A DNA stretch of 64,000 nt from an uncultured delta proteobacterium (GTDB lineage: Bacteria > Desulfobacterota > Desulfobaccia > Desulfobaccales > 0-14-0-80-60-11). Location: positions 41,348-105,347 of the forward strand of contig CAVTZS010000008.1 of assembly GCA_963739295.1 (NCBI GenBank), given 5' to 3'. This document shows positions 1 to 64,000 of this stretch, one piece after another (the stretch's first letter is position 1; the number at the start of each line of letters is the position of its first letter). The position numbers and the translations under genes are program-made. The notes below the pieces were generated by a model. It saw only the letters and a list, made by a program, of their open reading frames with translations, was not told the origin of the DNA and ran no database searches.

Positions 1-135
1 TTCCTCCTCCAGGAAATGCTCCGGGAGATAAACACCATCGGAGCCAAGGCGGGAGATTTGCTCATCTCCCAGGCCGTGCTGGAGATCAAAGGGGTGCTGG
101 AGCGCCTTCGGGAGCAAGTTCAGAATATCGAGTAA
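1..135 (+). CDS. YicC family protein, C-terminal fragment (5' end lies outside the window)
   Basis: The frame is open from base 1 to TAA at 133-135. The translation [44 protein letters not shown] looks like the conserved YicC C-terminus. The yicC-remA-gmk neighbourhood is typical. Confidence 0.75.
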
Positions 136-155
136 CATCCACAGGGGGAACCATC

Positions 156-438
156 ATGGAAGGGCGCCTCATCAACATTGGCTTTGGCAACACGGTGATC
201 TCCAGTCGGGTGGTCGCGGTGGTGATGCCCAGTTCAGCTCCCAGTAAGCGTCTCAGGGAGGAGGCCAAAAATACGGCAGCGCCTCATTGATGCCACCCAC
301 GGTCGCAAGACCCGCTCCATCATTATTACCGACAGCAACCATGTGATTCTTTCGGCCGTGCATGCCGACACCTTGGCGCTGCGCCTCAGCGGCTACAATG
401 CCTCGCCCCGGCCGGAACTGATGGAGAAGGTCAGTTAA
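156..438 (+). pseudogene. remA: RemA/DUF370 family regulator, interrupted by a 1-nt frameshift
   Basis: ATG at 156 gives [39 protein letters not shown], then TGA at 288-290. The +1 frame continues [38 protein letters not shown]... to TAA at 436-438. Joined, they give a colinear RemA-length protein. The shift lies at or next to the A5 run at 267-271. Confidence 0.7.
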
Positions 439-1053
439 GTGTCAGGGGAGATCTTCGTGATCACCGCCCCCTCGGGGGCGGGAAAAACCACCCTGCTGAA
501 AGAATTGCTGGCCGCTGACCCCCGGCTGTGGTTCTCCATCTCCTATACCACCCGCCCGCCCCGCCTGGGAGAGATTCCCGGACAGGACTACTTCTTTGTC
601 TCCCCGGAAGAGTTTCAACGCCTTAGGAAACAGGGGGCCATGGTGGAATGGGTGAAGCAGTTCGGGTATTGGTACGGCACTTCCCGGGAATGGATCAAGG
701 AGACCCTGGCCGCCGGCGTTGATCTGATTTTCGACCTGGATTCCCGGGGAGCCCGGGCCCTTAAGCGCGAGTTTCCCCGGGGGACTTTTATCTTTATTCT
801 TCCTCCCAGCCTCAAGGCCCTGGAGGAGCGCCTGCGAGCCCGGGGAGACCTTAAACCCGGGGAATTAGCCCGGCGCCTTAAGCAAGGGCAGGCCGAGTTC
901 AAAGAAGTTCATCGGTATGACTTTATCGTCATCAATGACGAACTGCCCCGGGCCCTGGAGGAACTCCGGGCTATTGTCCACGCGGCCCGCTGCCGCACCT
1001 ACCGCGTCTGGCCCCAACTTGCCCCCCGTTTCCTCACCCGCCCCCCCGAGTAA
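439..1053 (+). CDS. gmk: guanylate kinase
   Basis: 204-aa ORF with a GTG start abutting the remA stop. P-loop APSGAGKTTL plus guanylate kinase motifs (SYTTRPPR, YGT). Confidence 0.95.
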   Translation: MSGEIFVITAPSGAGKTTLLKELLAADPRLWFSISYTTRPPRLGEIPGQDYFFVSPEEFQRLRKQGAMVEWVKQFGYWYGTSREWIKETLAAGVDLIFDLDSRGARALKREFPRGTFIFILPPSLKALEERLRARGDLKPGELARRLKQGQAEFKEVHRYDFIVINDELPRALEELRAIVHAARCRTYRVWPQLAPRFLTRPPE

Positions 1054-1138
1054 GTTCTCAGCTTTCGGTTTCCGCTTCCCGGTCTTAAAGCCTCAGCTAC
1101 TAATACCCAGCGGCATTCAAAGGATTATTTTTACTGGT

Positions 1139-1212
1139 GGGGCGGGCCTCCGTGCCCGCCATCTTGTTTGCCATAATTATGCTGACTTTGGGCAGGCACG
1201 GAGGCCTGCCCC
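1139..1212. repeat. long GC-rich hairpin (about 22-nt arms, about 29-nt loop)
   Basis: GGGGCGGGCCTCCGTGCCCGCC (1139-1160) is the near-perfect reverse complement of GGGCAGGCACGGAGGCCTGCCCC (1190-1212). There is one wobble and one mismatch. Confidence 0.7.
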
Positions 1213-1595
1213 ACCGAATGAAAGGCAAAGAGGATTGGATTATTAAATGCCAGTTGACTGCAAATTAGTATAAGAGAGCCAATCCGCCTCCAAAGCACGT
1301 CTAGGCGCGGGTTCATGACCTTTCTCGCGGTTTTTTCCAGCACCCTACCGGTAATTTTGATATTATTGAATCAGCCAGGGGAAGAGGAAATTGGTGAATG
1401 ATGCCAGGGGGATGCATCCCTGGCAGCCAGCCCCCACCTCTCATGGCTTTCATTAGGTCAGGGGAGCCCCCAGGCCCCTGGCCTTCGCCCCACGCACTAG
1501 CAGGCAGAGATCCGAGAAGGGAGGCAGGCCCAGGCAGGCATGGTTTAGCAGGCTGGACCTCTTTAATCTCCCCAGGCCCAAGGTGGAACCCAGAG

Positions 1596-4070
1596 ATGTC
1601 AGACAAGACCGCGGCCCAAGTGGCAAAGGATTTGGAGCAGCAAGATTCCGGGGACCAGGAGCATCGCCAGGAGCTCTATCTGTTCAACAAGATAGCCACT
1701 ATTACCTCCCACACCCTGGATTTGCAGGAAATCATCAACGAGGCCCTGGCCACCGTCCTGGAGTTTCTCCAGATCGAAGCCGGGTTATTGCTCCTCTGGG
1801 ATCGGCTGCGGCAGCGCCTGACTTATGCCGCCTCCCGGGGCTTTCCCCCGGAATATCTGCAGGAAATCTCCAGCGGTAAACTGGAGAGCGTCATCGGGCC
1901 CAGCCTGGCTGGCGCCACCCAACCCCTGATCATTCGTGACATCCACCAGGACCCCCGCGTCTTTACTTCCACTTTCACGGAACTGATCCGGCAAGATCCA
2001 AGGTTCCGGTCAGTGGTTAGCATTCCTCTCAAATACCGGGAAGAGGTCACCGGCTTTCTCAATCTGGCCTCCGCCACCCCCGAGCCTTTTCCGTCTTCCC
2101 GACAATATTTCTTCGCCATTTTGGGAAACCAGATCGGCCTGGCCATCGAAAACGCCCGCCTCTATAACGAGCTTACCCGCTCGGAGCGGCGTTACCGGCG
2201 CATCTTTGAAGGTTCCAAGGACATGATCTTCGTCACCGACCGGGAAGGAAAGCTGCTGGACCTGAACCCGGCGGGAGTGGAACTTTTGGGGTTTTCTTCC
2301 AAGGCCGAAGCCCTGGGTTTACCCCATCTTCGGGAAATCTTCTTGAACCCTTCCAGTTGGGAGCGCTTCCAGATCCTGGTGGAAGTGGAGGGCTTTGTGA
2401 GAGACTTGGAATTGATCCTCAACCCCAGAGGAGGAAAGCAGGTGCCGGTCCTGCTCACCGGCATTGTGCGCCGGGACAAAGAGGGCCTCATCACCGGCTA
2501 TGAGGGTATCGTCAAGGACATTACCGAACACAAACGCAGCGAAGAGGAAATCCTGCGGGAGAAAAAGACCACCGAGGGAATTCTCGAGGGCATGCCGGTG
2601 CCCACCTTCGTCATCAATCGCGATCACCGCATCAGCTACTGGAACCGGGCCTGCGAAGAGTTGACCGGGTATTCCCGGCACGAAATGGTGGGGACCTACC
2701 GCTACTGGCTGCCGTTTTATGCCCATGAGCGGCCCAGCATGGCCTCCCTGGTGGTGGAGCAGAATATCAAAGCCCTGGAGAGATTCTTCGGGGACAAGAA
2801 TCTCAAACGCTCCCCTAACCTCCCCGGGGCTTACGAAGCTTACGAGTACTTGCCTGACTTCCCGGGCCGGGAGCGCTACCTGTACCATACTGCTTCCCCC
2901 ATCTTCGACGAGAAAGGCCAGATTCAGGGGGCGGTGCAGGCCATTTTGGATATGACCGAGCGGGAGCAACTGGCCCGGGAACTCAAAGACTCCGAAGAAA
3001 AGTTCCGCCGCCTGGTGGAGACCTCTTTAGACGGCATAGTCCTGCATAGTGACATGAGGTTGCTTTATGTAAACCGCGCCTGCCTGGAGATGCTGGGTTA
3101 CCAGGAGCCCTCGGAGATGTTGGGGCGGCACTTACTTAATTTCATCGATCCGCCTTACCATCACGCCGCCTCCCGGCGCCTGTCGCAAATCATGCAGGGA
3201 GCTTCCCGGCCCCGGATCTTCCAAATGAAAGGCCTCAAGAAGGACGGGAGCAAATTCGACCTGGAGGTGGTCTCCTTCCCCACCACCTATGAAGGCAAGC
3301 CCGCCATCCAGACCCATGTCCGGGATATCACCCTAAAGAAACACCTGGAGGAACATTTGGCGCGCACGGAGAAGCTGGCGGCCCTGGGGCAGCTGGCGGC
3401 CGGGGTGGCCCACGAAATTAATAATCCTCTGGGAGGGATCCTGGTTTACAGCTATCTGCTGCTGGAAGACCTGGAGGGAGGGCGGCCGGAGCGGGCCCAG
3501 GTGGAGAAGATCGTGCGGGAAGCCACCCGCTGCAAAGAGATAGTGCAAGGCTTGCTGGACTTCTCCCGGCATATGCCCTCCAAAATGGTGCCCCTGAATA
3601 TTAATGCCCTCCTGGAGGAGGTGTTCTCCCTGGTGGAGGACCATCTCCTCTTTCAAAACATCAATCTGGTGCGGAACTTACAACCCCGGCTTCCCGCGGT
3701 CCCGGGGGATAAAAACAAACTGGAGCAGGTTTTTATCAACCTGTTGATGAATAGCGGAGAAGCCATGAAGGGAGAGGGGCAGCTTACCGTGACCACCTCC
3801 GTGGAAAAGGAAGACCAGGTGCATATCCGCTTCCAAGATTCGGGCCCGGGTATCCCCAAGAACTATCTCAGCCGCCTTTTCGATCCCTTTTTCACCACCA
3901 AGGAGGTGGGCCAGGGCGTAGGGTTAGGGTTATCCATCAGTTACGGGATCATCCAGAAACATCTGGGACGGATTTATGTAGAGCAGACCGGGGCGGAAGG
4001 CACCACCTTTGTGATCGAACTCCCGTTCTACAAGGAAATCCAGGGAAGGAGAATCCCGGAAAAAACTTAA
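1596..4070 (+). CDS. multi-sensor histidine kinase (GAF + several PAS + HisKA + HATPase_c)
   Basis: Long ORF. GAF-like N-terminal region, repeated PAS-like blocks, H-box HEINNPL, and N/G boxes (NLLMNSGEA, DSGPGI, GLGLSISYGI). I prefer ATG 1596 (MSDKTAAQ...) over the ORF-track start at 1398, because the upstream stretch is Pro/Gly-rich and low-complexity. Confidence 0.9.
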   Translation: MSDKTAAQVAKDLEQQDSGDQEHRQELYLFNKIATITSHTLDLQEIINEALATVLEFLQIEAGLLLLWDRLRQRLTYAASRGFPPEYLQEISSGKLESVIGPSLAGATQPLIIRDIHQDPRVFTSTFTELIRQDPRFRSVVSIPLKYREEVTGFLNLASATPEPFPSSRQYFFAILGNQIGLAIENARLYNELTRSERRYRRIFEGSKDMIFVTDREGKLLDLNPAGVELLGFSSKAEALGLPHLREIFLNPSSWERFQILVEVEGFVRDLELILNPRGGKQVPVLLTGIVRRDKEGLITGYEGIVKDITEHKRSEEEILREKKTTEGILEGMPVPTFVINRDHRISYWNRACEELTGYSRHEMVGTYRYWLPFYAHERPSMASLVVEQNIKALERFFGDKNLKRSPNLPGAYEAYEYLPDFPGRERYLYHTASPIFDEKGQIQGAVQAILDMTEREQLARELKDSEEKFRRLVETSLDGIVLHSDMRLLYVNRACLEMLGYQEPSEMLGRHLLNFIDPPYHHAASRRLSQIMQGASRPRIFQMKGLKKDGSKFDLEVVSFPTTYEGKPAIQTHVRDITLKKHLEEHLARTEKLAALGQLAAGVAHEINNPLGGILVYSYLLLEDLEGGRPERAQVEKIVREATRCKEIVQGLLDFSRHMPSKMVPLNINALLEEVFSLVEDHLLFQNINLVRNLQPRLPAVPGDKNKLEQVFINLLMNSGEAMKGEGQLTVTTSVEKEDQVHIRFQDSGPGIPKNYLSRLFDPFFTTKEVGQGVGLGLSISYGIIQKHLGRIYVEQTGAEGTTFVIELPFYKEIQGRRIPEKT

Positions 4071-4285
4071 GGAAAAAAATCACAAATTTTTAGTTTCAGG
4101 GTCATTTGAAATCGAACCAAGATTTATCGGTTTTGGGAATAACCATTGAAAACCTTAACAAAACTTGGCAAGATTTTTTCTCCTCTGCCTTTACCAAAAA
4201 TAATTGACTATGGTCTGGGGGTATGATAGGAAGGCACATGTGAAAAGAATCATTTTCTCCTGGACCCAGGCCAGGAAGGAAGTCA

Positions 4286-4510
4286 TTGAAAGAAGATACC
4301 AAGAAGTTTTTGAAGGAGTTGTTTTCCGGGGGCTACCGGGCCAGTGCCATCGGCCTTTCCTTGGTTCTGGCCATCTTCATCGGCGCCTTTCTCGGCTACT
4401 TGCTGGACAACTATTTGGGCACCAGCTATTTTTTCAAGATCGTCGGCTTGCTCCTGGGGATTATCGCTGGCTTTTGGAACGTCTACGTCATGGGCCAGAA
4501 GCTGAAGTGA
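4286..4510 (+). CDS. AtpZ/AtpI family small membrane protein
   Basis: 74-aa ORF with a TTG start and two hydrophobic helices. It is the first gene of an F0 cluster. Confidence 0.65.
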   Translation: MKEDTKKFLKELFSGGYRASAIGLSLVLAIFIGAFLGYLLDNYLGTSYFFKIVGLLLGIIAGFWNVYVMGQKLK

Positions 4511-4517
4511 GGGGCGC

Positions 4518-4949
4518 ATGGATTTAATGTCCCCCCGCCACCTGAAGATCGCCAATTGGGTAGTGTTGACGGTACTGGTGCTGGTGGGTCTTCTCTGGCA
4601 GGGCCCAAAGTTCGCTCTCGGGGTGCTGCTCGGGGGCGTGGTGGTAAATGTTAATTTCCATTTGCTGCATCGCACTCTGAAAGGCATCTTCGATGAGGTG
4701 CAGAAACATCCCGAAGAGGCTAGAGGTAAAGCCCAGGCCTTTTTCGCCGCCAGGCAAATGTTACGCTTCTTGGCCTTGGTGGCCATCGTCTATCTCCTGG
4801 TGGGCCACGGCTGGGTCAATATCTTCGGGCTGGTGGTGGGGCTGTCCACCGTGGTCCTGACCCTGGTCCTGGCCGGGATCAACGAACTGTTCAAGCAAAG
4901 ACATAAGGAGGCAAACCGGGCTCATGGAACATCCCATTCTCTTTCTTGA
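4518..4949 (+). CDS. atpI: ATP synthase subunit I-like membrane protein
   Basis: 143-aa hydrophobic ORF immediately upstream of atpB and overlapping it. Confidence 0.6.
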   Translation: MDLMSPRHLKIANWVVLTVLVLVGLLWQGPKFALGVLLGGVVVNVNFHLLHRTLKGIFDEVQKHPEEARGKAQAFFAARQMLRFLALVAIVYLLVGHGWVNIFGLVVGLSTVVLTLVLAGINELFKQRHKEANRAHGTSHSLS

Positions 4950-5601
4950 TCTCATTATGGAGAAATTTCACCTCCATATTCCCCCACATGTGACCTATGC
5001 CTGGCTGATCATGCTCTTGTTGCTGGGGTTGGGGGTGCTGGCCAGCCGGCGGATTTCCCTGGTGCCCGCCGGCGCCCAGAACGTCATGGAGACGATCGTT
5101 GACGGCCTGGAGGAGTTCATGGTGGAGGTCACTGGGGAAGAAGGCCGCAGCTTTTTCCCTTATATCGGCACCTGTTTCCTCTTCATTATCACCTGCAACC
5201 TGATTGGCCTGATTCCCGGGTTCTACTCCCCCACCGCCAATATCAATACAACGTTGTCCTTGGCCCTGTGCACCTTTATATTTACCCATTACCTGGGGAT
5301 CAAGTATCATGGCTTCAAGTATATCAAGCATTTTTTAGGGCCCATTCCGGCCTTGGCCCCTCTGTTTCTCCCCATTGAGATCATCGGCCACACCGCCCGG
5401 GTGCTGTCCCTCACCCTGCGTCTCTTCGGCAATATCATGGGGGAAGACCTGGTCTTGATCATCCTCTTGTTCCTGGCCGGGAGGTTCCTGGCCCCCTTAC
5501 CCATGATGTTCCTGGCGGTCTTTACCTCCGCGGTGCAAGCCTTTATCTTCACCCTGCTCTCCATGATGTACTTTGCCGGCTCCATGGAGCACGCCCACTA
5601 A
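4924..5601 (+). CDS. atpB: F0F1 ATP synthase subunit a
   Basis: 225 aa and polytopic, with the conserved [14 protein letters not shown] stator-arginine motif. Confidence 0.95.
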
Positions 5602-5651
5602 CTTTTGGAAGAAGGCCACTTCACATATCATCTGGAAGGAGGTTTTTTAAT

Positions 5652-6029
5652 ATGGCATTGAGAAAATCGCTGGTCTTGGGTTTGAGCATGTTGGTCGCCC
5701 TGCTCTGGGCTTCCCTGGCGCTGGCCGCGGAGCAGGCGCCGGCCGCCAACGGTCTAGGCAGCTTTTTCAGCTATGCGGTGATCGCCGCGGGTTTCGGCAT
5801 CGGCATCGCCGCCTTTGGCACCGGCATTGGCCAGGGCCTGGCCGTCAAGAGTTCGGTGGAAGGCATTGCTCGTAATCCCGAGGCCTCCGGTAAGATCACC
5901 GTAACCATGCTGATCGGCTTGGCCATGATCGAGTCCCTTTGTATTTACGCCCTGGTCGTGGCGTTGATCATCCTCTACGCCTATCCCATGACCAAACCCA
6001 TCGCGGCATTCCTGGGATTTAAGATCTAA
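5652..6029 (+). CDS. atpE: F0F1 ATP synthase subunit c with an N-terminal signal-like extension
   Basis: Core GIGQGLAV...ARNPEA...[23 protein letters not shown]. It is preceded by about 35 extra residues, [28 protein letters not shown]. Confidence 0.9.
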
Positions 6030-6039
6030 CTATCTTTTC

Positions 6040-6064
6040 GGGGGGGTAGCAATATCCCCCCTTT
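6040..6064 (+). terminator. putative intrinsic terminator after atpE
   Basis: G6-7 stem / TAGCAATAT loop / C6 stem followed by TTT. Confidence 0.45.
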
Positions 6065-6121
6065 AGCACTTATTTTTTGGTACATTGTCACGAATTAATT
6101 GACCTTCCCCGAGGCTAAGTT

Positions 6122-6769
6122 ATGCGTGGTGCAATGAAATTTTCCAAAATTCCCACTGCCACCATTACTCGCTTGTCCATATATTCCAGGTACCTGGAGT
6201 CCCTGTCTCAGGAAGGGGTGAAGATCATCGCCTCCGACAAGCTGGCCCAGAGATGCGGCATCAACCCGGCCCAGATTCGCAAGGATCTGGCTTACTTTGG
6301 TGAATTTGGCATCCGGGGCGTGGGCTATTTTGTCAAAGAGCTTCTCTTCGAAATCAAACGCATCCTGGGCCTTAACAAGACCTGGAATATGGCCCTGGTG
6401 GGCATCGGCAACCTGGGCTCAGCCCTGCTGGCGCATCAAAATTTTATTCGCCAGGGATATGAATTCGTGGCGGTCTTTGACGTTGATCCCGCCAAGGTGG
6501 GGCGCCGCCTGCCCAGCGGCCAGATCATCCACCACATGGATGAGCTGGAGGTGCTGGTCCGGGAAAAAGGGGTGGAGATCGGGGTGGTGGCCACGCCCGC
6601 GGCCAAGGCGCAAATGGCGGCCCTGCGCCTCATTGGCACCGGAGTCAAGGCCATTTTAAATTTTGCCCCCATCCAACTGCAGGTGCCGGAAGGCATGGTC
6701 ATCGAGAACGTGGATTTTACCGTCAAACTGGACAATTTAGCCTATAACCTCACCATGGCCGAGGGGTAA
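6122..6769 (+). CDS. rex: redox-sensing transcriptional repressor Rex
   Basis: 215 aa. N-terminal wHTH (IPTATITRLSIYSRYL), Rossmann motif GIGNLGSAL, and a typical Rex C-terminus. ATG 6134 is an alternative start. Confidence 0.9.
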   Translation: MRGAMKFSKIPTATITRLSIYSRYLESLSQEGVKIIASDKLAQRCGINPAQIRKDLAYFGEFGIRGVGYFVKELLFEIKRILGLNKTWNMALVGIGNLGSALLAHQNFIRQGYEFVAVFDVDPAKVGRRLPSGQIIHHMDELEVLVREKGVEIGVVATPAAKAQMAALRLIGTGVKAILNFAPIQLQVPEGMVIENVDFTVKLDNLAYNLTMAEG

Positions 6770-6793
6770 CGAAAAGTTTTCGGTTTTAAATTT

Positions 6794-6831
6794 AAGGGGC
6801 AGACCCGGGGGGCTGCCCCTTAAATATTTTT
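6794..6831 (+). terminator. putative intrinsic terminator after rex
   Basis: AAGGGGCAG-ACCCGGGGG-CTGCCCCTT followed by AAATATTTTT. Confidence 0.5.
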
Positions 6832-7004
6832 GGCTCACACTCAGGTGCCCCCCAACCTTGAGGGGGGGAAGGGGTGTTTTAGGATTAAAACTTGCTAAAA
6901 GAGGTCCCAAACGCCAATTTGGGGCAGGCGCAGCTAAAGCTGCCACGTAATCTCGGATCATCCCTGCTGCCAGTCTGCGTGGCCTTGGCCAGGGAGGATA
7001 TTTT

Positions 7005-7556
7005 TTGGCAAAACCTTTTACTTTTCTAATGTTAGTAATTTTGGCATGGGCTCCACCCGTTATTGCCAAGGAAGGGAACAGAGATCCATCCGCCCCCAAC
7101 GGTCCTCACATCCATCAAGCCCTGCCAGGCAAATCTGAAGAGTGTTTAAGCCTGGAAATTGGGCTGGATAAGGAGGTCTACCGGTCCGGCGAGCCAATCA
7201 GAGTCACACTTGCTCTCAAAAATATGTGTGACACCCCGCTGCTCATTAACCACAGACTCTCTTTGTGGCACGAGATTCGTTTACATATAAAAGATAGAAA
7301 AGGGCAAAGCCTGAGGTGGTTGCCTCCCCCTCCCCCCGCTCCTCTTACTAGCAATGATTTTTCTCCCCTTGTACCCCAGCAGCAACTTTCGTGGGAAATA
7401 AGTAATGTAAACCAAAAGCTTTATGATAAGCTAGTCCCAGGAATCTATATGATCGCCGCTACCTATCAAAACACTTCAGGTGAAGAATTGGGTATACACG
7501 CGTGGACGGGACAACTTGAATCAAATCTGGTGAGTTTTGAGGTGGTGGGCCAGTAA
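7005..7556 (+). CDS. hypothetical secreted protein
   Basis: 183-aa ORF with a TTG start and signal peptide MAKPFTFLMLVILAWAPPVIA|KE. No recognisable catalytic motif. GC is lower than the flanks by eye. Confidence 0.5.
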   Translation: MAKPFTFLMLVILAWAPPVIAKEGNRDPSAPNGPHIHQALPGKSEECLSLEIGLDKEVYRSGEPIRVTLALKNMCDTPLLINHRLSLWHEIRLHIKDRKGQSLRWLPPPPPAPLTSNDFSPLVPQQQLSWEISNVNQKLYDKLVPGIYMIAATYQNTSGEELGIHAWTGQLESNLVSFEVVGQ

Positions 7557-7734
7557 GAATGCTGCTCCCCCCAAAAGTGGATTAAGAGCCGGGGAAGAGA
7601 GTGGGGCAACGCTGTAAGGCTGCGCCTCGCACTTCCAGCATCGGGTAAGTTTATTTTTAAAAAAAAGAGACAAAAACTACTAACATTACCATCTCTGATC
7701 TAAGGGCGGCTTGCACAGCGCCGGGATGGAGGCA

Positions 7735-8970
7735 ATGATGAAGACTTTTCTCGGTCTCATTGTGGCGGCGGTATTGTTGACACCAATTGCCACCATTGCG
7801 GGGGATTATTCAAAGTTCGACTTTACCTATCGCTATAACGATGGCAGCGGCGACTATTACACCGGCTATGTCTATGCGCCTACAGCTTTTGAAACATACG
7901 GGGCAATTGTGGTAGGGACCAAATTAGAATATGAGCCGGAAGGGCTGGGATCTAAGGCTTTGAGTGGCTATTATGAGATAACCGCCATCACTGACGGTTT
8001 TGACTCTTCCTACGACAAAAAAGAATATATCACTTCTTATTATGACGGCAACATCTACAAGGCCAGTGAGGGGGTAAATACCGACGCCTCTACTACCGCT
8101 GGCGTGGTTTACGTGGCCGATCGCAGCGGGACGGATGAGTCCGGGTATGTGGTCACTCAATCCCAGATAAACACCAGTACACCTTATGAGACAAAGACTG
8201 GGCATGTCACGTCTGACAACAACTTTGCTTGGGATTATTCATATGATATCGGATTTTTTGCTGACTTCACTCCATATAAAAGTGCCGATCGTCCCAAGTT
8301 AGAGGTTGATATTGACATTCAACTCACAGGCGATGATCCTGGAACAACCATTAAAAATACCTGGGAAACTGGTATTGAAGGTACATGGAATAACAAGTAT
8401 CAAATACAATACGGCAGCGAAAAGTATTCCATCGAATTTAATGTCGATTGGGTCACCGCCAGTGCTGATCAAATCGTGACTGTTCATAATGCTACCGACA
8501 CATCCCCTTACCAAACCAACATGACCAACTGGTATACCGATCAACCGGGTGGTTGGCCCAACAGTTATGCCGGAACAGTGATGGCTCACGAGTTTGGGCA
8601 TATGCTCGGCCTTTATGACGAATACTCCGGAGGTGCTACTGACCCGGCTACCCATTTCACTACCACTAATGCCCTCATGGCTGACTTAGGGCCGGTACAA
8701 CAACGTTACTATAATAACTTTTTGAGCTGGTTAAAGACCAAAAGCGGGAAAGACAGTCTGAGCCTGGTGACTTATTCGGCTTCAGCCCCTGCCAGCCCGG
8801 AAGGCGGCGATCCTTATGCTACGGCATACTCCGACCCCCGCGACGATGCCCTCACCCCTTATATCGAAGCCGCGGCTCCCGCCACCGTGGGCAGCAGTGC
8901 GTTCGGCAGCCAGGCAGTCTGGACTGCCTACTGGAGCCAGACCCCCAACCTTATGGAGGAGGATAAGTAA
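7735..8970 (+). CDS. secreted zinc metalloprotease-like protein (HExxHxxGxxD motif)
   Basis: The ORF carries a signal peptide (MMKTFLGLIVAAVLLTPIATIAG), the motif HEFGHMLGLYDEY and a possible Met-turn NALMAD. GGAGG lies just upstream of ATG 7735/7738. The ORF-track start at 7711 is less likely. Confidence 0.65.
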   Translation: MMKTFLGLIVAAVLLTPIATIAGDYSKFDFTYRYNDGSGDYYTGYVYAPTAFETYGAIVVGTKLEYEPEGLGSKALSGYYEITAITDGFDSSYDKKEYITSYYDGNIYKASEGVNTDASTTAGVVYVADRSGTDESGYVVTQSQINTSTPYETKTGHVTSDNNFAWDYSYDIGFFADFTPYKSADRPKLEVDIDIQLTGDDPGTTIKNTWETGIEGTWNNKYQIQYGSEKYSIEFNVDWVTASADQIVTVHNATDTSPYQTNMTNWYTDQPGGWPNSYAGTVMAHEFGHMLGLYDEYSGGATDPATHFTTTNALMADLGPVQQRYYNNFLSWLKTKSGKDSLSLVTYSASAPASPEGGDPYATAYSDPRDDALTPYIEAAAPATVGSSAFGSQAVWTAYWSQTPNLMEEDK

Positions 8971-9206
8971 GAACGAAAAACCCATAGAAATCAAAGGCAG
9001 GGTCACTAGTGGCCTTGCTATTTTTTTGTCAAGAACAAAATCCAGCTTAGTAGGCTGAGCTCATTCGGGGTATACAGGTAATACCGAAGCGGCTACCCTG
9101 CAGGGCTTTAACATCTAACCCTAGGGAGTTCTGCTAGACTAGAAGCTTATCACGACGCCAAAAACTTCTCCTATCCGGATCATATCCTCACTTTTGGCTG
9201 AAACCG

Positions 9207-9238
9207 ATAAAGAAAAAAGGGACCGCGACCGGTCCCTT
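9207..9238 (-). terminator. intrinsic terminator downstream of the MucR-family gene
   Basis: On the minus strand: GGGACCG-GTCG-CGGTCCC followed by TTTTTTCTTT. Confidence 0.6.
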
Positions 9239-9319
9239 AGCTAAGATAAGAAAGGGGAGCCCGGACCTATGCAAAGTCCACCCCCCGGGACAGAACAAAG
9301 ACAATCTTACTCGGTGGCC

Positions 9320-9766
9320 TTAAGTCGTCTTGGCAGCCTTACGCCTGAATGCTCCCAGGCCTTTTTCTATGGCCAGTTTCCGGCGCTGCTCAGAGTATTC
9401 CTTACATACCAAGGGATACTTCTTGCGATCCAGGCCGTAGCGCTGGAAATATTCCTTGGGTAGCAGAGTGTGGGCCTTGCGCAAATGGGTCTTTAAGGTG
9501 CGCATCTTCTTGCCGCACTCCAGGCAGACGACGTATTTTTCCTTGACGATGTCCCTTAGGGGGATCGGTGGTTTCTTCACCCCTTCTGCTTCCTTGCTCT
9601 TTACCGGCTCGGGCTCCTCCAGCGCTTCCCCGCCTTCCAACGAGGCCAAGGCATTATAAATCTCTTTAATTTCATCCACTAATTCTTGGGGACTGAGTTC
9701 CGTCATGGAGGCGTGGGAAATTACGATCTGTGCCGTTAATTTCAAGACTTCACTGGCCATATGCAC
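9320..9766 (-). CDS. MucR/Ros family transcriptional regulator
   Basis: 148 aa. Zinc-finger region VCLECGKKMRTLKTHLRKAH...EYFQRYGL...PLVCKEYSEQRRKLA is typical of ROS/MUCR proteins. Confidence 0.85.
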   Translation of the reverse strand: MHMASEVLKLTAQIVISHASMTELSPQELVDEIKEIYNALASLEGGEALEEPEPVKSKEAEGVKKPPIPLRDIVKEKYVVCLECGKKMRTLKTHLRKAHTLLPKEYFQRYGLDRKKYPLVCKEYSEQRRKLAIEKGLGAFRRKAAKTT

Positions 9767-9968
9767 CTTCCTTTCTTTTTACTCTATTAAATAAAAGGGG
9801 GATATTAACTTCTTCTCGTAGCTTTATATTAAACCCTGTTTTATCCGTCAAGGAATTTTCATTTTATTGCTTTTTATTTTGCGTGGGAGTTAAAACTTCT
9901 CCCATCTCTTAGAGTCAGGGCTAAAGTGCCCAGGCTCGAACTCAGAATATTTCGTTATGCAGATCATA

Positions 9969-9994
9969 TTTGTAATTAATTTTTGTAATTAATT
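9969..9994. promoter_or_regulatory. perfect tandem 13-mer (TTTGTAATTAATT x2) upstream of the MucR-family gene
   Basis: Copies at 9969-9981 and 9982-9994 are identical. Each contains the palindrome AATTAATT. Confidence 0.4.
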
Positions 9995-10187
9995 GAAATT
10001 TTTGGGAAGCTTCGGCTTTGACAAGTTAGCCGCGATCGGGCCATGGGTCGAAACCAGTTCTGTAAGTGTGGGGGGCGAGATTCCCACGCTACTCGATTAC
10101 TGGAATGGATCGACCCGAGGAATTAAAGGGGAAAGGTGATGGGTCTTTATTGAGGTGATCGGAAGGCATGAAACCCCGGGAGGGTTC

Positions 10188-10880
10188 TCAGCTAACCTGA
10201 TGGTTCAAATGGCCGTCCTTGAGATGGTAGACGTAGTCGAACCCTTCGATCATCCTTATGTCGTGCGTCACCACGATTACCGCCGATTGGTTTTCCTTGG
10301 CGATTTTCTTTAACATCTCCATGACCTTCTTGCCGCGCACAGTGTCCAGCGACGCGGTAGGTTCATCGGCCAGGATCAGGCGTGGGTTGTTGGCCAGGGC
10401 CCGGGCGATGGCCACCCGCTGCTGTTCGCCGCCAGAAAGGAGAGCGGGCAGGTAGTCGGCTCGGTCAGCTATTTCCATATACTCCAGGAGTTCCATGACC
10501 CGACTCTGGGCGGCTTCCCCTTTGATACCCACCAGGCTCAGAGGAAACAGGACGTTCTGACGGGCCGTGAGAAAGGGAATGAGATTATGGGACTGGAAGA
10601 TGAAACCCATCTTCTCCCGGCGGATGCGTCGGATGTCCACCCCGGCCCAGCCATTTTTCTGAAAGATGGTCTGGCCGTCAAAGACAATCTTACCCTGAGT
10701 GGGTTCCAGGATCAGGCTGGTGCAGAGCAACATGGTGGTCTTGCCGGAGCCGCTGGGACCCAGCAGGGCCACCAAATCCCCGGCGGAGGCTGAGAGATTG
10801 ATACCCTCTAAGGCCCGCACCTCCAGGCGGCCGGACCCGAAAATCTTCGTTAGGCCCTCGATCCTCAAAACTTCCATCAC
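10188..10880 (-). CDS. devA: ABC transporter ATP-binding protein (DevA/MacB-type)
   Basis: 230 aa. Walker [10 protein letters not shown], signature [15 protein letters not shown], Walker B LILADEPT. Confidence 0.9.
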
Positions 10881-12076
10881 TGTCCTCCCAGAGCCATGGC
10901 AGGTTGAGTCTTTAAGGCCTGCCAGAGCCCCAAGATGCTGGCCAGGATGCCTCCGAACAAGACCACGATAAAGGTGATGACCTCGTCTTCCAGGAGAAGC
11001 AGGATGGTCCGGGGAAAGTATTGATAAGTCTGGTGGATGAGGATGAAAGCGAACACAAAGGCGCTGACGGTCAAGAGTAGGGATTGCTCCAGCACCAGGC
11101 GGACGATCACCTTATTGGGGGCTCCGATGAGCTTCATGACCGCAATGGAGCGAATCTTTTCCATGGTGAAGGTATAAATCACCAGGGAGATGATGACCAC
11201 GGACACGAGCATCAGCAGGGTCCGGAAGAGGAGCAATTGCTTGGTCATACTGGCCAGCCGCCCTTTGAGCATCAGTTGCACCTCCCCCTGGGTGGTATAA
11301 ACCGAAAAATAGAGCCACTGTTCAATATGCCTGGCCACGGCGGCCGGGTCCGCCCCCGGCTTCAGGTCCACCAAGACGGCATTGATGATGTGCGTGTCCG
11401 GCGCCAGAGACGCGGCGAGATTGGCAGCAGTTACGGGGGAGAGGGTTTTCTGACCGCTCAGGGTGCGGGCCAGCCGTTCCCGCTGGGTGCGCACCTCTTC
11501 GTTATCCTTCTGGTACGCCACTTCCTGGGCGTCCGGCAGAGACAGGTACACCAGAGGGTCGCCGTTGGTATCGATGGCTCCCTGAGTCAGGCCCACCACC
11601 GTGTAAGTATGGAGGCCCAGGGTCACCTGGTCTCCCAGCCGCACGCCCAATTTCTTGTCAGCCACCATTTCATAATGGGCCTGCCGCAGGCCCCGGCCCG
11701 CCATAAGCCGCTGAGGTCCGCCCAGCCCGGTAAAGACGTCGTAGCCGATGATGCTGAAATGCCGGCTTTGATCGCCGATCTGACGCTCCACCGTATAATA
11801 AATAAAGGGACAGGCCTTCTGCACCCCGGGAACCGCCTTGACGCTGTAATGGTAGTACTCGGACATGGAGGACTGCTCGTTGAAGGGACCGCCCCGGAAG
11901 CGCTCCACCACCCAGAGGTCGGGGTTGGTGGCCTGGATGATCGCCAGGCCTTCGTAGATATTACCCCGGTAGAGGCCGTTCATGGCCAGCACGATGGTGA
12001 AGAGCAGCCCCACCCCGATGATGGTGGCGATGAACCGCCCCATGTGGAGCTTCAGGTCATAAACGGCTAAATCCAT
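10877..12076 (-). CDS. devC: ABC transporter permease, FtsX/DevC-type
   Basis: 399 aa. An N-terminal TM helix, a large periplasmic loop and a C-terminal FtsX-like 3-TM bundle. It overlaps both neighbours by 1-4 nt. Confidence 0.85.
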   Translation of the reverse strand: MDLAVYDLKLHMGRFIATIIGVGLLFTIVLAMNGLYRGNIYEGLAIIQATNPDLWVVERFRGGPFNEQSSMSEYYHYSVKAVPGVQKACPFIYYTVERQIGDQSRHFSIIGYDVFTGLGGPQRLMAGRGLRQAHYEMVADKKLGVRLGDQVTLGLHTYTVVGLTQGAIDTNGDPLVYLSLPDAQEVAYQKDNEEVRTQRERLARTLSGQKTLSPVTAANLAASLAPDTHIINAVLVDLKPGADPAAVARHIEQWLYFSVYTTQGEVQLMLKGRLASMTKQLLLFRTLLMLVSVVIISLVIYTFTMEKIRSIAVMKLIGAPNKVIVRLVLEQSLLLTVSAFVFAFILIHQTYQYFPRTILLLLEDEVITFIVVLFGGILASILGLWQALKTQPAMALGGQ

Positions 12077-13233
12077 CAGTCCCTCTGGGCGGCTTGCTTG
12101 ATTTCCGGGTGGATTTTCTTGCCGGGGACCAGGCCCGCGGGATTGGCCACCACCAGGTCGCCCTCTTTCAGGCCCTCCGTTACCGCAGTCCTGGCGTCGT
12201 CCTGCAAACCCAGGGAGACTTTGCGGAAGCGCAGGATGCCGCTATCTGCCACCAGAACGCCTCTGGCGCCGTTTTTGGCAATAACGACCGACAGGGGCAC
12301 CACCAGGGCAGTCTGGCGGCCGGTGTTGATGTCCACCATGCCTTCCTCGCCGATGACCAGGGGCTCCGGCAATTTCTCAAATTTTACGTCTACTTCCAAT
12401 TCCCGGGTGACGGTGTCCGCCTCCTTATTGAGGCGGAACACTTCTCCCCGCGCGGCGCGACCAGACCGCAAGATAATATGGGCCGGCTGTCCGGGACGCA
12501 GCTGGGCGATCTTGGTTTCATCAATCCAGGTGGCCATCCACACCTGGTCCAGGTCCACCATCTGGAAAATGGGGTTGCCGGGGACCAGGGTACTGCCCAC
12601 CTCCGCCTTGCGCACGGTGATGAGGCCGTCCATGGGCGCCAGGATGCGGGTGTAGCCATGCAAAGCTTCGGCCGCGTGGGTTTCCGACTCCGCCTGCTTT
12701 ACTGCCGCTTGCAGGGCCGTAACCGTGGCCTGGGTGGCTGCGACTTCGCTTTCGGCCACTCGAAGTTGGGCCTTGGTAGTATCGAAGGAAGCCTGGGAGA
12801 TGTAACCGGGTTTGAAGACCTCCAGGTCCCGCTGGTAATTGCTGCGAGCCAGGCCCAGGTTGGCCTGGGCCTTTCCCAAATCGGCTTGGGCCCGAGCCAG
12901 GTCCCGCTGGGCGCGGTTTTTAGCTGCATGGGCCGCCGCCTCCCGGGCCCGCAGTTCTACGGAGTCCAGTTCCGCCAGGAGCTGCCCTTTCTGCACCCGG
13001 TCACCCTGGTCGGCATAGAGTTTCTCCAAAATCCCGGTAATCTTGGGGCTCACCGCCACCGGCACCTTGGACTGCACCGTGCCCGGCCCGTGCACCTTGC
13101 CCTCGATCTCCGCCTTCTGGACCACAATTACCGGCACCCGCGGGGAATACCAGATAAGGCGGTAGCCCAATAAAATGAGGACGACCAGCCCTAGGGCCGC
13201 CCCGATGGCCCTCTTTCCTTTAACTAATTTCAC
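12076..13233 (-). CDS. devB: HlyD/DevB-type periplasmic adaptor (membrane fusion protein)
   Basis: 385 aa with an N-terminal TM anchor, a long coiled-coil (AREAAAHAAKNRAQRDLARAQADLGKAQANL...) and beta-barrel regions. Confidence 0.85.
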   Translation of the reverse strand: MKLVKGKRAIGAALGLVVLILLGYRLIWYSPRVPVIVVQKAEIEGKVHGPGTVQSKVPVAVSPKITGILEKLYADQGDRVQKGQLLAELDSVELRAREAAAHAAKNRAQRDLARAQADLGKAQANLGLARSNYQRDLEVFKPGYISQASFDTTKAQLRVAESEVAATQATVTALQAAVKQAESETHAAEALHGYTRILAPMDGLITVRKAEVGSTLVPGNPIFQMVDLDQVWMATWIDETKIAQLRPGQPAHIILRSGRAARGEVFRLNKEADTVTRELEVDVKFEKLPEPLVIGEEGMVDINTGRQTALVVPLSVVIAKNGARGVLVADSGILRFRKVSLGLQDDARTAVTEGLKEGDLVVANPAGLVPGKKIHPEIKQAAQRD

Positions 13234-14588
13234 CTCTTTTGTCCCCCAACATCGCTTGGCTGAGTAAACCCATTTGGACCGGAACCGGTGATTTGTTTGA
13301 TCCGGGCGCGGGCTATTTCATAAGCTACTAAGTATTTTATCATATTAAAGCGGGAGCCGGTGAGGTCCACCTGGGCCTGGAGCACGTCCAACCCGATGGC
13401 CTTGCCGTGGCGGTAAAGGGCCTGGGCGCTGGCGTAGGCTTCTTCGTTGGTGGCCACGGTCTGCCGGGTGGTGGCCACCCCTTGGCGAGCGTTTTCCTGG
13501 TCTTTCCAGGCGGTGGTTAAGTCCACTTTGAGGCCGTTGAGGCGGTCCCGTTTTTTCTCCAGCAGTTGCAGGCCCTGGGAAGAGGCCTTGGCCACCTGGG
13601 CCCTGGTCAAGCCGCCCTCGAAGAAGGGATACTCCATAAAAAAGCCCGCGATCCATTCCGGCTTGGTACCGCCCAGGTCCCGGTGGCGCACGTCGCTGCC
13701 GGCCTGGAGGCTGACTTCCGGGAAATAAGAACCTTGTGCGGCTTTGATCAGGGTCTGGCTCTGCTTAATATCTAAATCCAACTTTTTAATTTCCGGATTG
13801 CTCTTCAGCACTTCTTGCCACATGGAGTTTATATCCCCCGCGGCCGCAAATTCCTGGGGCAGTTTCCCCCTGATGTCCACCTGGACCTGCTCTTTCAGCC
13901 CCAGGGTGCGGGCCAGGATTTCCCGGGCCAGGCGCACCGCGTTTTGGGCTTCGACCACGGCCTGCTCCGCATCTGAAACTTGAGACTGAGCGCGGAAACT
14001 ATCGAGGTGGGTAACTTTGCCGGCCTTATAAAAGGCCTCAGTAAGCCTGGCAAACTCCTGGCGCTGCTGCAAGGCTTCCTGGGCCACCTTCAGGTTCTCC
14101 TTGGCTTCAATCAGGCGGTAGAAGGCCTCGGTCACCGTATAAGCCACTTCCTCGGCGGTGCGTTGCACTTCCTGCTTCTGCGACTGGGTGCCGGTCTTGG
14201 CGGCCTGGGTGTTGTAATAGGTCTTCAAGCCGTCGAAAATGATCTGCTTGCCGGTAACGCTGGTATACCCCTCTCTCTTGAACAGTTCTATATTGGTGAG
14301 GCCGCCTCCAGGAGAAAAGCGGTTAGGCGGCTGCCGGTCATAGAAAGAGGTTAGTACGAGCCGGGGAAAAAACTTGGACCGGGCCGCCTGGTAATCCGCC
14401 ACCAACTCCTGGACCTTCTCCTGGCTGGCGCCGAGGACCGGATTATACTGCCGGGCCAGGAACAGGCAGTCTTCCAGGGAAAGGGCCTGATAATCCTTTT
14501 CCTGCGCCGCCGTTATTCCAGCCTGGAAAATAAAAATAGCCGCAGCAACCAAGATAATAATTGACAGGTTCTTTGAGGTGAATTGCAT
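13230..14588 (-). CDS. tolC: TolC family outer membrane efflux protein
   Basis: I prefer the start at ATG 14588 (MQFTSKNLSIIILVAAAIFIFQAGITAAQE, a signal peptide). Two TolC-like repeats are present. The ORF-track start at 14732 adds a basic non-signal leader. Confidence 0.85.
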   Translation of the reverse strand: MQFTSKNLSIIILVAAAIFIFQAGITAAQEKDYQALSLEDCLFLARQYNPVLGASQEKVQELVADYQAARSKFFPRLVLTSFYDRQPPNRFSPGGGLTNIELFKREGYTSVTGKQIIFDGLKTYYNTQAAKTGTQSQKQEVQRTAEEVAYTVTEAFYRLIEAKENLKVAQEALQQRQEFARLTEAFYKAGKVTHLDSFRAQSQVSDAEQAVVEAQNAVRLAREILARTLGLKEQVQVDIRGKLPQEFAAAGDINSMWQEVLKSNPEIKKLDLDIKQSQTLIKAAQGSYFPEVSLQAGSDVRHRDLGGTKPEWIAGFFMEYPFFEGGLTRAQVAKASSQGLQLLEKKRDRLNGLKVDLTTAWKDQENARQGVATTRQTVATNEEAYASAQALYRHGKAIGLDVLQAQVDLTGSRFNMIKYLVAYEIARARIKQITGSGPNGFTQPSDVGGQKR

Positions 14589-14717
14589 CAACTTCTCCTT
14601 GAGGGTAAGCCATAACCTTATCTCGGGCCAGGGGCGTGTCTTAGGGGATTTTCTTCTGGGTCCAAGCCGGCGTGGCCTTTCATTATTTAAATGATAGGAT
14701 GCCGACTGAAAAAGGGA

Positions 14718-14733
14718 TATGATTTTAATCATA
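14718..14733. promoter_or_regulatory. perfect 16-bp palindrome TATGATTTTAATCATA (FNR/CRP-box geometry) in the divergent tolC-crp intergenic region
   Basis: ATGAT-N4-ATCAT has the spacing of TTGAT-N4-ATCAA. It lies 49 bp upstream of the Crp/Fnr gene start at 14782. Confidence 0.45.
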
Positions 14734-14781
14734 CGAGAGCAGATTTTTTCAAGGGAGAGAAATTATCCTGGGGTTGCAGCG

Positions 14782-15429
14782 ATGCTGGCAGGGATATCGA
14801 TCTTCGCCAATCTTTCGCCGGAGCATCTGAAGGCGCTGAAAGAGATCACCCAGGAAATTTTTCTGGAAAAGGGGGCGATGCTTTTTGCCCCCGGGGATCC
14901 ATCCCAAGGGTTTTATGTGGTCCACGAGGGCGCGGTGCGGGTTTACGGGATGTCTCCCCAGGGCAAAGAGATAACCCAGGAGATCGCCGATCAGGGGAGC
15001 GCCTTCGCTTTAGCCAGTCCATTTTCCGATTCCTATCACTGCTTTGCGGAGGCCCTGAAAGACAGTCGGCTCTACCTCATAAAAAAGAAGGAATTTTTGG
15101 ACCTGGTAACCGGCGATATAAGATTCGCCGCCGAATGGATCAGAGTGCTGTCCCTATTGGTCATTCACCTCCGCAGGCGCCTGGTCGACCTCACTCTCAA
15201 ACCCCCCAAGGTGAGAATCGCCAACTACATTTTGCTCCTGGCCGAAATGCAAAATTCCCGGTCCATCGTCCTCCCCGTCCCGCGCAAAGAGCTGGCGACC
15301 TTCTTGGGCATGACCCACGAGACCTTCTACCGCACCGCCAAGGAGCTGGCAAATGATGGTCTGGTGCGGTTTACCGGGCAAAAAATTGACATCCTTGACC
15401 AGAACCTGCTAGCGGAAATAACGGAGTGA
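14782..15429 (+). CDS. Crp/Fnr family transcriptional regulator
   Basis: cNMP-binding-like domain (FLEKGAMLFAPGDPSQGFYVVHEGAVRVY) plus a C-terminal HTH (RKELATFLGMTHETFYRTAKEL). I prefer ATG 14782 to 14719, which sits inside the palindrome. Confidence 0.85.
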   Translation: MLAGISIFANLSPEHLKALKEITQEIFLEKGAMLFAPGDPSQGFYVVHEGAVRVYGMSPQGKEITQEIADQGSAFALASPFSDSYHCFAEALKDSRLYLIKKKEFLDLVTGDIRFAAEWIRVLSLLVIHLRRRLVDLTLKPPKVRIANYILLLAEMQNSRSIVLPVPRKELATFLGMTHETFYRTAKELANDGLVRFTGQKIDILDQNLLAEITE

Positions 15430-15894
15430 ACTGCCATTCAGGGCGGTTGAGGGAAACGCGCACCCTTTCTCAGAGTGCCATGCTCCCGGCGCCACCCTAA
15501 AAGCCGGCCCTTAGAATACGTCTTCTTGGACCACCCAGCGTCGGATGGGCTCCACCATGGCAAGCCCACCAAAGGCAGTGACACCCAGATATAGGAAGAT
15601 TGTAGCTATTCCCAAACTGATGGGGTCTTAGCATGCTGATTAAATTGTTGGCGCTGAACCATTTAAGGCTTAATTTTGTCCCTTAAACAGACCCCCGACA
15701 AGATTTCTTTGCCAAGACCCTGGCCTTATCTGGGACCCGCCGATGCTACGGAGAGCAAGGCTTTTTGGAGGAGACGATCACTGATATATATCCGTAAATT
15801 AGAAACCATAATTATCGCCACTATTTTAATCCCTGGACAAATATCATATTAATCCCTTGTCATTGAAAACCTAAAAGCTCAAAATTAAAATCAC

Positions 15895-16656
15895 ATGAAA
15901 ACGCGCCTCGACCAACTGCTGGTGGCCCGGGGGTTGGCGGTGAGCCGCTCCCAGGCCCAGGCCCTGATCCTGGCGGGACGGGTGCTGGTCTCGGGAGTGG
16001 CGGAAACCAAGGCCGGCACCCAGGTACCGGAAGATGCCCAGGTGGCCCTGAAACCCCCTCCCAGGCGTTATGTCAGCCGGGGCGGGGAGAAGCTGGCCGC
16101 GGCCCTCAAGCATTTCCTCCTGTCCCCCGCGGGCAAGGTGGCCCTGGATGTGGGGGCCTCCACCGGTGGCTTTACCCATGTGCTTCTGACCCTGGGGGTG
16201 AGCAAGGTCTATGCCGTGGATGTGGGCTACGGCCAGTTGGCCCCGGAACTGCGTCAGGACCCCCGGGTGGTGGTATTGGAGCGCACCAATATCCGCCATC
16301 TGCCCCGGGAGGCCATCCCCGAGGCGGTTGACCTCGTCACCCTGGACCTGTCCTTCATCTCCCTTACCCTGGTGATTCCGGAGCTCCTTAAGTTCCTGAG
16401 CCCCGCGGGGGAAATCCTGGCCCTGGTGAAGCCTCAATTCGAGGTGGGTAAGGGCAGGGTAGGGAAGGGGGGGGTGGTGCGGGAGCCTGAAATCCAAATG
16501 GAGGCAGTGGCCCGGGTGGCGCAGGCCGCGGCCGCGCTGGGCTTTAAAGTGAGTCCGCCCTTTCCCTCCCCCTTAAAGGGTCCCAAGGGGAATCAGGAAT
16601 ATTTTCTGCATCTTATCGCGCCCCAGGATCTTACTGCTTCTGCCGGTAGCTATTGA
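15895..16656 (+). CDS. tlyA: TlyA family rRNA (cytidine-2'-O)-methyltransferase
   Basis: 253 aa. S4-like N-terminus MKTRLDQLLVARGLAVSRSQAQALI and SAM motif LDVGASTGGFT. Confidence 0.9.
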   Translation: MKTRLDQLLVARGLAVSRSQAQALILAGRVLVSGVAETKAGTQVPEDAQVALKPPPRRYVSRGGEKLAAALKHFLLSPAGKVALDVGASTGGFTHVLLTLGVSKVYAVDVGYGQLAPELRQDPRVVVLERTNIRHLPREAIPEAVDLVTLDLSFISLTLVIPELLKFLSPAGEILALVKPQFEVGKGRVGKGGVVREPEIQMEAVARVAQAAAALGFKVSPPFPSPLKGPKGNQEYFLHLIAPQDLTASAGSY

Positions 16657-16728
16657 CAAAGCTGCGGGCTCTCTTTAATATTTATTTAAACAAAAAGCCA
16701 ACCTAGCCCTTTAGCCCGGAGTGAGATT

Positions 16729-17574
16729 ATGGAAAACAGGGTTAAAACCATTCTGTTATTGACCGGCCTCACGGTGTTTCTGATCCTGATGGGGAGGATC
16801 ATCGGCGGCCGCACCGGCATGGAAATCGCCTTCCTGCTGGCCCTGGCCATGAACTTCTTCAGTTACTGGTTCTCAGACAAAATCGTGCTGCGGATGTACA
16901 GGGCCCAAGAGGTGACCCCGGAGGAGGCCCCGCAGTTGCACGCCATGGTGGAACAGCTGGCCCGGGAGGCCAACATCCCCAAGCCCAAAGTGTATATCAT
17001 CCCTGAGGACTCCCCCAACGCCTTTGCCACCGGTCGCAACCCGGAGCACGCGGCGGTGGCGGCCACCCAGGGCATCCTGCGCCTCTTGACCCCCGCGGAA
17101 CTGAAAGGGGTGCTGGCCCATGAGATGGGGCACGTCCTGAACCGGGATATTCTGATTTCCACCATAGCCGCGACGCTGGCCGGGACCATCATGATTTTGG
17201 CCAATATGGCCCGGTTCGCCGCGTTCTTCGGGGGCGGCCAGGACGACGAGGAGGGCCCCGGAGTCCTGGGCTTGATCGTCATGTCCATCGTGGCCCCCAT
17301 TGCCGCCATGCTCGTCCAGATGGCCATCTCCCGCTCCCGGGAGTATCTGGCGGATGAGACCGGGGCGCACCTGGCCCACAACCCCGAGTCTCTGGCCCGG
17401 GCGCTGGAAAAATTGGAGCGGGGCACGCAGGTGGCGCCCATGGATGCCAGCCCGGCCACCGCGCACATGTTCATTGTCAACCCCCTGAGCGGCACTACCC
17501 TGATGAACCTGTTCAGCACCCATCCCCCCATCGAGGAGCGGATCGCGCGCCTTCGGGCCATGCGGAGCTATTAA
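16729..17574 (+). CDS. htpX: zinc metalloprotease HtpX
   Basis: 281 aa. TM helices, HEMGHV zinc motif and the typical HtpX C-terminus THPPIEERI. Confidence 0.95.
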
Positions 17575-17610
17575 AACTGGCTCCTAAAAAGCCGAAATCG
17601 TGTTATTAAT

Positions 17611-17653
17611 AAAGGGTCGCCTGCCAGGGAGCAGGGGACCCTTTGCAATTTTT
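17611..17653 (+). terminator. putative intrinsic terminator after htpX
   Basis: AAAGGGTCGCCTGC-CAGGGA-GCAGGGGACCCTTT followed by GCAATTTTT. Confidence 0.5.
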
Positions 17654-17901
17654 AGAGGTACTTTTGGAGCGGCTCTAATTGCGGCGATATTTTAGCCTGG
17701 ATTAGGCGGCGAATTATGATGGATGCCGGAAAAGGGAGGAACTTACCCCGGCCAATTTAGCGAGAACGGCTTTTATCTCCTTTTTTACTTCAGCAGCCAA
17801 GCAGATGATTGGGGGGAGAACCTTAAGCCGGATAGTTCTTTAAAGAATAACCCTTCTATCAGTTACTACAATTTATCTTAATATCCCCCATTGGAAGCGA
17901 A

Positions 17902-19218
17902 ATGGATAAGTTCTGGTTAAATAAATCCTTTTATATTAAGAAATTTTGGCCATATATCATCTCTTCTTTAATATTATTGTTCTTCTTGGGGATTAATTTA
18001 TTATTAATAATTTTCTTTTTATTTATTATATTAATCATTATTTCATATAAGTATTCTTATCTTGATAAATTGCACACCTGTATGGTCAATGTAACTATTA
18101 CTATTACAGCCATTTTCATTACAGTTGTTTTAATAGAAGCATATTTGCACATTGTTAGGCCAAACTTTCTGGAAATACAACCTAAGAATAGTCGCACTGG
18201 AGAGCTTATAGATTTTACTTCAAGAGGGTATCTGGATAATAGTGTTTTTAATAAAGATAAGAATGTCTTTAGAATACTGGGCTTAGGAGATTCTTTTGCA
18301 ATATATTTGAGGTGGATAAACAAAAACTATCATAATTTCTTACAAACTAATTTTGATCTCAGCTGTGGGAAAAATAAAATTGAAATTATTAATGCCGGGA
18401 TGGAAGCTACTGGTCCTGGATATAATTGGCACATTCTAAATAAATATGGTGATTTACTAAAGCCTGATTTAATTCTAGTCGGTTTTTTTGTTGGAAACAG
18501 TTTCAATAAAATGGATTTTGACACAATTGACCTCGGAGAACTGATTTGGGAACGACGAGACCCCATTGAAAGATTTTTAGGTTATTTTAGATTTAAATAT
18601 TTTTGGCTCTATAAATATTTTTATAGAAGACGCGTTTGGATGTTGGAGAAACGACAAAAAGAAAAAGAGTTAAGTGAAGGAGTCATAAAAAGAGATGAAG
18701 GAGTTTCCAAAGAAAATTTCTTAAGGTTGGAAAGGGATCGGATATGGATATGTGATAGAAATAAAAGGTCTGATTTAGTAAAATTATGGGATGCAAAATC
18801 TAATCTTATGTTGAATTTCAAGGAATGGGGGCGTAAAAGAAATATTAAAGTAGTATTCGTTATTTTCCCAGATGAATTTCAGGTTAATTCTGATCTATTC
18901 CAAGAGATTCTCAAAAAATATGCCATATCTGAAGAATCTATAGATCTACATTTTCCAAATACCTTGCTATTGAATTTCTGTAATCATCATGATTTATATT
19001 GCCTGGATATGTTAGAACAATTTCAAGAAAATGCTAAATCCAAACAATTATATATCCCCAGAGATACTCATTGGAATGCAGAAGGAAACAAACTGGCTGC
19101 TGATATCATTTTCAATTATCTGGAGAAAAATAATCTTGTCAAAGTAAAAAAATCCGATCATGTAACCGATTCCTTAATTTTTGGTAATATCCCTTCAATT
19201 AATACCCTTCGAAAATGA
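17902..19218 (+). CDS. membrane-anchored SGNH/GDSL-like hydrolase (AlgJ/AlgX-like DTHW motif)
   Basis: 438 aa from a strongly AT-rich ORF. The N-terminus has TM helices. Block I is LGLGDSFAIY, block III-like is VGFFVGNSF, and block V is PRDTHWNAEGNKLAA. Confidence 0.6.
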   Translation: MDKFWLNKSFYIKKFWPYIISSLILLFFLGINLLLIIFFLFIILIIISYKYSYLDKLHTCMVNVTITITAIFITVVLIEAYLHIVRPNFLEIQPKNSRTGELIDFTSRGYLDNSVFNKDKNVFRILGLGDSFAIYLRWINKNYHNFLQTNFDLSCGKNKIEIINAGMEATGPGYNWHILNKYGDLLKPDLILVGFFVGNSFNKMDFDTIDLGELIWERRDPIERFLGYFRFKYFWLYKYFYRRRVWMLEKRQKEKELSEGVIKRDEGVSKENFLRLERDRIWICDRNKRSDLVKLWDAKSNLMLNFKEWGRKRNIKVVFVIFPDEFQVNSDLFQEILKKYAISEESIDLHFPNTLLLNFCNHHDLYCLDMLEQFQENAKSKQLYIPRDTHWNAEGNKLAADIIFNYLEKNNLVKVKKSDHVTDSLIFGNIPSINTLRK

Positions 19219-19287
19219 AAAGAGATTCTGAGCAGCGACTTGCCACAGACACCTATGGATGGATAATGGGGATTGAGGAGATTGGCT

Positions 19288-20007
19288 ATGAGCGGTTGGG
19301 GAAAAACTATTCTGGTTTTCCTGGGGTTGGTATGCCTGGCCTCAGGAGTGTGGGCCCAAGAGGACTTGCTGGCCCAGGGAGTGGCGGCGCAAAAGGCCAT
19401 GAAGAATGAGCAGGCGGTGCAACTTTTGGGGGAATACCTCAAGGAGCATCCGGATTCCGTGGAAGCGAGGCGCTACCGGGCCCTGGCCTTGCTCGCCTTA
19501 AACCGCCAGACTGAGGCCCTGGAAGATGTGGAAAAAGGCCTGGCCTCCCATCCTAAGGATACTGGTTTGCTTCTGGCTCAGGGCAAAGCCCTGGCCTCCC
19601 TGGACCGCCGGGCTGAGGCCGACGCGGTTTTTTCCCGGGTCATCGCCCAGGATCCCAAAAACGTCGAGGCCTACATGGACCGGGGGGACAATCTAGGTCA
19701 GGAAGGCCGCTTTGCCGAGGCCATGAAAGATTTTAACCGGGCCGCGGCCCTGGCTCCCAAGGACCCCTGGGTTTACAACCGAAGGGGGATAATACGGTTT
19801 TGCCAGGGCCACTACCAGGCGGCGGTGGCTGATTTAAGTAGAGCCATCCGCCTGCGCCCGGATCTGCCCCATGCCTACTTCGCCCGGGCCAATATCTACC
19901 GCTTTCATCTGGGCCAGGAGAAAAAGGCAGTGGCTGACTACCAGCAGGCCTGCAAGTTGGGAATACCCCTGGCCTGCCGGGAATTGGAGAAGATGGGGGG
20001 GAAATAG
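19288..20007 (+). CDS. tetratricopeptide repeat protein (secreted)
   Basis: Signal peptide MSGWGKTILVFLGLVCLASGVWA, followed by several TPR units. The ORF-track TTG at 19273 is an alternative start. Confidence 0.8.
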   Translation: MSGWGKTILVFLGLVCLASGVWAQEDLLAQGVAAQKAMKNEQAVQLLGEYLKEHPDSVEARRYRALALLALNRQTEALEDVEKGLASHPKDTGLLLAQGKALASLDRRAEADAVFSRVIAQDPKNVEAYMDRGDNLGQEGRFAEAMKDFNRAAALAPKDPWVYNRRGIIRFCQGHYQAAVADLSRAIRLRPDLPHAYFARANIYRFHLGQEKKAVADYQQACKLGIPLACRELEKMGGK

Positions 20008-20122
20008 CGGTTGGCGGTCAGCGATCAGCGGTCAACCACGTCTTTTTGGACATTTAACTTGGGTATCTCAAAACAGAAAACAGAAAACAGAAAACAGAAA
20101 ACTGACAGCTGAAAGCTGGCCG
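20008..20122. repeat. heptanucleotide tandem-repeat element (GGTCAGC-type array, spacer, (AAACAGA)x4, CTGACAG-type array)
   Basis: Read directly: GGTTGGC GGTCAGC GATCAGC GGTCAAC ... AAACAGA x4 AAACTGA CAGCTGA AAGCTGG. Confidence 0.85.
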
Positions 20123-20215
20123 CGGTTTTTCTAGTGAGCCTGCTTGAGATCGCCTGTATAATTATTAAGTAAACCGAGAAAGAATAAAGAGCAGGTTTAA
20201 ACCGGAGGAAGAAAG

Positions 20216-21208
20216 ATGCTTGCCACCAGATGGCTCAAAGGTTTTTTGATTCTTTTCACCGTATTTTTTTTAGGCGCCTGGGCTTTTCAGGTAGATGCCT
20301 GGGCCCGGGCCGGGGGCGGCGGATCCATGGGCAGCCGGGGCTCCCGGTCGGCTGCGCCTCCCAAGTCCTACACTGCGCCGACGCAGCCCTCACAGCCTTC
20401 CCGGCCATCCCCAGGAGTCACTTCACCGCCAGCTGCTTCACAACCCTATAGTTTTTGGCGGAGCTTTGGCGGCGGCTTGTTGGGGGGCCTGGCCGGCGGA
20501 CTGCTGTTTGGGAGCCTGTTTGGCGGCTCCGGAGCTTTTGCGGGCGGGGGCGGTCTGGGCGGCAGCGGCATCAGCCTGATTGACATCCTCCTGCTGGCCG
20601 GAATCGCCTACCTGATCTACTGGTACATCAAGAAGAAGCGGCAGGAGGCGGCGGTGGCCGCAGGCCCTTACCAAAGTAGCATGGGAACGGTGGAAATGCC
20701 ATATCAGACCCCATATCCGCCGGTGTATGACCAGCCCCGGGCTCCAGAGACCGACCAGGAGCTGGAGCAGGGGCTGAATTACATCCGCCAGATGGACCCG
20801 GATTTCGATGAAGCCAAGTTTCAAGACCTGTGCATGGATGTTTTCTTCAAAATCCAGGGCGCCTGGGCCAACCGGGATATGTCTTCGGTCCGCAATTTCT
20901 TGACGGAGGAAATGTACCACCTGCTCCAGGGTGAGGTGGACAAGCTGAAATCCGAAGGCAGGATCAACCGGCTGGAAAATATCGCGGTGCGCTCCGTGGA
21001 TCTCACCGAGGCCTGGCAGGAGTCCGGCACTGACTTTATCACCGTGAGAATCTACGCCAACCTGTTGGATTACACCGTGGACGAGTCTTCCGGTAGGGTG
21101 CTGGAAGGCAGCAAAACCGACCCGGTGAAGTTCGAGGAGTACTGGACCCTTACCCGCCCCGTGGGTCATAACCCCTGGCAACTGTCCGCCATCAACCAGG
21201 CGCCTTAG
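20216..21208 (+). CDS. Tim44-like domain protein with a Gly/Pro-rich N-terminal region and one TM segment
   Basis: 330 aa. The C-terminal 150 aa (DPDFDEAKFQDLCMDVFFKIQGAWANRD...WTLTRPVG..NPWQLSAINQ) match the Tim44-like domain pattern. Confidence 0.8.
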   Translation: MLATRWLKGFLILFTVFFLGAWAFQVDAWARAGGGGSMGSRGSRSAAPPKSYTAPTQPSQPSRPSPGVTSPPAASQPYSFWRSFGGGLLGGLAGGLLFGSLFGGSGAFAGGGGLGGSGISLIDILLLAGIAYLIYWYIKKKRQEAAVAAGPYQSSMGTVEMPYQTPYPPVYDQPRAPETDQELEQGLNYIRQMDPDFDEAKFQDLCMDVFFKIQGAWANRDMSSVRNFLTEEMYHLLQGEVDKLKSEGRINRLENIAVRSVDLTEAWQESGTDFITVRIYANLLDYTVDESSGRVLEGSKTDPVKFEEYWTLTRPVGHNPWQLSAINQAP

Positions 21209-21230
21209 GGTAAATCTGCAAAAATATATA

Positions 21231-21269
21231 GGGTGCCGGGGCGAAGGCCCCGGCACCCTATATTATTTT
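21231..21269. terminator. putative bidirectional intrinsic terminator
   Basis: GGGTGCCGGGGC-GAA-GGCCCCGGCACCC, flanked by AAAATATATA and TATATTATTTT. Confidence 0.6.
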
Positions 21270-21310
21270 GGGGGGGAGGGCCAGGGACGTGACGTCCCTG
21301 CCCTCCCCCC
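21270..21310. repeat. G/C-tract hairpin, type 2 (GGGGGGAGGGCCAGGGACGT/GACGTCCCTGCCCTCCCCCC)
   Basis: Inverted repeat read directly. Related copies lie at 29696-29737, 41838-41877, 26318-26365 and 40917-40972. Confidence 0.8.
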
Positions 21311-21344
21311 AACCCCCCCACCCAACCCGCGTAAGTGGCTGAGT

Positions 21345-21370
21345 GAGGCTGGGCCGGCCGGCCCAGCCTC
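21345..21370. repeat. perfect 26-bp palindrome GAGGCTGGGCCGGCCGGCCCAGCCTC
   Basis: Self-complementary, read directly. Confidence 0.8.
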
Positions 21371-21383
21371 ACCCCAGCCAAAA

Positions 21384-21450
21384 CTTAAGGGATTGGGGAA
21401 GGGGGTTTGGGGGAGGGGGTAAGGGTCTGCGACCCTTAGCCCCCTCTCCC
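21384..21450 (+). repeat. G-tract + hairpin element, type 1 (about 65 bp), copy B
   Basis: CTTAAGGGATTGGGGAAGGGGGTTTGGGGGAGGGGGTAAGGGTCTGCGACCCTTAGCCCCCTCTCCC. It is near-identical to 49145-49209 (+) and to the reverse complement of 41693-41760. Confidence 0.85.
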
Positions 21451-21454
21451 AAAT

Positions 21455-22273
21455 TCATTTACTCAGGCCTTCAATGCGGCGGGGATGGGTGTAGACATTC
21501 AGGCGCTCTTTGCGGGCGAAGCCCACCAGGGTGAGGTTGAGTTCCTGGGCCAATTCCAGGGCCATGGTGGTGGGGGCCGAGACCGCGGCCAGGATGGGGA
21601 TGCCGGCCCGCGCCGCCTTTAAGGCCATCTCGAGGCTGATGCGGCCGCTCAGCAGGGCCACCATGCGAGTCAGGTCCCGCCGTTCCATCAGGGCCCGGCC
21701 GATGACCTTGTCCATGGCATTGTGGCGCCCTATGTCCTCGGCAGGAATGAAGACCTCGGCGCCGGGAGTGGCCAGGGCTACGGCATGGGTCCCTCCCGTT
21801 TCGTGGAAAACCGACTGGGACTCCGTCAGGCGTGACATCAAAGCCAACAGGGCGGGTGGGGTAATGGTCAGGGTGCTGCCCACCTTAGGGACCTTCTGGC
21901 AGATTTCCGAGACCGCCTCTTTGGCGCAGAGGCCGCAACTGGAGTAAGCCACTTCCAGGTGGCGGCGGCCCCGGCGGTCCAGGGCCGCAGGGGTCAGATT
22001 GAGGTCCACCACATTGGGCGGCAGCAGGGGGTCGGTGGCAGTCCCGCAAAAATGGATGGTGATGACCTCGGCCAGGTCCTGGACGATCCCTTCGGTGTAA
22101 AGGAAACCCAGGGCCAGTTCCTTTTCCCCACCCGGCAGGCGCATCAACACCTGAAAAGGCTCTCCGGCCAGGCGGATTTCCAGGGGTTCCTCCACTGCCA
22201 CGCGGTCCGGCACCATCTCCACCTGCCCCCGGCTGTAGCGCCAGGTGGGGAATTCTAAAATAGATTCCAGCAT
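21455..22273 (-). CDS. fdhD: formate dehydrogenase accessory sulfurtransferase FdhD
   Basis: 272 aa. FdhD pattern (ELALGFLYTEGI, SSCGLCAKE, GRHNAMDKVIG). Confidence 0.9.
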   Translation of the reverse strand: MLESILEFPTWRYSRGQVEMVPDRVAVEEPLEIRLAGEPFQVLMRLPGGEKELALGFLYTEGIVQDLAEVITIHFCGTATDPLLPPNVVDLNLTPAALDRRGRRHLEVAYSSCGLCAKEAVSEICQKVPKVGSTLTITPPALLALMSRLTESQSVFHETGGTHAVALATPGAEVFIPAEDIGRHNAMDKVIGRALMERRDLTRMVALLSGRISLEMALKAARAGIPILAAVSAPTTMALELAQELNLTLVGFARKERLNVYTHPRRIEGLSK

Positions 22274-22277
22274 ATTC

Positions 22278-23162
22278 TTACCTGAGTGATTTAAAGTGCT
22301 GGGGAGGAGGGCATTGGCCGCCGACCCGGCCCCAGCCCAATTTGTTACACAGGATTTCGAAGAAGCTACGGTGGGGCGAGATGACCAGGTTCATATGAGA
22401 GGAGGCGCGGCGGATTTCCACCCAGTCCCCGGGTTGCAAGGCCTGTCCCACCTGGCCGTCCAGGGTGAGATAGAGATCCTGGCCCTTATGCTCCGCCAGG
22501 GTGATGGCCACCGTAGAGCCCTCCGGCAGGATGAGGGGCCGGTTGCTCAAGGTGTGGGGGGAGATGGGGAGGAGGATGATGTGGGACATGGTAGGGTAGA
22601 CTATGGGCCCGCCGGCGGAAAGATTGTAGGCGGTGGAGCCGGTGGGGGTGGAGACGATGAGGCCATCGGCCCGGTAGGTGGTGAGGTATTCCCCATCGAT
22701 CCAGGCAGTCAATTCCGCCAGGGTGGCCAGTGCGCCTTTTTTAATCACCGCGTCGTTGAGCGCGTCCCCCTGCCAGATGGCCTCTTCCCCTCGGAAGAGG
22801 GTGGTGGTGAGCATCATGCGCGCCTCCACCTCGTATTGGCCGGTGAGGATGTGATTCTCCATGCACAGGTAGAGTTCGTCCAGGGAAATCTCGGTGAGGA
22901 ACCCCAGGCCCCCCACATTGACCCCCAGGATGGGGATGTCTTTCTGACTGTAATGGCGGGCCACGCTCAAGAGGGTGCCGTCGCCCCCGATCACCACGAT
23001 AAACTCCACTTCTGGGGGCAACGGGGGAGGGATGCGGGGGTCGGGCTCATTCTCCACATGGCAGGCCGCCACGGCCCGGTCTTTCAGCCAGGCCTGTAAG
23101 TTCCGGCCGGTTTCCCAGGCTTGGGGCTGGTTCTTTTTGGTGACGATGGCCACACTTTTCAT
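22278..23162 (-). CDS. nadK: NAD kinase
   Basis: GGDGTLL motif and a typical NADK C-terminal region. I prefer ATG 23162 (MKSVAIVTKKN). Confidence 0.9.
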   Translation of the reverse strand: MKSVAIVTKKNQPQAWETGRNLQAWLKDRAVAACHVENEPDPRIPPPLPPEVEFIVVIGGDGTLLSVARHYSQKDIPILGVNVGGLGFLTEISLDELYLCMENHILTGQYEVEARMMLTTTLFRGEEAIWQGDALNDAVIKKGALATLAELTAWIDGEYLTTYRADGLIVSTPTGSTAYNLSAGGPIVYPTMSHIILLPISPHTLSNRPLILPEGSTVAITLAEHKGQDLYLTLDGQVGQALQPGDWVEIRRASSHMNLVISPHRSFFEILCNKLGWGRVGGQCPPPQHFKSLR

Positions 23163-23328
23163 AGGCGCTCTCCAGCAGTTGACAATTATCATAATCTCCG
23201 ATAATTATCAAAAGATTGTTGGGCCCGGCGTGTGCGGTCCCTGGTGGGAAGAACTTGGGTAGTTGAGAGCCCTGGCTCTGGCCCCCGCCATGCCCCGGTA
23301 AATCCATTAAAGAAGGAGTAATGATAAA

Positions 23329-24525
23329 TTGCGATTAGCCAGCCGCATTCAAAAGATTCCGCCCTCCGCCACCCTGGCCCTGAACACCAAGGCCAATCAG
23401 CTTAAGGCCCAGGGAATAGACCTAGTCAACTTCGGAGTGGGAGAGCCGGATTTCGATACCCAGGGAAATATTTGTGAAGCGGCTATTAAAGCCATCCGGG
23501 AGGGTTTCACCCGTTATACCCCGGTGGACGGCATCCCGGAGCTAAAAGAAGCGATTGTCGAAACATTTTCCAAAGATTACGGGCTTACTTATAAAACCTC
23601 GGAGATCGTGGTGTCCTGCGGCGGCAAGCACGCCTTATATAATCTCTTCCAGGTGCTCTTCGACCCGGGAGATGAAGTGGCCATCCCCTCTCCTTACTGG
23701 GTCTCTTATGTGCCCATGGCCCTGCTGGCCGAGGCGGTGCCGGTGCTCATCCCCACTGAGGAGAAAAATGACTTCAAGCTCAACATCTCCCAACTCCGGG
23801 AAAAGATCAGCCCCCGCACCAAGGCCCTGATCCTGAACAGCCCCGCTAATCCCACCGGGAGCCTTTACAGCCGGGAGGAGCTGGCGGCCATCGGGGAAGT
23901 GGTGCTGGAGCACGGGCTGTACGTGATTTCCGATGATATCTACGACAAGATTCGCTTTGAGGGGGCGCCCTTCGTGAATCTGGCCATGCTGTCCCCGGAA
24001 CTGAAGGCCCGCACCTTTGTGTTGAACGGCCTGTCCAAGACCTATGCCATGACCGGGTGGCGCATCGGTTATTTGGCCGGGCCCGAGGAGGCGATTAAAG
24101 CCACCGTCACTCTCCAGAGCCAGAGCACCTCCAATCCCACCTCCATTGCCCAGAAGGCCGGGGTGGAAGCCCTGAAGGGACCCCAGGATGAGGTGGCCCT
24201 GATGGTGGCGGAGTTCGCCTGGCGGCGGGACGACATCTACCGGCGGCTGTGGGACCTCCCGGGGATAACCACCACCAAGCCGGCGGGGTCCTTTTATATC
24301 TTTCCCAACTTCTCTTTTTACTACGACCGGTTGCACCCGGGGCCGGGCCAGTCTTATTCCCAGGCCCTGGCGGACTATCTGCTGGAGGAGGCCCGGGTGG
24401 CAGTGGTGCCGGGAATGGAATTCGGGGAAGACCGGTGCCTCAGATTTTCCTTCGCCACCTCCCGGGAGCGCATCGCCACCGGGTTGCGTCGGGTCAAGGA
24501 AGCCCTGGAAAAATTGGGAAACTAG
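23329..24525 (+). CDS. pyridoxal-phosphate-dependent aminotransferase (aspartate aminotransferase class I)
   Basis: 398 aa. TTG start 10 nt downstream of AAGGAG. Motifs: GEPDFDT, NSPANPTG, and SKTYAMTGWRIGY with the PLP lysine. Confidence 0.9.
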   Translation: MRLASRIQKIPPSATLALNTKANQLKAQGIDLVNFGVGEPDFDTQGNICEAAIKAIREGFTRYTPVDGIPELKEAIVETFSKDYGLTYKTSEIVVSCGGKHALYNLFQVLFDPGDEVAIPSPYWVSYVPMALLAEAVPVLIPTEEKNDFKLNISQLREKISPRTKALILNSPANPTGSLYSREELAAIGEVVLEHGLYVISDDIYDKIRFEGAPFVNLAMLSPELKARTFVLNGLSKTYAMTGWRIGYLAGPEEAIKATVTLQSQSTSNPTSIAQKAGVEALKGPQDEVALMVAEFAWRRDDIYRRLWDLPGITTTKPAGSFYIFPNFSFYYDRLHPGPGQSYSQALADYLLEEARVAVVPGMEFGEDRCLRFSFATSRERIATGLRRVKEALEKLGN

Positions 24526-24590
24526 GGAAGGAAAGAGGAAGCGCGGCCGGCCATTTCAGGTGGCAGCCGCGCTGTCCGTTCAACGGCGCC

Positions 24591-24875
24591 TTAGCGCCCC
24601 GCCGCACTTCGCTTGGAAGCCTTGAGGGGGTTGATCTTGATCTGGTTTTCCTTTTTCCCGTTTTTCACATGAGTGGCCAGATTGCAAGGCCCCCGGCGCC
24701 ATTTGGCCTCGGGATCCGGGAAAGAGCCGCAGTAGCTGCCCACCGACAGGTTTAAGGTCCGCTCACAGCCGTTACAGGCCTCCACCACGGGTCGACATTT
24801 CCCCCCGTTGAACGAACAGCCCTTTTTGCCCATAAAGGTGCAATCCAACCCCGGCTTGATGCTTACACAGTGCAT
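24591..24875 (-). CDS. small cysteine-rich protein (PxxKW-type motif)
   Basis: 94 aa from ATG 24875 (MHCVSIKPGLDC...) with eight Cys, the motif FPDPEAKWRRGPC and a basic tail. A strong RBS (AAGGAGGG) is present. Confidence 0.55.
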   Translation of the reverse strand: MHCVSIKPGLDCTFMGKKGCSFNGGKCRPVVEACNGCERTLNLSVGSYCGSFPDPEAKWRRGPCNLATHVKNGKKENQIKINPLKASKRSAAGR

Positions 24876-24916
24876 GGCCGTAGCCCTCCTTGGAAAAATC
24901 ATACAAATCTTTTCTT

Positions 24917-24944
24917 TATATAAATAATCTAATTAATTTGTCAA
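24917..24944 (-). promoter_or_regulatory. near-consensus sigma70-like promoter for the Cys-rich protein gene
   Basis: On the minus strand: TTGACA (24944-24939), a 16-nt spacer, then TATATA (24922-24917), about 40 nt upstream of the ATG. Confidence 0.5.
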
Positions 24945-25048
24945 GCATAAATATTCTGGCCCCTCCGCCCACGGATTCTTTGACCCGGAAGATTTATCCA
25001 ACCATCCGCCCAGGTATCCAACCCCAACCGGTTATCGATTATTAGGTG

Positions 25049-26263
25049 TTATTCCGGGTGGGCGGAGGAAGAGAAATCTTTGATTAGCAGATAAAAGCCG
25101 CCGGTTGCCAGGAAAATCAGCAGGGCGGTGAGCATAAAGCCCTCCTTAAAGCCAATCCTGCCGATAAGGCCTCCCATGAGGGCCGAACTCAGCATCATCC
25201 CCAGATAGATACAGGTGTTGTAGCCGCCCATGGCCAGCCCCCGGGAGTCCCGGGGGACAGTTTCGGCAATGAGCGCCCCCAGGGGGGTGAAAGCCAGGCC
25301 CATGGTGACGCCTAAGGCGACGGCGGACAAGATAAAATGGGCCAGGCTCTGGGAGATGCCGAAGCCGGCCATGGAGACGCCCAGGGCCAGGAAGCCCAGC
25401 ATCGCCAGTTTTCCCCGGCTGGCCACCCGATCGCTCAGGCGTCCGAAGGGAATCCGGGAGAGGCCGTTACAAACCGCCTGGGTGGTAAAGATCAGGCCGA
25501 TCTGGCCCAGGCTGAGCCCGTGATTATGGGCGTGCAGGGGAGAAAAGGTCACAAACATGCCCAGCCCGAAACAGCCGCCCAGGGTAGCCAGCCAACAGCC
25601 CAGCAGGGGACGATTTTTCAGGAGTTCTTTGGCTGCCCTTGACTGTGGGCGCTGATCCCGCCCGGAGCCCAGGATGGTGGTGGTGTCGGGCAGGCCCAGG
25701 ACTACCAGCCAGATGATTAAAAAGATGAAGGCCCCGGAAACGAGAAAGAGGGGGCGGAAGCCCCAACCCTGGGCCACCAAGCCTCCCGCGGCGGGACCCA
25801 GGCTCATGCCGCCGTAAAGGGCCGTGGTGTACCAGCCATAAGTGCGTCCCAGATGGGTGGGCGGGGAAATGTCGGCGGCGTAGGACATCAGGGTGGGGCC
25901 CACCGCGGCCAGCCCGGTGCCGAACAACAGATATATGCCCATCAGCTGCAGGGGAGTCTGGCTGACGTAAAGCAGTAGCGAAGTGGCCAGGGAGATCACC
26001 AGGCCCCAGATGATCAGGAGCTTCCGGCCCAGGCGGTCCGAGAGCATCCCCAGGGGCAGGGATAAGAGGCCGGCCATGAGCAAAAACGCGGCATTGATGA
26101 TCCCCACCTCAGTGGTGCTGGCCCCCAAAGAGCGAGCGAACAGGGGCACCACGGGAATCCGCATATACGAGCCGAGATAGGCGGTAAAGGCAATGCCGCA
26201 ACAGATGAATAGCAGCGTGCCATAGGATGGGGTAAGTAATTTTTGCCGCCACCAGGCTTTCAT
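25049..26263 (-). CDS. MFS transporter
   Basis: 404 aa, about 12 TM helices, MFS loop motif GMLSDRLGRK. Confidence 0.9.
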   Translation of the reverse strand: MKAWWRQKLLTPSYGTLLFICCGIAFTAYLGSYMRIPVVPLFARSLGASTTEVGIINAAFLLMAGLLSLPLGMLSDRLGRKLLIIWGLVISLATSLLLYVSQTPLQLMGIYLLFGTGLAAVGPTLMSYAADISPPTHLGRTYGWYTTALYGGMSLGPAAGGLVAQGWGFRPLFLVSGAFIFLIIWLVVLGLPDTTTILGSGRDQRPQSRAAKELLKNRPLLGCWLATLGGCFGLGMFVTFSPLHAHNHGLSLGQIGLIFTTQAVCNGLSRIPFGRLSDRVASRGKLAMLGFLALGVSMAGFGISQSLAHFILSAVALGVTMGLAFTPLGALIAETVPRDSRGLAMGGYNTCIYLGMMLSSALMGGLIGRIGFKEGFMLTALLIFLATGGFYLLIKDFSSSAHPE

Positions 26264-26291
26264 GTGCCCGCCAATTCTCGTTAAAGTTTTA

Positions 26292-26514
26292 ATTATGAGA
26301 TTGTTGCAATTAGTTTTTGGGAGAGGAGGCCAGGGGCCAACGGCCCCTGCCCCCTCTCCCCCAACCCCTTATTATTTAAGGGAATCGAGGCCCTAAGGCC
26401 TCGATTCCCAAAGTCTTAAAGGGGGTTGGGAGGGGAGTTTGAGGGGAGGGATTGTAAGTGGCCTGCGATCCCCCGGTCCTCCCCTCAAAAGACTTTCGCA
26501 ACGGTCTCATTATA
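26292..26514. repeat. composite block of three nested G/C hairpins bounded by imperfect 18-bp inverted repeats (MITE-like)
   Basis: The left end ATTATGAGATTGTTGCAA and the reverse complement of the right end (ATAATGAGACCGTTGCGA) match at 14/18 positions by my hand alignment. The interior hairpins lie at 26318-26365, 26379-26408 (perfect GGGAATCGAGGCC/GGCCTCGATTCCC) and 26441-26486. Confidence 0.6.
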
Positions 26515-26757
26515 CCAGGCCCCCCCTATGAGAGCACTCAAAGGCCGCAGCCCCTAAAATTTTAGCATGGCCGGCCGGGAATTTTGGCGTGATGGATCTC
26601 GCCCCGGCCCGGCCTGCTTTATAGGCGACCCGGGAGGTTGCCTGAGCAAGGGGGTTGTTTCGCTTCCTCCGGCCTAAACTCTGGGGTGGGGAGTTGGGGG
26701 GCAGGGAAAATTCAGGGTCCCTTTGCCCGGGGCGGCAATATCTTTTATAATAAATAA

Positions 26758-27771
26758 ATGAATCTGGTGGCGGCGCTATTGGAGCCGGCGGCCTATCCGG
26801 AGCCTACCAAAAGGGTGGAGCTGATTCAGACCCACATCTCCTTCGTCTTCCTCACCGACCGTTTCGCTTACAAAGTCAAGAAGCCGGTGGATTTAGGGTT
26901 TCTGAATTTCACCACCTTGAGAAGGCGCCATTTTTATCTCCATGAGGAACTCATCCTCAATCGCCGCTTATGTCCGGAGATCTACCTGGCGGTGCTGCCC
27001 ATCGTGGCCCGTAAGGCTGGGGTGCGGGTAGGGGGTAAGGGCCACCCCCTTGAATATATCTTGCAGATGCGGCGCCTACCCCAGGAGCGCATGATGGACG
27101 AAGTGACGACCCGAGGGGAGCTGAACCGGGAAATCCTGGACCGGATCATCGCCCGGTTGGTGCCGTTCTATGAGCAGGCCGTCACCGGCCCCCGGATCAA
27201 CAAGTTCGGGGAGCCGGCCATCATCGCTTACAACCATGAGGAGAATTTTTCCCGCACGGAGCCCTTTGTCGGCCAACTTTTGACCCGAGAGCTCTTTGAG
27301 GAGATTCGCCACTTTGCCCGGACCTTTTTGGCCAAGAAGCGGGGCCTGTTCCTGCACCGCCTTCGGGAGGGCCGCATCCGGGACTGCCACGGCGACCTGC
27401 ACATGAGGAACATCTGCCTGGAGGACGGTATCTATATCTTCGATTGCATTGAATTTAATCCGCGATTCCGTTATGGTGATGTGGCCGCAGATATCGACTT
27501 TTTGGCGATGGATCTGGATTTTCGGGGTCTGAGGGAGCTCAGCCGCTATTTTGTGGGGGGCTTTGCCCAGGCGGCCCGGGACCCGGAATTGCTGCAGATG
27601 CTGGATTTTTATAAATGTTACCGGGCTTACGTGCGGGGCAAGATCAATGCCTTTGCGGCTCAGGAGCCGGAGCTGACCCCTGAGGGCCGGGAGCAGGCCC
27701 GGGACGCGGCCAGGGCTTATTTTTCCTTATCCGGGGAATATGCCCGGGAAGGAGCCCGGTGGCTCCCATAG
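26758..27771 (+). CDS. phosphotransferase (APH/kinase-like) family protein
   Basis: 337 aa. Brenner-type motif CHGDLHMRNI and a DxD region FDCIEFNPRFRYGDVAADIDFLAMDL. Confidence 0.7.
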   Translation: MNLVAALLEPAAYPEPTKRVELIQTHISFVFLTDRFAYKVKKPVDLGFLNFTTLRRRHFYLHEELILNRRLCPEIYLAVLPIVARKAGVRVGGKGHPLEYILQMRRLPQERMMDEVTTRGELNREILDRIIARLVPFYEQAVTGPRINKFGEPAIIAYNHEENFSRTEPFVGQLLTRELFEEIRHFARTFLAKKRGLFLHRLREGRIRDCHGDLHMRNICLEDGIYIFDCIEFNPRFRYGDVAADIDFLAMDLDFRGLRELSRYFVGGFAQAARDPELLQMLDFYKCYRAYVRGKINAFAAQEPELTPEGREQARDAARAYFSLSGEYAREGARWLP

Positions 27772-28319
27772 TGGTGGTAATCTTCGGGTTGATGGCCACC
27801 GGCAAGACCACCCTGGCCCGGGCCCTGGGTGAGGCCCTGGATCTCCCGGTAATTTCCAGCGATGTGGTGCGCAAAACTCTGGCGGGGCTTATCCCCATCA
27901 CCCCTACGCCGCTTAAGTTCGGGACCGGGATCTATGCGGAGGATTTTTCTCAGCGCACCTACGCCGAGGTGCGCCGCCTGGCCAGCCAACACCTCGACTC
28001 CGGGCGGGGAGTAATTCTGGACGCCTCTTTTAAGCGGGCCCGGGAACGGGAATTGATCGGGCAACTGGCCCGGGAGCACGGGGCGAGAATAGCCTTTATC
28101 CTTTGCACCTGCTCCCTGGAGGTGGCCCGGGAGCGCTTGGGGATCAGGGCCCATGACCCCAAGGCCATCTCCGACGGCCGGGAAGAGTTGCTTACGGCCC
28201 AGGCCCAGGACTTCGACCCGGTATCGGTGGCCGACCGTCCTTTGCTCAAGCTGGAAACCGGGCGGGAAAGGCCAGTGGTTTTGGCGGAATTGACAAATTT
28301 TGTGGCCCCAGCAGATTAA
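27759..28319 (+). CDS. AAA family ATPase / P-loop kinase
   Basis: 186 aa. GTG start 4 nt after AGGAG. P-loop GLMATGKTTLA. It overlaps the upstream gene by 13 nt, and the two are fused in some genomes. Confidence 0.75.
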   Translation: MAPIVVVIFGLMATGKTTLARALGEALDLPVISSDVVRKTLAGLIPITPTPLKFGTGIYAEDFSQRTYAEVRRLASQHLDSGRGVILDASFKRARERELIGQLAREHGARIAFILCTCSLEVARERLGIRAHDPKAISDGREELLTAQAQDFDPVSVADRPLLKLETGRERPVVLAELTNFVAPAD

Positions 28320-28336
28320 GGAAGAAGGAGATCGCC

Positions 28337-28870
28337 ATACAACCGGAAGAAGTAATCGCCCGCATTAGAGAAAAGGCCAAGAAAAATCTCCGGAACGGGC
28401 TCAATTGCGCGGAGTGCGTCTTCGAGGCCGTCATCTCCCAGGTGGACACCGGCTTGCCCCACGAGACCATGTGCGTTATGACGGGCTTCGAGAGCGGCGT
28501 GGGCCTCATTGGAGACACTTGCGGGGCCCTGGTGGGGGCCCTGGCCGCCCTGGGCGCGGTCTATGGCCGGCGGGAGATACCCACCAGCCTTAAGGTAGCC
28601 AAAGAGGAACTCTACGGCAATCCCGGTCTCTACCGCCTCTTCAACCGTTTGCCCAACGAATTCAAGAAGCGCTTCGGCAGCACCCAGTGCCGCTTGCTTA
28701 CCGCCCAGTGGCGAAAGAACTGGTGCTGCCGGGACCACATCCAGTTTTGCCGTAATCTGATTACCGAGATGGCCGGCATGGCCGCAGAGATGGCGGTGCC
28801 CAAGGACCTGGCCCGCTGGGGCTCAGCCCCCTTCCAAGAGCGCCCTGGGGCCGAGGGGAAAGACCAGTAG
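28337..28870 (+). CDS. C_GCAxxG_C_C family redox-like protein (start codon uncertain)
   Basis: Conserved NCAECVFEAV, GDTCGALVGALAALG and QCRLL...WCCRDH..FCRNL motifs. The first canonical start (GTG 28442) would delete the conserved N-terminal Cys motif. The frame is open from 28322, and ATA 28337 sits 6 nt after GAAGGAG. Confidence 0.7.
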   Translation: MQPEEVIARIREKAKKNLRNGLNCAECVFEAVISQVDTGLPHETMCVMTGFESGVGLIGDTCGALVGALAALGAVYGRREIPTSLKVAKEELYGNPGLYRLFNRLPNEFKKRFGSTQCRLLTAQWRKNWCCRDHIQFCRNLITEMAGMAAEMAVPKDLARWGSAPFQERPGAEGKDQ

Positions 28871-28998
28871 ATTTGGAGTAACCATAATTGGCCGGGAAGC
28901 CTTTTCCAGGGATCCATACCTCTGAAATCGCATCCGGTTCGAGAACATTGAACCGGCAATCCGAATTTTGACATCGCTGGCTTTAGCAAAAAAAACCC

Positions 28999-29050
28999 TT
29001 GACAAGAGAAATTGTACTGGGATAATAATATACCGACTGGTCGGTATATT
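28999..29050 (+). promoter_or_regulatory. sigma70-like promoter plus 24-bp perfect palindromic operator upstream of the TetR gene
   Basis: TTGACA (28999-29004), 16 nt, GATAAT (29021-29026). The palindrome AATATACCGAC-TG-GTCGGTATATT (29027-50) lies 20 nt before the TetR ATG. Confidence 0.6.
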
Positions 29051-29069
29051 TTAATCAAGAGGCTTCAGG

Positions 29070-29673
29070 ATGACAACCAAAGGAGAGGTAACACGTCAAC
29101 ATATCATAGAAAAATCAATGCAGCTCTTCTCTGTCAAGGGGTACTTCAATACCTCCATAGCTGATATCATTAAAGCCACCAGTCTAACCAAGGGTGGTCT
29201 TTATGGCCACTTTGGAAACAAGAAAGATATCTGGTATGCGGTCTATGAGGAATGCGTAAGAATTTGGAAGAGCATCGTTTTCAGTGGCGTGAGAGATATC
29301 TCTGACCCACTGGAACGGATTGAAAAGGTCATAGAAAATAGCATGAAAAATTACCTGGGGGCGGATGTTTTTGAGGGCGGCTGTTTTTTGCTCAATTCCC
29401 TCGTCGAATCTCTCCGGACAGTCCTCAACCATGAACAACCACGTCCTGAAAGGCTTCAAGGGTTTCTCCGAATTGTTAGGTTGGTGGCTGGAAGAAGCAG
29501 AGCAGAAAGGAATGTTAAGGGATGGACTGAATCTCGGCGAAATTGCCAATTTTATCGTGATCTCGCTGAACGGGGCTCCTCCCCTGTATGCCTCCAGCAA
29601 AGATCCTGCCGTCTGGCAGCAAACCATGTCACAACTACACTTTTATATCATGCACTTGAGAAAACAGACATGA
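29070..29673 (+). pseudogene. TetR/AcrR family regulator, frameshifted
   Basis: The N-terminal HTH (SIADIIKATSLTKGGLYGHFGNKKDIW) through GGCFLLNSLVE reads in frame 0. The conserved C-terminal half (MNNHVLKGFKGFSELLGWWLEEAEQKGMLR...LHFYIMHLRKQT*) reads in frame +1. The shift is near 29409-29416. Confidence 0.7.
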
Positions 29674-29695
29674 TGAGAGCTCTGAAAAAGCCTGT

Positions 29696-29737
29696 GGGGA
29701 GGGGGCCAGGGACCTGAGGTCCCTGGCCCCCTCCCTC
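29696..29737. repeat. G/C-tract hairpin, type 2
   Basis: GGGGAGGGGGCCAGGGACC-TGA-GGTCCCTGGCCCCCTCCCTC. Confidence 0.8.
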
Positions 29738-29820
29738 AAATTTGGATCAGGTACAGCCAATTGGCAAGCTAAACCCTGGTATTATTTCTTCTTTAACTAA
29801 AAGATAAAGGAGAGTGCGTT

Positions 29821-30599
29821 ATGGACTACACCAATGTTTTGGTGGAGAAACGGGATCAAATCGGCTTCATTACTTTGAATCGCCCGCAAGCGATGAACAC
29901 CTTCAACGTACCCTTTGCCCGGGAGCTCAATGATGCCCTCTGGGAAATGGAGAATGACCCCGAGGTACGGGTGGTGGTGATCGATGCGAATGGCAAACAT
30001 TTCTCCACGGGTATTTCCCTTGACGAATTCAAGGGTAAAAGCAACAAGGAGTACCGGGAGTTTATCCGGTTGATGGATGAGCACAATCACACCATTGCCA
30101 GGATGAAAAAGCCGGTGATTGCCTCGGTGAAAGGCTATGCCCTGGCAAATGGCTCCGGCCTGTCCTTTGCCTGTGACCTGACGGTGGCCGCGGAGGATGC
30201 CAGATTCGGCACCACGGCCATCAATGTGGGCCTCATTTGTACGGGACCGGCGGCGCCCCTGGCCCGCCTCGTGGGCCGCAAAAAGACTCTGGAAATGGTG
30301 CTTACGGGAGATATCATCTCGGCGGCGGAGGCGGAAAGGTTGGGACTGGTCAACAAGGTAGTGCCCAATGATAAACTGGAGGAAGCCACCCTGGAATTGG
30401 CCACCAAACTGGCTGCCAAAAGCCCGCTGGCCATGCAGATTGGCAAAGCCGCAATCTATGGGATGCAAGATGTCCCTTACCACCAGGGCATTAGACTATG
30501 CTGACCGAGCTGTTTGCGGCTCTTTGCAGCTGTGAAGATGCGGAGGAAGGGGTAAAGGCATTTCTGGAGAAGAGAAAACCGGTGTGGCGTGAACGCTAA
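29821..30599 (+). pseudogene. enoyl-CoA hydratase/isomerase family protein, frameshifted near the 3' end
   Basis: Crotonase fold motifs are present (VIASVKGYALANGSGLSFACDL). The frame stops at 30502-04, but the conserved C-terminus LTELFAALCSCEDAEEGVKAFLEKRKPVWRER* continues in the -1 frame to 30599. This is consistent with a 1-nt deletion near 30497-30500. Confidence 0.75.
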
Positions 30600-30662
30600 C
30601 TGCCTCAGAGATTTCTGAGAACAGACGGCTGGGATGTCCGAAGAAAAGCAAGGTGACAAGCA

Positions 30663-30869
30663 ATGAGCGTCGAAGAGGCAATGAAAAGTCATGGATTCAA
30701 TCTCGCGGCAAGTTGCGCCGGGAAGGCATCGTATACGAAATGGATAAAATACAAAGGAAAGCGCGCCTATATCGCCGTCAGCGACGTAAGCGGGGAAAGC
30801 TTTCCTAACACCTTGGAGGAGCCCGTTCGAGTGACCATCCATGACCTCAGGTCCGGTGAACGAACTTGA
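30663..30869 (+). CDS. hypothetical small protein
   Basis: 68-aa ORF with no recognisable motif. It lies inside the decayed cassette. Confidence 0.3.
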   Translation: MSVEEAMKSHGFNLAASCAGKASYTKWIKYKGKRAYIAVSDVSGESFPNTLEEPVRVTIHDLRSGERT

Positions 30870-30974
30870 GCCCTCCCAGGATGTCAGCTCATTAAGTTCT
30901 TATTTAGAATCGCTCCAGGAGTGATTAGTATCCTGGCCCCAGTCGGTAGCCATCCCTGCCTCCGGGGGCCTAGC

Positions 30975-31124
30975 CGCAGGGGGCAGGGATGGTACAGAGG
31001 GGCGGCCCCTGAGGTAGTCTCCGGTTTTGCTGCCACCTATAACTCGAACTGGCGCCTGGAAAGGCTGGGCTTCTTGAGCCCTACAGAATATTGGCGCAGG
31101 TACTTGCAAAAGAGGCCTGCCTAA
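30975..31124 (+). mobile_element. remnant of a DDE (rve/integrase-core) transposase C-terminus
   Basis: ...VVSGFAATYNSNWRLERLGFLSPTEYWRRYLQ* resembles the conserved ...YN..W..ERLGY.SP.E. tail of IS3/IS481-type transposases. No catalytic domain is present upstream. Confidence 0.45.
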
Positions 31125-31160
31125 TGGTAATTTTGTGTTCAAGCAACCGGGGCCGGTTCA

Positions 31161-31417
31161 CCACCAGCTTTAAAGACGCCAAAGAGGAACTCTACGGCAA
31201 TCCTGGTCTCTATCGCCTCTTTAACCGCTTGCCCAACGGATTCAAGAAGGGCTTCGGCCGCACCCAGTGCCGCTTGATTACCGCGCCCGAGCGGAAAAAC
31301 TGGCGCGGTCGGGATCACGGCCTGTTTTGCCGCAATGTGGTAAGGGAGATGGCCGGCATGGCCGCAGAGATGGCAGTGTCCAAGGACCTGGCCCGCGGAG
31401 GCTCAGCAGTCCTTTAG
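31161..31417 (+). pseudogene. 3' fragment of a second C_GCAxxG_C_C gene (diverged duplicate of 28581-28838)
   Basis: Colinear nucleotide alignment with the full gene at a 2580-nt offset, roughly 15% mismatches by hand count. It translates to AKEELYGNPGLYRLFNRLPNGFKKGFGRTQCRLI...EMAGMAAEMAV. The Cys pair WCC is lost (WRG), and there is no 5' half. Confidence 0.75.
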
Positions 31418-31443
31418 TAAGAATGTGGAGGATCTCCAGTAAG

Positions 31444-32454
31444 ATGGCCCAACGCAAGCGCATCCTCAGCGGCATGCGCCCCACCGGCAAGCTGCACCTC
31501 GGGAACTATTACGGCGCCCTGTACAACTGGCTGCGCCTCCAGGATGAGTATCACTGCTTCTATTTTGTGGCTGACTGGCACGCCCTGACCACGGAATACG
31601 ACTCTCCCCAAGAAATCGGCGGCTATATTAAAGAGATGGTGATGGATTGGCTGAGCGTGGGCCTGGATCCGGAAAAGAGCACCTTCTTCGTGCAGTCAGC
31701 CATCCCGGAACATGCTGAACTTCATCTCATCTTCGGCATGTTCACCCCGGTGCCCTGGCTGGAGCGCAACCCCACTTACAAGGACCAGCTTCAGGAGCTG
31801 TCCCACAAGGACCTGGCCACCTACGGCTTTTTGGGCTACCCGGTGCTCCAGGCCGCGGACATCTTGATGTATAAGGCGGATGGCGTGCCGGTGGGGGTGG
31901 ACCAGGTGCCCCACGTGGAGATGACCCGGGAGATCGCCCGGCGCTTCAATCATCTTTACCGGCCCATTTTTCCGGAACCGGAAGTGCTCCTCACCGATAT
32001 GCCCAAAATCACCGGCACCGATGGCCGCAAGATGAGCAAAAGTTACGGGAATTGCATATACTTGAGCGATCCGCCGGAGGTCATGCTTAAGAAGGTGCGC
32101 CAGATGGTAACGGATATCCAGCGGCCTTACCGCCGGGACCCGGGGGAGCCGGATCGCTGTCTGGCCTTTCCCTTTCACCGCCTCAATCTGCCCACGGAGC
32201 GCTTGCAGGAGATCAGCGAGTCTTGCCGGAGTGCGGCCCTGGGGTGTGTGGAGTGTAAAAAGATGCTGGCCCAGGCGCTGGTTAACAACTTTGCCCCCAT
32301 TCACGAGCGGCGGCGTTATTACGAGATGCACCCCGAGGCCGTGCTGGAAGTCCTGCGCCAGGGGAATTCCCGGGCCCGGCACCAGGCCCAGCAGACCATG
32401 GCCGAAGTTAGAGAGGCTATTTCCTTTGATTTAGAGTTTCAATTATACGTTTAG
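31444..32454 (+). CDS. trpS: tryptophan--tRNA ligase
   Basis: Class I aaRS motifs HLGNYYGA (HIGH) and KMSKS. I prefer ATG 31444 to the ORF-track 31267, which reads through the pseudogene fragment. Confidence 0.95.
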   Translation: MAQRKRILSGMRPTGKLHLGNYYGALYNWLRLQDEYHCFYFVADWHALTTEYDSPQEIGGYIKEMVMDWLSVGLDPEKSTFFVQSAIPEHAELHLIFGMFTPVPWLERNPTYKDQLQELSHKDLATYGFLGYPVLQAADILMYKADGVPVGVDQVPHVEMTREIARRFNHLYRPIFPEPEVLLTDMPKITGTDGRKMSKSYGNCIYLSDPPEVMLKKVRQMVTDIQRPYRRDPGEPDRCLAFPFHRLNLPTERLQEISESCRSAALGCVECKKMLAQALVNNFAPIHERRRYYEMHPEAVLEVLRQGNSRARHQAQQTMAEVREAISFDLEFQLYV

Positions 32455-32487
32455 CGGAGCTAAGAGGACAATTGAACAATTGATAGT

Positions 32488-32545
32488 GGGGGGAGGCCAG
32501 GGATCGTAGGGGCGGTTCGCGAAACACCCCTACCTGCCCTCCCTC
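32488..32545. repeat. nested G/C hairpin (outer GGGGGGAGGCCAGG/CCTGCCCTCCCTC, inner GTAGGGG...CCCCTAC)
   Basis: Read directly. Confidence 0.7.
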
Positions 32546-32705
32546 AAGCCCCCCGGGTACGAGGGCCGGGAAGGCGGGGCCTTTGGCGCGGACATCACCA
32601 ACTAAAAATAAACTTGAGGGATAGGAGAGGGAGTAAGGGCTGGTGGCACAGGCATCCCGCCTGTGGAAGCCCTTAGCGCCCTCCCCCAGGAATCTACTCC
32701 ACCCC

Positions 32706-33431
32706 ATGACCCTGGAGCGGTTGCAAAAATATTTATCCCGCATGGGTCTCTGTTCCCGACGCCAGGCAGAGGAGTGGATGAAGGCCGGCCGGGTGAGGGT
32801 CAACGAGCAGGTAGTTACGGAACTGGGGACCAAAATCGATGCAGAACTGGATGCGGTGTGGGTGAATGGCCGCCTGGTGCAGCTGGCGCCGCCGCCGATT
32901 ACCGTAATACTCCACAAACCCTATGGGTATGTGTCCAGCACCGCTGACCCCCAGGGGAGGCGGGTGGTTACGGAGTTATTGGCCGAAGATCAGAGTAGGC
33001 TTTATCTTGTAGGGCGTCTGGATTACGACGCCACCGGCCTGATGGTTCTGACCAACGATGGGGAGATGGCTTTTCGGCTAATGCATCCCAGCTACCAGGT
33101 TCCCCGGATCTATCGGGTGACCGTGGCCGGGGAGGTGGCCCCGGAGACCATAAAACTCCTGGCTGCCGGGATTAAAGTGCACGGCCGGTTGGTCCCGGCC
33201 GAGGTGGCGGTGGTGAAACAGGAAGCGGAAAGGACGGTGCTGGAGCTCACGGTGCGGGAAGGGCGTTATCATCTCGTCAAGCGGCTCATGGAGCGGGTGG
33301 GCCATCCCGTGTTGAAGTTGAAGCGCGTGGGTTTCGGCCCCCTGAAGTTGGGGAAACTAGCCCGGGGGGCTTACCGCGAGCTTAGCCCCGAAGAGCTGGA
33401 GGCAGTAAAAACCGAGGTGGGCCTGAAGTGA
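32706..33431 (+). CDS. rRNA pseudouridine synthase (RsuA/RluB family)
   Basis: S4 domain LERLQKYLSRMGLCSRRQAEEWM and the catalytic GRLDYDATGL motif. I prefer ATG 32706. Confidence 0.9.
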   Translation: MTLERLQKYLSRMGLCSRRQAEEWMKAGRVRVNEQVVTELGTKIDAELDAVWVNGRLVQLAPPPITVILHKPYGYVSSTADPQGRRVVTELLAEDQSRLYLVGRLDYDATGLMVLTNDGEMAFRLMHPSYQVPRIYRVTVAGEVAPETIKLLAAGIKVHGRLVPAEVAVVKQEAERTVLELTVREGRYHLVKRLMERVGHPVLKLKRVGFGPLKLGKLARGAYRELSPEELEAVKTEVGLK

Positions 33432-34369
33432 GCCTGGAGGAAAAACAATTTAAAGAAGAGCTGCCGCCGGAGTCTTCCCGGAGGTGGGGTCCCCCTTGGA
33501 GACAACCCGGGGAAGGGGGGGCTCCCGGCCCCAGCCGACCGATCTTGCACCTGGTCCTGTTCCTGGCCACGGTGGTCACCACCATCATCGCCGGCGCCCT
33601 GCAGCAAGGGGTGAACCCGCTTAGTGAGCCCTGGGCGCTTTACCGTGGCATTCCCTTTTCTTTTACCCTGATCCTGATCCTGGGCACCCATGAGATGGGC
33701 CATTACCTGGTGTCCCGGCGGCATCACCTTAATGTGACTCTGCCCTATTTTATCCCGGCGCCGCCTATTCCATTCATCATCGGCACCTTTGGGGCCTTCA
33801 TCCGTATCCGCTCCCCCATCCAGGACAAGCGGGCGCTGCTGGATGTGGGCTGTGCCGGGCCCCTGACCGGGGTGCTGGTGGCGGTGCCGGTGATCCTTAT
33901 CGGCCTGAAAATGTCCACCATCAAGATAATGCCGGAAGATGCCGGCGGCTTGATCCTGGGGGAACCGCTGTTGTTCCAGATGTTGAGCTGGCTTACCTTC
34001 GGCCCCTTGCAGCCAGAGGAGCAGGTCCTGCTGCATCCGGTGGCCTTTGCCGGCTGGATCGGCCTGTTGGTCACGGCTCTCAACCTGATGCCGGTGGGAC
34101 AGTTGGATGGTGGCCATGTGGCTTACGCCCTCTTCCCGACTTTCCATCGCCGCATCTCCCTGGCCTGTTTCATTCTTTTGGTGGTCTGCGGCCTGTTCTT
34201 CTGGCAGGGCTGGCTGATGTGGGCCGTGCTCCTTTATCTTTTGGGTTTTCGCCATCCTCCCCCTTACCACGATTGGATCCCTTTGGATGGGCGTCGGCGC
34301 CTCGTGGGGTTCTTGACCATCCTGGTCTTCATGCTGACCTTTTCGCCTACCCCCTTTAAGGTGGGGTAA
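33428..34369 (+). CDS. site-2 protease (peptidase M50) family protein
   Basis: Polytopic, with HEMGHYLVSRRH and the second motif NLMPVGQLDGGH. Confidence 0.85.
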   Translation: MSLEEKQFKEELPPESSRRWGPPWRQPGEGGAPGPSRPILHLVLFLATVVTTIIAGALQQGVNPLSEPWALYRGIPFSFTLILILGTHEMGHYLVSRRHHLNVTLPYFIPAPPIPFIIGTFGAFIRIRSPIQDKRALLDVGCAGPLTGVLVAVPVILIGLKMSTIKIMPEDAGGLILGEPLLFQMLSWLTFGPLQPEEQVLLHPVAFAGWIGLLVTALNLMPVGQLDGGHVAYALFPTFHRRISLACFILLVVCGLFFWQGWLMWAVLLYLLGFRHPPPYHDWIPLDGRRRLVGFLTILVFMLTFSPTPFKVG

Positions 34370-35016
34370 TGTCTTCCAGGCCATTTCGGTTAGCCCTTTT
34401 TGATCTGGACGGCACCCTCACCCTTCCCAAGAGTTCCTGGCAATACCTGCATGAACGCCTGGGCTGCTGGCGGGGGAGGGCGGAGTCCTTTGTCAAACGG
34501 TACCAAGAAGGGGAGATCGATTATCTCACCTTTTGTGAACTGGACGCGTCCTTGTGGCGGGGTTTAGCCGTGGCGGACCTCAGCCGCCTGGCCCAGGAAG
34601 TTCCCTTTTATGACGGCGCCCCTGACCTGATCCGGTATCTCAAGTCCCGGGGCCTCAAGCTGGCCCTGATCTCTTCCGGGGTGGATCTGGTAGCCCAGGG
34701 GGCCAAGGCGCGTCTGGGCTTTCACTTTGCGGTGGCCAATGGCCTGGAAATAGCCGGGGGGCGCCTTACCGGGGGCGTGCGCCTCCGGGTGCAGCACCAC
34801 TTGAAGAAGGTATGGGCTGAGAGACTTTTAGGCCGCTGGGACCTTAGCCCCGAAGAGGTGCTGGCCTTTGGGGATAGCTTAAGCGACCTGGAGCTTTTTG
34901 AAATGGCCGGCTATGCGGTGGCCATTAACCCGGAGCCCCCGGAGCTGGCCCTCAAGGTTGACCTGGCCTATTGGGGCTTCGATTTGCGGGAACTTCTGGA
35001 CCTTCTGCCGGTTTAA
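34369..35016 (+). CDS. HAD-IB family phosphatase (SerB-like)
   Basis: DLDGTLT motif I, SSG motif and GDSLSDLE motif IV. Confidence 0.8.
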   Translation: MSSRPFRLALFDLDGTLTLPKSSWQYLHERLGCWRGRAESFVKRYQEGEIDYLTFCELDASLWRGLAVADLSRLAQEVPFYDGAPDLIRYLKSRGLKLALISSGVDLVAQGAKARLGFHFAVANGLEIAGGRLTGGVRLRVQHHLKKVWAERLLGRWDLSPEEVLAFGDSLSDLELFEMAGYAVAINPEPPELALKVDLAYWGFDLRELLDLLPV

Positions 35017-35088
35017 TGGACTGTGAGGGTAGGGGCCAACCTAAAAGAAGAGGAATAAATCCGCTAGTTGGGGTAGTAACTTAATAAG

Positions 35089-35619
35089 ATGTACTGGTCT
35101 GATCTGAGCCTGTATAAATTCTGTCCCCATTGCGGCGGCAACTTAGAGAAGCGGCTGCTTAAGCCCATGGAGCCGGAGCGCCTGGTCTGCACCGCCTGCG
35201 GTTTCGTATTCTACCTCGACCCCAAGCTGGCGGCCATCGCCCTGGTGCCTCTGGAGGGAGGCCTGGTAATGGTGCGCCGGGCCATTGAGCCAGGCTACGG
35301 GCTCTGGGTGGTGCCCGGGGGGTTCGTAGATGTGGGAGAAAAGGTGGAGGAGGCGGTGGTCAGGGAAACTCTGGAGGAAACTCACCTCCAGGTGAGGGTC
35401 CAGCGGCTCCAAAACGTTTACTCTTACCTGAACCACCGCACCGTAGTGCTGGCTTTTCTCACCGAATATCTGGGGGGAACCCTGGCTGCCGGGGATGAAA
35501 CCCTGGAGGCCCGCGTCTTTAAGCTTAAGGAAATTCCCTGGGAGAGGATCGCCTTTAGCTCCACCCGGGAGGCGCTTCAGGAATATCTGGGACTGAGGCA
35601 GAAGGAAGGGCTTTATTAG
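35089..35619 (+). CDS. NUDIX hydrolase with an N-terminal zinc ribbon
   Basis: CPHCGG...CTACG, then the Nudix box GGFVDVGEKVEEAVVRETLEETHL. Confidence 0.85.
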   Translation: MYWSDLSLYKFCPHCGGNLEKRLLKPMEPERLVCTACGFVFYLDPKLAAIALVPLEGGLVMVRRAIEPGYGLWVVPGGFVDVGEKVEEAVVRETLEETHLQVRVQRLQNVYSYLNHRTVVLAFLTEYLGGTLAAGDETLEARVFKLKEIPWERIAFSSTREALQEYLGLRQKEGLY

Positions 35620-35678
35620 TTTTCGGGTTACTTGGTGGTCCGGCGGGTTTCTTGTTAATAAACATCTGAGGGAGTGAA

Positions 35679-36248
35679 ATGGACCAAGGGCGAGAGAAGC
35701 TCCTCCAGCTGCTTAAAGAAAAGTCCTTTCAGTACCGCCCGGACGCTCCTTTCAAGCTGGCCTCGGGCCGGGAAAGCCCCTACTACATAGATTGCCGGCC
35801 CACCACCCACAACGCCCAGGGCCTGGCCCTCATCGGCGAAATTTTCTTTGACCTGATTCGGGGCCTGGAGGTGGAGGCCATTGGCGGCCTCACCATGGGG
35901 GCTGACCCCATCGCCCACGCCGTGGCCCTGACCAGCTACTTAAAGGGCAAGTCCATCAACGCTTTTTCGGTGCGCAAGCAGGCCAAAGAGCACGGCACCG
36001 GCGGGCTGGTGGTGGGGGATGTGAAGCCAGGGGACCGGGTGGTGATCGTGGAGGACGTCATTACCACGGGCGGCTCCACTATCCAGGCCATCACCGCCGC
36101 CCGGGAATTCGGGCTTCAGGTGGTAAGAGTGATAGTTCTGGTGGACCGGGAAGAAGGGGGCCGGCAGGCCGTGGAGAAAATTATCCCCCAATTTGAGTCG
36201 GTATTTACCCTCTCCGAGTTGAAACCAAAGACTCAGGCAGAAAGATGA
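35679..36248 (+). CDS. pyrE: orotate phosphoribosyltransferase
   Basis: 189 aa. PRPP-binding motif VVIVEDVITTGGS and a typical PyrE N-terminus (FKLASGRESPYYID). Confidence 0.9.
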   Translation: MDQGREKLLQLLKEKSFQYRPDAPFKLASGRESPYYIDCRPTTHNAQGLALIGEIFFDLIRGLEVEAIGGLTMGADPIAHAVALTSYLKGKSINAFSVRKQAKEHGTGGLVVGDVKPGDRVVIVEDVITTGGSTIQAITAAREFGLQVVRVIVLVDREEGGRQAVEKIIPQFESVFTLSELKPKTQAER

Positions 36249-36796
36249 AGAAGCGGAAAATCTTCATGGTCTTCCTGGCCTTGGCCTGGACCCTTGGCCT
36301 GCACTCCCTGAACCGGGAGTGCTTTGGCCAGGCCGCGGCCTTTGCTCCTTACAGCGGCATCTGGGAAGATGAGGTCATACTTTTTAACAGTGTGCGCCTG
36401 AAACTGGGCCTGCCCCAAGAAAAGGTGATGGCCGAACTGAAAAAAAACTATAGCTTGAAAAAGATTGATCCTGAAGCCTGGCTGATCCTGGATAAGTCTG
36501 GACAGGAAGCCGGACAAATGGTTTTTAGAGCTGGGAAACTCAGCTCTATCTCCAAAGACCTGGGGTCTTTCCGGGGCGAACACCTGACCAGTGCTTTTTC
36601 TGCCCTATTTGCCATCTTAGCCAATATGAATAAGGAAGGGGAAAAATCCGCCCGGATCTTGACGAGGACCATCAAGCAAGGCGAAATCACTATGGACGCC
36701 ATCCATCTGATATACGGCAAAAAGAAAATTGTCATCTTGATTAAGGAAAGTGGTCCGGGGGCGCCAGCGGTTACCATCCGGGAGGTTCTGGAGTAA
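36245..36796 (+). CDS. hypothetical secreted protein
   Basis: 183 aa with a signal peptide (MKKRKIFMVFLALAWTLGLHS). ATGA overlap with pyrE. Confidence 0.5.
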   Translation: MKKRKIFMVFLALAWTLGLHSLNRECFGQAAAFAPYSGIWEDEVILFNSVRLKLGLPQEKVMAELKKNYSLKKIDPEAWLILDKSGQEAGQMVFRAGKLSSISKDLGSFRGEHLTSAFSALFAILANMNKEGEKSARILTRTIKQGEITMDAIHLIYGKKKIVILIKESGPGAPAVTIREVLE

Positions 36797-36947
36797 GAAG
36801 TTGGGAGAATTAGCGAAGGCGCGACCATTTATTTTGCCCTGCCACGATGAAATAGGGTTGAACTGGTTAAATCCATGATTATAGTGAGCTTAAAGGATCG
36901 CCAGATTCATGCCGGATCCGTAATCTCCTCCGGGAAGGAGAGAAGAG

Positions 36948-37385
36948 GTGGATTTAAGGGAAATAGCTATCTTGTTGGTAGAAGACAATCCCCCGGACGT
37001 CGAGCTTACGCTCCGGGCCTTGAAGAAGCACAATCTGGCCAATAAGGTGCACGTGGCCAGGGACGGCGCGGAAGCTTTGGATTTTATTTTCGCCACCGGT
37101 CCTTCTACTGATCGCCCAAAGGATAGTTTGAAAGTAATTTTGCTCGATTTGAAGCTCCCCAAGGTCAGCGGCCTGGAAGTTCTGCAAAAAATTAAACCTG
37201 ATGAGCGTACCAGACAGATTCCCGTGGTGGTTTTGACCTCTTCCCGTGAAGACCGGGATATCAAGGAGTGCTACAAGCTGGGAGTCAACAGCTATGTGGT
37301 AAAACCGGTGGAGTTTGACAAGTTTGCCCAAACCGTCGCCGAACTAGGCTTCTACTGGCTGCTGGTGAACAAGCCGATGACTTAG
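36948..37385 (+). CDS. single-domain response regulator (receiver)
   Basis: 145 aa. Receiver residues: VEDN (acidic pocket), LLDLKLP (phospho-Asp) and TSS...K. Confidence 0.9.
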
Positions 37386-37410
37386 CCTCTCCGCTGGGGC
37401 GCGGAAATGG

Positions 37411-37452
37411 GGGGATAGCCGGGCCGGGGGCCTGGGCTATCCCCTTTTTTTA
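37411..37452 (+). terminator. intrinsic terminator after the response regulator gene
   Basis: GGGGATAGCC-GGGCCGGGGGCCTG-GGCTATCCCC followed by TTTTTTT. Confidence 0.65.
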
Positions 37453-37599
37453 TGGAGTTAGGGGGAAGGCGTCCGGGGCCAGTAGCCCTTAGGCCGGATT
37501 ATTCACCAAATTTCCGGAAACATGCCCAATTCCCTTAATTCATTAGGGATTATCAGTTGCTTGGAAAAGTAGTGTGTATTTTTGCAGATAATTTCCGAA

Positions 37600-37665
37600 G
37601 GGCACGGCACGCCGTGCCCCTACAATGCGGGAATTTCTTTCGTAGGGGCACAGCGTGCTGTGCCC
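37600..37665. repeat. mirrored pair of 24-nt hairpin units (GGGCACGGCACGCCGTGCCCCTAC and its inverted copy)
   Basis: Unit 1 is 37600-37623. Unit 2 is 37642-37665, whose reverse complement is GGGCACAGCACGCTGTGCCCCTAC. The two differences fall on paired stem positions. Confidence 0.8.
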
Positions 37666-37707
37666 AAGAATAATCCGGGTTAGGCCCCTCCCTCAAACTG
37701 CCATTCT

Positions 37708-39069
37708 TCAACCCGCGCCCAGACGGCCGGAGTGCCAGGCATAGAGGAAATAAATGATGAGGCCGACCAGCAGCCACAGAGATAGGCGCCACCAGGAACT
37801 GGCCGGCATGGAAAGCATCAAGGCCAGGGAGACCAGGGCCCCGGCAGCCGAAACCAGCTTGCCGCAAGGGCAGCGAAAGGGGCGGGGTAGGGTAGGGCGG
37901 GTAAAGCGCAGCACTAAGCCCCCCAGACAGACCAGAAAGAAGGCGAAGAGGGTGCCGATGTTGCACAGGTAAGCCAGCTTCTCAATGGGGGTCAGCGACG
38001 CCACCAGGGCCACCGCCACCCCGCACAGCAAGGTCATGCGGTGGGGGGTATGGTAGCGGGGATGGAGCCCTGCCACCCAAGAGGGCAGGAGGCCGTCCCG
38101 AGCCATGGCGAAGAGCACCCGGGGTGTTGGCCAGAAGCAGCATGTAAAGGACACTGGTGATGCCAATCATGGCTCCCAGGGCCACCACGTCCGCGGCCCA
38201 GGGCCGCCCCACCTGACGGAACACCGTGGAAAAAGGAGAATCCGGGTCGACTTGCCCATAGGGCACCATGCCCACCAGGACCAGGGCTGCCGCCAGGTAG
38301 ATCAGGCTGCAAAAGACCAAAGAGCCGATAATGCCGAAGGGCACATCCTGGGTGGGCCGCCGGGATTCCTCGGCGGTGATGGCCACCACGTCAAAGCCCA
38401 GGTAGGCGAAAAATACCAGGGAGGCGGCCTGGAAGATACTGGCGCTGCCATGGGGAATAAGGGGCAGCCAGTTATGGGGCCATATCCATCCCACCCCCAG
38501 GGCCAGAATGAAGGCGATCACGGCAAGTTTAACCGCTACGATGGAGCGGGCCACCAGGGCATTAAACTGGGTGCGCAAGACCAGGAGCCCGGCGAAGAAC
38601 AAAACCACCAGGGCGGCGGGTAGATTGATGATTCTGCCTTCCTGGGTGAAAGGGGGCCCGGTGGCCCAGGTGGCCAAATAGAGGCCGTAGGCTCGCAGCA
38701 AATCCTGGAGGTAAAAGGACCAACCCGCGGCCACGGTGGAAGCTCCCATGCCATATTCCAGGATCAGGTCCCAGCCTATCATCCAGGCCAGCAGTTCCCC
38801 GAAGATGGCATAGGCATAAGAGTAAGCGCTGCCCGCCTGGGCATCAGGGAGGCCAGCTCGGCATAGCAAAGGGCCGCCAGGGCGCAGGCGGCCCCAGCCA
38901 CCAGGAAAGAGAGAATGATCCCCGGGCCGGCGATCTTTACTCCCACCCCGGCGATCACGAAAATGCCGGCGCCGATGATTTGCGCCACCCCGATGACTAT
39001 CAGGTCCAGGCGGCTCAAGCTGCGGCTCAAGGTGGCCGCAGCAGTCTGGGGAGATGAGATAGGGGCCAC
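37708..39069 (-). pseudogene. APC-family amino acid permease interrupted by two 1-nt frameshifts
   Basis: Three colinear ORFs (38779-39069, 37982-38869, 37708-38166) together read as one permease: ...CYAELASLMP|(x)AGSAYSYAYAIFGELLAW...ITSVLYMLLLANT|RVLFAMARDGLLP.... The shifts lie at a C/G run near 38836-38840 and a CCCC/GGGG run near 38120-38126. Confidence 0.8.
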
Positions 39070-39134
39070 CGGCTTGGTGGCTATCAGCCGCTGGCGGAGG
39101 GTTCGCCAGGAAAAGCCTGGGGATTTGGGAGGAT

Positions 39135-39695
39135 TCAGAAGTCCACTGCCTCAGCGGTGATTTGCAGCTTCGCCCCTCCTTTGGGTGCCAGGTTCAATAC
39201 CCCGGTTACGGTCACGGGATGCTCCAGCACCGTGGAGGAGAGGCGGTCCACCAATTTTTTATCGAGATTGCCGAAAAACACTTCCACCATGCCTTCCGGG
39301 GCTCTAAGGAATAGGGATTTGTGGTGCATCAGCACCGGCCCCACCAGGCCCTTGACCGTCACCCGGGTGCCGATAAGCTGGTCTTTTTCCTTAATAAGCT
39401 GGCTGACGCTCAGGGGCTGGCCCGTCTGGGGTTCCGCCAGGGCGGGGGATACAGGCGCGGTCGCGGGCTTTTTCAGAAGTTCCAAGATGGTCTGCTGGCC
39501 AGCTTCCAAATGGGTCACCTTCTCCTTGACGACAGTGATCTCTGCCTTGAGGGCTTGGATCTCCTTGCGCAGCTCTTCATCCGATTTGGCCGCGGGAGAA
39601 CACGCCGACAACAGCATCAGGACCGCCAGGGACACCAGGGCGCGTCCCAGTCCGCCGGTTCCCAGCTTCTTCAGAAACCCAGGGGCCGAATCCAT
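39135..39695 (-). CDS. hypothetical lipoprotein with a coiled-coil segment
   Basis: ATG 39695 (MDSAPGFLKK...). Lipobox LLSAC. No catalytic motif. Confidence 0.55.
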   Translation of the reverse strand: MDSAPGFLKKLGTGGLGRALVSLAVLMLLSACSPAAKSDEELRKEIQALKAEITVVKEKVTHLEAGQQTILELLKKPATAPVSPALAEPQTGQPLSVSQLIKEKDQLIGTRVTVKGLVGPVLMHHKSLFLRAPEGMVEVFFGNLDKKLVDRLSSTVLEHPVTVTGVLNLAPKGGAKLQITAEAVDF

Positions 39696-39927
39696 TGAGT
39701 TGACCTCCTCAAGATAAGGGCAATTCAGAGATTTTTCATACTCCGGGGAAAGGCCCACCCAACATTTTAAGCTCTTCCCCTTCCAGGGGCAGGGTGGCGG
39801 GTGCCTTCCGGGCGCCTGCTAGCCAATATCAATTAATTAATAGGGCCTGTCAATCAGCAATTTATTTATCCTGCCCGAGAGGTTAAAATGAACCTTTGGC
39901 AACGACCTCGTTGGGAAGGAGAAGATT

Positions 39928-40896
39928 ATGTCCCGCGTACTGGTCACCGGCGGGGCGGGATTCATCGGCTCCCACCTGGTGGAATACCTGCTTCACCAGG
40001 GACATGAAATCCTCTGCCTGGATAATTATTTCACCGGCTCCAAGGTGAACCTGGAACACTTGCGGGAGCATCCCCGGCTGGAGGTAATCCGCCACGACGT
40101 GGTGAATCCCATCATGCTGGAGGTGGATCAGATCTACCACCTGGCCTGTCCGGCCTCTCCGGTGCACTATCAATACAATCCCGTAAAGACCATCAAGACC
40201 AACGTCTTGGGGACCCACAACATGCTGGGATTGGCCAAACGGGTGAAAGCCCGGATTCTGTTGGCCTCCACTTCCGAAATTTATGGTGATCCCCAGGTCC
40301 ACCCCCAGAAGGAAGATTACTGGGGGAATGTCAATTGCCTGGGTCCCAGGAGCTGCTACGATGAAGGCAAGAGGGTGGCCGAAACCCTGATGATGGACTA
40401 CCACCGCCAGAACCGGGTGGACATCCGCATCGCCCGGATCTTCAATACCTTTGGCCCCCGCATGGCTCTTAACGACGGCCGGGTGATCAGCAATTTCCTG
40501 GTCCAGGCCCTCACCGGTCAAGAAATTACCATTTATGGCGAGGGCCGTCAGACCCGCTCCTTTTGTTATATTTCCGACATGGTGGAGGGTCTGGTGCGCC
40601 TGATGAATCGCCAGGATTTGGTTGAGCCGGTCAACCTGGGCAACCCTGAGGAATGCACCATCCTGGAGGTGGCCCAGAAGGTCCTGGCCCTGACCCACAG
40701 TCCTTCGGTCATGACTTTTCGCCCTTTGCCGCCGGACGATCCGGGGAGGCGCCGGCCGGACATCACCCGGGCCCGGGAGCTCCTGGGCTGGCAGCCCCTC
40801 ATCCCCCTGGAATCAGGCCTGAAGGAGACCATTCCCTATTTTGTGGAAAAGCTTAAACGCGAAAAATACCCGGTGGTGGCTGGCCCTGCCCTTTGA
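39928..40896 (+). CDS. UDP-glucuronate decarboxylase (UDP-xylose synthase)-like SDR
   Basis: 322 aa. GGAGFIGSH Rossmann motif, [14 protein letters not shown] and YDEGKR (YxxxK). Confidence 0.9.
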
Positions 40897-40916
40897 AGAG
40901 GAAGGGCAAGGCTTCT

Positions 40917-40982
40917 TGGGAGAGGGGGCCAGGGGCCGGGGACTCCTGCCCCTGCTCCCAAACCCTCTCCCCCTACCCCTTA
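40917..40982. repeat. G/C-tract hairpin variant ending in CCCCTTAAG
   Basis: GGGAGAGGGGGCCAGGGGC...CTGCCCCTGCTCCC...CCCTCTCCCCCTACCCCTTAAG. Confidence 0.65.
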
Positions 40983-41053
40983 AGAAGGGTTACCAGAAGG
41001 GCCAGGCTGAAACGCGGGGTAACCTTCTCTCACCCTACTTTCCTGCACCCCCC

Positions 41054-41686
41054 TTGCGGCAATTTCTTCTTTTCCTAACTCTCCTGGCGTTGGTACTTTG
41101 CGGCTGTAGCGTTGAGCCCAAGGGCCCGCCCCGGGAAGCCCTGGTAAGTGCCGTGATTGACGGGGACACCCTGATCTTGGATGGCGGCGCCCGGGTGCGC
41201 CTCCTGGGCATCGATGCCCCGGAGATGGAGCGGGAAGGCCGCCCCGCGGAATTTCTGGCCCACAAAGCCAAGGCGGCCCTGGCCGAGCTCACCCAGGGGA
41301 AACGGCTGCGCCTGGAGTACGACCAACTGCGCTACGACCACTACGGCCGCCTCCTGGCCTACCTGTTCCTTCCCGATAACACCATGGTCAATGCCGAACT
41401 GGTGCGCCAGGGCCTGGCCCGGGTTTACTTCCATCCCCCCAATGTCCGCTACCGAGATGTCTTACTGGCAGCCCAAACCGAGGCCCTGGAAGGCCACCGG
41501 GGCCTGTGGCAGAAAGCCATAAGTCAGGACGAACCTTATTACCTGGGCAACCGGAACACGCTTAGGGTCCACCGCGCCGGCTGCCCTCTGGGGAAGAAAA
41601 TCGCCCCGGCTAACCAGGTTCGCTTCACCTCGCTGAAGGAAGCCTACCTAAAGGGCTACAGCCCCTGCCGCAGTTGTAAGCCGTAG
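41054..41686 (+). CDS. thermonuclease (SNase-like) family lipoprotein with a C-terminal Cys-rich (Ada-Zn-like) tail
   Basis: TTG 41054 gives MRQFLLFLTLLALVLCGCS (lipoprotein signal). SNase motifs: VIDGDTL, VRLLGIDAPE, YGRLLAYL. The tail is VHRAGCP...YSPCRSCKP. The ORF-track start at 40841 reads through a repeat. Confidence 0.8.
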   Translation: MRQFLLFLTLLALVLCGCSVEPKGPPREALVSAVIDGDTLILDGGARVRLLGIDAPEMEREGRPAEFLAHKAKAALAELTQGKRLRLEYDQLRYDHYGRLLAYLFLPDNTMVNAELVRQGLARVYFHPPNVRYRDVLLAAQTEALEGHRGLWQKAISQDEPYYLGNRNTLRVHRAGCPLGKKIAPANQVRFTSLKEAYLKGYSPCRSCKP

Positions 41687-41692
41687 TGAAGG

Positions 41693-41760
41693 TGGGGGAG
41701 GGGGCTAAGGGCCACAGGCCCTTACCCCCTCCCCCACACCCCCTCCCCCAATCCCTTAAG
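41693..41760 (-). repeat. G-tract + hairpin element, type 1, copy C (inverted orientation)
   Basis: Its reverse complement is CTTAAGGGATTGGGGGAGGGGGTGTGGGGGAGGGGGTAAGGGCCTGTGGCCCTTAGCCCCCTCCCCC. Confidence 0.85.
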
Positions 41761-41761
41761 T

Positions 41762-42406
41762 TTAGGTTTGGGCTGGGGGAGGCGTGGCCTCTGGCCCCGC
41801 CTCCCCCAGCAAACTTATGCGGGTGGGAGGGGGGTGTGGGGGGAGGGCAGGGACCTCAGGTCCCTGGCCCTCCCCCCACAACTGCACCCCTTCATGTTCC
41901 AGCAGCCAGCGTTTGCGGGGCAGGCCGCCGCCGTAGCCGCCCAGGGAGCCGTGCGCGGCTATCACCCGGTGGCAGGGGATGATGATGGCCACCGGGTTGG
42001 CCCCCACGGCCTGGCCCACGGCCCGGGCCGCCTTAGGGTGGCCCAGGCGGCGGGCCAATTCCTGATAGCTGATGGTGGCGCCCCAGGGGATTTTCTTGAG
42101 TTCCTGCCACACCCGGAGTTGGAAAGGGGTACCCTGGAGGTCCAGGGTAAGGGAACGAAAATCCGTGGGAATGGCGGCAAAGTAGGTAGACAACTCCTTC
42201 TTGCTGACTTCAATATAAGTCATAATGGGCTGCGGCAGAAGATCGGGATCAGGATCGTCTGCCAGGGAGGCAGGCTCATGGTGAAAATCCAGGGAAGCCA
42301 GGCCGGCAGCGGTAAAGGTAAGAAAGAGGGGACCAAAGCCCTGAGGGGTCCCCGGCGGATAGAAAAACCATCCATAGCGTCTGGGCTTTTTTGCCTTGGT
42401 GCGCAT
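41762..42406 (-). CDS. ogt: methylated-DNA--protein-cysteine methyltransferase (Ogt/MGMT) with a repeat-encoded C-terminal extension
   Basis: Active site IIPCHRV, helix-turn-wing region (ATISYQELARRLGHPKAARAVG). The last 37 or so codons (GEGQGPEVPALPPHPPP...) are read from the intergenic repeat elements. Confidence 0.85.
   Translation of the reverse strand: MRTKAKKPRRYGWFFYPPGTPQGFGPLFLTFTAAGLASLDFHHEPASLADDPDPDLLPQPIMTYIEVSKKELSTYFAAIPTDFRSLTLDLQGTPFQLRVWQELKKIPWGATISYQELARRLGHPKAARAVGQAVGANPVAIIIPCHRVIAAHGSLGGYGGGLPRKRWLLEHEGVQLWGEGQGPEVPALPPHPPPTRISLLGEAGPEATPPPAQT
41772..41877. repeat. two further G/C hairpins (41772-41810 and 41838-41877)
   Basis: GCTGGGGGAGGCGTGGCC-TCT-GGCCCCGCCTCCCCCAGC, and GGGGGGAGGGCAGGGACC-TCA-GGTCCCTGGCCCTCCCCCC. 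Confidence 0.8.
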
Positions 42407-42481
42407 TTTTCCTCTTATGATTCAGGGAGCAGATTACTCAAACTGGCCAGGCTAAATAAATGGAGAACAGGTTTGCCATTT

Positions 42482-43294
42482 TTAAGTACCCTGGGCCAGC
42501 ACTGCGAACCACATGTTTTCATCCAAAATTTCCACCGGTTGAAGGGGCGAGACTTGGAGGCGCTCCAGGAACCGATCCAGTTGGGTGCCCATGAGGCCGG
42601 AGAAGATGTACCACTTTTTGTTCAAAAAATCCGGGAGGTCCAAAAGCTCTAAGAGGATATCCAGATGAATATTAGCCAGGGCCAGGTCTCCGGGGAGATG
42701 GGCGAAATGCCGGGCATCTCCCTGAATGAGAAGGACTTCTCGCTCCCGCTGGTTGTGGCGGAAGTTGCGGGCCGCGGTGCGGGCTGCCAGTTCGTTGTAC
42801 TCCAGCGCCACCACCCGTCGGGCCCCCAGGGCCAGGGCGGCCAGGGCCAAGATACCGGTGCCGGTTCCCAGGTCCAGCACCTCCCTGGGGGAAGCCCGCT
42901 CAAAAATGAGGCGCAGCAGCTTAAGGCAGAGGCGGCTGGTGGGATGGTAGCCGGAGCCGAAGGCCAGACCCGGCTCCAGACGGATGATCAGTTCTCCCGA
43001 GGCTGGGGTCGGCGCCTCCCAGACCGGGCAGAGATAAAAACCGGCCCAACTGGTGGCCTTAAATGGCTGCCCTGCCTCCCAATCGGCGTAATTGAGAACC
43101 GTCTCCGACGAGTAGCGCCCTGCTGCCGCGTCCTTCAGCCAGGCCCTCACCTGGTCTTCCCTTTTACGGCTGAAAAACAGGTAGGAATGCTCCCCTTCCC
43201 GCCAGCAGCCGAGGAAATCCTCCCCGGTCAGGGCCGGGGGTGGGGTGACGCTCCCTTCGATTTCATAGACAAAGAGTTTTTCCGGTGGGGGCAT
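42482..43294 (-). CDS. prmA: ribosomal protein L11 methyltransferase
   Basis: PrmA pattern: LEPGLAFGSGYHPTSRLCL and SAM motif VLDLGTGTGILA. I prefer ATG 43294. Confidence 0.85.
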   Translation of the reverse strand: MPPPEKLFVYEIEGSVTPPPALTGEDFLGCWREGEHSYLFFSRKREDQVRAWLKDAAAGRYSSETVLNYADWEAGQPFKATSWAGFYLCPVWEAPTPASGELIIRLEPGLAFGSGYHPTSRLCLKLLRLIFERASPREVLDLGTGTGILALAALALGARRVVALEYNELAARTAARNFRHNQREREVLLIQGDARHFAHLPGDLALANIHLDILLELLDLPDFLNKKWYIFSGLMGTQLDRFLERLQVSPLQPVEILDENMWFAVLAQGT

Positions 43295-43477
43295 GGAGGC
43301 TCCAGGGATTATCTTCCAATCTTCCAGTAGCAAACATAATAGCATAAATGTGGGTACTGAAGGGAAGGTAGCGATGTTCTTCAGGTTTTAAGCTTGAACT
43401 TTCGGAAATTTATGGATAACATTAATAAGTTAAGTTAAGGGAAGACGGCCCTTGCGGCTGAGGGGGGAAAGGCGACT

Positions 43478-43981
43478 ATGGAACTCAGGGGCAAGGTTCA
43501 CAAGTTCGGGGACGATATCAATACTGACGAAATCCTCCCGGCCCGCTATCTCAACACCTCCGACCCGGCGGAGCTGGCCCGGCACGCCATGGAGGATGCT
43601 GATCCGGAGTTCGTCAAAAAGTTGCAGCCGGGGGATTTTATCGTGGCGGGCAAAAATTTCGGCTGCGGCTCTTCCCGGGAACATGCCCCCATAGCCCTGG
43701 AAGCGGCGGGGGTCTCCGGGGTGATCGCCGCCAGCTTTGCCCGCATCTTTTACCGCAATGCCTTCAATATGGGCCTGCCCATCTTTGAATCCCCGCAGGC
43801 GGCCGCGGAACTGAAGGAGGGTGGGGAGATCAGCGTGGATCTGGACACCGGGGTGATTAAGGCTCTGGCCACGGGCAAGAAATACTCAAGTCAGCCCCTT
43901 CCCCCTTTCATGCAAGAGCTTTTGGCCGACGGCGGCCTGATGGCTCATATCAAGAAATGCTTGGAGAAGAAAACGGTATGA
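43478..43981 (+). CDS. leuD: 3-isopropylmalate dehydratase small subunit
   Basis: 167 aa. DINTDEILPARYL and GKNFGCGSSREHAP. No leuC lies adjacent in this window. Confidence 0.9.
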   Translation: MELRGKVHKFGDDINTDEILPARYLNTSDPAELARHAMEDADPEFVKKLQPGDFIVAGKNFGCGSSREHAPIALEAAGVSGVIAASFARIFYRNAFNMGLPIFESPQAAAELKEGGEISVDLDTGVIKALATGKKYSSQPLPPFMQELLADGGLMAHIKKCLEKKTV

Positions 43982-45042
43982 ATTATCGCATCGCAGTCAT
44001 CCCCGGGGACGGCATCGGCCCGGAGGTGGTGGCCGAAGGAATTAAGGTGCTCAATGCCGTGGCCGGCCCGGCAGGCATTAAATTTGACTATACCTATTAT
44101 GATTTGGGCGGGGAGCGATATCAGCGCACGGGCGAAACCCTGCCTGATTCAGTAGTGGCGGAACTCCGGCAGTTCGATGCCATCTATCTGGGCGCTATCG
44201 GCCATCCCGAGGTGGCCCCAGGCATTCTGGAAAAGGGCATCCTGCTCAAACTGCGCTTTGAGCTGGATCAATATATTAATCTGCGCCCGGTGGTGCTTTA
44301 TCCCGGGGTGGAAACCCCCCTGAAGGACAAAGGCCCGGAAGATATCAATTTCGTAGTGGTGCGGGAGAATACCGAAGGTCTCTACGCCGGGGCCGGGGGG
44401 TTTTTGCGCTATAACACCCCGGAGGAAGTGGCCATCCAGGAGTCCATCAACACCCGGCGGGGGGTGGACCGCTGTCTGAAATTCGCCTTTGAGTTGGCCC
44501 GCAAACGCCAGCGGGCCAAAAAACTCACCTTGGTGGCCAAGACCAACGTGCTTACCTACGCCTCCAACCTGTGGCAGCGGGCCTTTGAGGCCATGGCCCC
44601 GCAATATCCGGATGTTAGCACCGACTATGCTCACGTGGACGCCACCTGCATGTGGATGGTAAAGAACCCGGAATGGTTTGACGTCATGGTCACCGATAAC
44701 TTGTTCGGGGACATTATCACCGACCTGGGGGCCATGATCCAGGGGGGCATGGGCGTGGCCGCGGGGGGCAACTTCAACCCCGAAGGGGTGTCCATGTTCG
44801 AGCCCATCGGCGGCTCCGCCCCTAAATATACCGGCACCCAGAAGGCGAATCCCATCGCCGCCATTGCCGCGGCGCAGATGATGCTGGAACACCTGGGAGA
44901 AGTTAGGGCCGCACAGGCAGTGGAAGCTGCCATCAAAGAGGTGGCCGGCAAGCATCTAAAAAGCATGGCCGCGGGCCAGATGGGCTACACCACCGGCGAA
45001 GTGGGCGATCTAATAGCCAAGTACGCGGCGGAACTGGTATAA
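43978..45042 (+). CDS. leuB: 3-isopropylmalate dehydrogenase
   Basis: MNYRIAVIPGDGIGPEV, NLFGDIITD and GSAPKY motifs. ATGA overlap with leuD. Confidence 0.95.
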   Translation: MNYRIAVIPGDGIGPEVVAEGIKVLNAVAGPAGIKFDYTYYDLGGERYQRTGETLPDSVVAELRQFDAIYLGAIGHPEVAPGILEKGILLKLRFELDQYINLRPVVLYPGVETPLKDKGPEDINFVVVRENTEGLYAGAGGFLRYNTPEEVAIQESINTRRGVDRCLKFAFELARKRQRAKKLTLVAKTNVLTYASNLWQRAFEAMAPQYPDVSTDYAHVDATCMWMVKNPEWFDVMVTDNLFGDIITDLGAMIQGGMGVAAGGNFNPEGVSMFEPIGGSAPKYTGTQKANPIAAIAAAQMMLEHLGEVRAAQAVEAAIKEVAGKHLKSMAAGQMGYTTGEVGDLIAKYAAELV

Positions 45043-45045
45043 TGG

Positions 45046-45138
45046 ATAGTAGTCAGTGGCCAGTAGTCAGTAGCCAGTAGCCAGTAAAAACAGAAAACAG
45101 AAAACAGAAAACAGGTAGCTGGCAACTGGCAACTGGAA
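45046..45138. repeat. heptanucleotide tandem-repeat hairpin element ((CAGTRRY)x5, (AACAGAA)x3, (GCAACTG)-type x3)
   Basis: In a continuous 7-nt register: CAGTGGC CAGTAGT CAGTAGC CAGTAGC CAGTAAA AACAGAA AACAGAA AACAGAA AACAGGT AGCTGGC AACTGGC AACTGGA. Confidence 0.9.
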
Positions 45139-45159
45139 CAATCCCTGGAGAGGGAAAAA

Positions 45160-46185
45160 ATGGGCGGTGCTTATAAGGTAGCGGTAGTTGGGGCCACGGG
45201 CGCGGTGGGGCAGCAGATGGTGGCCTGTTTAGAGGAGCGCAATTTCCCGGTGGCGGAGCTTAAGCTCCTGGCTTCGGAGAGGTCCGTGGGGCGCGCCCTC
45301 TCCTTTCAGGGCCGGGAAATCCCCGTGGACATGCTCACCGAGGAATCTTTTGCCGGGATAGAGATAGCTTTATTCTCCGCCGGGGGGGAGATCAGCAAAA
45401 ATTTTGCGCCCCTGGCGGCCCAGGCCGGCGCCGTGGTAGTGGACAATTCCAGCGCCTGGCGCATGGACCCGGAGGTCCCCCTGGTGGTTCCGGAGGTAAA
45501 CCCCAAGGACATCGCGCTTTACCGGAACCGGGGCATCATTGCCAATCCCAACTGCTCCACCATCCAGATGGTGGTGGTTCTGAAGCCGCTGCATGATGCG
45601 GCCCGGATCCAAAGGGTGGTAGTCTCTTCTTACCAGGCGGTTTCCGGGACCGGCCAGAAGGCGGTGGATGAACTGGCCGACCAGACGCGAGCCCTGTTCA
45701 CTCAGGGCGACGTGGTGTGCAAGGTCTACCCGCACCGCATCGCCTTCAACGTGCTCCCCCATATCGACGTTTTTCTCGATAACGGCTATACCAAGGAAGA
45801 GATGAAGATGGTCAATGAGACCAAGAAGATCATGGGGGACGACGGCATCCAGGTGACCGCCACCACCGTGCGGGTGCCGGTGTTTTACGGGCATTCCGAG
45901 TCGTTAAATATCGAGACCGAACGAAAACTGACCCCTCAGAAGGCCCGGAAGATTCTCAGCCAGGCTCCCGGGGTGAAGGTGGTGGATAACCCTACCCGAT
46001 TCGAGTATCCCATGCCCCTGGACGCGGCCGGCCAGGACCTCACCCTGGTGGGCCGCATCCGGGAGGATTTCACCATTGCCAACGGCCTTAACCTTTGGAT
46101 CGTGGCGGACAACCTGCGCAAGGGCGCGGCCACCAATGCCGTCCAGATCGCGGAGATTTTGATCCAGGATTATCTGAAGAAATGA
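45160..46185 (+). CDS. asd: aspartate-semialdehyde dehydrogenase
   Basis: 341 aa. GATGAVG Rossmann motif, active-site NPNCSTI, and SGTG. Confidence 0.95.
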   Translation: MGGAYKVAVVGATGAVGQQMVACLEERNFPVAELKLLASERSVGRALSFQGREIPVDMLTEESFAGIEIALFSAGGEISKNFAPLAAQAGAVVVDNSSAWRMDPEVPLVVPEVNPKDIALYRNRGIIANPNCSTIQMVVVLKPLHDAARIQRVVVSSYQAVSGTGQKAVDELADQTRALFTQGDVVCKVYPHRIAFNVLPHIDVFLDNGYTKEEMKMVNETKKIMGDDGIQVTATTVRVPVFYGHSESLNIETERKLTPQKARKILSQAPGVKVVDNPTRFEYPMPLDAAGQDLTLVGRIREDFTIANGLNLWIVADNLRKGAATNAVQIAEILIQDYLKK

Positions 46186-46235
46186 ATAGCTAGCGGATGC
46201 CAGCAGTCAGGAGGGAGGGTTTCGCTAGGTTTTTA

Positions 46236-46315
46236 AAATCCCCCCTGGCCCCCCTTTATTAAAGGGGGGAAGTGGAAAGTCCCCCTTTAATAAAGGGGGA
46301 TTTAGGGGGATTTGA
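46236..46315. repeat. pair of C6TTTA/TAAAG6-type palindromes nested between AAATCCCCC and GGGGGATTT repeats
   Basis: CCCCCCTTTATTAAAGGGGGG (46249-46269) and TCCCCCTTTAATAAAGGGGGA (46280-46300), then GGGGGATTT twice. Confidence 0.7.
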
Positions 46316-46349
46316 GAATTGCTTTCGCCTAAGCTGCTAAGGAGAAACA

Positions 46350-46928
46350 TTGCGGATCATTGCCGGCTCCCTGCGGGGCCGCCGTTTAGCTCCGGTTAAG
46401 GGCCGGATCCGCCCCACCGCGGCCAAGGTCAGGGAAGCGATTTTCAACATCTTGGGGGAGGCCGTCCGGGAGGCCCGGGTGCTGGACCTGTTCGCCGGCA
46501 CCGGCGCCCTGGGGATCGAAGCCTTGAGCCGGGGGGCCCAGGCCGCGGTCTTGGTGGAAGAGCATCCGGCTGCCCTCCAGGTACTGCGCCGCAATCTGGA
46601 AGCCCTAAACTTGGGGGACCGGGCCTCGGTGCTGCCGCTGCCGGTGCTTACGGCCTTGAAGAAATTAGCCGCCCAGGGGCGGCACTTCGAGCTGGTCTTT
46701 ATGGACCCGCCTTATGGCGCGGCGGCGGCTACGGCTACCCTGGCCGCCCTGGCCGCGGGAGACCTGCTTCCGCCCCAGGCCTGGGTGGTGGCGGAAGTAA
46801 GCCGCCGGGAGACTTTGCCGGAGTCCAGCGGGACTCTTTTTCTCCAGGAGTTAAGGCGCTATGGCGATACCCAGGTGGCTTTCTACCTGGCCGCGGTTAA
46901 TTTCGAGAAGCAGGAGCAGCAGGGCTGA
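46350..46928 (+). CDS. rsmD: 16S rRNA (guanine966-N2)-methyltransferase RsmD
   Basis: TTG start, MRIIAGSLRGRRL, LDLFAGTGALGIEALSRG and DPPY. Confidence 0.85.
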   Translation: MRIIAGSLRGRRLAPVKGRIRPTAAKVREAIFNILGEAVREARVLDLFAGTGALGIEALSRGAQAAVLVEEHPAALQVLRRNLEALNLGDRASVLPLPVLTALKKLAAQGRHFELVFMDPPYGAAAATATLAALAAGDLLPPQAWVVAEVSRRETLPESSGTLFLQELRRYGDTQVAFYLAAVNFEKQEQQG

Positions 46929-47413
46929 TGGCCGACATTGCCGTATACCCCGGCTCATTTGACCCCATCACCAACGGCCACCTGGACCTGATTCAGCGGG
47001 GCTTGAAGATCTTCGACCACATCATCGTGGCGATAGCCATCAATCTGGCCAAGAAGTCGCTCTTTACCACTGAAGAGCGCCTGGAGATGATCCGGGCTTC
47101 CCTGGGGGATAATCCCAATATTACCATTGACACCTTCACCGGCTTGCTGGTGAATTATTGCCGGCGGCAAAATGCCCGGGCTATCTTAAGGGGCCTCCGG
47201 GCCATCACCGACTTTGAGTACGAATTTCAACTGGCCATGATGAACCGCCGCCTGGCTGCGGATATTGAGACCGTTTTCATTATGACCGGGATCAGGTGGG
47301 TGTTCTTGAGCTCCAGCATCCTGAAGGAAGCGGCCATCCACGGGGGCGACATCGAAACCATGGTGCCGGAGATGGTTTACGCCAAGTTGCAGGAAAAATA
47401 CGGCCTGAAATGA
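46928..47413 (+). CDS. coaD: pantetheine-phosphate adenylyltransferase
   Basis: YPGSFDPITNGHLD and a typical CoaD length (161 aa). Confidence 0.95.
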   Translation: MADIAVYPGSFDPITNGHLDLIQRGLKIFDHIIVAIAINLAKKSLFTTEERLEMIRASLGDNPNITIDTFTGLLVNYCRRQNARAILRGLRAITDFEYEFQLAMMNRRLAADIETVFIMTGIRWVFLSSSILKEAAIHGGDIETMVPEMVYAKLQEKYGLK

Positions 47414-47423
47414 GGAGTTAAGG

Positions 47424-47843
47424 TTGCGTATCTGCGTCATCGACGGCCAGGGGGGCGGCATCGGCGCGGCTCTCATCAAGCGCCTGAAGGAGGTCTACCG
47501 GGAAGAGCACGAGGTCATCGCCCTGGGCACCAATGCCGTGGCCACCGCGCAGATGATGAAGGCTCGGGCCAATCGTGGGGCCAGCGGGGAAAACGCCATC
47601 GTCCGTACGGTGATGAGGGTGGATGTCATCCTGGGGCCCCTGTCCATCGTGTTGGCCAACTCCATGATGGGGGAACTCACTCCCCGGATGGCGGAGGCCA
47701 TTGCCTCGGCGCCGGCCCCCAAGATCCTTTTGCCTTTGACCCAGGAGCGGGTGGAGATCGTGGGCTTGAGCCCCGAGCCCCTGCCCCACCTGGTGGAAAA
47801 GATCGTCAGTGAACGACTGAAGGAGTTACTTAGCCATGTGTGA
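47424..47843 (+). CDS. DUF3842-like protein
   Basis: 139 aa, TTG start. The N-terminus MRICVIDGQGGGIGAALIKRLKE matches this family as I recall it. Confidence 0.55.
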   Translation: MRICVIDGQGGGIGAALIKRLKEVYREEHEVIALGTNAVATAQMMKARANRGASGENAIVRTVMRVDVILGPLSIVLANSMMGELTPRMAEAIASAPAPKILLPLTQERVEIVGLSPEPLPHLVEKIVSERLKELLSHV

Positions 47844-48024
47844 AGCTTCAGCTTATATGCTCAAAGACGGCCAGGAGGAACTGCTCCTCACGGAAGTGGA
47901 CACCATCGAACCTGAAGGGGAGAACCTGCGCATCGTCAATATCTTCGGAGAACAAAAGGTCATCAAGGCCGCCATTCACAGCCTCAACCTGGTGAACCAT
48001 AAGGTCATCCTGGTGGAGAAATAA
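47836..48024 (+). CDS. CooT-like small nickel-binding/RNA-binding-fold protein
   Basis: 62 aa, with MCEA at the N-terminus (Cys2) and the pattern ...VNIFGEQK...HKVILVEK. It overlaps the DUF3842-like gene by 8 nt. Confidence 0.55.
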   Translation: MCEASAYMLKDGQEELLLTEVDTIEPEGENLRIVNIFGEQKVIKAAIHSLNLVNHKVILVEK

Positions 48025-48143
48025 AGGGTTTGGCGTTTCAGGTATACGGTTTTCGTAAAATTGGAAGATAAACTGGTATTTTTAAATACCAAATGCCTTA
48101 TTTTTGCCTCTTTTAACGAAAATCTCGGCATGGAGGCATATGA

Positions 48144-49073
48144 ATGGTTGGAAAGCTGGAAAAAGTAGCCCTGCGTGAAGTTTGGTCAAAAGAGGCAAAG
48201 GATTTCACAACATGGCTTCTTAACAATAGTGATATTCTATCAGAGCAGTTAGGCATAGAGATTTCTACTTTAGAGAGAGAAAAGACAGTAGGCACATTTG
48301 CCGTTGATCTTGTTGGAACAGACAGCAACGGTAATCCGATAATCATAGAGAATCAGCTTGAAAAAACAGATCACGACCATTTAGGCAAGGTTCTTACGTA
48401 TCTTTCTAACCTAAACGCCAAGACTGCTGTCTGGATTGCAAGTGATCCCAGGCCTGAACATATTGCCGCTATAAATTACCTTAATGAAGTCGTGCCCGAT
48501 GACACCAATTTTTATCTCGTTCGAGTAGAGGCTTTTCGCATCAGAGATTCTGAGCCTGCACCTTTATTTACTGTGGTGGCCGGGCCAAGCCCTGAGGTTA
48601 GGAAAAGAGGAAAAATAAAAAAAGAACTCGCCGAAAGTGAGCAAAAGCGGCTGGAGTTCTTTACTCAACTGCTTGAACGATCTAACGCGAAAACCTCCCT
48701 ATTTAAGAACATTTCGCCCACCGGTTACCAAAACTGGCTTAACGCAGGAGCAGGAAAGTCTGGATTAGGTTGGACCTATTCTGTAAGGCGCAATGACGCC
48801 AAAGTGGAATTGTTCTTTCAATTTCCCGACCAAGACGTCAATTCAAAAAGATTTAAGGCCTTAAAGGCCAATAAAGAAGAAATAGAATCTCTGTTTGGCG
48901 AGCCTTTAGACTGGGATTTTAAGGATACACGTAAACAGCAGTATATCCGTTCTCGGTGTAGTATTGGAGGTTTATCCAATGAAGACAAGTGGCCGAAAAT
49001 TCAAAACGATCTTGTTGATCGTATGATTCGTTTGGAAAAGGCACTGAGAGAATATATCACATCATTGCCATAA
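48144..49073 (+). CDS. DUF4268 domain protein with an N-terminal PD-(D/E)xK nuclease-like module
   Basis: 309 aa, AT-rich. N-terminus FAVDLVGTDSNGNPIIIENQLEKTDHDHLGKVLTYLSNL (D...ExK pattern). The C-terminal half carries the DUF4268-like pattern. GGAGG lies 8 nt before the ATG. Confidence 0.7.
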   Translation: MVGKLEKVALREVWSKEAKDFTTWLLNNSDILSEQLGIEISTLEREKTVGTFAVDLVGTDSNGNPIIIENQLEKTDHDHLGKVLTYLSNLNAKTAVWIASDPRPEHIAAINYLNEVVPDDTNFYLVRVEAFRIRDSEPAPLFTVVAGPSPEVRKRGKIKKELAESEQKRLEFFTQLLERSNAKTSLFKNISPTGYQNWLNAGAGKSGLGWTYSVRRNDAKVELFFQFPDQDVNSKRFKALKANKEEIESLFGEPLDWDFKDTRKQQYIRSRCSIGGLSNEDKWPKIQNDLVDRMIRLEKALREYITSLP

Positions 49074-49092
49074 GCCAAATCCAAGGGAAAAT

Positions 49093-49139
49093 AAAAAAGC
49101 AGGGAGGCTGGGCTTATAGCCCAGCCTCCCTGCTTTTTT
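49093..49139. terminator. bidirectional intrinsic terminator between convergent genes
   Basis: AAAAAAGCAGGGAGGCTGGGC-TTAT-AGCCCAGCCTCCCTGCTTTTTT. Confidence 0.75.
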
Positions 49140-49144
49140 GCACA

Positions 49145-49209
49145 TAAGGGATTGGGGGAGGGGGCGTGGGGGAGGGGGTAAGGGCCTGCGGCCCTTAGCC
49201 CCCTCCCCC
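49145..49209 (+). repeat. G-tract + hairpin element, type 1, copy A
   Basis: ATAAGGGATTGGGGGAGGGGGCGTGGGGGAGGGGGTAAGGGCCTGCGGCCCTTAGCCCCCTCCCCC. Confidence 0.85.
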
Positions 49210-49222
49210 AGTTCTTCTTCTC

Positions 49223-50362
49223 TCATTTTGCTTTCACATAACGGCCGTCTTTGATCTCCAGGAGATAGACGCCGATGGTGCCGGCCCGGACTATGTCGTG
49301 CTCATTGTTAAAGGAGAGCTTGCCGGTGACCCCGTCGTAGTCCTTCATCTCATCCAGGAATTTCTTGATGCCCTCGCTGGTGGGGCCTCCTTTTTTCATG
49401 CCTTCCAGGATCATGCCGGTGGAGTCGTAGGTGAGGGCCGCGAACATGATGTTCACCGGGTCGTTGTTCTTCTTGGCCAGGGCGTAGTAGTCTTCCTTGA
49501 ATTTCTTGTTCTTCGGGGTGTCGTAGTCTTCGTCATATTCCCCGGCAATGAGGTGGCCTTCCGCGGCCTTGCCCGCCAGCTGAGCATAGATGGGGTCCAT
49601 GTCGCCGTAAACCCCCAGGATCTTCTGGTTCATCCCCAACTGCCGGGCCTGGGCCGCGGCGGGCGCGGTCTCTGGGGTGTAGCCGGGGATGAACAGGATA
49701 TCCGGATTGGCACCCTTGATAGTGGTGAGTTGGGCCTTGAAATCCCGGGAGCCCCGCATGAAAGACTCCTGAGCCACCACCTTGATTCCCAGCTTCTCAA
49801 AGTCCTTGCCAAAGAACTCGGCGCAGCCCTTGCCATAGGGCTCATTGGAGAAAAGTATCGCCACGGTTTTGGGCTTCCAGTTCTTGGCCACATAGTCGGT
49901 CAGGGCCTTGGCCTGGACATCGATGCGGGAGCAACCCCGGTAGAGATAAGCCCCATAGCCGCTCAGCTTGGGGGTGGTGGCGGTGGGGCTGATGTCCACC
50001 ACCTTAGCCTCCTCCGAGGTCTTCCCCGCGGCCATGATGCCGCCGGAGGTCATAGGACCGACAATGGCCACCACCTTGTCCACGCTGATGAGTTTCTGCA
50101 CCGCGTTCACCGAGGCGGTGGGGGAGTCTTTTTCGTCATCCACGATCAACTCCACCTGGCGCCCATTGATGCCCCCGGCTTTATTGACCTCGGCCACGGC
50201 CATCTCCACGCCCCGGCGGGACGGGATGCCGTGCTCCGCGCCGATGGACAGCCGGAGCACCGTGCCCATCTTGACGGGCGGGTCGGCCCCCCAGGCTAGG
50301 GGTGAGGCAATTAAACCGATGAGCAATGCCAAAAGTAAAATTCGTCCAAGTTTCGCCTTCAT
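49223..50362 (-). CDS. ABC transporter substrate-binding protein (Leu/Ile/Val-binding family)
   Basis: 379 aa with a signal peptide. Type I periplasmic binding fold pattern (VAIVGPMTSG, FSNEPYGKG). Confidence 0.9.
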   Translation of the reverse strand: MKAKLGRILLLALLIGLIASPLAWGADPPVKMGTVLRLSIGAEHGIPSRRGVEMAVAEVNKAGGINGRQVELIVDDEKDSPTASVNAVQKLISVDKVVAIVGPMTSGGIMAAGKTSEEAKVVDISPTATTPKLSGYGAYLYRGCSRIDVQAKALTDYVAKNWKPKTVAILFSNEPYGKGCAEFFGKDFEKLGIKVVAQESFMRGSRDFKAQLTTIKGANPDILFIPGYTPETAPAAAQARQLGMNQKILGVYGDMDPIYAQLAGKAAEGHLIAGEYDEDYDTPKNKKFKEDYYALAKKNNDPVNIMFAALTYDSTGMILEGMKKGGPTSEGIKKFLDEMKDYDGVTGKLSFNNEHDIVRAGTIGVYLLEIKDGRYVKAK

Positions 50363-50449
50363 TTCATCCCTCCTGGGAAATTTTTTCTGACCTCAAGTTA
50401 TAGTTGGCAAAGCACAGAAATAGTTAGGATACCCTTGTGGGCCCCTTTG

Positions 50450-51703
50450 TTAATCCTCAATTTCCTTCAAGGTAATCCGGGCGTCGATGCGCAAATTTTC
50501 CTGGAAAAGGCGCCGGGCCAGGCGGCAGAGGCCTTCCAGGGCCTTGACCTCATCGGAGAATAACGTCTCATCCAGGGTCAGTTCGATGTCCAGAAGCTCC
50601 AGGCCTTCTTCTTCTACTACCTGCCAGCGGTAGCGGGGCAAGTGGCCTCCCAAACAATCCTTAAGCAACAGGCCGATCTGGTCCGGGTGCACCTTGATGC
50701 CGCCCACCGCAAAGATGGCGTCCACCCGGCCGGTGATCTCCCCCAGGCGCATAAGGGTGCGCCCGCAGGGGCAGGGCTTCGTCACCAGGCGGGTGCGGTC
50801 GCCGCTTCGGAAGCGCACCAGCGGGAAGGCCACGGTGCTCAGGGTGGTGACCACCAGTTCTCCCGGCGCGCCGGGGGGTACCGGAATGCCGGTCTCCGGG
50901 TCAATGATCTCCGGGTAAAAATGGTCCTCCGAGAAGTGAAACCCATGGTCTGCGCCGCAACTGAAGGCCAGGCCGGGACCCATTACCTCGGTGATGCCAT
51001 AGGCCCCGGCCACCTGGACCTGGAAGCCTGCTTCGATTTCCCCCCGGACCTCTGGCGGCAGCGGCGCGGCCACCAGCAAGGCCTTTTTGAGACTCAGTTC
51101 CGTGGGGGCCAGATCCATGCGCGCCATCACTGTGAGTAAATGCCGGGCCAGGGAAGGGGTGGTGACCAGGACCGAGCTCTTGTAGTCCCGCATCACCATT
51201 AACTCTTTGGCGAAATTGAGCGTAGCCGCGGGGATCACCGAGGCCCCCAGGTATTCGGCCCCGGCCTGCAGGTCCCGGCGCCAGTTGGCCAGGCCTCCGG
51301 GCAAAATGAGTTGCACAATGTCTTCTCGGGTGATGCCCGCGGCGGCGTAGAGGCGGGCCAGCAGCTCCTGCCAGAGTTTCACATCCTGGGCGGTGTAGCC
51401 CACCACCAGGGGTTTTTCCGTGGTGCCGGGAGAGGATTGGATGCGCACGATGTCCCGGAGAGGCACCGCAAAGAGGCCGTAAGGATAGTTTTCCGACAGG
51501 TCCTCCCGGGTGGTAAAGGGGAGCCGGGCCAGGTCTCTTAGGTCCCGGATGTCGTCCAGGCGCACCCCTAAGCGCTCGAACTGGCGGCGGTAGAACTTGA
51601 CCTGGCGATAAGCCCGGGTGAGGGTGCTCTGGAGACGCTCCAACTGCAGCAACTCCAGCTCTTCCCGGTCCATGGCCTCAACGTCGGGCTGGCGCACGGG
51701 CAC
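50450..51703 (-). CDS. phenylacetate--CoA ligase family protein (divergent paralogue)
   Basis: 417 aa, PaaK-like throughout (FTTREDL..NYP, SSPGTTEKP, YGITEV, C-terminal domain). It overlaps the livF stop by 1 nt. Confidence 0.85.
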   Translation of the reverse strand: MPVRQPDVEAMDREELELLQLERLQSTLTRAYRQVKFYRRQFERLGVRLDDIRDLRDLARLPFTTREDLSENYPYGLFAVPLRDIVRIQSSPGTTEKPLVVGYTAQDVKLWQELLARLYAAAGITREDIVQLILPGGLANWRRDLQAGAEYLGASVIPAATLNFAKELMVMRDYKSSVLVTTPSLARHLLTVMARMDLAPTELSLKKALLVAAPLPPEVRGEIEAGFQVQVAGAYGITEVMGPGLAFSCGADHGFHFSEDHFYPEIIDPETGIPVPPGAPGELVVTTLSTVAFPLVRFRSGDRTRLVTKPCPCGRTLMRLGEITGRVDAIFAVGGIKVHPDQIGLLLKDCLGGHLPRYRWQVVEEEGLELLDIELTLDETLFSDEVKALEGLCRLARRLFQENLRIDARITLKEIED

Positions 51704-52440
51704 TACCTCCCTTCGGTGAATTCCTTGTAATCACGGCCCAGGTAGGCCCGGGTCACCTGGCGGTCCCGGAGCAGGTCCTGGGCGGTGCCGCTCAAGATGA
51801 TGCGGCCGGTTTCCAAAACGTAGGCCCGGTCGGCTACCTTCAGGGCGGCCCGGGCATTCTGTTCCACCAGGAGAATGGTGAGGCCCTCGACGCGCAGGCG
51901 GTTCAGAGTGGCCAAAATGTCCTCCAGCACCAGGGGGGCCAGGCCCAGGGAGGGCTCATCCAGGAGCAGGAGCCGGGGGCGGGCCATCAAGGCGCGGCCG
52001 ATGGCCAGCATCTGCTGCTCCCCTCCGCTCAGGGTATCGGCCCTCTGCCCCACCCGCTCCTTAAGGCGGGGGAATAGCCGGTAAACCCGCTCCAGGTCCT
52101 CGTTAATGGCGGCGCGAGTTTCCCGGCGAAAGCGGCAATAAGCGCCCAGTTCCAGATTTTCCAGCACCGTCATGGGCGCAAAGAGCTGGCGCCCCTCAGG
52201 CACCTGGGAAATCCGCAAGGCCACAATCTCTTCCGGGGCCAGGCCGGTTAAGGAGCGGCCATCAAAGGCGACCTCCCCCTTAAGGCGCACCAGCCCGCAG
52301 ATGGCGTTGAGCAGGGTGGTCTTGCCCGCGCCGTTGGCGCCAATCAGGGCGACGCTCTCGCCCTCCTTGACGTGGCAGGTCACCCCGCTGAGGGCGGTGA
52401 CGGAGCCGTAATAGGCGTAAAGGTTGCGAATTTTAAGCAT
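51703..52440 (-). CDS. livF: branched-chain amino acid ABC transporter ATP-binding protein
   Basis: Walker A GANGAGKTT, signature LSGGEQQMLAIGRAL, LLLDEPS. Confidence 0.9.
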   Translation of the reverse strand: MLKIRNLYAYYGSVTALSGVTCHVKEGESVALIGANGAGKTTLLNAICGLVRLKGEVAFDGRSLTGLAPEEIVALRISQVPEGRQLFAPMTVLENLELGAYCRFRRETRAAINEDLERVYRLFPRLKERVGQRADTLSGGEQQMLAIGRALMARPRLLLLDEPSLGLAPLVLEDILATLNRLRVEGLTILLVEQNARAALKVADRAYVLETGRIILSGTAQDLLRDRQVTRAYLGRDYKEFTEGR

Positions 52441-52446
52441 TTTTAA

Positions 52447-52471
52447 AGTAGCCAGTAGTCAGTAGCCAGTG
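52447..52471. repeat. heptamer array (AGTAGCCAGTAGTCAGTAGCCAGTG), left arm flanking the four-helix-bundle gene
   Basis: Read directly. It is the imperfect inverted partner of 52878-52912. Confidence 0.8.
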
Positions 52472-52498
52472 TTTTTAGATTTTCATTTCTTTGGTTAA

Positions 52499-52858
52499 TT
52501 ATTGTTTTCTGATGGAGGCCAACAGCCCGTTTAAAATACGCCCCACTTCCGAGGCAAGATTCAATAAACCGGTCACTTCCTTCTCATCGAGGTAATCAAG
52601 ATTTTTGGCAATGAGAATTTGGGTTTTCAACTCTGATAATGAACCTCTGGCATGCCCCAGAAATTGATGAAATTCTTTCTTAGATAATCTTTCCTGACCT
52701 TCAGCAATATTGCTGGGGATCGATACTGCCGCGCGGCGGAGTTGACTCATCAGGCCGAATGTTTCTTCCTTGGGGAACTTTTGGCTAAGCCGATAGATTT
52801 CGGTCACCAACTCCATGGCTTTATTCCAGGCCACTAAGTTTCGATAAGATTGCCCCAT
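52499..52858 (-). CDS. four helix bundle protein (23S rRNA intervening-sequence protein / Avd-type family)
   Basis: MGQSYRNLVAWNKAMELVTEIYRLSQKFPKEE..GLMSQLRRAAVSIPSNIAEGQER.SKKEF.QFLGHARGSLSELKTQILIA is the family pattern. ATG 52858 gives 119 aa, and TTG 52870 is an alternative start. GC looks lower than the flanking liv genes by eye. Confidence 0.85.
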   Translation of the reverse strand: MGQSYRNLVAWNKAMELVTEIYRLSQKFPKEETFGLMSQLRRAAVSIPSNIAEGQERLSKKEFHQFLGHARGSLSELKTQILIAKNLDYLDEKEVTGLLNLASEVGRILNGLLASIRKQ

Positions 52859-52877
52859 ATTTCTCACCAAAATTCTT

Positions 52878-52912
52878 CAACTGACAACTGACAGCTGCCA
52901 ACTAACAACTGC
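52878..52912. repeat. heptamer array (CAACTGACAACTGACAGCTGCCAACTAACAACTGC), right arm flanking the four-helix-bundle gene
   Basis: Read directly. Confidence 0.8.
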
Positions 52913-52918
52913 TCTGAA

Positions 52919-53704
52919 TCACGCCTGCCAGTCGGTGCCCAAATACGCGGCGATTACCTCCGGGTGCCTCTGGATGGCCCGGGGCGGGCCGTCGGCGATG
53001 AGGCGGCCGTAGTTGAGCACCGCAATCTCATCCGCCACCTCCATGGTGAGGGCCATGTCGTGCTCCACCAAGAGGACGGTAATGCCCTGAGCCCGCAGGG
53101 CCAGGATCATTTCTGCCAGGCGGTCGGTTTCCCCGGCATCCAGTCCCGAGGCGGGCTCGTCCAGGAGCAGGAGGGTGGGTTCCGCGGCCAGGGCCCGGGC
53201 CATCTCCAGCAAGCGTTTTAAGCCTAAGGGCAGGATGGCCGCTATCTGGTGCGCCCGATCCGCCAGCCCCATGAACTCCAAGGCCTCCCAGGCCCGCTGG
53301 CGGATCAGCCCCTCTTCCCGGCGACTCCTGGGGAGGCGGAAGGCCCCGGACAAGAGCCCGGCGTGGCTCAGGCGGTGGCGTCCCACCATGACGTTCTCCA
53401 GGACGGTCATATGGTCAAAGAGTTGCACCAACTGGAAGGTGCGGGCAATGCCCAGGGCGGCCAGGGCATGGGCCGGTTTTCCCTGAATCTCTTGGCCCCG
53501 AAAGATGACCCGGCCCGCCTGGGGGGTAAGGAAACCCGTCACCAGATTAAACAGGGTGGTCTTGCCCGCGCCGTTGGGCCCGATGATCGCCTTGATGGCG
53601 CCCGGGGGCACCGAAAAGCTAACCCGCTCCAGGGCCTGAAGGCCGCCAAAGGCCAGGCTGATTTCTTGTAAATCCAGGAGCGCTTTATCTGGTAACAAAT
53701 CCAT
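52919..53704 (-). CDS. livG: branched-chain amino acid ABC transporter ATP-binding protein
   Basis: Walker A GPNGAGKTT, LPLGLKRLLEMARAL, LLLDEPASG. Confidence 0.9.
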   Translation of the reverse strand: MDLLPDKALLDLQEISLAFGGLQALERVSFSVPPGAIKAIIGPNGAGKTTLFNLVTGFLTPQAGRVIFRGQEIQGKPAHALAALGIARTFQLVQLFDHMTVLENVMVGRHRLSHAGLLSGAFRLPRSRREEGLIRQRAWEALEFMGLADRAHQIAAILPLGLKRLLEMARALAAEPTLLLLDEPASGLDAGETDRLAEMILALRAQGITVLLVEHDMALTMEVADEIAVLNYGRLIADGPPRAIQRHPEVIAAYLGTDWQA

Positions 53705-53722
53705 ATAATAATTAAAGACCTA

Positions 53723-53818
53723 CCACCAAGACACCAAGGACACCAAGAAACAGAGAGAATAATAATTGTGGCCAAAAGGCACAATTATTATTCCTTGGTG
53801 ATCTTTGTGTCTTGGCGG
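53723..53818. repeat. long imperfect inverted repeat filling the livM-livG spacer
   Basis: Core 14-bp perfect stem GAATAATAATTGTG (53757-70) / CACAATTATTATTC (53780-93). It is extended by CCAAG/CTTGG-type repeats (CCACCAAGACACCAAGGACACCAAG ... CCTTGGTGATCTTTGTGTCTTGGCGG). Confidence 0.8.
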
Positions 53819-54781
53819 TTAAATTATTCCCCCTTCCCGCTTGTAGCGGCGGTGCTCCCACAGGTCCATAATCCCCCGCACCAGACCCCGGGGGAGAAAG
53901 ATCATCACCACCATGAGAATGGCCCCGAAGATGACCACCTCATAGTCATGGAATAAGGTTAACAGCTCCGGCAGCACCGTCAGCACTGCGGCCCCCAGCA
54001 GAGAGCCCCAGATGCTGGCCATGCCCCCCAACACTACCATGGTCACCAGTTTGATGGAAAACATAAAGCCGAAGGACGAAGGGGCGATGAAATTAAGGGT
54101 ATGGGCATAGAGACTGCCGGCCAGGGAGGCGTAGAGGGCGCTCCAGACAAAGATCAGGAGTTTCAACCGGGCGGTGTCCACCGCCAGGGATTGGGCCGCG
54201 GCTTCGCTATCGTGCAAGGCCCGCAGGGCCCTGCCGGTCCGGGAATCCACCAGGTTGGCGCTGAGGGCCAGGATCACCCCCACCACCGGCCAGATCAAGA
54301 GGTAAAGACGCCTGGGGGTGTTTAGCGACCAGGCGCCCAGGGCCAGAGAGGGAATGCCCACCAGACCGGAGGGGCCGCCGGTTAAGGGGGTGGCCTCATT
54401 CAGGATGATGTAGACGATGATGCCGAAGCCCAGGGTGGCCATGGCCAGATAATAACCCCGAAGCTTCAAGGCCGGCACCCCGATGAGAAAGGCCGCGCCC
54501 CCGGAGACCACCAGCCCGGCCAGCAGGGCCAGCCAGGGGTTGACGCCGTAGGTGGCGGTGAGGATGCCCGAGGAGTAGGCCCCCAGGCCGAAAAAAGCGG
54601 CGTGGCCTAAAGAGATCTGTCCGGCATAGCCCATGAGCAGATTGAGGCCCACCACCAGCAGGGTGTGGATGCCCACAAAGTTAATCAGGGTGTAATAGTA
54701 GGCATTATTTAGCCCGGAGGCCACCACCAGGAGGGCCAGGGCGAACAGGGTCCAGCGATTGAGGAATCTTAAGAGGCTCAT
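53819..54781 (-). CDS. livM: branched-chain amino acid ABC transporter permease
   Basis: 320 aa, polytopic, LivM-like. Confidence 0.9.
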   Translation of the reverse strand: MSLLRFLNRWTLFALALLVVASGLNNAYYYTLINFVGIHTLLVVGLNLLMGYAGQISLGHAAFFGLGAYSSGILTATYGVNPWLALLAGLVVSGGAAFLIGVPALKLRGYYLAMATLGFGIIVYIILNEATPLTGGPSGLVGIPSLALGAWSLNTPRRLYLLIWPVVGVILALSANLVDSRTGRALRALHDSEAAAQSLAVDTARLKLLIFVWSALYASLAGSLYAHTLNFIAPSSFGFMFSIKLVTMVVLGGMASIWGSLLGAAVLTVLPELLTLFHDYEVVIFGAILMVVMIFLPRGLVRGIMDLWEHRRYKREGGII

Positions 54782-55647
54782 TTCTGGCCCCCCACCAATC
54801 CCTGGGGGCGCAAGAACAGGACTAACAGGAGGAGGAAGAAGGCCACCGCGTCCCGGTAACCGGAGGAGATGAGGCCAGAGGCCAGGGCTTCCGCCACCCC
54901 CAGCAGGAGACCTCCCAGGACGCCGCCCCCGAGACTTCCCAGGCCGCCGATGATGGCGGCGGAGAAGCCCTTGAGCCCCAGCATGGTGCCCATGTCATAG
55001 ACTCCCAGGGTGAGGGGAGCGATGAGAATGCCCGCCCCGGCCCCAAGAGCGGCGCTGAGACCGAAGGAGAGCTGCACCATGCGGCCCGCGCTGATCCCCG
55101 CCAGGCGGGCGGCCCGGGTATTGTAGGCGCAGGCCCGCATGGCCTTGCCCGCCAGGGTGAGGCGGAAAAAGGCTTCCAGGGCCAACACCAGGAGCCCGGT
55201 GAGGCCCAGGACCCAAAGATTTTGGGGTAAAATCGTGGCCGGCCCCAGGTGTAGGGGGACGCTGCCGGAAAAGGCCGGCAGGGGGTAGGCCTCCTTGCCC
55301 CACAGCAAGGAGGCGGCTCCTTTAAGAAAGACGGCCCCGCCCACGGTGATGATAATCAAGGTGATGGGATTGGGGTCCTTGACCGGGCGCAGGGCCAGCC
55401 GTTCAAAGGCGAGGCCCACCAGGGTCACCAGCCCCACCCCGCCCAGGAAGGCCAGGGGCAAAGAGGCCTGCCAGTGATAAATGCTGATGGCGCATAAAGC
55501 CCCCAGCATCACCATTTCGCCCTGGGCAAAATTGATGATGGTGGTGGCGTTGTAGATGATTCCAAAACCCAGGGCGATAAGGGCGTAGATGGCGCCGTTG
55601 GTCAGGCCGGAGATGAGATACTGCAGCAGGGGGGCAAAAATTTCCAA
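54778..55647 (-). CDS. livH: branched-chain amino acid ABC transporter permease
   Basis: 289 aa, TTG start, LivH-like (NGAIYALIALGF...NFAQGE). Confidence 0.9.
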   Translation of the reverse strand: MEIFAPLLQYLISGLTNGAIYALIALGFGIIYNATTIINFAQGEMVMLGALCAISIYHWQASLPLAFLGGVGLVTLVGLAFERLALRPVKDPNPITLIIITVGGAVFLKGAASLLWGKEAYPLPAFSGSVPLHLGPATILPQNLWVLGLTGLLVLALEAFFRLTLAGKAMRACAYNTRAARLAGISAGRMVQLSFGLSAALGAGAGILIAPLTLGVYDMGTMLGLKGFSAAIIGGLGSLGGGVLGGLLLGVAEALASGLISSGYRDAVAFFLLLLVLFLRPQGLVGGQK

Positions 55648-55668
55648 AGAGGGCGAGAAGCCTCCGAA

Positions 55669-55783
55669 TGGTCAGTGGTCAGTAATCAGTAATCCGTGGT
55701 CAGTAGTCAGTAGGGAGTAGTCAGTAATCAATTACTTGGTCCTGGGGGCAGGTCAAAAACTGATCTCTGACTACTGACAACTG
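55669..55783. repeat. heptamer-array hairpin element in the livK-livH spacer
   Basis: Left: GGTCAGT GGTCAGT AATCAGT AATCCGT GGTCAGT AGTCAGT AGGGAGT AGTCAGT AATCA. Right: CTGATCTCTGACTACTGACAACTG. GTCAGTAGTCAG and CTGACTACTGAC are perfectly complementary. Confidence 0.85.
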
Positions 55784-55792
55784 TCTCCTATA

Positions 55793-56950
55793 TTAATCCA
55801 GTAGTTGGAAAGTCCCTTTTTCGATCTTCACCATGACAAAGGCAGCCGGGGTGAGGCCGTTATGGTCTTCAGGGCTCATATTGAAGATGCCGCTGATGCC
55901 CACGAAATTTTTGGTGTTTTCCAGTTCGTTCCGGATCTTTTCCTGGTCCTTGCCGGATTTCTCCAGGGCCAGGACCAACATCTTGAAGGCGTCGTAAGCA
56001 TAAGCCCCGAAGCTGGACTCGGGAGCTTTGAATTTGGCTCGATATTTTTCGGCATACTCCCGACATACGGCCTTTTGTGGATCAGAGTCGGGCAACAGTC
56101 CATAGACCACCAGCTTGCCCGCGGGCATGATAATGCCTTCGCCCGCTTCTCCGGCCAGCTCGATAAATTTCTGGGACGCCGCCCCGTGGCTCTGGATAAG
56201 CGGCAGCTTGAGCCCCAATTGTTTCATATTCTTGGCCACCAGGGCCGGGGCCGGGCCGGTGCCCCAACAGATTACCGCCAGGGCCGGGGTCCCCCGGATC
56301 TTGGTGAGCTGGGGAGTCATGTCCGTGTCCTTCTCTCCGAAGACCTCCTGAGCCACTACCTCGATGCCGTATTGCGGGGCCAGGGCCAGGAGTTGCTCTT
56401 TGCCCGAGACCCCGAAGCCGGTAGACACGGTGAGGATCGCCACCTTGAGCAGTCCGTGTTTTTTGGCGAATTGATAGATGCGGCTCACCGCCATCTGATC
56501 GGTCTGGGCCGTTTTAAAGACCCAACGGCGCTCCTGGGCCGGGGCCGTGATGCCAATGCCCGCGGCGCAAGAAACCAAGGGCACCTTGGACTTTTGCGTC
56601 AGGTCCAACACGGTCATGGAGGTATGGGTCAGGCTGGGGCCGATAATGGCCAGCACCTTGTCCTTCTGCAGGAGCTTTTCCGCATGGAGGCGGGCCTTGG
56701 TGACATCTCCCTCATCGTCGTAAATGACCAGCTTTACGGGATGGCCCTTGAGGCCCCCTTTACTGTTGATGTCTTCCGCCACCATCTCCATGGTATTGCG
56801 TTCCGGCTCCCCCAGGTAAGAGGCCGGCCCGGTGATGGAGAAGATGCCGCCGATGGCGTAAGGCTCTGCCTCCCGAGAGGGTCCGCAGCCAACCCAAGCC
56901 AGTCCTGTTAGGGCCAGGATTAATAATACGGCAATGGTCTTTCCTTTCAT
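55793..56950 (-). CDS. livK: ABC transporter substrate-binding protein (Leu/Ile/Val-binding family, lipoprotein)
   Basis: 385 aa, with signal/lipobox LTGLAWVGC and a type I PBP pattern. Confidence 0.9.
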   Translation of the reverse strand: MKGKTIAVLLILALTGLAWVGCGPSREAEPYAIGGIFSITGPASYLGEPERNTMEMVAEDINSKGGLKGHPVKLVIYDDEGDVTKARLHAEKLLQKDKVLAIIGPSLTHTSMTVLDLTQKSKVPLVSCAAGIGITAPAQERRWVFKTAQTDQMAVSRIYQFAKKHGLLKVAILTVSTGFGVSGKEQLLALAPQYGIEVVAQEVFGEKDTDMTPQLTKIRGTPALAVICWGTGPAPALVAKNMKQLGLKLPLIQSHGAASQKFIELAGEAGEGIIMPAGKLVVYGLLPDSDPQKAVCREYAEKYRAKFKAPESSFGAYAYDAFKMLVLALEKSGKDQEKIRNELENTKNFVGISGIFNMSPEDHNGLTPAAFVMVKIEKGTFQLLD

Positions 56951-56969
56951 GACTTTCTCCTCCCCGGGC

Positions 56970-57413
56970 TTACAGCCGGTAAACTTCTTCGCCCCGATAA
57001 ATATGAATGCCTTCCTTTTGCAGGAGGGCGATGGCCTCTTCCAGGTTGTCGAACCGGAAGATGATCACTGCGTTCTTACCGCTGTGCTGCACAAAGGCGT
57101 ACATGTATTCCACATTGATTTGGGCCTGGGCCAGGACCCGGAGCACCCGGGCCAGGCCGCCGGGAACGTCCGGCACCTCCACGGCCACCACTTCGGTCTT
57201 GCCGACGGTAAAACCCTTCTCTTTCAAGACTTGCCGGGCCCGATCGTATTGGTCCACGATGAGGCGCAGGATGCCAAAGTCAGTGGTATCGGCCAGGGAC
57301 AGGGCCCGGATGTTAATGCCCGCCTCCCCCAGGACCCGGGTAACTTCCGCCAGACGGCCCGCCTTATTTTCTAAAAATACCGAAATCTGTTCGACTTTCA
57401 TCTCGTTACTCAT
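56970..57413 (-). CDS. ACT domain-containing protein
   Basis: 147 aa with two ACT-like repeats ([19 protein letters not shown]...; [17 protein letters not shown]...). It is the usual partner of PaaK-type ligases in such clusters. Confidence 0.8.
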
Positions 57414-57470
57414 AAACCCTTTCTCTCCCCATCAAAGTCCGCAATGCACGTTGATTCAGGTTTAAGAAAC

Positions 57471-57577
57471 CTCCCCCTCCCCACGGCGGGAGGGGGTGGG
57501 GGGAGGGGGAATAAATTCTTGTTGAGCGGAGAACTTTGCCACCCCCACCCTGACCCTCCCCCATCCAGGGGGAGGGA
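57471..57577. repeat. G/C-tract hairpins (CCTCCCCCTCCCC...GGGAGGGGGTGGGGGGAGGGGG; CCCTCCCCC-ATCCA-GGGGGAGGG)
   Basis: Read directly. Confidence 0.7.
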
Positions 57578-57655
57578 AATATTGCCTGATTAAAATTCAG
57601 TATGTTAGCTAAGATATGAAGCGACAATCAATTCTTTCATCATTTGTAGGCTTTA

Positions 57656-58339
57656 TCATGCTCTCATATCTGGGTATGCTTGTTCAATATCCCAAAGAAG
57701 GCGTATCGGGTCGCCAGGCGACAGCAAGCCCAAACCTTTTTCATCTTTGAATAAAGGGGAGTTTTGCAAGGCGCGCTCGATTCGAAAATGTCCCCATTCT
57801 GCAAGCCTCTTTGGTTCATTATCTCTAAAAGTGAAGAGACCGCAATGAGCCGCCGAATTTCTACAATGCCTAAGGAATTCCCAGAGCGGTCCCTTATCAT
57901 GCCATGGTTTATATTTGCTGATCTCGTGCGCCAAGATTAGCAAGCTTCCTCCGGAAAGCAAGGTGAATCGGATTAGGTAGGACGCATTATTCATTAAGTC
58001 GTTCGCGATGTCGTCAACTTCCACCTTAATGTGGTTGCCCTTGAACTCTGACTTAAGCTCAAGCGGCCCTAAGATTTTAGATAAAACGTCAATGATCTCG
58101 GTAAGCTGTTGCTCAACCTCCATCATATCCTTTTCTGAAGCAGATGGTCTTTTCAAAACAGCGCTAGTGAGTGCAGTTAAATGGAGACCTGCATTTGCGC
58201 CAGAAAATTTGTTTAGCTCCTTAATGACTCCCCGCCCTGCAAGGTCTTTAAATCCAATGAGTAGGACCAAGTAATTCATTATCAAAGGGTAGAAAGGCTT
58301 ACTTCTGTCAAAATTATTGATGGGGACGGAAGCACTCAT
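57656..58339 (-). CDS. hypothetical protein with an RNSAAH (Rx4H, HEPN-like) motif
   Basis: 227-aa ORF. AAGGAG lies 5 nt upstream of the ATG. GC is lower than the neighbours by eye. The motif is WEFLRHCRNSAAHCGLFTF. No other recognisable domain. Confidence 0.5.
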   Translation of the reverse strand: MSASVPINNFDRSKPFYPLIMNYLVLLIGFKDLAGRGVIKELNKFSGANAGLHLTALTSAVLKRPSASEKDMMEVEQQLTEIIDVLSKILGPLELKSEFKGNHIKVEVDDIANDLMNNASYLIRFTLLSGGSLLILAHEISKYKPWHDKGPLWEFLRHCRNSAAHCGLFTFRDNEPKRLAEWGHFRIERALQNSPLFKDEKGLGLLSPGDPIRLLWDIEQAYPDMRA

Positions 58340-58440
58340 CGCTTCTCCTTACCCGCATAACATTATGCGCCCTCGGCTTTTTCTGCAGGCGAGAGCGCCT
58401 GCTCCACATCTATGTTTGGCTTCCCGTCTCCAGATAATCC

Positions 58441-59742
58441 TTAAAGCTGGCGCTTGTCAATAACCCGCTTGGCCTTACCTTCACTGCGGGGGATGCTCCG
58501 GGGCTCCACCAGCTTCACCTTGACGGAGACGGTCAAATAATCCTTGATCTGCTTCTGGATATTCTGGGCCAGGGTTTGCAACTGCTTGACTTCATCGGAA
58601 AACGTCTCTTCGTCCACCTCCACCTGAACCTCCAGGGTATCCAGTTGCCCCTCCCGGTCCACAATGAGCTGGTAGTGGGGGGCCACTCCCGGGGTCTCCA
58701 TGAGGATGGTCTCAATCTGGGAGGGAAAGACATTCACCCCGCGGATGATGAGCATATCGTCGGACCGGCCCATGAGGCGGTGCATCCTGAGGAGGGTGCG
58801 GCCACAGCGGCAGGGGGCATAATTGAAGGAGGTGATATCCCGGGTGCGGTAGCGCAACAGAGGTATGGCCTCCTTGGTGAGGGTGGTGAGCACCAGCTCA
58901 CCCATCTCTCCGGGAGGCACCGGCTCCAGGGTAACCGGATCGATGGCCTCGGGCAGGAAGTGATCTTCGAACAGGTGCAGGCCTTGCTTGGCTTCGATAC
59001 ATTCCACGCTCACCCCGGGGCCGATGATCTCCGAGAGTCCGTAAATATCCACGGCATCCAGGTTAAGGCGGTTTTCGATTTCGTTCCGCATGGCCTCGGT
59101 CCAGGGCTCGGCCCCGAAGATGCCCACCCGCAGCTTGAGGTTCTTAAACTCCACCCCCATCTCCTGGCCCACCTCCGCCAGATATAAGGCAAAGGAGGGG
59201 GTGCAGACCAGGACCGTGGGGCCGAAGTCCTGGAGGAGCATGATCTGGCGCCGGGTCTGACCCCCGGAGACCGGGATTACCGCCGCGCCTAACCTCTCCG
59301 CCCCGTAATGGAAGCCCAGGCCGCCGGTAAAGAGACCGTAGCCGTAGGCGTTGTGCACGATATCGCCCCGTTGGGTGCCGGCCGCGGCCAGGGTGCGGGC
59401 CATCAACTCCGCCCAGGTGTCCAGGTCCCGCTGGGTATAGGCCACCGGGGTGGACTTCCCCGTGGTCCCGGAGGAGGCGTGAATCCGCACCACCTGATCC
59501 ATGGGCACGCCAAACATGTCAAAGGGGTAATTATCCCGCAGGTCCTGCTTGGTGGTAAAGGGCAACAGGTTCAGGTCCTGCAGGGAGCGGATATGCTCCG
59601 GCTTCAGCCCCAGTTCATCCAGGCGGCGGCGATAGAAGGGCACCAGATGATAGACCCGCTCCACCACCGTTTGCAGCCGCTTGAGCTGCAGCGCCTCCAG
59701 GTTCTCCCGGGGCATGGTTTCATGCTCAACATCGCGGATCAT
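58441..59742 (-). CDS. paaK: phenylacetate--CoA ligase
   Basis: 433 aa. [32 protein letters not shown], and a C-terminal AMP-binding subdomain. Confidence 0.9.
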
Positions 59743-59817
59743 GAACTAGATTGTACCTCCCTGAAGGACATTGAAGAAAATTATCACAAATTCACGTCCG
59801 GGGTCAATGGGAAAGGG

Positions 59818-59976
59818 GGTTTTCTGTTTTCTGTTTCTTGTTTTCTGTGGGGGATTCAGATATTGGCCCGGCTGCCTGGCATCGGCGATGCCTGGTTCCC
59901 TGAGCCTCTTCTATAACCGTTATGCCTATTTCTTTTCCAAACAGAAAACAGAAAACAGAAAACGAAAACAGAAAAC
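59818..59976. repeat. large hairpin: (GTTTTCT)n arm, a loop of about 87 nt, (AGAAAAC)n arm
   Basis: Left: GGTTTTCTGTTTTCTGTTTCTTGTTTTCTGTGG (59818-59850). Right: CCAAACAGAAAACAGAAAACAGAAAACGAAAACAGAAAACC (59937-59976). Confidence 0.85.
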
Positions 59977-59978
59977 CA

Positions 59979-60878
59979 TCACTGCAGCCACTGGCGGGGG
60001 AGCCGGAGCATTTTGCTCCGCCCCGATTGGTACAGGACCTCCAGCAAGGAGGCGGCTTGCAGGCGGGTGATGACCTCCTGGCAGTGGCCTTGATCAAGGC
60101 GGCCCTGCCATTCCTCTTCCCAAAAAGACTCGCCGCCGGTGGCGATGAGCCAGTCGCCCACCGGCGCGGCCAGATTGCCAGGTAAATCGGCCAGGGCCAG
60201 TTCCACCTGGGACCGCAAAACCTCAGCCCGAACCCGGAGAAAGCTCGGGGCCAGGCAGTAGCGCGCCGCGGACGAGCGCCCCTGGTTATGGCCCAACAGA
60301 CCCGCGTCCGCCAGTTTTTGCAGATATTCCCAAGCAGTCTTGCGGTCAATATGGAAGAACTGCTGGAGATCTTTAAGGCGGAACCAGCCTCCCTGGGTCA
60401 GTCTCAGGAAATTGTGCAGCCCGGGCCCATCCAGTTTACCATGCCGCCGCCGGGGCAGCAGGTCTTGATGGTGCCGGAGCCAAGCATCCAGCACATCTTC
60501 CCGCAGCGCCAGAGAAGCAGGGGGGTTAGGTCCAGGGGGCCCAAGCGTTTCCTTCTTTAAGCTCTGCGGGTCCAGGGGATCAGGCCTGGTGGGGGAGATT
60601 AACACGGGATAATAGAAGGCGAACCAATGGTCCAGGCGGCGGGCCAGTAGGCGGAAGCGGTCCAAGGTAACCCGGCCGGCCAGTTGGGATACCAGGCTCT
60701 CTTGCAAGCGGGTCTTGATCAGGCGCCGACGCACCTGGGGGTCTTCCGGCAATCCTGGGGTGTCCAGGATCACTTCCACCATCAGGCCGGCCACCAGGGC
60801 GCGGTCCAACTTCTCTTCTGGCGGCCCTGGCCGCATCTGACCGAAGGGTCCGGCCAAGGCCTTATCGGCCCATTCCAT
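59979..60878 (-). CDS. hypothetical protein with a probable winged-helix segment
   Basis: 299-aa ORF with native GC. The wHTH-like stretch is FRLKDLQQFFHIDRKTAWEYLQKLADAGLL. No catalytic motif. Confidence 0.55.
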   Translation of the reverse strand: MEWADKALAGPFGQMRPGPPEEKLDRALVAGLMVEVILDTPGLPEDPQVRRRLIKTRLQESLVSQLAGRVTLDRFRLLARRLDHWFAFYYPVLISPTRPDPLDPQSLKKETLGPPGPNPPASLALREDVLDAWLRHHQDLLPRRRHGKLDGPGLHNFLRLTQGGWFRLKDLQQFFHIDRKTAWEYLQKLADAGLLGHNQGRSSAARYCLAPSFLRVRAEVLRSQVELALADLPGNLAAPVGDWLIATGGESFWEEEWQGRLDQGHCQEVITRLQAASLLEVLYQSGRSKMLRLPRQWLQ

Positions 60879-61073
60879 GGCACTCGTCCGGAAGAGGAGA
60901 GGGGCCTCCTTTCCCTTCGTCCTCTTTCAATCCGACTGAAGTCAGACACTGGCCTTGCAAAATCCTGGCCAGGGGCGAGGGGCCAGGGAAGGGGTTAATA
61001 TTCCTGGAGAAAATTGCCTTAGCCTAGCATTGCCACCTGGCCCCGTCTCGGGACCTGTCCCAGGCCGGCCACA

Positions 61074-61682
61074 TCAGTCCCAGGGTTTGTCGCGGTAAAG
61101 GGTTTCGTGGCAAACGGGGCAGGTGAGAGCCATACCTTCTCCCGCCAGAGCGGAGATGATGGCCCGGCAGAAGGCCGGCAGGTCTTCCGGTTTCCGGGAG
61201 GTGATGATGTTGCCATCCACGGCCACTTCCACATCCACGAACTGGGCCCCCGCGTGAACCAGATCATCCTTGATGGCAAAAAAGGCGGTAACGGTTTTGC
61301 CCTGGATTACTTCGGCTGAAGCCAACATCCAGCCCCCGTGGCAGATGGAGGCCACTACCTTGTCTTGCAGGGCCATGTCCCGCACCAGAGACACCATGTC
61401 CGGATAGCGGCGCATGTGGTCCGGGGCATAACCTCCCGGGATGACCACGGCATCGAACTGGTCCGCCTTCACTTCGGAGGCGAACTTATCCACCACCACG
61501 GGTATCCCATACTTGCCGGTGTGCTCCTTGGCGCTGCCGGAGCCCACCACTACCACTTCGGCCCCGGCCTCCAGGAACCTGAAGTAGGGATACCACAGTT
61601 CAAGTTCGTTGTAGAGATTCTCTGCCAGGATGGCAATACGCTTCCCTTTAAGGCGCAAACCCAACTGCATAGGCATAGCCAA
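61074..61682 (-). CDS. DJ-1/PfpI family protein (type 1 glutamine amidotransferase-like)
   Basis: Nucleophile elbow ASICHGGWML plus the typical PfpI pattern. There is a short Cys-containing C-terminal tail, CPVCHETLY. Confidence 0.85.
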   Translation of the reverse strand: MAMPMQLGLRLKGKRIAILAENLYNELELWYPYFRFLEAGAEVVVVGSGSAKEHTGKYGIPVVVDKFASEVKADQFDAVVIPGGYAPDHMRRYPDMVSLVRDMALQDKVVASICHGGWMLASAEVIQGKTVTAFFAIKDDLVHAGAQFVDVEVAVDGNIITSRKPEDLPAFCRAIISALAGEGMALTCPVCHETLYRDKPWD

Positions 61683-61926
61683 GCCTCCCTTGGATTTTTT
61701 GACGGCCGCTTAGGCCCTGGATGGGGAGGGTAAAGGGCGCTGGCACCCTCAACCTAACCTCCCGGTAATATCGAATTAAGCCTTTCGGCCTTTAAGATAA
61801 GGGCCGGCCCCGCTTCCCGCAAGGTGGAGGATAAGAAATAGCCATCCAGGTGGATAGGAAAATCTGGAGGAAAACTAGCCTTTCTGGACCTGCCCCGGAG
61901 GCAGGGGCTCCTGTCCCGGGGCGGCT

Positions 61927-62811
61927 TTAGGCTAACATGAACCTGGGTTCGGCGGCCTCGGCCGCCGGTCTTCTTACCGACACCTTGCCGCTGGGCCAGC
62001 GCCAGTAGGGCCGTTGCTTCCTAAAGGGCTGTTTCAGCAGGGGCCATAAGCGGTTGTCCTCCGGAAGCAAATAGCCCGGCACCCCGATAATGACCTCAGC
62101 CTGCTTCACATTAAGGCGCAGGCTGCGGTTCAGCCGGTCCCACCAGCTGAATATGATCGAATAATTGGCATTGGTCTCGTAACCGATGACGGAATGGTGA
62201 ATGCCGTGCATGCGCGGGGTGACGATGATTTTGTTAAGCAACCGTTCCAATTTTATGGGCAGGCGGAGGTTACTGTGGTGAAAGATGGTCTCCAGGTTGA
62301 AGGCCAGCTCGTAAATTAGATAAGTAAAGGGCGCGACGCCCACCAAGCCCACCTGGAATATTCTAAACCCCGTGGAATAGAGCACCTCCCCCAGATGGAA
62401 GCGGAAGGAAGTGGACACGTCCATATCCGGATCCACATGATGAACGTTGTGAAATCTCCAGAGCAGGGGAGTGGTGTGATTGAGCCGGTGCCAGTAATAA
62501 AAGGTGAGGTCCATCCAGAGAAATCCCAGGACAAATTGGGCCCCGAAAGGCAGGTCTACCAGATGCAAAAGCCCGAAAGCCCGGCTTTGGGTCCAAACCG
62601 CAATCCCCAGGGCCACGGGCCTGACTACCAACCAGCCGGCCAGGAAAGCCAGGGCGGTGAGGGAAATATTGACCCCCAGGCGCGGGCCCCGGCGGCGCTT
62701 AAGGCGGCGCAGCGGCCGGAGGGCTTCCGCCCCAAATAGGAGGAAAAAAGAGGCGACGAGCAGCCCAGGGGCAAATTTCTCGTACCCGAAGATATGGACT
62801 AGATTGACCAT
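61927..62811 (-). CDS. sterol desaturase / fatty acid hydroxylase family protein
   Basis: Membrane protein with histidine boxes HRLNH, HNVHH and HGIHH. Confidence 0.85.
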   Translation of the reverse strand: MVNLVHIFGYEKFAPGLLVASFFLLFGAEALRPLRRLKRRRGPRLGVNISLTALAFLAGWLVVRPVALGIAVWTQSRAFGLLHLVDLPFGAQFVLGFLWMDLTFYYWHRLNHTTPLLWRFHNVHHVDPDMDVSTSFRFHLGEVLYSTGFRIFQVGLVGVAPFTYLIYELAFNLETIFHHSNLRLPIKLERLLNKIIVTPRMHGIHHSVIGYETNANYSIIFSWWDRLNRSLRLNVKQAEVIIGVPGYLLPEDNRLWPLLKQPFRKQRPYWRWPSGKVSVRRPAAEAAEPRFMLA

Positions 62812-62876
62812 TTAATTTGCTTGCCCCGGTATCTGAATCCAAAAAGCTAATGCAGACACGGGGGCAAAAAAGGTTG

Positions 62877-63644
62877 TCATCGTTCCACCGATTGGTCGGC
62901 AACCTTTTCCCAGAAGGCCCAGGATTTCATGGCCCGGCCCAGGTGGTGGCGCAGGAAGGCTTTAAAGATGGCCAGGCTCTGGTCTCTTTGCCGGGGGGGA
63001 AAACGCAAACGGGTAAGTTTTCTTAGGGGCAGGTCCTGGGACAGACGCAACAGCTTCCAGGTCCCCGGGTCCAAGGGTAACACGGGGCCGGCCGCCTCCC
63101 GGCTGCAGGTCCCGCACCATACCCCGCCCCGGGGGATGCTGAAATATAAGGGGGGCACGGGCTCTCGCCCACATCTCTGGCAAAGGTGCAAGCGGGGGCC
63201 ATAGCCCCCCAGGGTCAAGAGCCGCAGCAGAAACAGGGGCAGCAGGGAATCCGGAGAGCTGCCCTCCGCCAACCGCTCCAGGGCTTCTTCCAGGGTGGCG
63301 AAAATCTCGGCCCGAGCCTCCGGGGGACCGGCCAGGTAACCCGCCAGTTCCGCCAACACCGCGGCGGCCCCCAGGCGCTTCAGATCCCGGCGCAGGCTGG
63401 AGAAAGATTTGACCAACTCCCCTTTTTGGATAAATTCCAGGTCTCCTCGGGGCTGGGGCGAAAGGAAAAAGGTTACCCGGTTAAGGGGCTCCAGGCAATT
63501 GGCAAACCGGTGCCGGCTCTTTTTGGCATGCTTGGCCATGCCGGTAAGGCGGCCCTGTTGGGGCGTGAGAAAGGTCACCAACTGATCCGCCTCGCCGTAA
63601 TCTCTCACCAACAGGACAATAGCCGGGGTTTGCCTTGCGGCCAT
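62877..63644 (-). CDS. recO: DNA repair protein RecO
   Basis: 255 aa. N-terminal OB-fold pattern (AIVLLVRDYGEADQLVTFLTPQQGRL) and zinc motif CQRCG...CGTC. Confidence 0.9.
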   Translation of the reverse strand: MAARQTPAIVLLVRDYGEADQLVTFLTPQQGRLTGMAKHAKKSRHRFANCLEPLNRVTFFLSPQPRGDLEFIQKGELVKSFSSLRRDLKRLGAAAVLAELAGYLAGPPEARAEIFATLEEALERLAEGSSPDSLLPLFLLRLLTLGGYGPRLHLCQRCGREPVPPLYFSIPRGGVWCGTCSREAAGPVLPLDPGTWKLLRLSQDLPLRKLTRLRFPPRQRDQSLAIFKAFLRHHLGRAMKSWAFWEKVADQSVER

Positions 63645-63656
63645 GGATAGGGGCTC

Positions 63657-64000
63657 TTACGGGAGGCGGTACTTTTCCCGCAGGTTCTGGGAGATTTCTC
63701 TCAGCCAGGCGAAGGCCTCGGTGACGGTCTTTTCCCGGTCCGGGTTAATGAGGCAGCAGGTGGCCGGGGTGAGCAGGCTTTGAGCAAAGAGTTGTTCCCG
63801 GTCGATCCCCGCGGCCAGCAGGGTAGGCCACAGGTTTTCCAGATAAGCAATGAGCCGCTTGGAGGTTTCCTGTTCGAAATCCTCATGAGTGGTGGGTATG
63901 AGCCCCCAGGCCAGGACCCCGCCCCGCTCCAGGAATCTGCGGATGGCCTTGCCGTATAACTGGAAAATTTCCCCGTTGGTGTAGATGTCCAGGGAGAGGA
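63657..64000 (-). CDS. hypothetical protein, C-terminal part (5' end outside the window)
   Basis: My own minus-strand translation is open to the window edge: ...LSLDIYTNGEIFQLYGKAIRRFLERGGVLAWGLIPTTHEDFEQE...LLTPATCCLINPDREKTVTEAFAWLREISQNLREKYRLP*. The stop is at 63657-59, 12 nt upstream of the recO start. The listed 61-aa ORF is in a different frame. Confidence 0.6.
   Translation of the reverse strand, partial: LSLDIYTNGEIFQLYGKAIRRFLERGGVLAWGLIPTTHEDFEQETSKRLIAYLENLWPTLLAAGIDREQLFAQSLLTPATCCLINPDREKTVTEAFAWLREISQNLREKYRLP

Follow-up and report, generated by a model that had tools for sequence, protein, structure and literature searches.

A four-helix-bundle gene between inverted heptamer arrays in a livG-livF spacer: a probable IVS-type cassette in a protein-coding operon

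Introduction

Intervening sequences (IVSs) of 23S rRNA that carry an open reading frame (ORF) for an 'S23p', or four-helix-bundle (4HB), protein were described in the 1990s and also occur in Leptospira. Heptameric tandem repeats are found in excess in the intergenic DNA of Calothrix, Nostoc, Xanthomonas and Geobacter, and we know of no established function for either the 23S IVS ORF or these bacterial repeats. The IVS of Coxiella burnetii has tandem GACAGAT heptamers upstream of its ORF and a 28-bp terminal stem; it is cleaved by RNase III in vitro, its RACE-mapped ends lie mid-stem, the authors placed the 5' cut where the first repeat begins, and the ORF was argued to be decaying (PMC4990558).

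Heptamer arrays have otherwise been reported alone (STRR, Xanthomonas, Geobacter), as G-quadruplexes, IHF/HU sites or markers, whereas at the locus described here they are the termini of a gene cassette. In the searchable text of the Geobacter metallireducens report, paired arrays are called 'global regulator sites'; IS110-family elements are annotated beside many of them, and insertion close to the pairs is described for two IS types (PMC2700814). The searchable text of the heptamer-array reports, including PMC4692102 and PMC2700814, holds no link to 4HB genes. For a general link between the two, our literature search, in which subscription journals were thinly covered, yielded the Coxiella observation only, and an earlier description is possible. 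The family relationship between IVS-type 4HB proteins and Avd, the protein of diversity-generating retroelements (DGRs), is already known (PMC10053308).

The window analysed here is a 64-kb stretch of DNA. An earlier note on its sequence had proposed that a 4HB gene in the livG-livF spacer (52441-52918, minus strand), bracketed by inverted heptamer arrays, is an IVS-like stem-ORF-stem cassette within an mRNA operon. The gene was confirmed at this position, and the proposal is supported; a census of relatives and the arms of the Azospirillum and Coxiella IVSs indicate that the arrangement is general.

Results and Discussion

The gene and its host operon

51703-52440, minus strand: livF-like ABC ATPase, the downstream host gene (ORF list, profile matches, comparison with other genomes)
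52499-52858, minus strand: 4HB protein gene, PF05635 / TIGR02436 (ORF list, profile HMMs, composition)
52859-52877, minus strand: linker with a Shine-Dalgarno-like GGTGAG before the 4HB ATG (sequence)
52919-53704, minus strand: livG-like ABC ATPase, the upstream host gene (ORF list, profile matches)

The ORF list gives the 4HB frame as 52499-52870; translation probably starts from the ATG at 52858, which yields a protein of 119 aa, as in most homologues. It matches PF05635 over the full domain (profile positions 1-106 of 106; E 4.7e-41; 139.7 bits against a curated cutoff of 33.8) and TIGR02436, the '23S rRNA-intervening sequence protein' family (132.9 bits against 24). The gap between livG and livF is below 100 nt in 70 of 78 other genomes, so the 4HB gene interrupts a normally tight junction on the strand of its neighbours, as the earlier note had stated. 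The comparison of this junction across genomes that the same note proposed also revealed that the presence of the cassette varies among relatives. The lower GC content that had been noticed was borne out: the gene has a GC of 0.444 (GC3 0.49) against 0.65 (GC3 0.82) in the neighbouring genes, and its composition is foreign-looking. Across 70 loci, the 4HB gene has a GC of 0.50 against 0.60 in its flanks (r = -0.35).

Its relatives in the PDB are 2GSC (XCC0516; E 1.5e-25) and 2RLD, entries with five chains each, and the title of the 2GSC paper, as given in a reference list, names five four-helix bundles. The window protein is basic, with a pI of 9.5, and probably pentameric. Median dN/dS among the 4HB relatives is 0.084 (124 pairs), and strong purifying selection maintains the protein, unlike the Coxiella ORF, which was argued to be decaying.

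No transposase, integrase or reverse transcriptase (RT) accompanies the window's 4HB copy, and the Pfam-scanned ORFs at 42-64 kb include no integrase, as an integron gene cassette would have nearby. An Rfam scan of the entire window found neither rRNA nor any other known RNA family. Within the cassette, a promoter and terminator scan gave no more than weak consensus matches, among them a 9-of-12 promoter-like site in the 5' arm.

The window protein shares a homologous 4HB fold and basic character with DGR Avd and has weak matches to bAvd (PF22296, 42.1 bits against a cutoff of 40) and DivGenRetAVD, as would be expected of an orphan or remnant Avd. Its score against the Avd equivalog model NF033474 is nevertheless only 39.7 bits (cutoff 80), the ORFs scanned at 42-64 kb include no RT, and the long direct repeats at 44-60 kb are heptamer arrays and livF/livG paralogy only, with nothing resembling TR/VR. 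A true DGR Avd, that of phage ACA1, served as a negative control and has VR, TR and RT context and no arrays. A DGR remnant is thus refuted for practical purposes, in agreement with the earlier note.

The arms of the cassette

52447-52471, minus strand: 3' arm, AGTAGCC x3.4 (TRF, 52447-52470), period 7 (TRF, sequence, inverted match, MFE pairing)
52878-52912, minus strand: 5' arm, CAACTGA x4.9 (TRF, 52878-52911), period 7 (TRF, sequence, inverted match, MFE pairing)

In transcript sense, the 5' arm reads GCAGTTG TTAGTTG GCAGCTG TCAGTTG TCAGTTG and begins 6 nt past the livG stop codon; its unit is of the CAGT type, matching the upstream units of relatives, in which a median of 25 nt separates the end of the array from the 4HB start codon. 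The 3' arm reads CACTGGCT ACTGACT ACTGGCT ACT and stops 6 nt short of the livF ATG; one of its units is altered in a 98.8%-identical strain variant. The earlier note was right that heptamer arrays lie inverted on both sides of the gene, but its estimate of about 6/7 complementary positions per unit was a little too high: complementarity between the arms amounts to 75% across 24 nt, or about 5.3 of 7.

Both arms pair with each other in the minimum free energy fold of the whole cassette RNA, the check by folding and covariation having been among those suggested beforehand. For the arm duplex, the computed energy is -25.5 kcal/mol, with a z of -2.6 relative to shuffled sequences; the fold of the cassette as a whole, at z = -1.49, is unexceptional. 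Since this single copy stands only moderately above chance, it is the family-level statistics that decide.

The cassette resembles 23S IVSs in its protein family, its stem-ORF-stem build with ORF-enclosing terminal inverted repeats (a predicted stem) and tandem-heptamer arms, its co-directional gene, and its lack of an own promoter or mobility gene. It differs in its host transcript, a protein-coding operon (livG-livF) instead of helix 25 or 45 of 23S rRNA, and cleavage here would be by analogy.

Other bacteria show the same build. A real 23S rRNA IVS in Azospirillum (A. lipoferum) has its 4HB gene at 1501-1833 within an LSU match (Rfam) at 286-3333, with arrays at 1442-1468 and 1878-1906 made of GAGGACG and GTCTTCT units. 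XCC0516 of Xanthomonas lies between accB and accC with GGGAATC-type arms, the unit being identical to the GGGAATC repeat known from that genus, and a 4HB gene of Picosynechococcus has the same build between cas10/cmr2 and cmr3.

Arrays accompany the family

The census of 4HB genes that the earlier note had proposed comprised a pooled total of 123 distinct relatives (27-76% identity). An array was present upstream in 104, downstream in 103 and on both sides in 91, with complementary arms. Among the 82 Desulfobaccales-type relatives, the corresponding numbers were 68, 74 and 61, while 24 of 38 distant relatives (IMG/VR) had both arrays and 28 of 38 an inverted match at z of at least 5. The period was 7 in 198 of the 207 arrays around 4HB genes, and copies per array had a median of 4.4 (IQR 3.6-4.7), with 47 distinct upstream unit types. 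For 50 distinct arm unit pairs we counted 1.08 mismatches per unit, compared with 2.98 +/- 0.12 when partners were permuted (for stems, 87.5% Watson-Crick; median length 30 bp). The arms therefore covary, remaining complementary.

Polarity is likewise fixed: the G-rich arm is the one on the 5' side of the gene. Of 58 loci, 39 had CAGT on the upstream side and ACTG on the downstream side, and one had the reverse order; on the sense strand, G exceeded C in 34 upstream unit types (the opposite in 11) and C exceeded G in 36 downstream types (the opposite in eight). The cassette usually lies between host genes and is co-directional with them (99 of 118 neighbours). Taken across phyla, and including the inside of real 23S rRNA, stem-ORF-stem is shown to be the normal form of this gene family.

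The window also contains arrays that enclose no gene:

20006-20118, plus strand: ORF-less pair AGCGGTC x4.1 / GAAAGCT-type, loop containing an (AAAACAG)x4.7 array (TRF, fold)
45048-45136, plus strand: ORF-less pair AGTAGCC x5.6 / GGCAACT-type, loop (AAAACAG)x4 (TRF, fold z = -4.4)
53724-53818, minus strand: ORF-less pair, CACCAAG-type, in the livM-livG spacer (TRF, fold z = -9.4)
55671-55790, minus strand: ORF-less pair GTCAGTA-type / ACTGACA-type, in the livK-livH spacer (TRF, fold, direct repeats)
59819-59976, no strand assigned: ORF-less pair GTTTTCT x4.3 / AAACAGA x5.6 around about 90 nt (TRF, fold)

Folding of these five inverted pairs gives a long hairpin in each case (z = -3.3 to -9.4). 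ORF-less arrays had been listed near 20008, 45046, 55669 and 59818, where they do exist, and the pair at 53724-53818 is a further one. The pair at 45048-45136, which lies between a probable asd gene and a gene of the Iso_dh family (probably leuB), shares its unit family and its direct-repeat family with the array at 52447, and that direct-repeat family also includes the array at 55671. Like the STRR arrays of cyanobacteria, the window arrays are tandem heptanucleotides in intergenic DNA, although the host is most probably a member of the Desulfobaccales and we take the units to be unlike the STRR1-3 sequences. The arrays of STRR, Xanthomonas and Geobacter likewise have a period of 7, about 4-5 or more units, positions that are often intra-operon spacers and, often, a convergent inverted arrangement. 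The suggestion that the ORF-less arrays are 'empty versions' of the cassette is supported only in part: the pairs are real, but pairs are common in these genomes with or without a gene between them, and most arrays located over 250 nt away from a 4HB gene differ in unit from the 4HB arms of their locus.

Such abundance could mean that the arrays are a generic, host-owned spacer feature (REP/BIME- or STRR-like, serving as mRNA stabilisers or protein-binding sites) and the 4HB gene an unrelated passenger. Besides the five pairs in the 64-kb window, one orthologous operon (L168) has an array pair in every spacer without any 4HB gene, and arrays were found in 29% of 51 other spacers of related loci, 20% having two or more. 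The searchable text of the published reports describes paired arrays of 4-5 hepta- or octanucleotides in operon spacers of G. metallireducens (PMC2700814) and about 70 convergent GGGAATC pairs in Xanthomonas (PMC4692102). Against this, arrays stood on both sides in 61 of 82 4HB spacers, compared with two or more in 10 of the 51 others (Fisher p = 5e-10), and gene and arms have a fixed relative orientation. The same architecture also occurs inside 23S rRNA, where there is no host spacer hairpin (PMC4990558). The variation of arms at one spacer with its occupant and a homology that halts at the outer edges of the arrays (both below) argue in the same direction, and we regard a mere passenger as unlikely. 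A raw 21-fold array enrichment near 4HB genes was rejected as overstated because its background took in coding DNA; against intergenic background, the difference is about 2.8-fold (6.7 arrays per kb beside 4HB genes, 2.4 per kb of intergenic DNA elsewhere), with both-side arrays at 74% against 20%.

Gain, loss and movement

Among orthologous liv-paaK operons, the cassette is found at four distinct spacer positions, with two copies in one operon (L093) and none in another (L168), which supports the hypothesis of the earlier note that the unit is mobile or formerly mobile. The livM-livG spacer, ORF-less in the window, holds a 4HB cassette in three loci (L001, L087, L088) and probably in L084, whose contig covers the livG side only. 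The livF-paaK junction, with about 5 nt in the window, has arrays and a 4HB gene in four others (L089, L090, L093, L096), which suggests that the window's junction is an empty allele, the gene and both arrays being absent together. Gain or loss of the cassette at four spacers of the operon is thereby shown. Where the same spacer has a different occupant, the arm sequences also differ, which argues that the arms arrive with the insert.

Recent movement is rare. Transposition inferred from near-identical cassettes in different contexts was considered and rejected: most close pairs have syntenic flanks at similar identity, which indicates mostly vertical inheritance. In the one clear exception among close pairs, L089/L092, a homology of 94.8% over 502 nt ends at the outer edges of the arrays; an IS-like gene adjoins the L092 copy, and we therefore do not count this pair as proof of movement. 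The 4HB proteins group by spacer position (79% identity within, 67% between), a pattern that fits old insertions with later loss as well as it fits hopping.

In two loci (L169 and L171), the livG-livF spacer contains, besides the 4HB cassette, genes for a Y1_Tnp (PF01797) and a DUF559 protein; L170 has this stretch too, with neither gene called intact. Each insert comes after a second copy, of roughly 75 nt, of the 3' end of livG. Homologues of Y1_Tnp and DUF559 were found neither in the window (tblastn with the L169 Y1_Tnp) nor in the other 4HB loci, for which reason neither was retained as the cassette's mobiliser.

A probable transcript-borne cassette

RNase III sites between cistrons are known from phage T7 early mRNA and from the spacers of rRNA operons. 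These sites resemble the present one in placing a long imperfect stem between cistrons, potentially splitting polycistronic RNA into stable parts; the window stem differs in that it encloses a whole gene and is built of heptamers, and its processing would be by analogy.

The explanation that we favour, and hold as a whole to be reasonably probable, is that of an IVS-type, promoter-less 4HB cassette that resides on host transcripts, where its arms form a stem that host RNase III would cut. The cassette would consist of the co-directional 119-aa PF05635 gene, with inverted arrays of about 3.5-5 heptamers as its termini, and would be transcribed within a livKHMG-[4HB]-livF-paaK mRNA. In that RNA, the arms are predicted to pair into a stem of about 24-35 bp closing a loop of about 410 nt that contains the ORF. 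By analogy with the same element in the 23S rRNA of Coxiella, host RNase III may cleave this stem, which would free a monocistronic 4HB mRNA and divide the host transcript without destroying it. With the host RNA cut but not destroyed, well-transcribed spacers of any sort, in rRNA as in operons, would then tolerate the cassette. Candidate routes of spread are recombinational exchange between array-bounded sites and an RNA/cDNA route.

The tetranucleotide GTAG, which lies within many units here, is the tag of REP families, as the title of PMC3733652 indicates. The arms might act as DNA, in single-strand hairpins or cruciforms (REPIN- or attC-like) that are substrates for recombination or transposition, with an HUH/Y1 transposase acting in trans, or homologous exchange from array to array, as the means of movement. 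Homology for such exchange would come from dispersed arrays of one unit family, and the Y1_Tnp and DUF559 genes of L169 and L171 share a spacer with the cassette. G.U oppositions in the stems are not in excess over A.C (76 against 66, p = 0.45), a result that does not separate RNA-level from DNA-level pairing. The resemblance to REP/REPIN-RAYT systems extends to the dispersed intergenic hairpins, many ORF-less and few enclosing a gene, to the GTAG of some units and to the Y1_Tnp neighbour in those two loci; here, by contrast, the gene between the arms does not encode a transposase, tandem heptamer arrays take the place of single palindromes, and tblastn of the window found no RAYT. Movement as DNA is further opposed by the units of other phyla, which have no GTAG, by the confinement of Y1_Tnp and DUF559 to the loci named above, and by a polarity that follows gene and transcript direction; in the one case studied by experiment, moreover, RNase III acts on the stem as RNA (PMC4990558). 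We consider this account improbable as a replacement for the cassette on host transcripts. The two are compatible, the DNA-hairpin account covering movement and the RNA stem covering tolerance, although under the former the stem would be a by-product.

A further possibility is that protein and arrays are a cognate pair, in which a pentameric 4HB protein binds heptamers, one unit per protomer, as an autoregulated RNP that controls the stem, RNase III cutting or translation; it would target its own transcript and the ORF-less arrays elsewhere, and possibly take part in array upkeep as well. Array length does peak at about 4-5 units across the 47 upstream unit types, and the five chains of 2GSC and 2RLD, the five bundles named in the cited title for 2GSC, the pI of 9.5 and the strong purifying selection on the protein would all fit. 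The GGGAATC-type unit flanking XCC0516 recurs about 186 times in Xanthomonas, according to the searchable text of PMC4692102. When arrays lying over 250 nt from every 4HB gene were compared with 4HB arms, mismatches were also somewhat fewer within a locus (2.28) than between loci (2.89). However, 71 of 95 such arrays differ from the arms at two or more of the seven positions, which means that one protein cannot be sequence-specific for all the arrays of its genome. A minimum stem length for RNase III explains 28-35 bp equally well, and binding is a prediction, so we rate this reading as very unlikely. The stricter, RAYT/REPIN-like idea that 4HB arms and a genome's other arrays are the same unit was dropped, the signal (2.28 against 2.89) being weak and most distant arrays being of other types.

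Conclusions

Three loose ends appear to be one: the ORF-bearing 23S IVSs, the excess of intergenic heptamer repeats, and the very large family of Avd-like 4HB proteins that lack a retroelement. It is conceivable, if rather doubtful, that 4HB (IVS/Avd-type) proteins and inverted period-7 arrays are the two halves of a single widespread system in which the pentameric protein is the cognate partner of the arrays. If so, each heptamer would correspond to roughly one protomer and an arm to about five units, cassettes with a gene would be autonomous and the many ORF-less pairs non-autonomous, and the bacterial heptamer-repeat excess, the 23S IVS ORFs and the non-DGR Avd homologues would be explained together. 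Xanthomonas XCC0516, with its solved structure, accB-accC location and GGGAATC arrays, is a tractable system for these questions.

For annotation, 'associations' of PF05635 genes with CRISPR-Cas or other operons, such as that between cas10/cmr2 and cmr3, may merely mark insertion sites. If hosts tolerate the cassette through arm-directed excision from RNA, this would be a distinct way for a gene to reside in rRNA and operons, and it would represent an unrecognised source of operon segmentation.

The cassette in the liv operon

The cassette (window 52441-52918, minus strand) consists of a four-helix-bundle (4HB) gene and two inverted period-7 array arms in the spacer between livG and livF. Downstream of livF lie a phenylacetate-CoA-ligase-like gene (called paaK) and then a second binding-protein gene.

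Features of the window
57656-58348, minus: 230-aa ORF, low GC3 (0.48), no Pfam match
55793-56950, minus: livK, liv operon
54778-55647, minus: livH, liv operon
53819-54781, minus: livM, liv operon
52919-53704, minus: livG, liv operon, ATPase gene
52878-52911: CAACTGA x4.9 array (TRF), cassette arm
52499-52870, minus: small 4HB ORF between livG and livF, PF05635 / TIGR02436
52447-52470: AGTAGCC x3.4 array (TRF), cassette arm
51703-52440, minus: livF, liv operon, ATPase gene
48144-49073, plus: DUF4268 gene, low GC (0.42), between ORF 47836-48024 and the second binding-protein gene

The small ORF is matched over its full length by PF05635 (E 4.7e-41) and TIGR02436, and because its homologues are mostly 118-119 aa long with the N-terminus M-x-QSY, the start codon was placed at the ATG at 52858. 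As the earlier note had described, the gene lies between two ABC ATPase genes on the same strand and is less GC-rich than they are (GC 0.444 vs 0.65, GC3 0.49 vs 0.82). The inverted arrays said to bracket it were recovered on both sides by TRF; they are 75% complementary across 24 nt, and the minimum-free-energy structure of the cassette RNA pairs one with the other. With a duplex energy of -25.5 kcal/mol (z = -2.6), the stem of this copy, taken alone, is only modestly better than chance. All of the ORF-less arrays listed previously were found, along with one more in the livM-livG spacer, and each folds as a long hairpin. The element had been judged not to be a diversity-generating retroelement (DGR), in agreement with the absence of a reverse transcriptase (RT) among the ORFs scanned at 42-64 kb and of TR/VR-type repeats at 44-60 kb. 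The original observation is therefore confirmed.

Arrays of (AAAACAG)n / (AAACAGA)n, 4-5 units long, recur at window 20070-20102, 45087-45114 and 59939-59976, an array of this type being paired with (GTTTTCT)n at 59819-59976. They are also present at 3972-3996 of L001, a Desulfobaccales MAG and the closest named relative, and just upstream of the livF ATG in L168, a related liv-paaK operon. These arrays occupy the loop of another heptamer hairpin or stand immediately before a start codon; they seem to be a unit type of their own, widely distributed, and may have a role close to where translation begins.

The DUF4268 gene, which lacks heptamer arms, seems to be a foreign insertion as well. After it, at 49093-49139, stands a perfect hairpin of 22 bp between A/T runs, a putative bidirectional terminator, and the neighbouring ORF 47836-48024 is probably CooT-like, judging by synteny with a CooT gene in L168. 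The ORF at 57656-58348 may be another acquired gene.

Census of flanking arrays

Scanning metagenomes with the window 4HB protein yielded 80 loci, 61-76% identical. Period-7 arrays were present within 130 nt upstream of 68 of 82 4HB genes, downstream of 74/82 and on both sides of 61/82, and in most metagenome loci the inverted complementarity of the two flanks reached z > 7 against shuffles. Raw array density was 6.7 per kb adjoining the 4HB gene vs 0.33 per kb elsewhere, a contrast much of which is that between coding and non-coding DNA. In the 51 remaining intergenic spacers taken from those loci for comparison, density was 2.4 arrays per kb, 29% held an array and 20% at least two; 4HB spacers still differ strongly from them (Fisher p = 5e-10).

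In a distant set of 38 distinct 4HB genes from IMG/VR contigs (38-59% identity), 24 had arrays on both sides and 28 had inverted-repeat flanks at z >= 5. Copies on plasmids have paired arrays as well, as seen for Calothrix (GGGTGTA / CTACACC), Picosynechococcus (GGAGATA / ATCTCCT) and Riemerella (GGTTTAA / AACCTTG). Pooled, 91 of 123 distinct 4HB genes carry arrays on both sides, which bears out the suggestion that such genes are systematically flanked by inverted heptamer arrays. Of 207 arrays, 198 had a period of 7, eight a period of 8 and one a period of 6; the median copy number was 4.4 (interquartile range 3.6-4.7), and 47 different upstream unit types were represented.

On plasmid gamma of Nostoc sp. 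PCC 7120 (L161:1357-1990), the 4HB gene lies between period-7-like runs that are non-complementary (ACTTCAA-type upstream, CTTCTGC / CCTCTGC downstream); since an ISL3 transposase gene is directly upstream, displacement of a former 5' arm is possible. The 4HB gene that L001 carries between livM and livG (2558-2917) has intact arms and an in-frame TAG at codon 80, which reflects either a pseudogene or a mistake in the assembly.

Covariation, polarity and selection

Unit sequences vary widely among lineages, and the arms within one cassette match each other. Across 50 distinct unit pairs, the mean was 1.08 mismatches per 7-nt unit vs 2.98 +/- 0.12 with permuted partners (lowest mean among 2000 permutations, 2.52), so the proposed check for arm-pair covariation came out positive. 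In the relatives, Watson-Crick pairs make up 87.5% of the stems, whose length has a median of 30 bp.

The orientation of the gene relative to its arms is fixed. Among 58 loci of the CAGT-type subfamily, CAGT is upstream and ACTG downstream in 39, and the opposite holds in one. When every unit type is counted a single time, sense-strand G exceeds C in the upstream arm of 34 types (vs 11), and C exceeds G in the downstream arm of 36 (vs 8). Neighbouring genes are co-directional in 99/118 cases, and on both sides in 34/45. Such strand-specific features agree with a function on the transcript. Since G.U vs A.C oppositions in the stems (76 vs 66) do not discriminate, pairing at the RNA level is something we infer; a less likely rival makes the arms DNA hairpins through which a Y1 transposase or recombination would move the element, and could hold alongside an RNA role.

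With a dN/dS of 0.084 among relatives (interquartile range 0.066-0.114, 124 pairs), the 4HB protein is kept by selection, whereas the S23p ORF of Coxiella has been proposed to be decaying. The window protein is basic (pI 9.5). Solved relatives have five chains per PDB entry, and the title of the paper on 2GSC refers to an assembly of five four-helix bundles. Pentameric relatives and an array length sharply peaked at ~4.5 units would suit a cognate protein-array RNP, a rival reading weakened by the diversity of array units inside one genome.

4HB genes have a GC content ~10 points lower than their host flanks, whose variation it does not follow (r = -0.35); across comparison loci L081-L160 it stays near 50% with flanks of 52% to 67%. 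Either continuing horizontal flow or a loop constrained to less GC than the host would account for this.

Gain, loss and inheritance

A LivF scan with one genome per species returned 80 loci, in 78 of which livG could be placed upstream of livF. The two ATPase genes had been called normally adjacent, and indeed the gap was <100 nt in 70/78, often with overlapping stop and start codons; compared with this usual arrangement, the cassette is thus an insertion. Among orthologous liv-paaK operons (74-89% protein identity), 4HB cassettes are found in four separate positions.

Positions of 4HB cassettes in liv-paaK operons
Upstream of livK: L097, L100, L101, L108, L111
livM-livG: L001, L084, L087, L088 (livM side off contig for L084 and L088)
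livG-livF: window, L167 (a 98.8%-identical variant of the window), L169-171, L095, L102, L128, L093
livF-paaK: L089, L090, L093, L096

L093 thus has two cassettes, in livG-livF and livF-paaK, and L168 has none, with an inverted heptamer pair in each of the four operon spacers read. The livF-paaK junction of the window is ~5 nt long and without arrays. Within one spacer, arm sequence differs with the occupant: in livF-paaK, AGTAGCC / ACTGACT surround the 4HB gene of L089, and GTGAGCA / CTGCTCA surround non-coding DNA in L168. This argues that the arms come along with the insert rather than forming a prior landing pad; the rival reading has the arrays purely host-owned and the 4HB gene as an accidental passenger.

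The 4HB proteins group by spacer position (79% identity within, 67% between), the livG-livF group being heterogeneous, and close cassette pairs mostly have syntenic flanks at similar identity. Rather than active hopping, this points to insertions that were old or rare, together with vertical inheritance and differential loss. The sole near-identical pair with non-matching downstream flanks is L089/L092, where homology stops at the outer array edges; this case is confounded by an IS-like gene abutting the L092 copy.

In the livG-livF spacer of L169 (2690-4070), and likewise of L170 and L171, DUF559 (Vsr-like) and Y1_Tnp (PF01797) genes lie upstream of the cassette, although in L170 the stretch is present with neither gene called intact. 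The last ~75 nt of livG occur twice more in this type of spacer, before the Y1_Tnp gene and before the 5' arm of the cassette, as though one insertion had followed another and each time restored the 3' end of the gene. Spacers of livG-livF and livF-paaK without a 4HB gene (L168:4255-4500 and 5245-5560; L001:3780-4000) enclose ~170-240 nt of non-coding sequence within their heptamer arms, with a recurring 'cacaggc...gcctgtg' / 'ggctggaaagcc' hairpin motif. Such stretches could represent small cargo, MITE-like or sRNA-like, of the same array-bounded architecture.

Related elements in rRNA and other operons

4HB genes in other hosts
Azospirillum lipoferum plasmid, 286-3333 of the locus, same strand as the 4HB frame: LSU rRNA (Rfam LSU model)
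Azospirillum lipoferum, 1442-1468: GAGGACG x3.9 array
Azospirillum lipoferum, 1501-1833, same strand as the LSU rRNA: 4HB reading frame
Azospirillum lipoferum, 1878-1906: GTCTTCT x4.1 array
Xanthomonas campestris, L218:2429-2872: XCC0516-type 4HB gene (PDB 2GSC), accB-accC; likewise L220 and L221 (X. citri)
Picosynechococcus sp. PCC 7003 plasmid, L163:1495-1851: 4HB cassette in a type III-B CRISPR operon, flanked by cas10/cmr2 and cmr3, GGAGATA / ATCTCCT-type arms

The Azospirillum frame lies within a large-subunit rRNA gene. Coxiella burnetii's 23S intervening sequence (IVS) carries GACAGAT heptamers in tandem upstream of its S23p ORF, together with a terminal stem of 28 bp, and is cut in vitro by RNase III (PMC4990558). 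Because both share its build, a 4HB ORF between heptamer-array arms, the window element is the same kind of unit and, as had been supposed, an IVS-like cassette, differing in that it sits in an mRNA. The DGR accessory protein Avd of Pseudoalteromonas phage ACA1 (27% identity), used as a control, has an adjoining RT gene and a long duplicated stretch on either side, consistent with a VR/TR pair, but no arrays beside the gene.

Orthologues of XCC0516 (2GSC, five chains) occur throughout Xanthomonas between accB and accC, with arms of CGGGAAT x4.4 and CCCATTC x4.3. In L218, GGGAATC-type arrays lie upstream and complementary C-rich arrays downstream; in L220, TRF gives the upstream array only at the threshold used. 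These are the GGGAATC heptamer repeats of Rehm et al. (PMC4692102), there called enigmatic and put at ~70 convergent pairs per genome, in a main text that does not name XCC0516, accB or biotin. Downstream of accC in X. campestris, L218:4358-4827 holds a 97-bp unit x4.9 (90% match), unrelated to the cassette. The 'CRISPR association' of the 23S rRNA IVP domain given in a figure legend (PMC10910872) may in part reflect cassette insertions like that of L163. Operon spacers of Geobacter metallireducens contain paired arrays, four or five hepta- or octanucleotides long, for which an annotation as putative IHF/HU sites was given; many of the pairs lie next to IS110-family elements, and the available text makes no mention of 4HB genes (PMC2700814).

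Already known are IVS elements with this ORF, the relationship to Avd, the heptamers of the Coxiella IVS and intergenic heptamer arrays in several phyla. That covarying inverted period-7 arrays flank PF05635 genes as a rule, in rRNA and operons alike, is unstated in the searchable literature, as is the flanking of XCC0516 by the Xanthomonas arrays; most subscription journals lie outside that literature, so an earlier description is possible.

Proposed mechanism

Beside the architecture, generality, covariation, polarity, and gain and loss observed in these loci, transcription with the operon and cleavage would be expected by analogy with 23S IVS elements. In the favoured reading, the cassette would be promoter-less and read within the host transcript, in which the arms would pair into a stem of ~30 bp. 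Host RNase III would then cut this stem, freeing the 4HB message and leaving the host RNA still functional.
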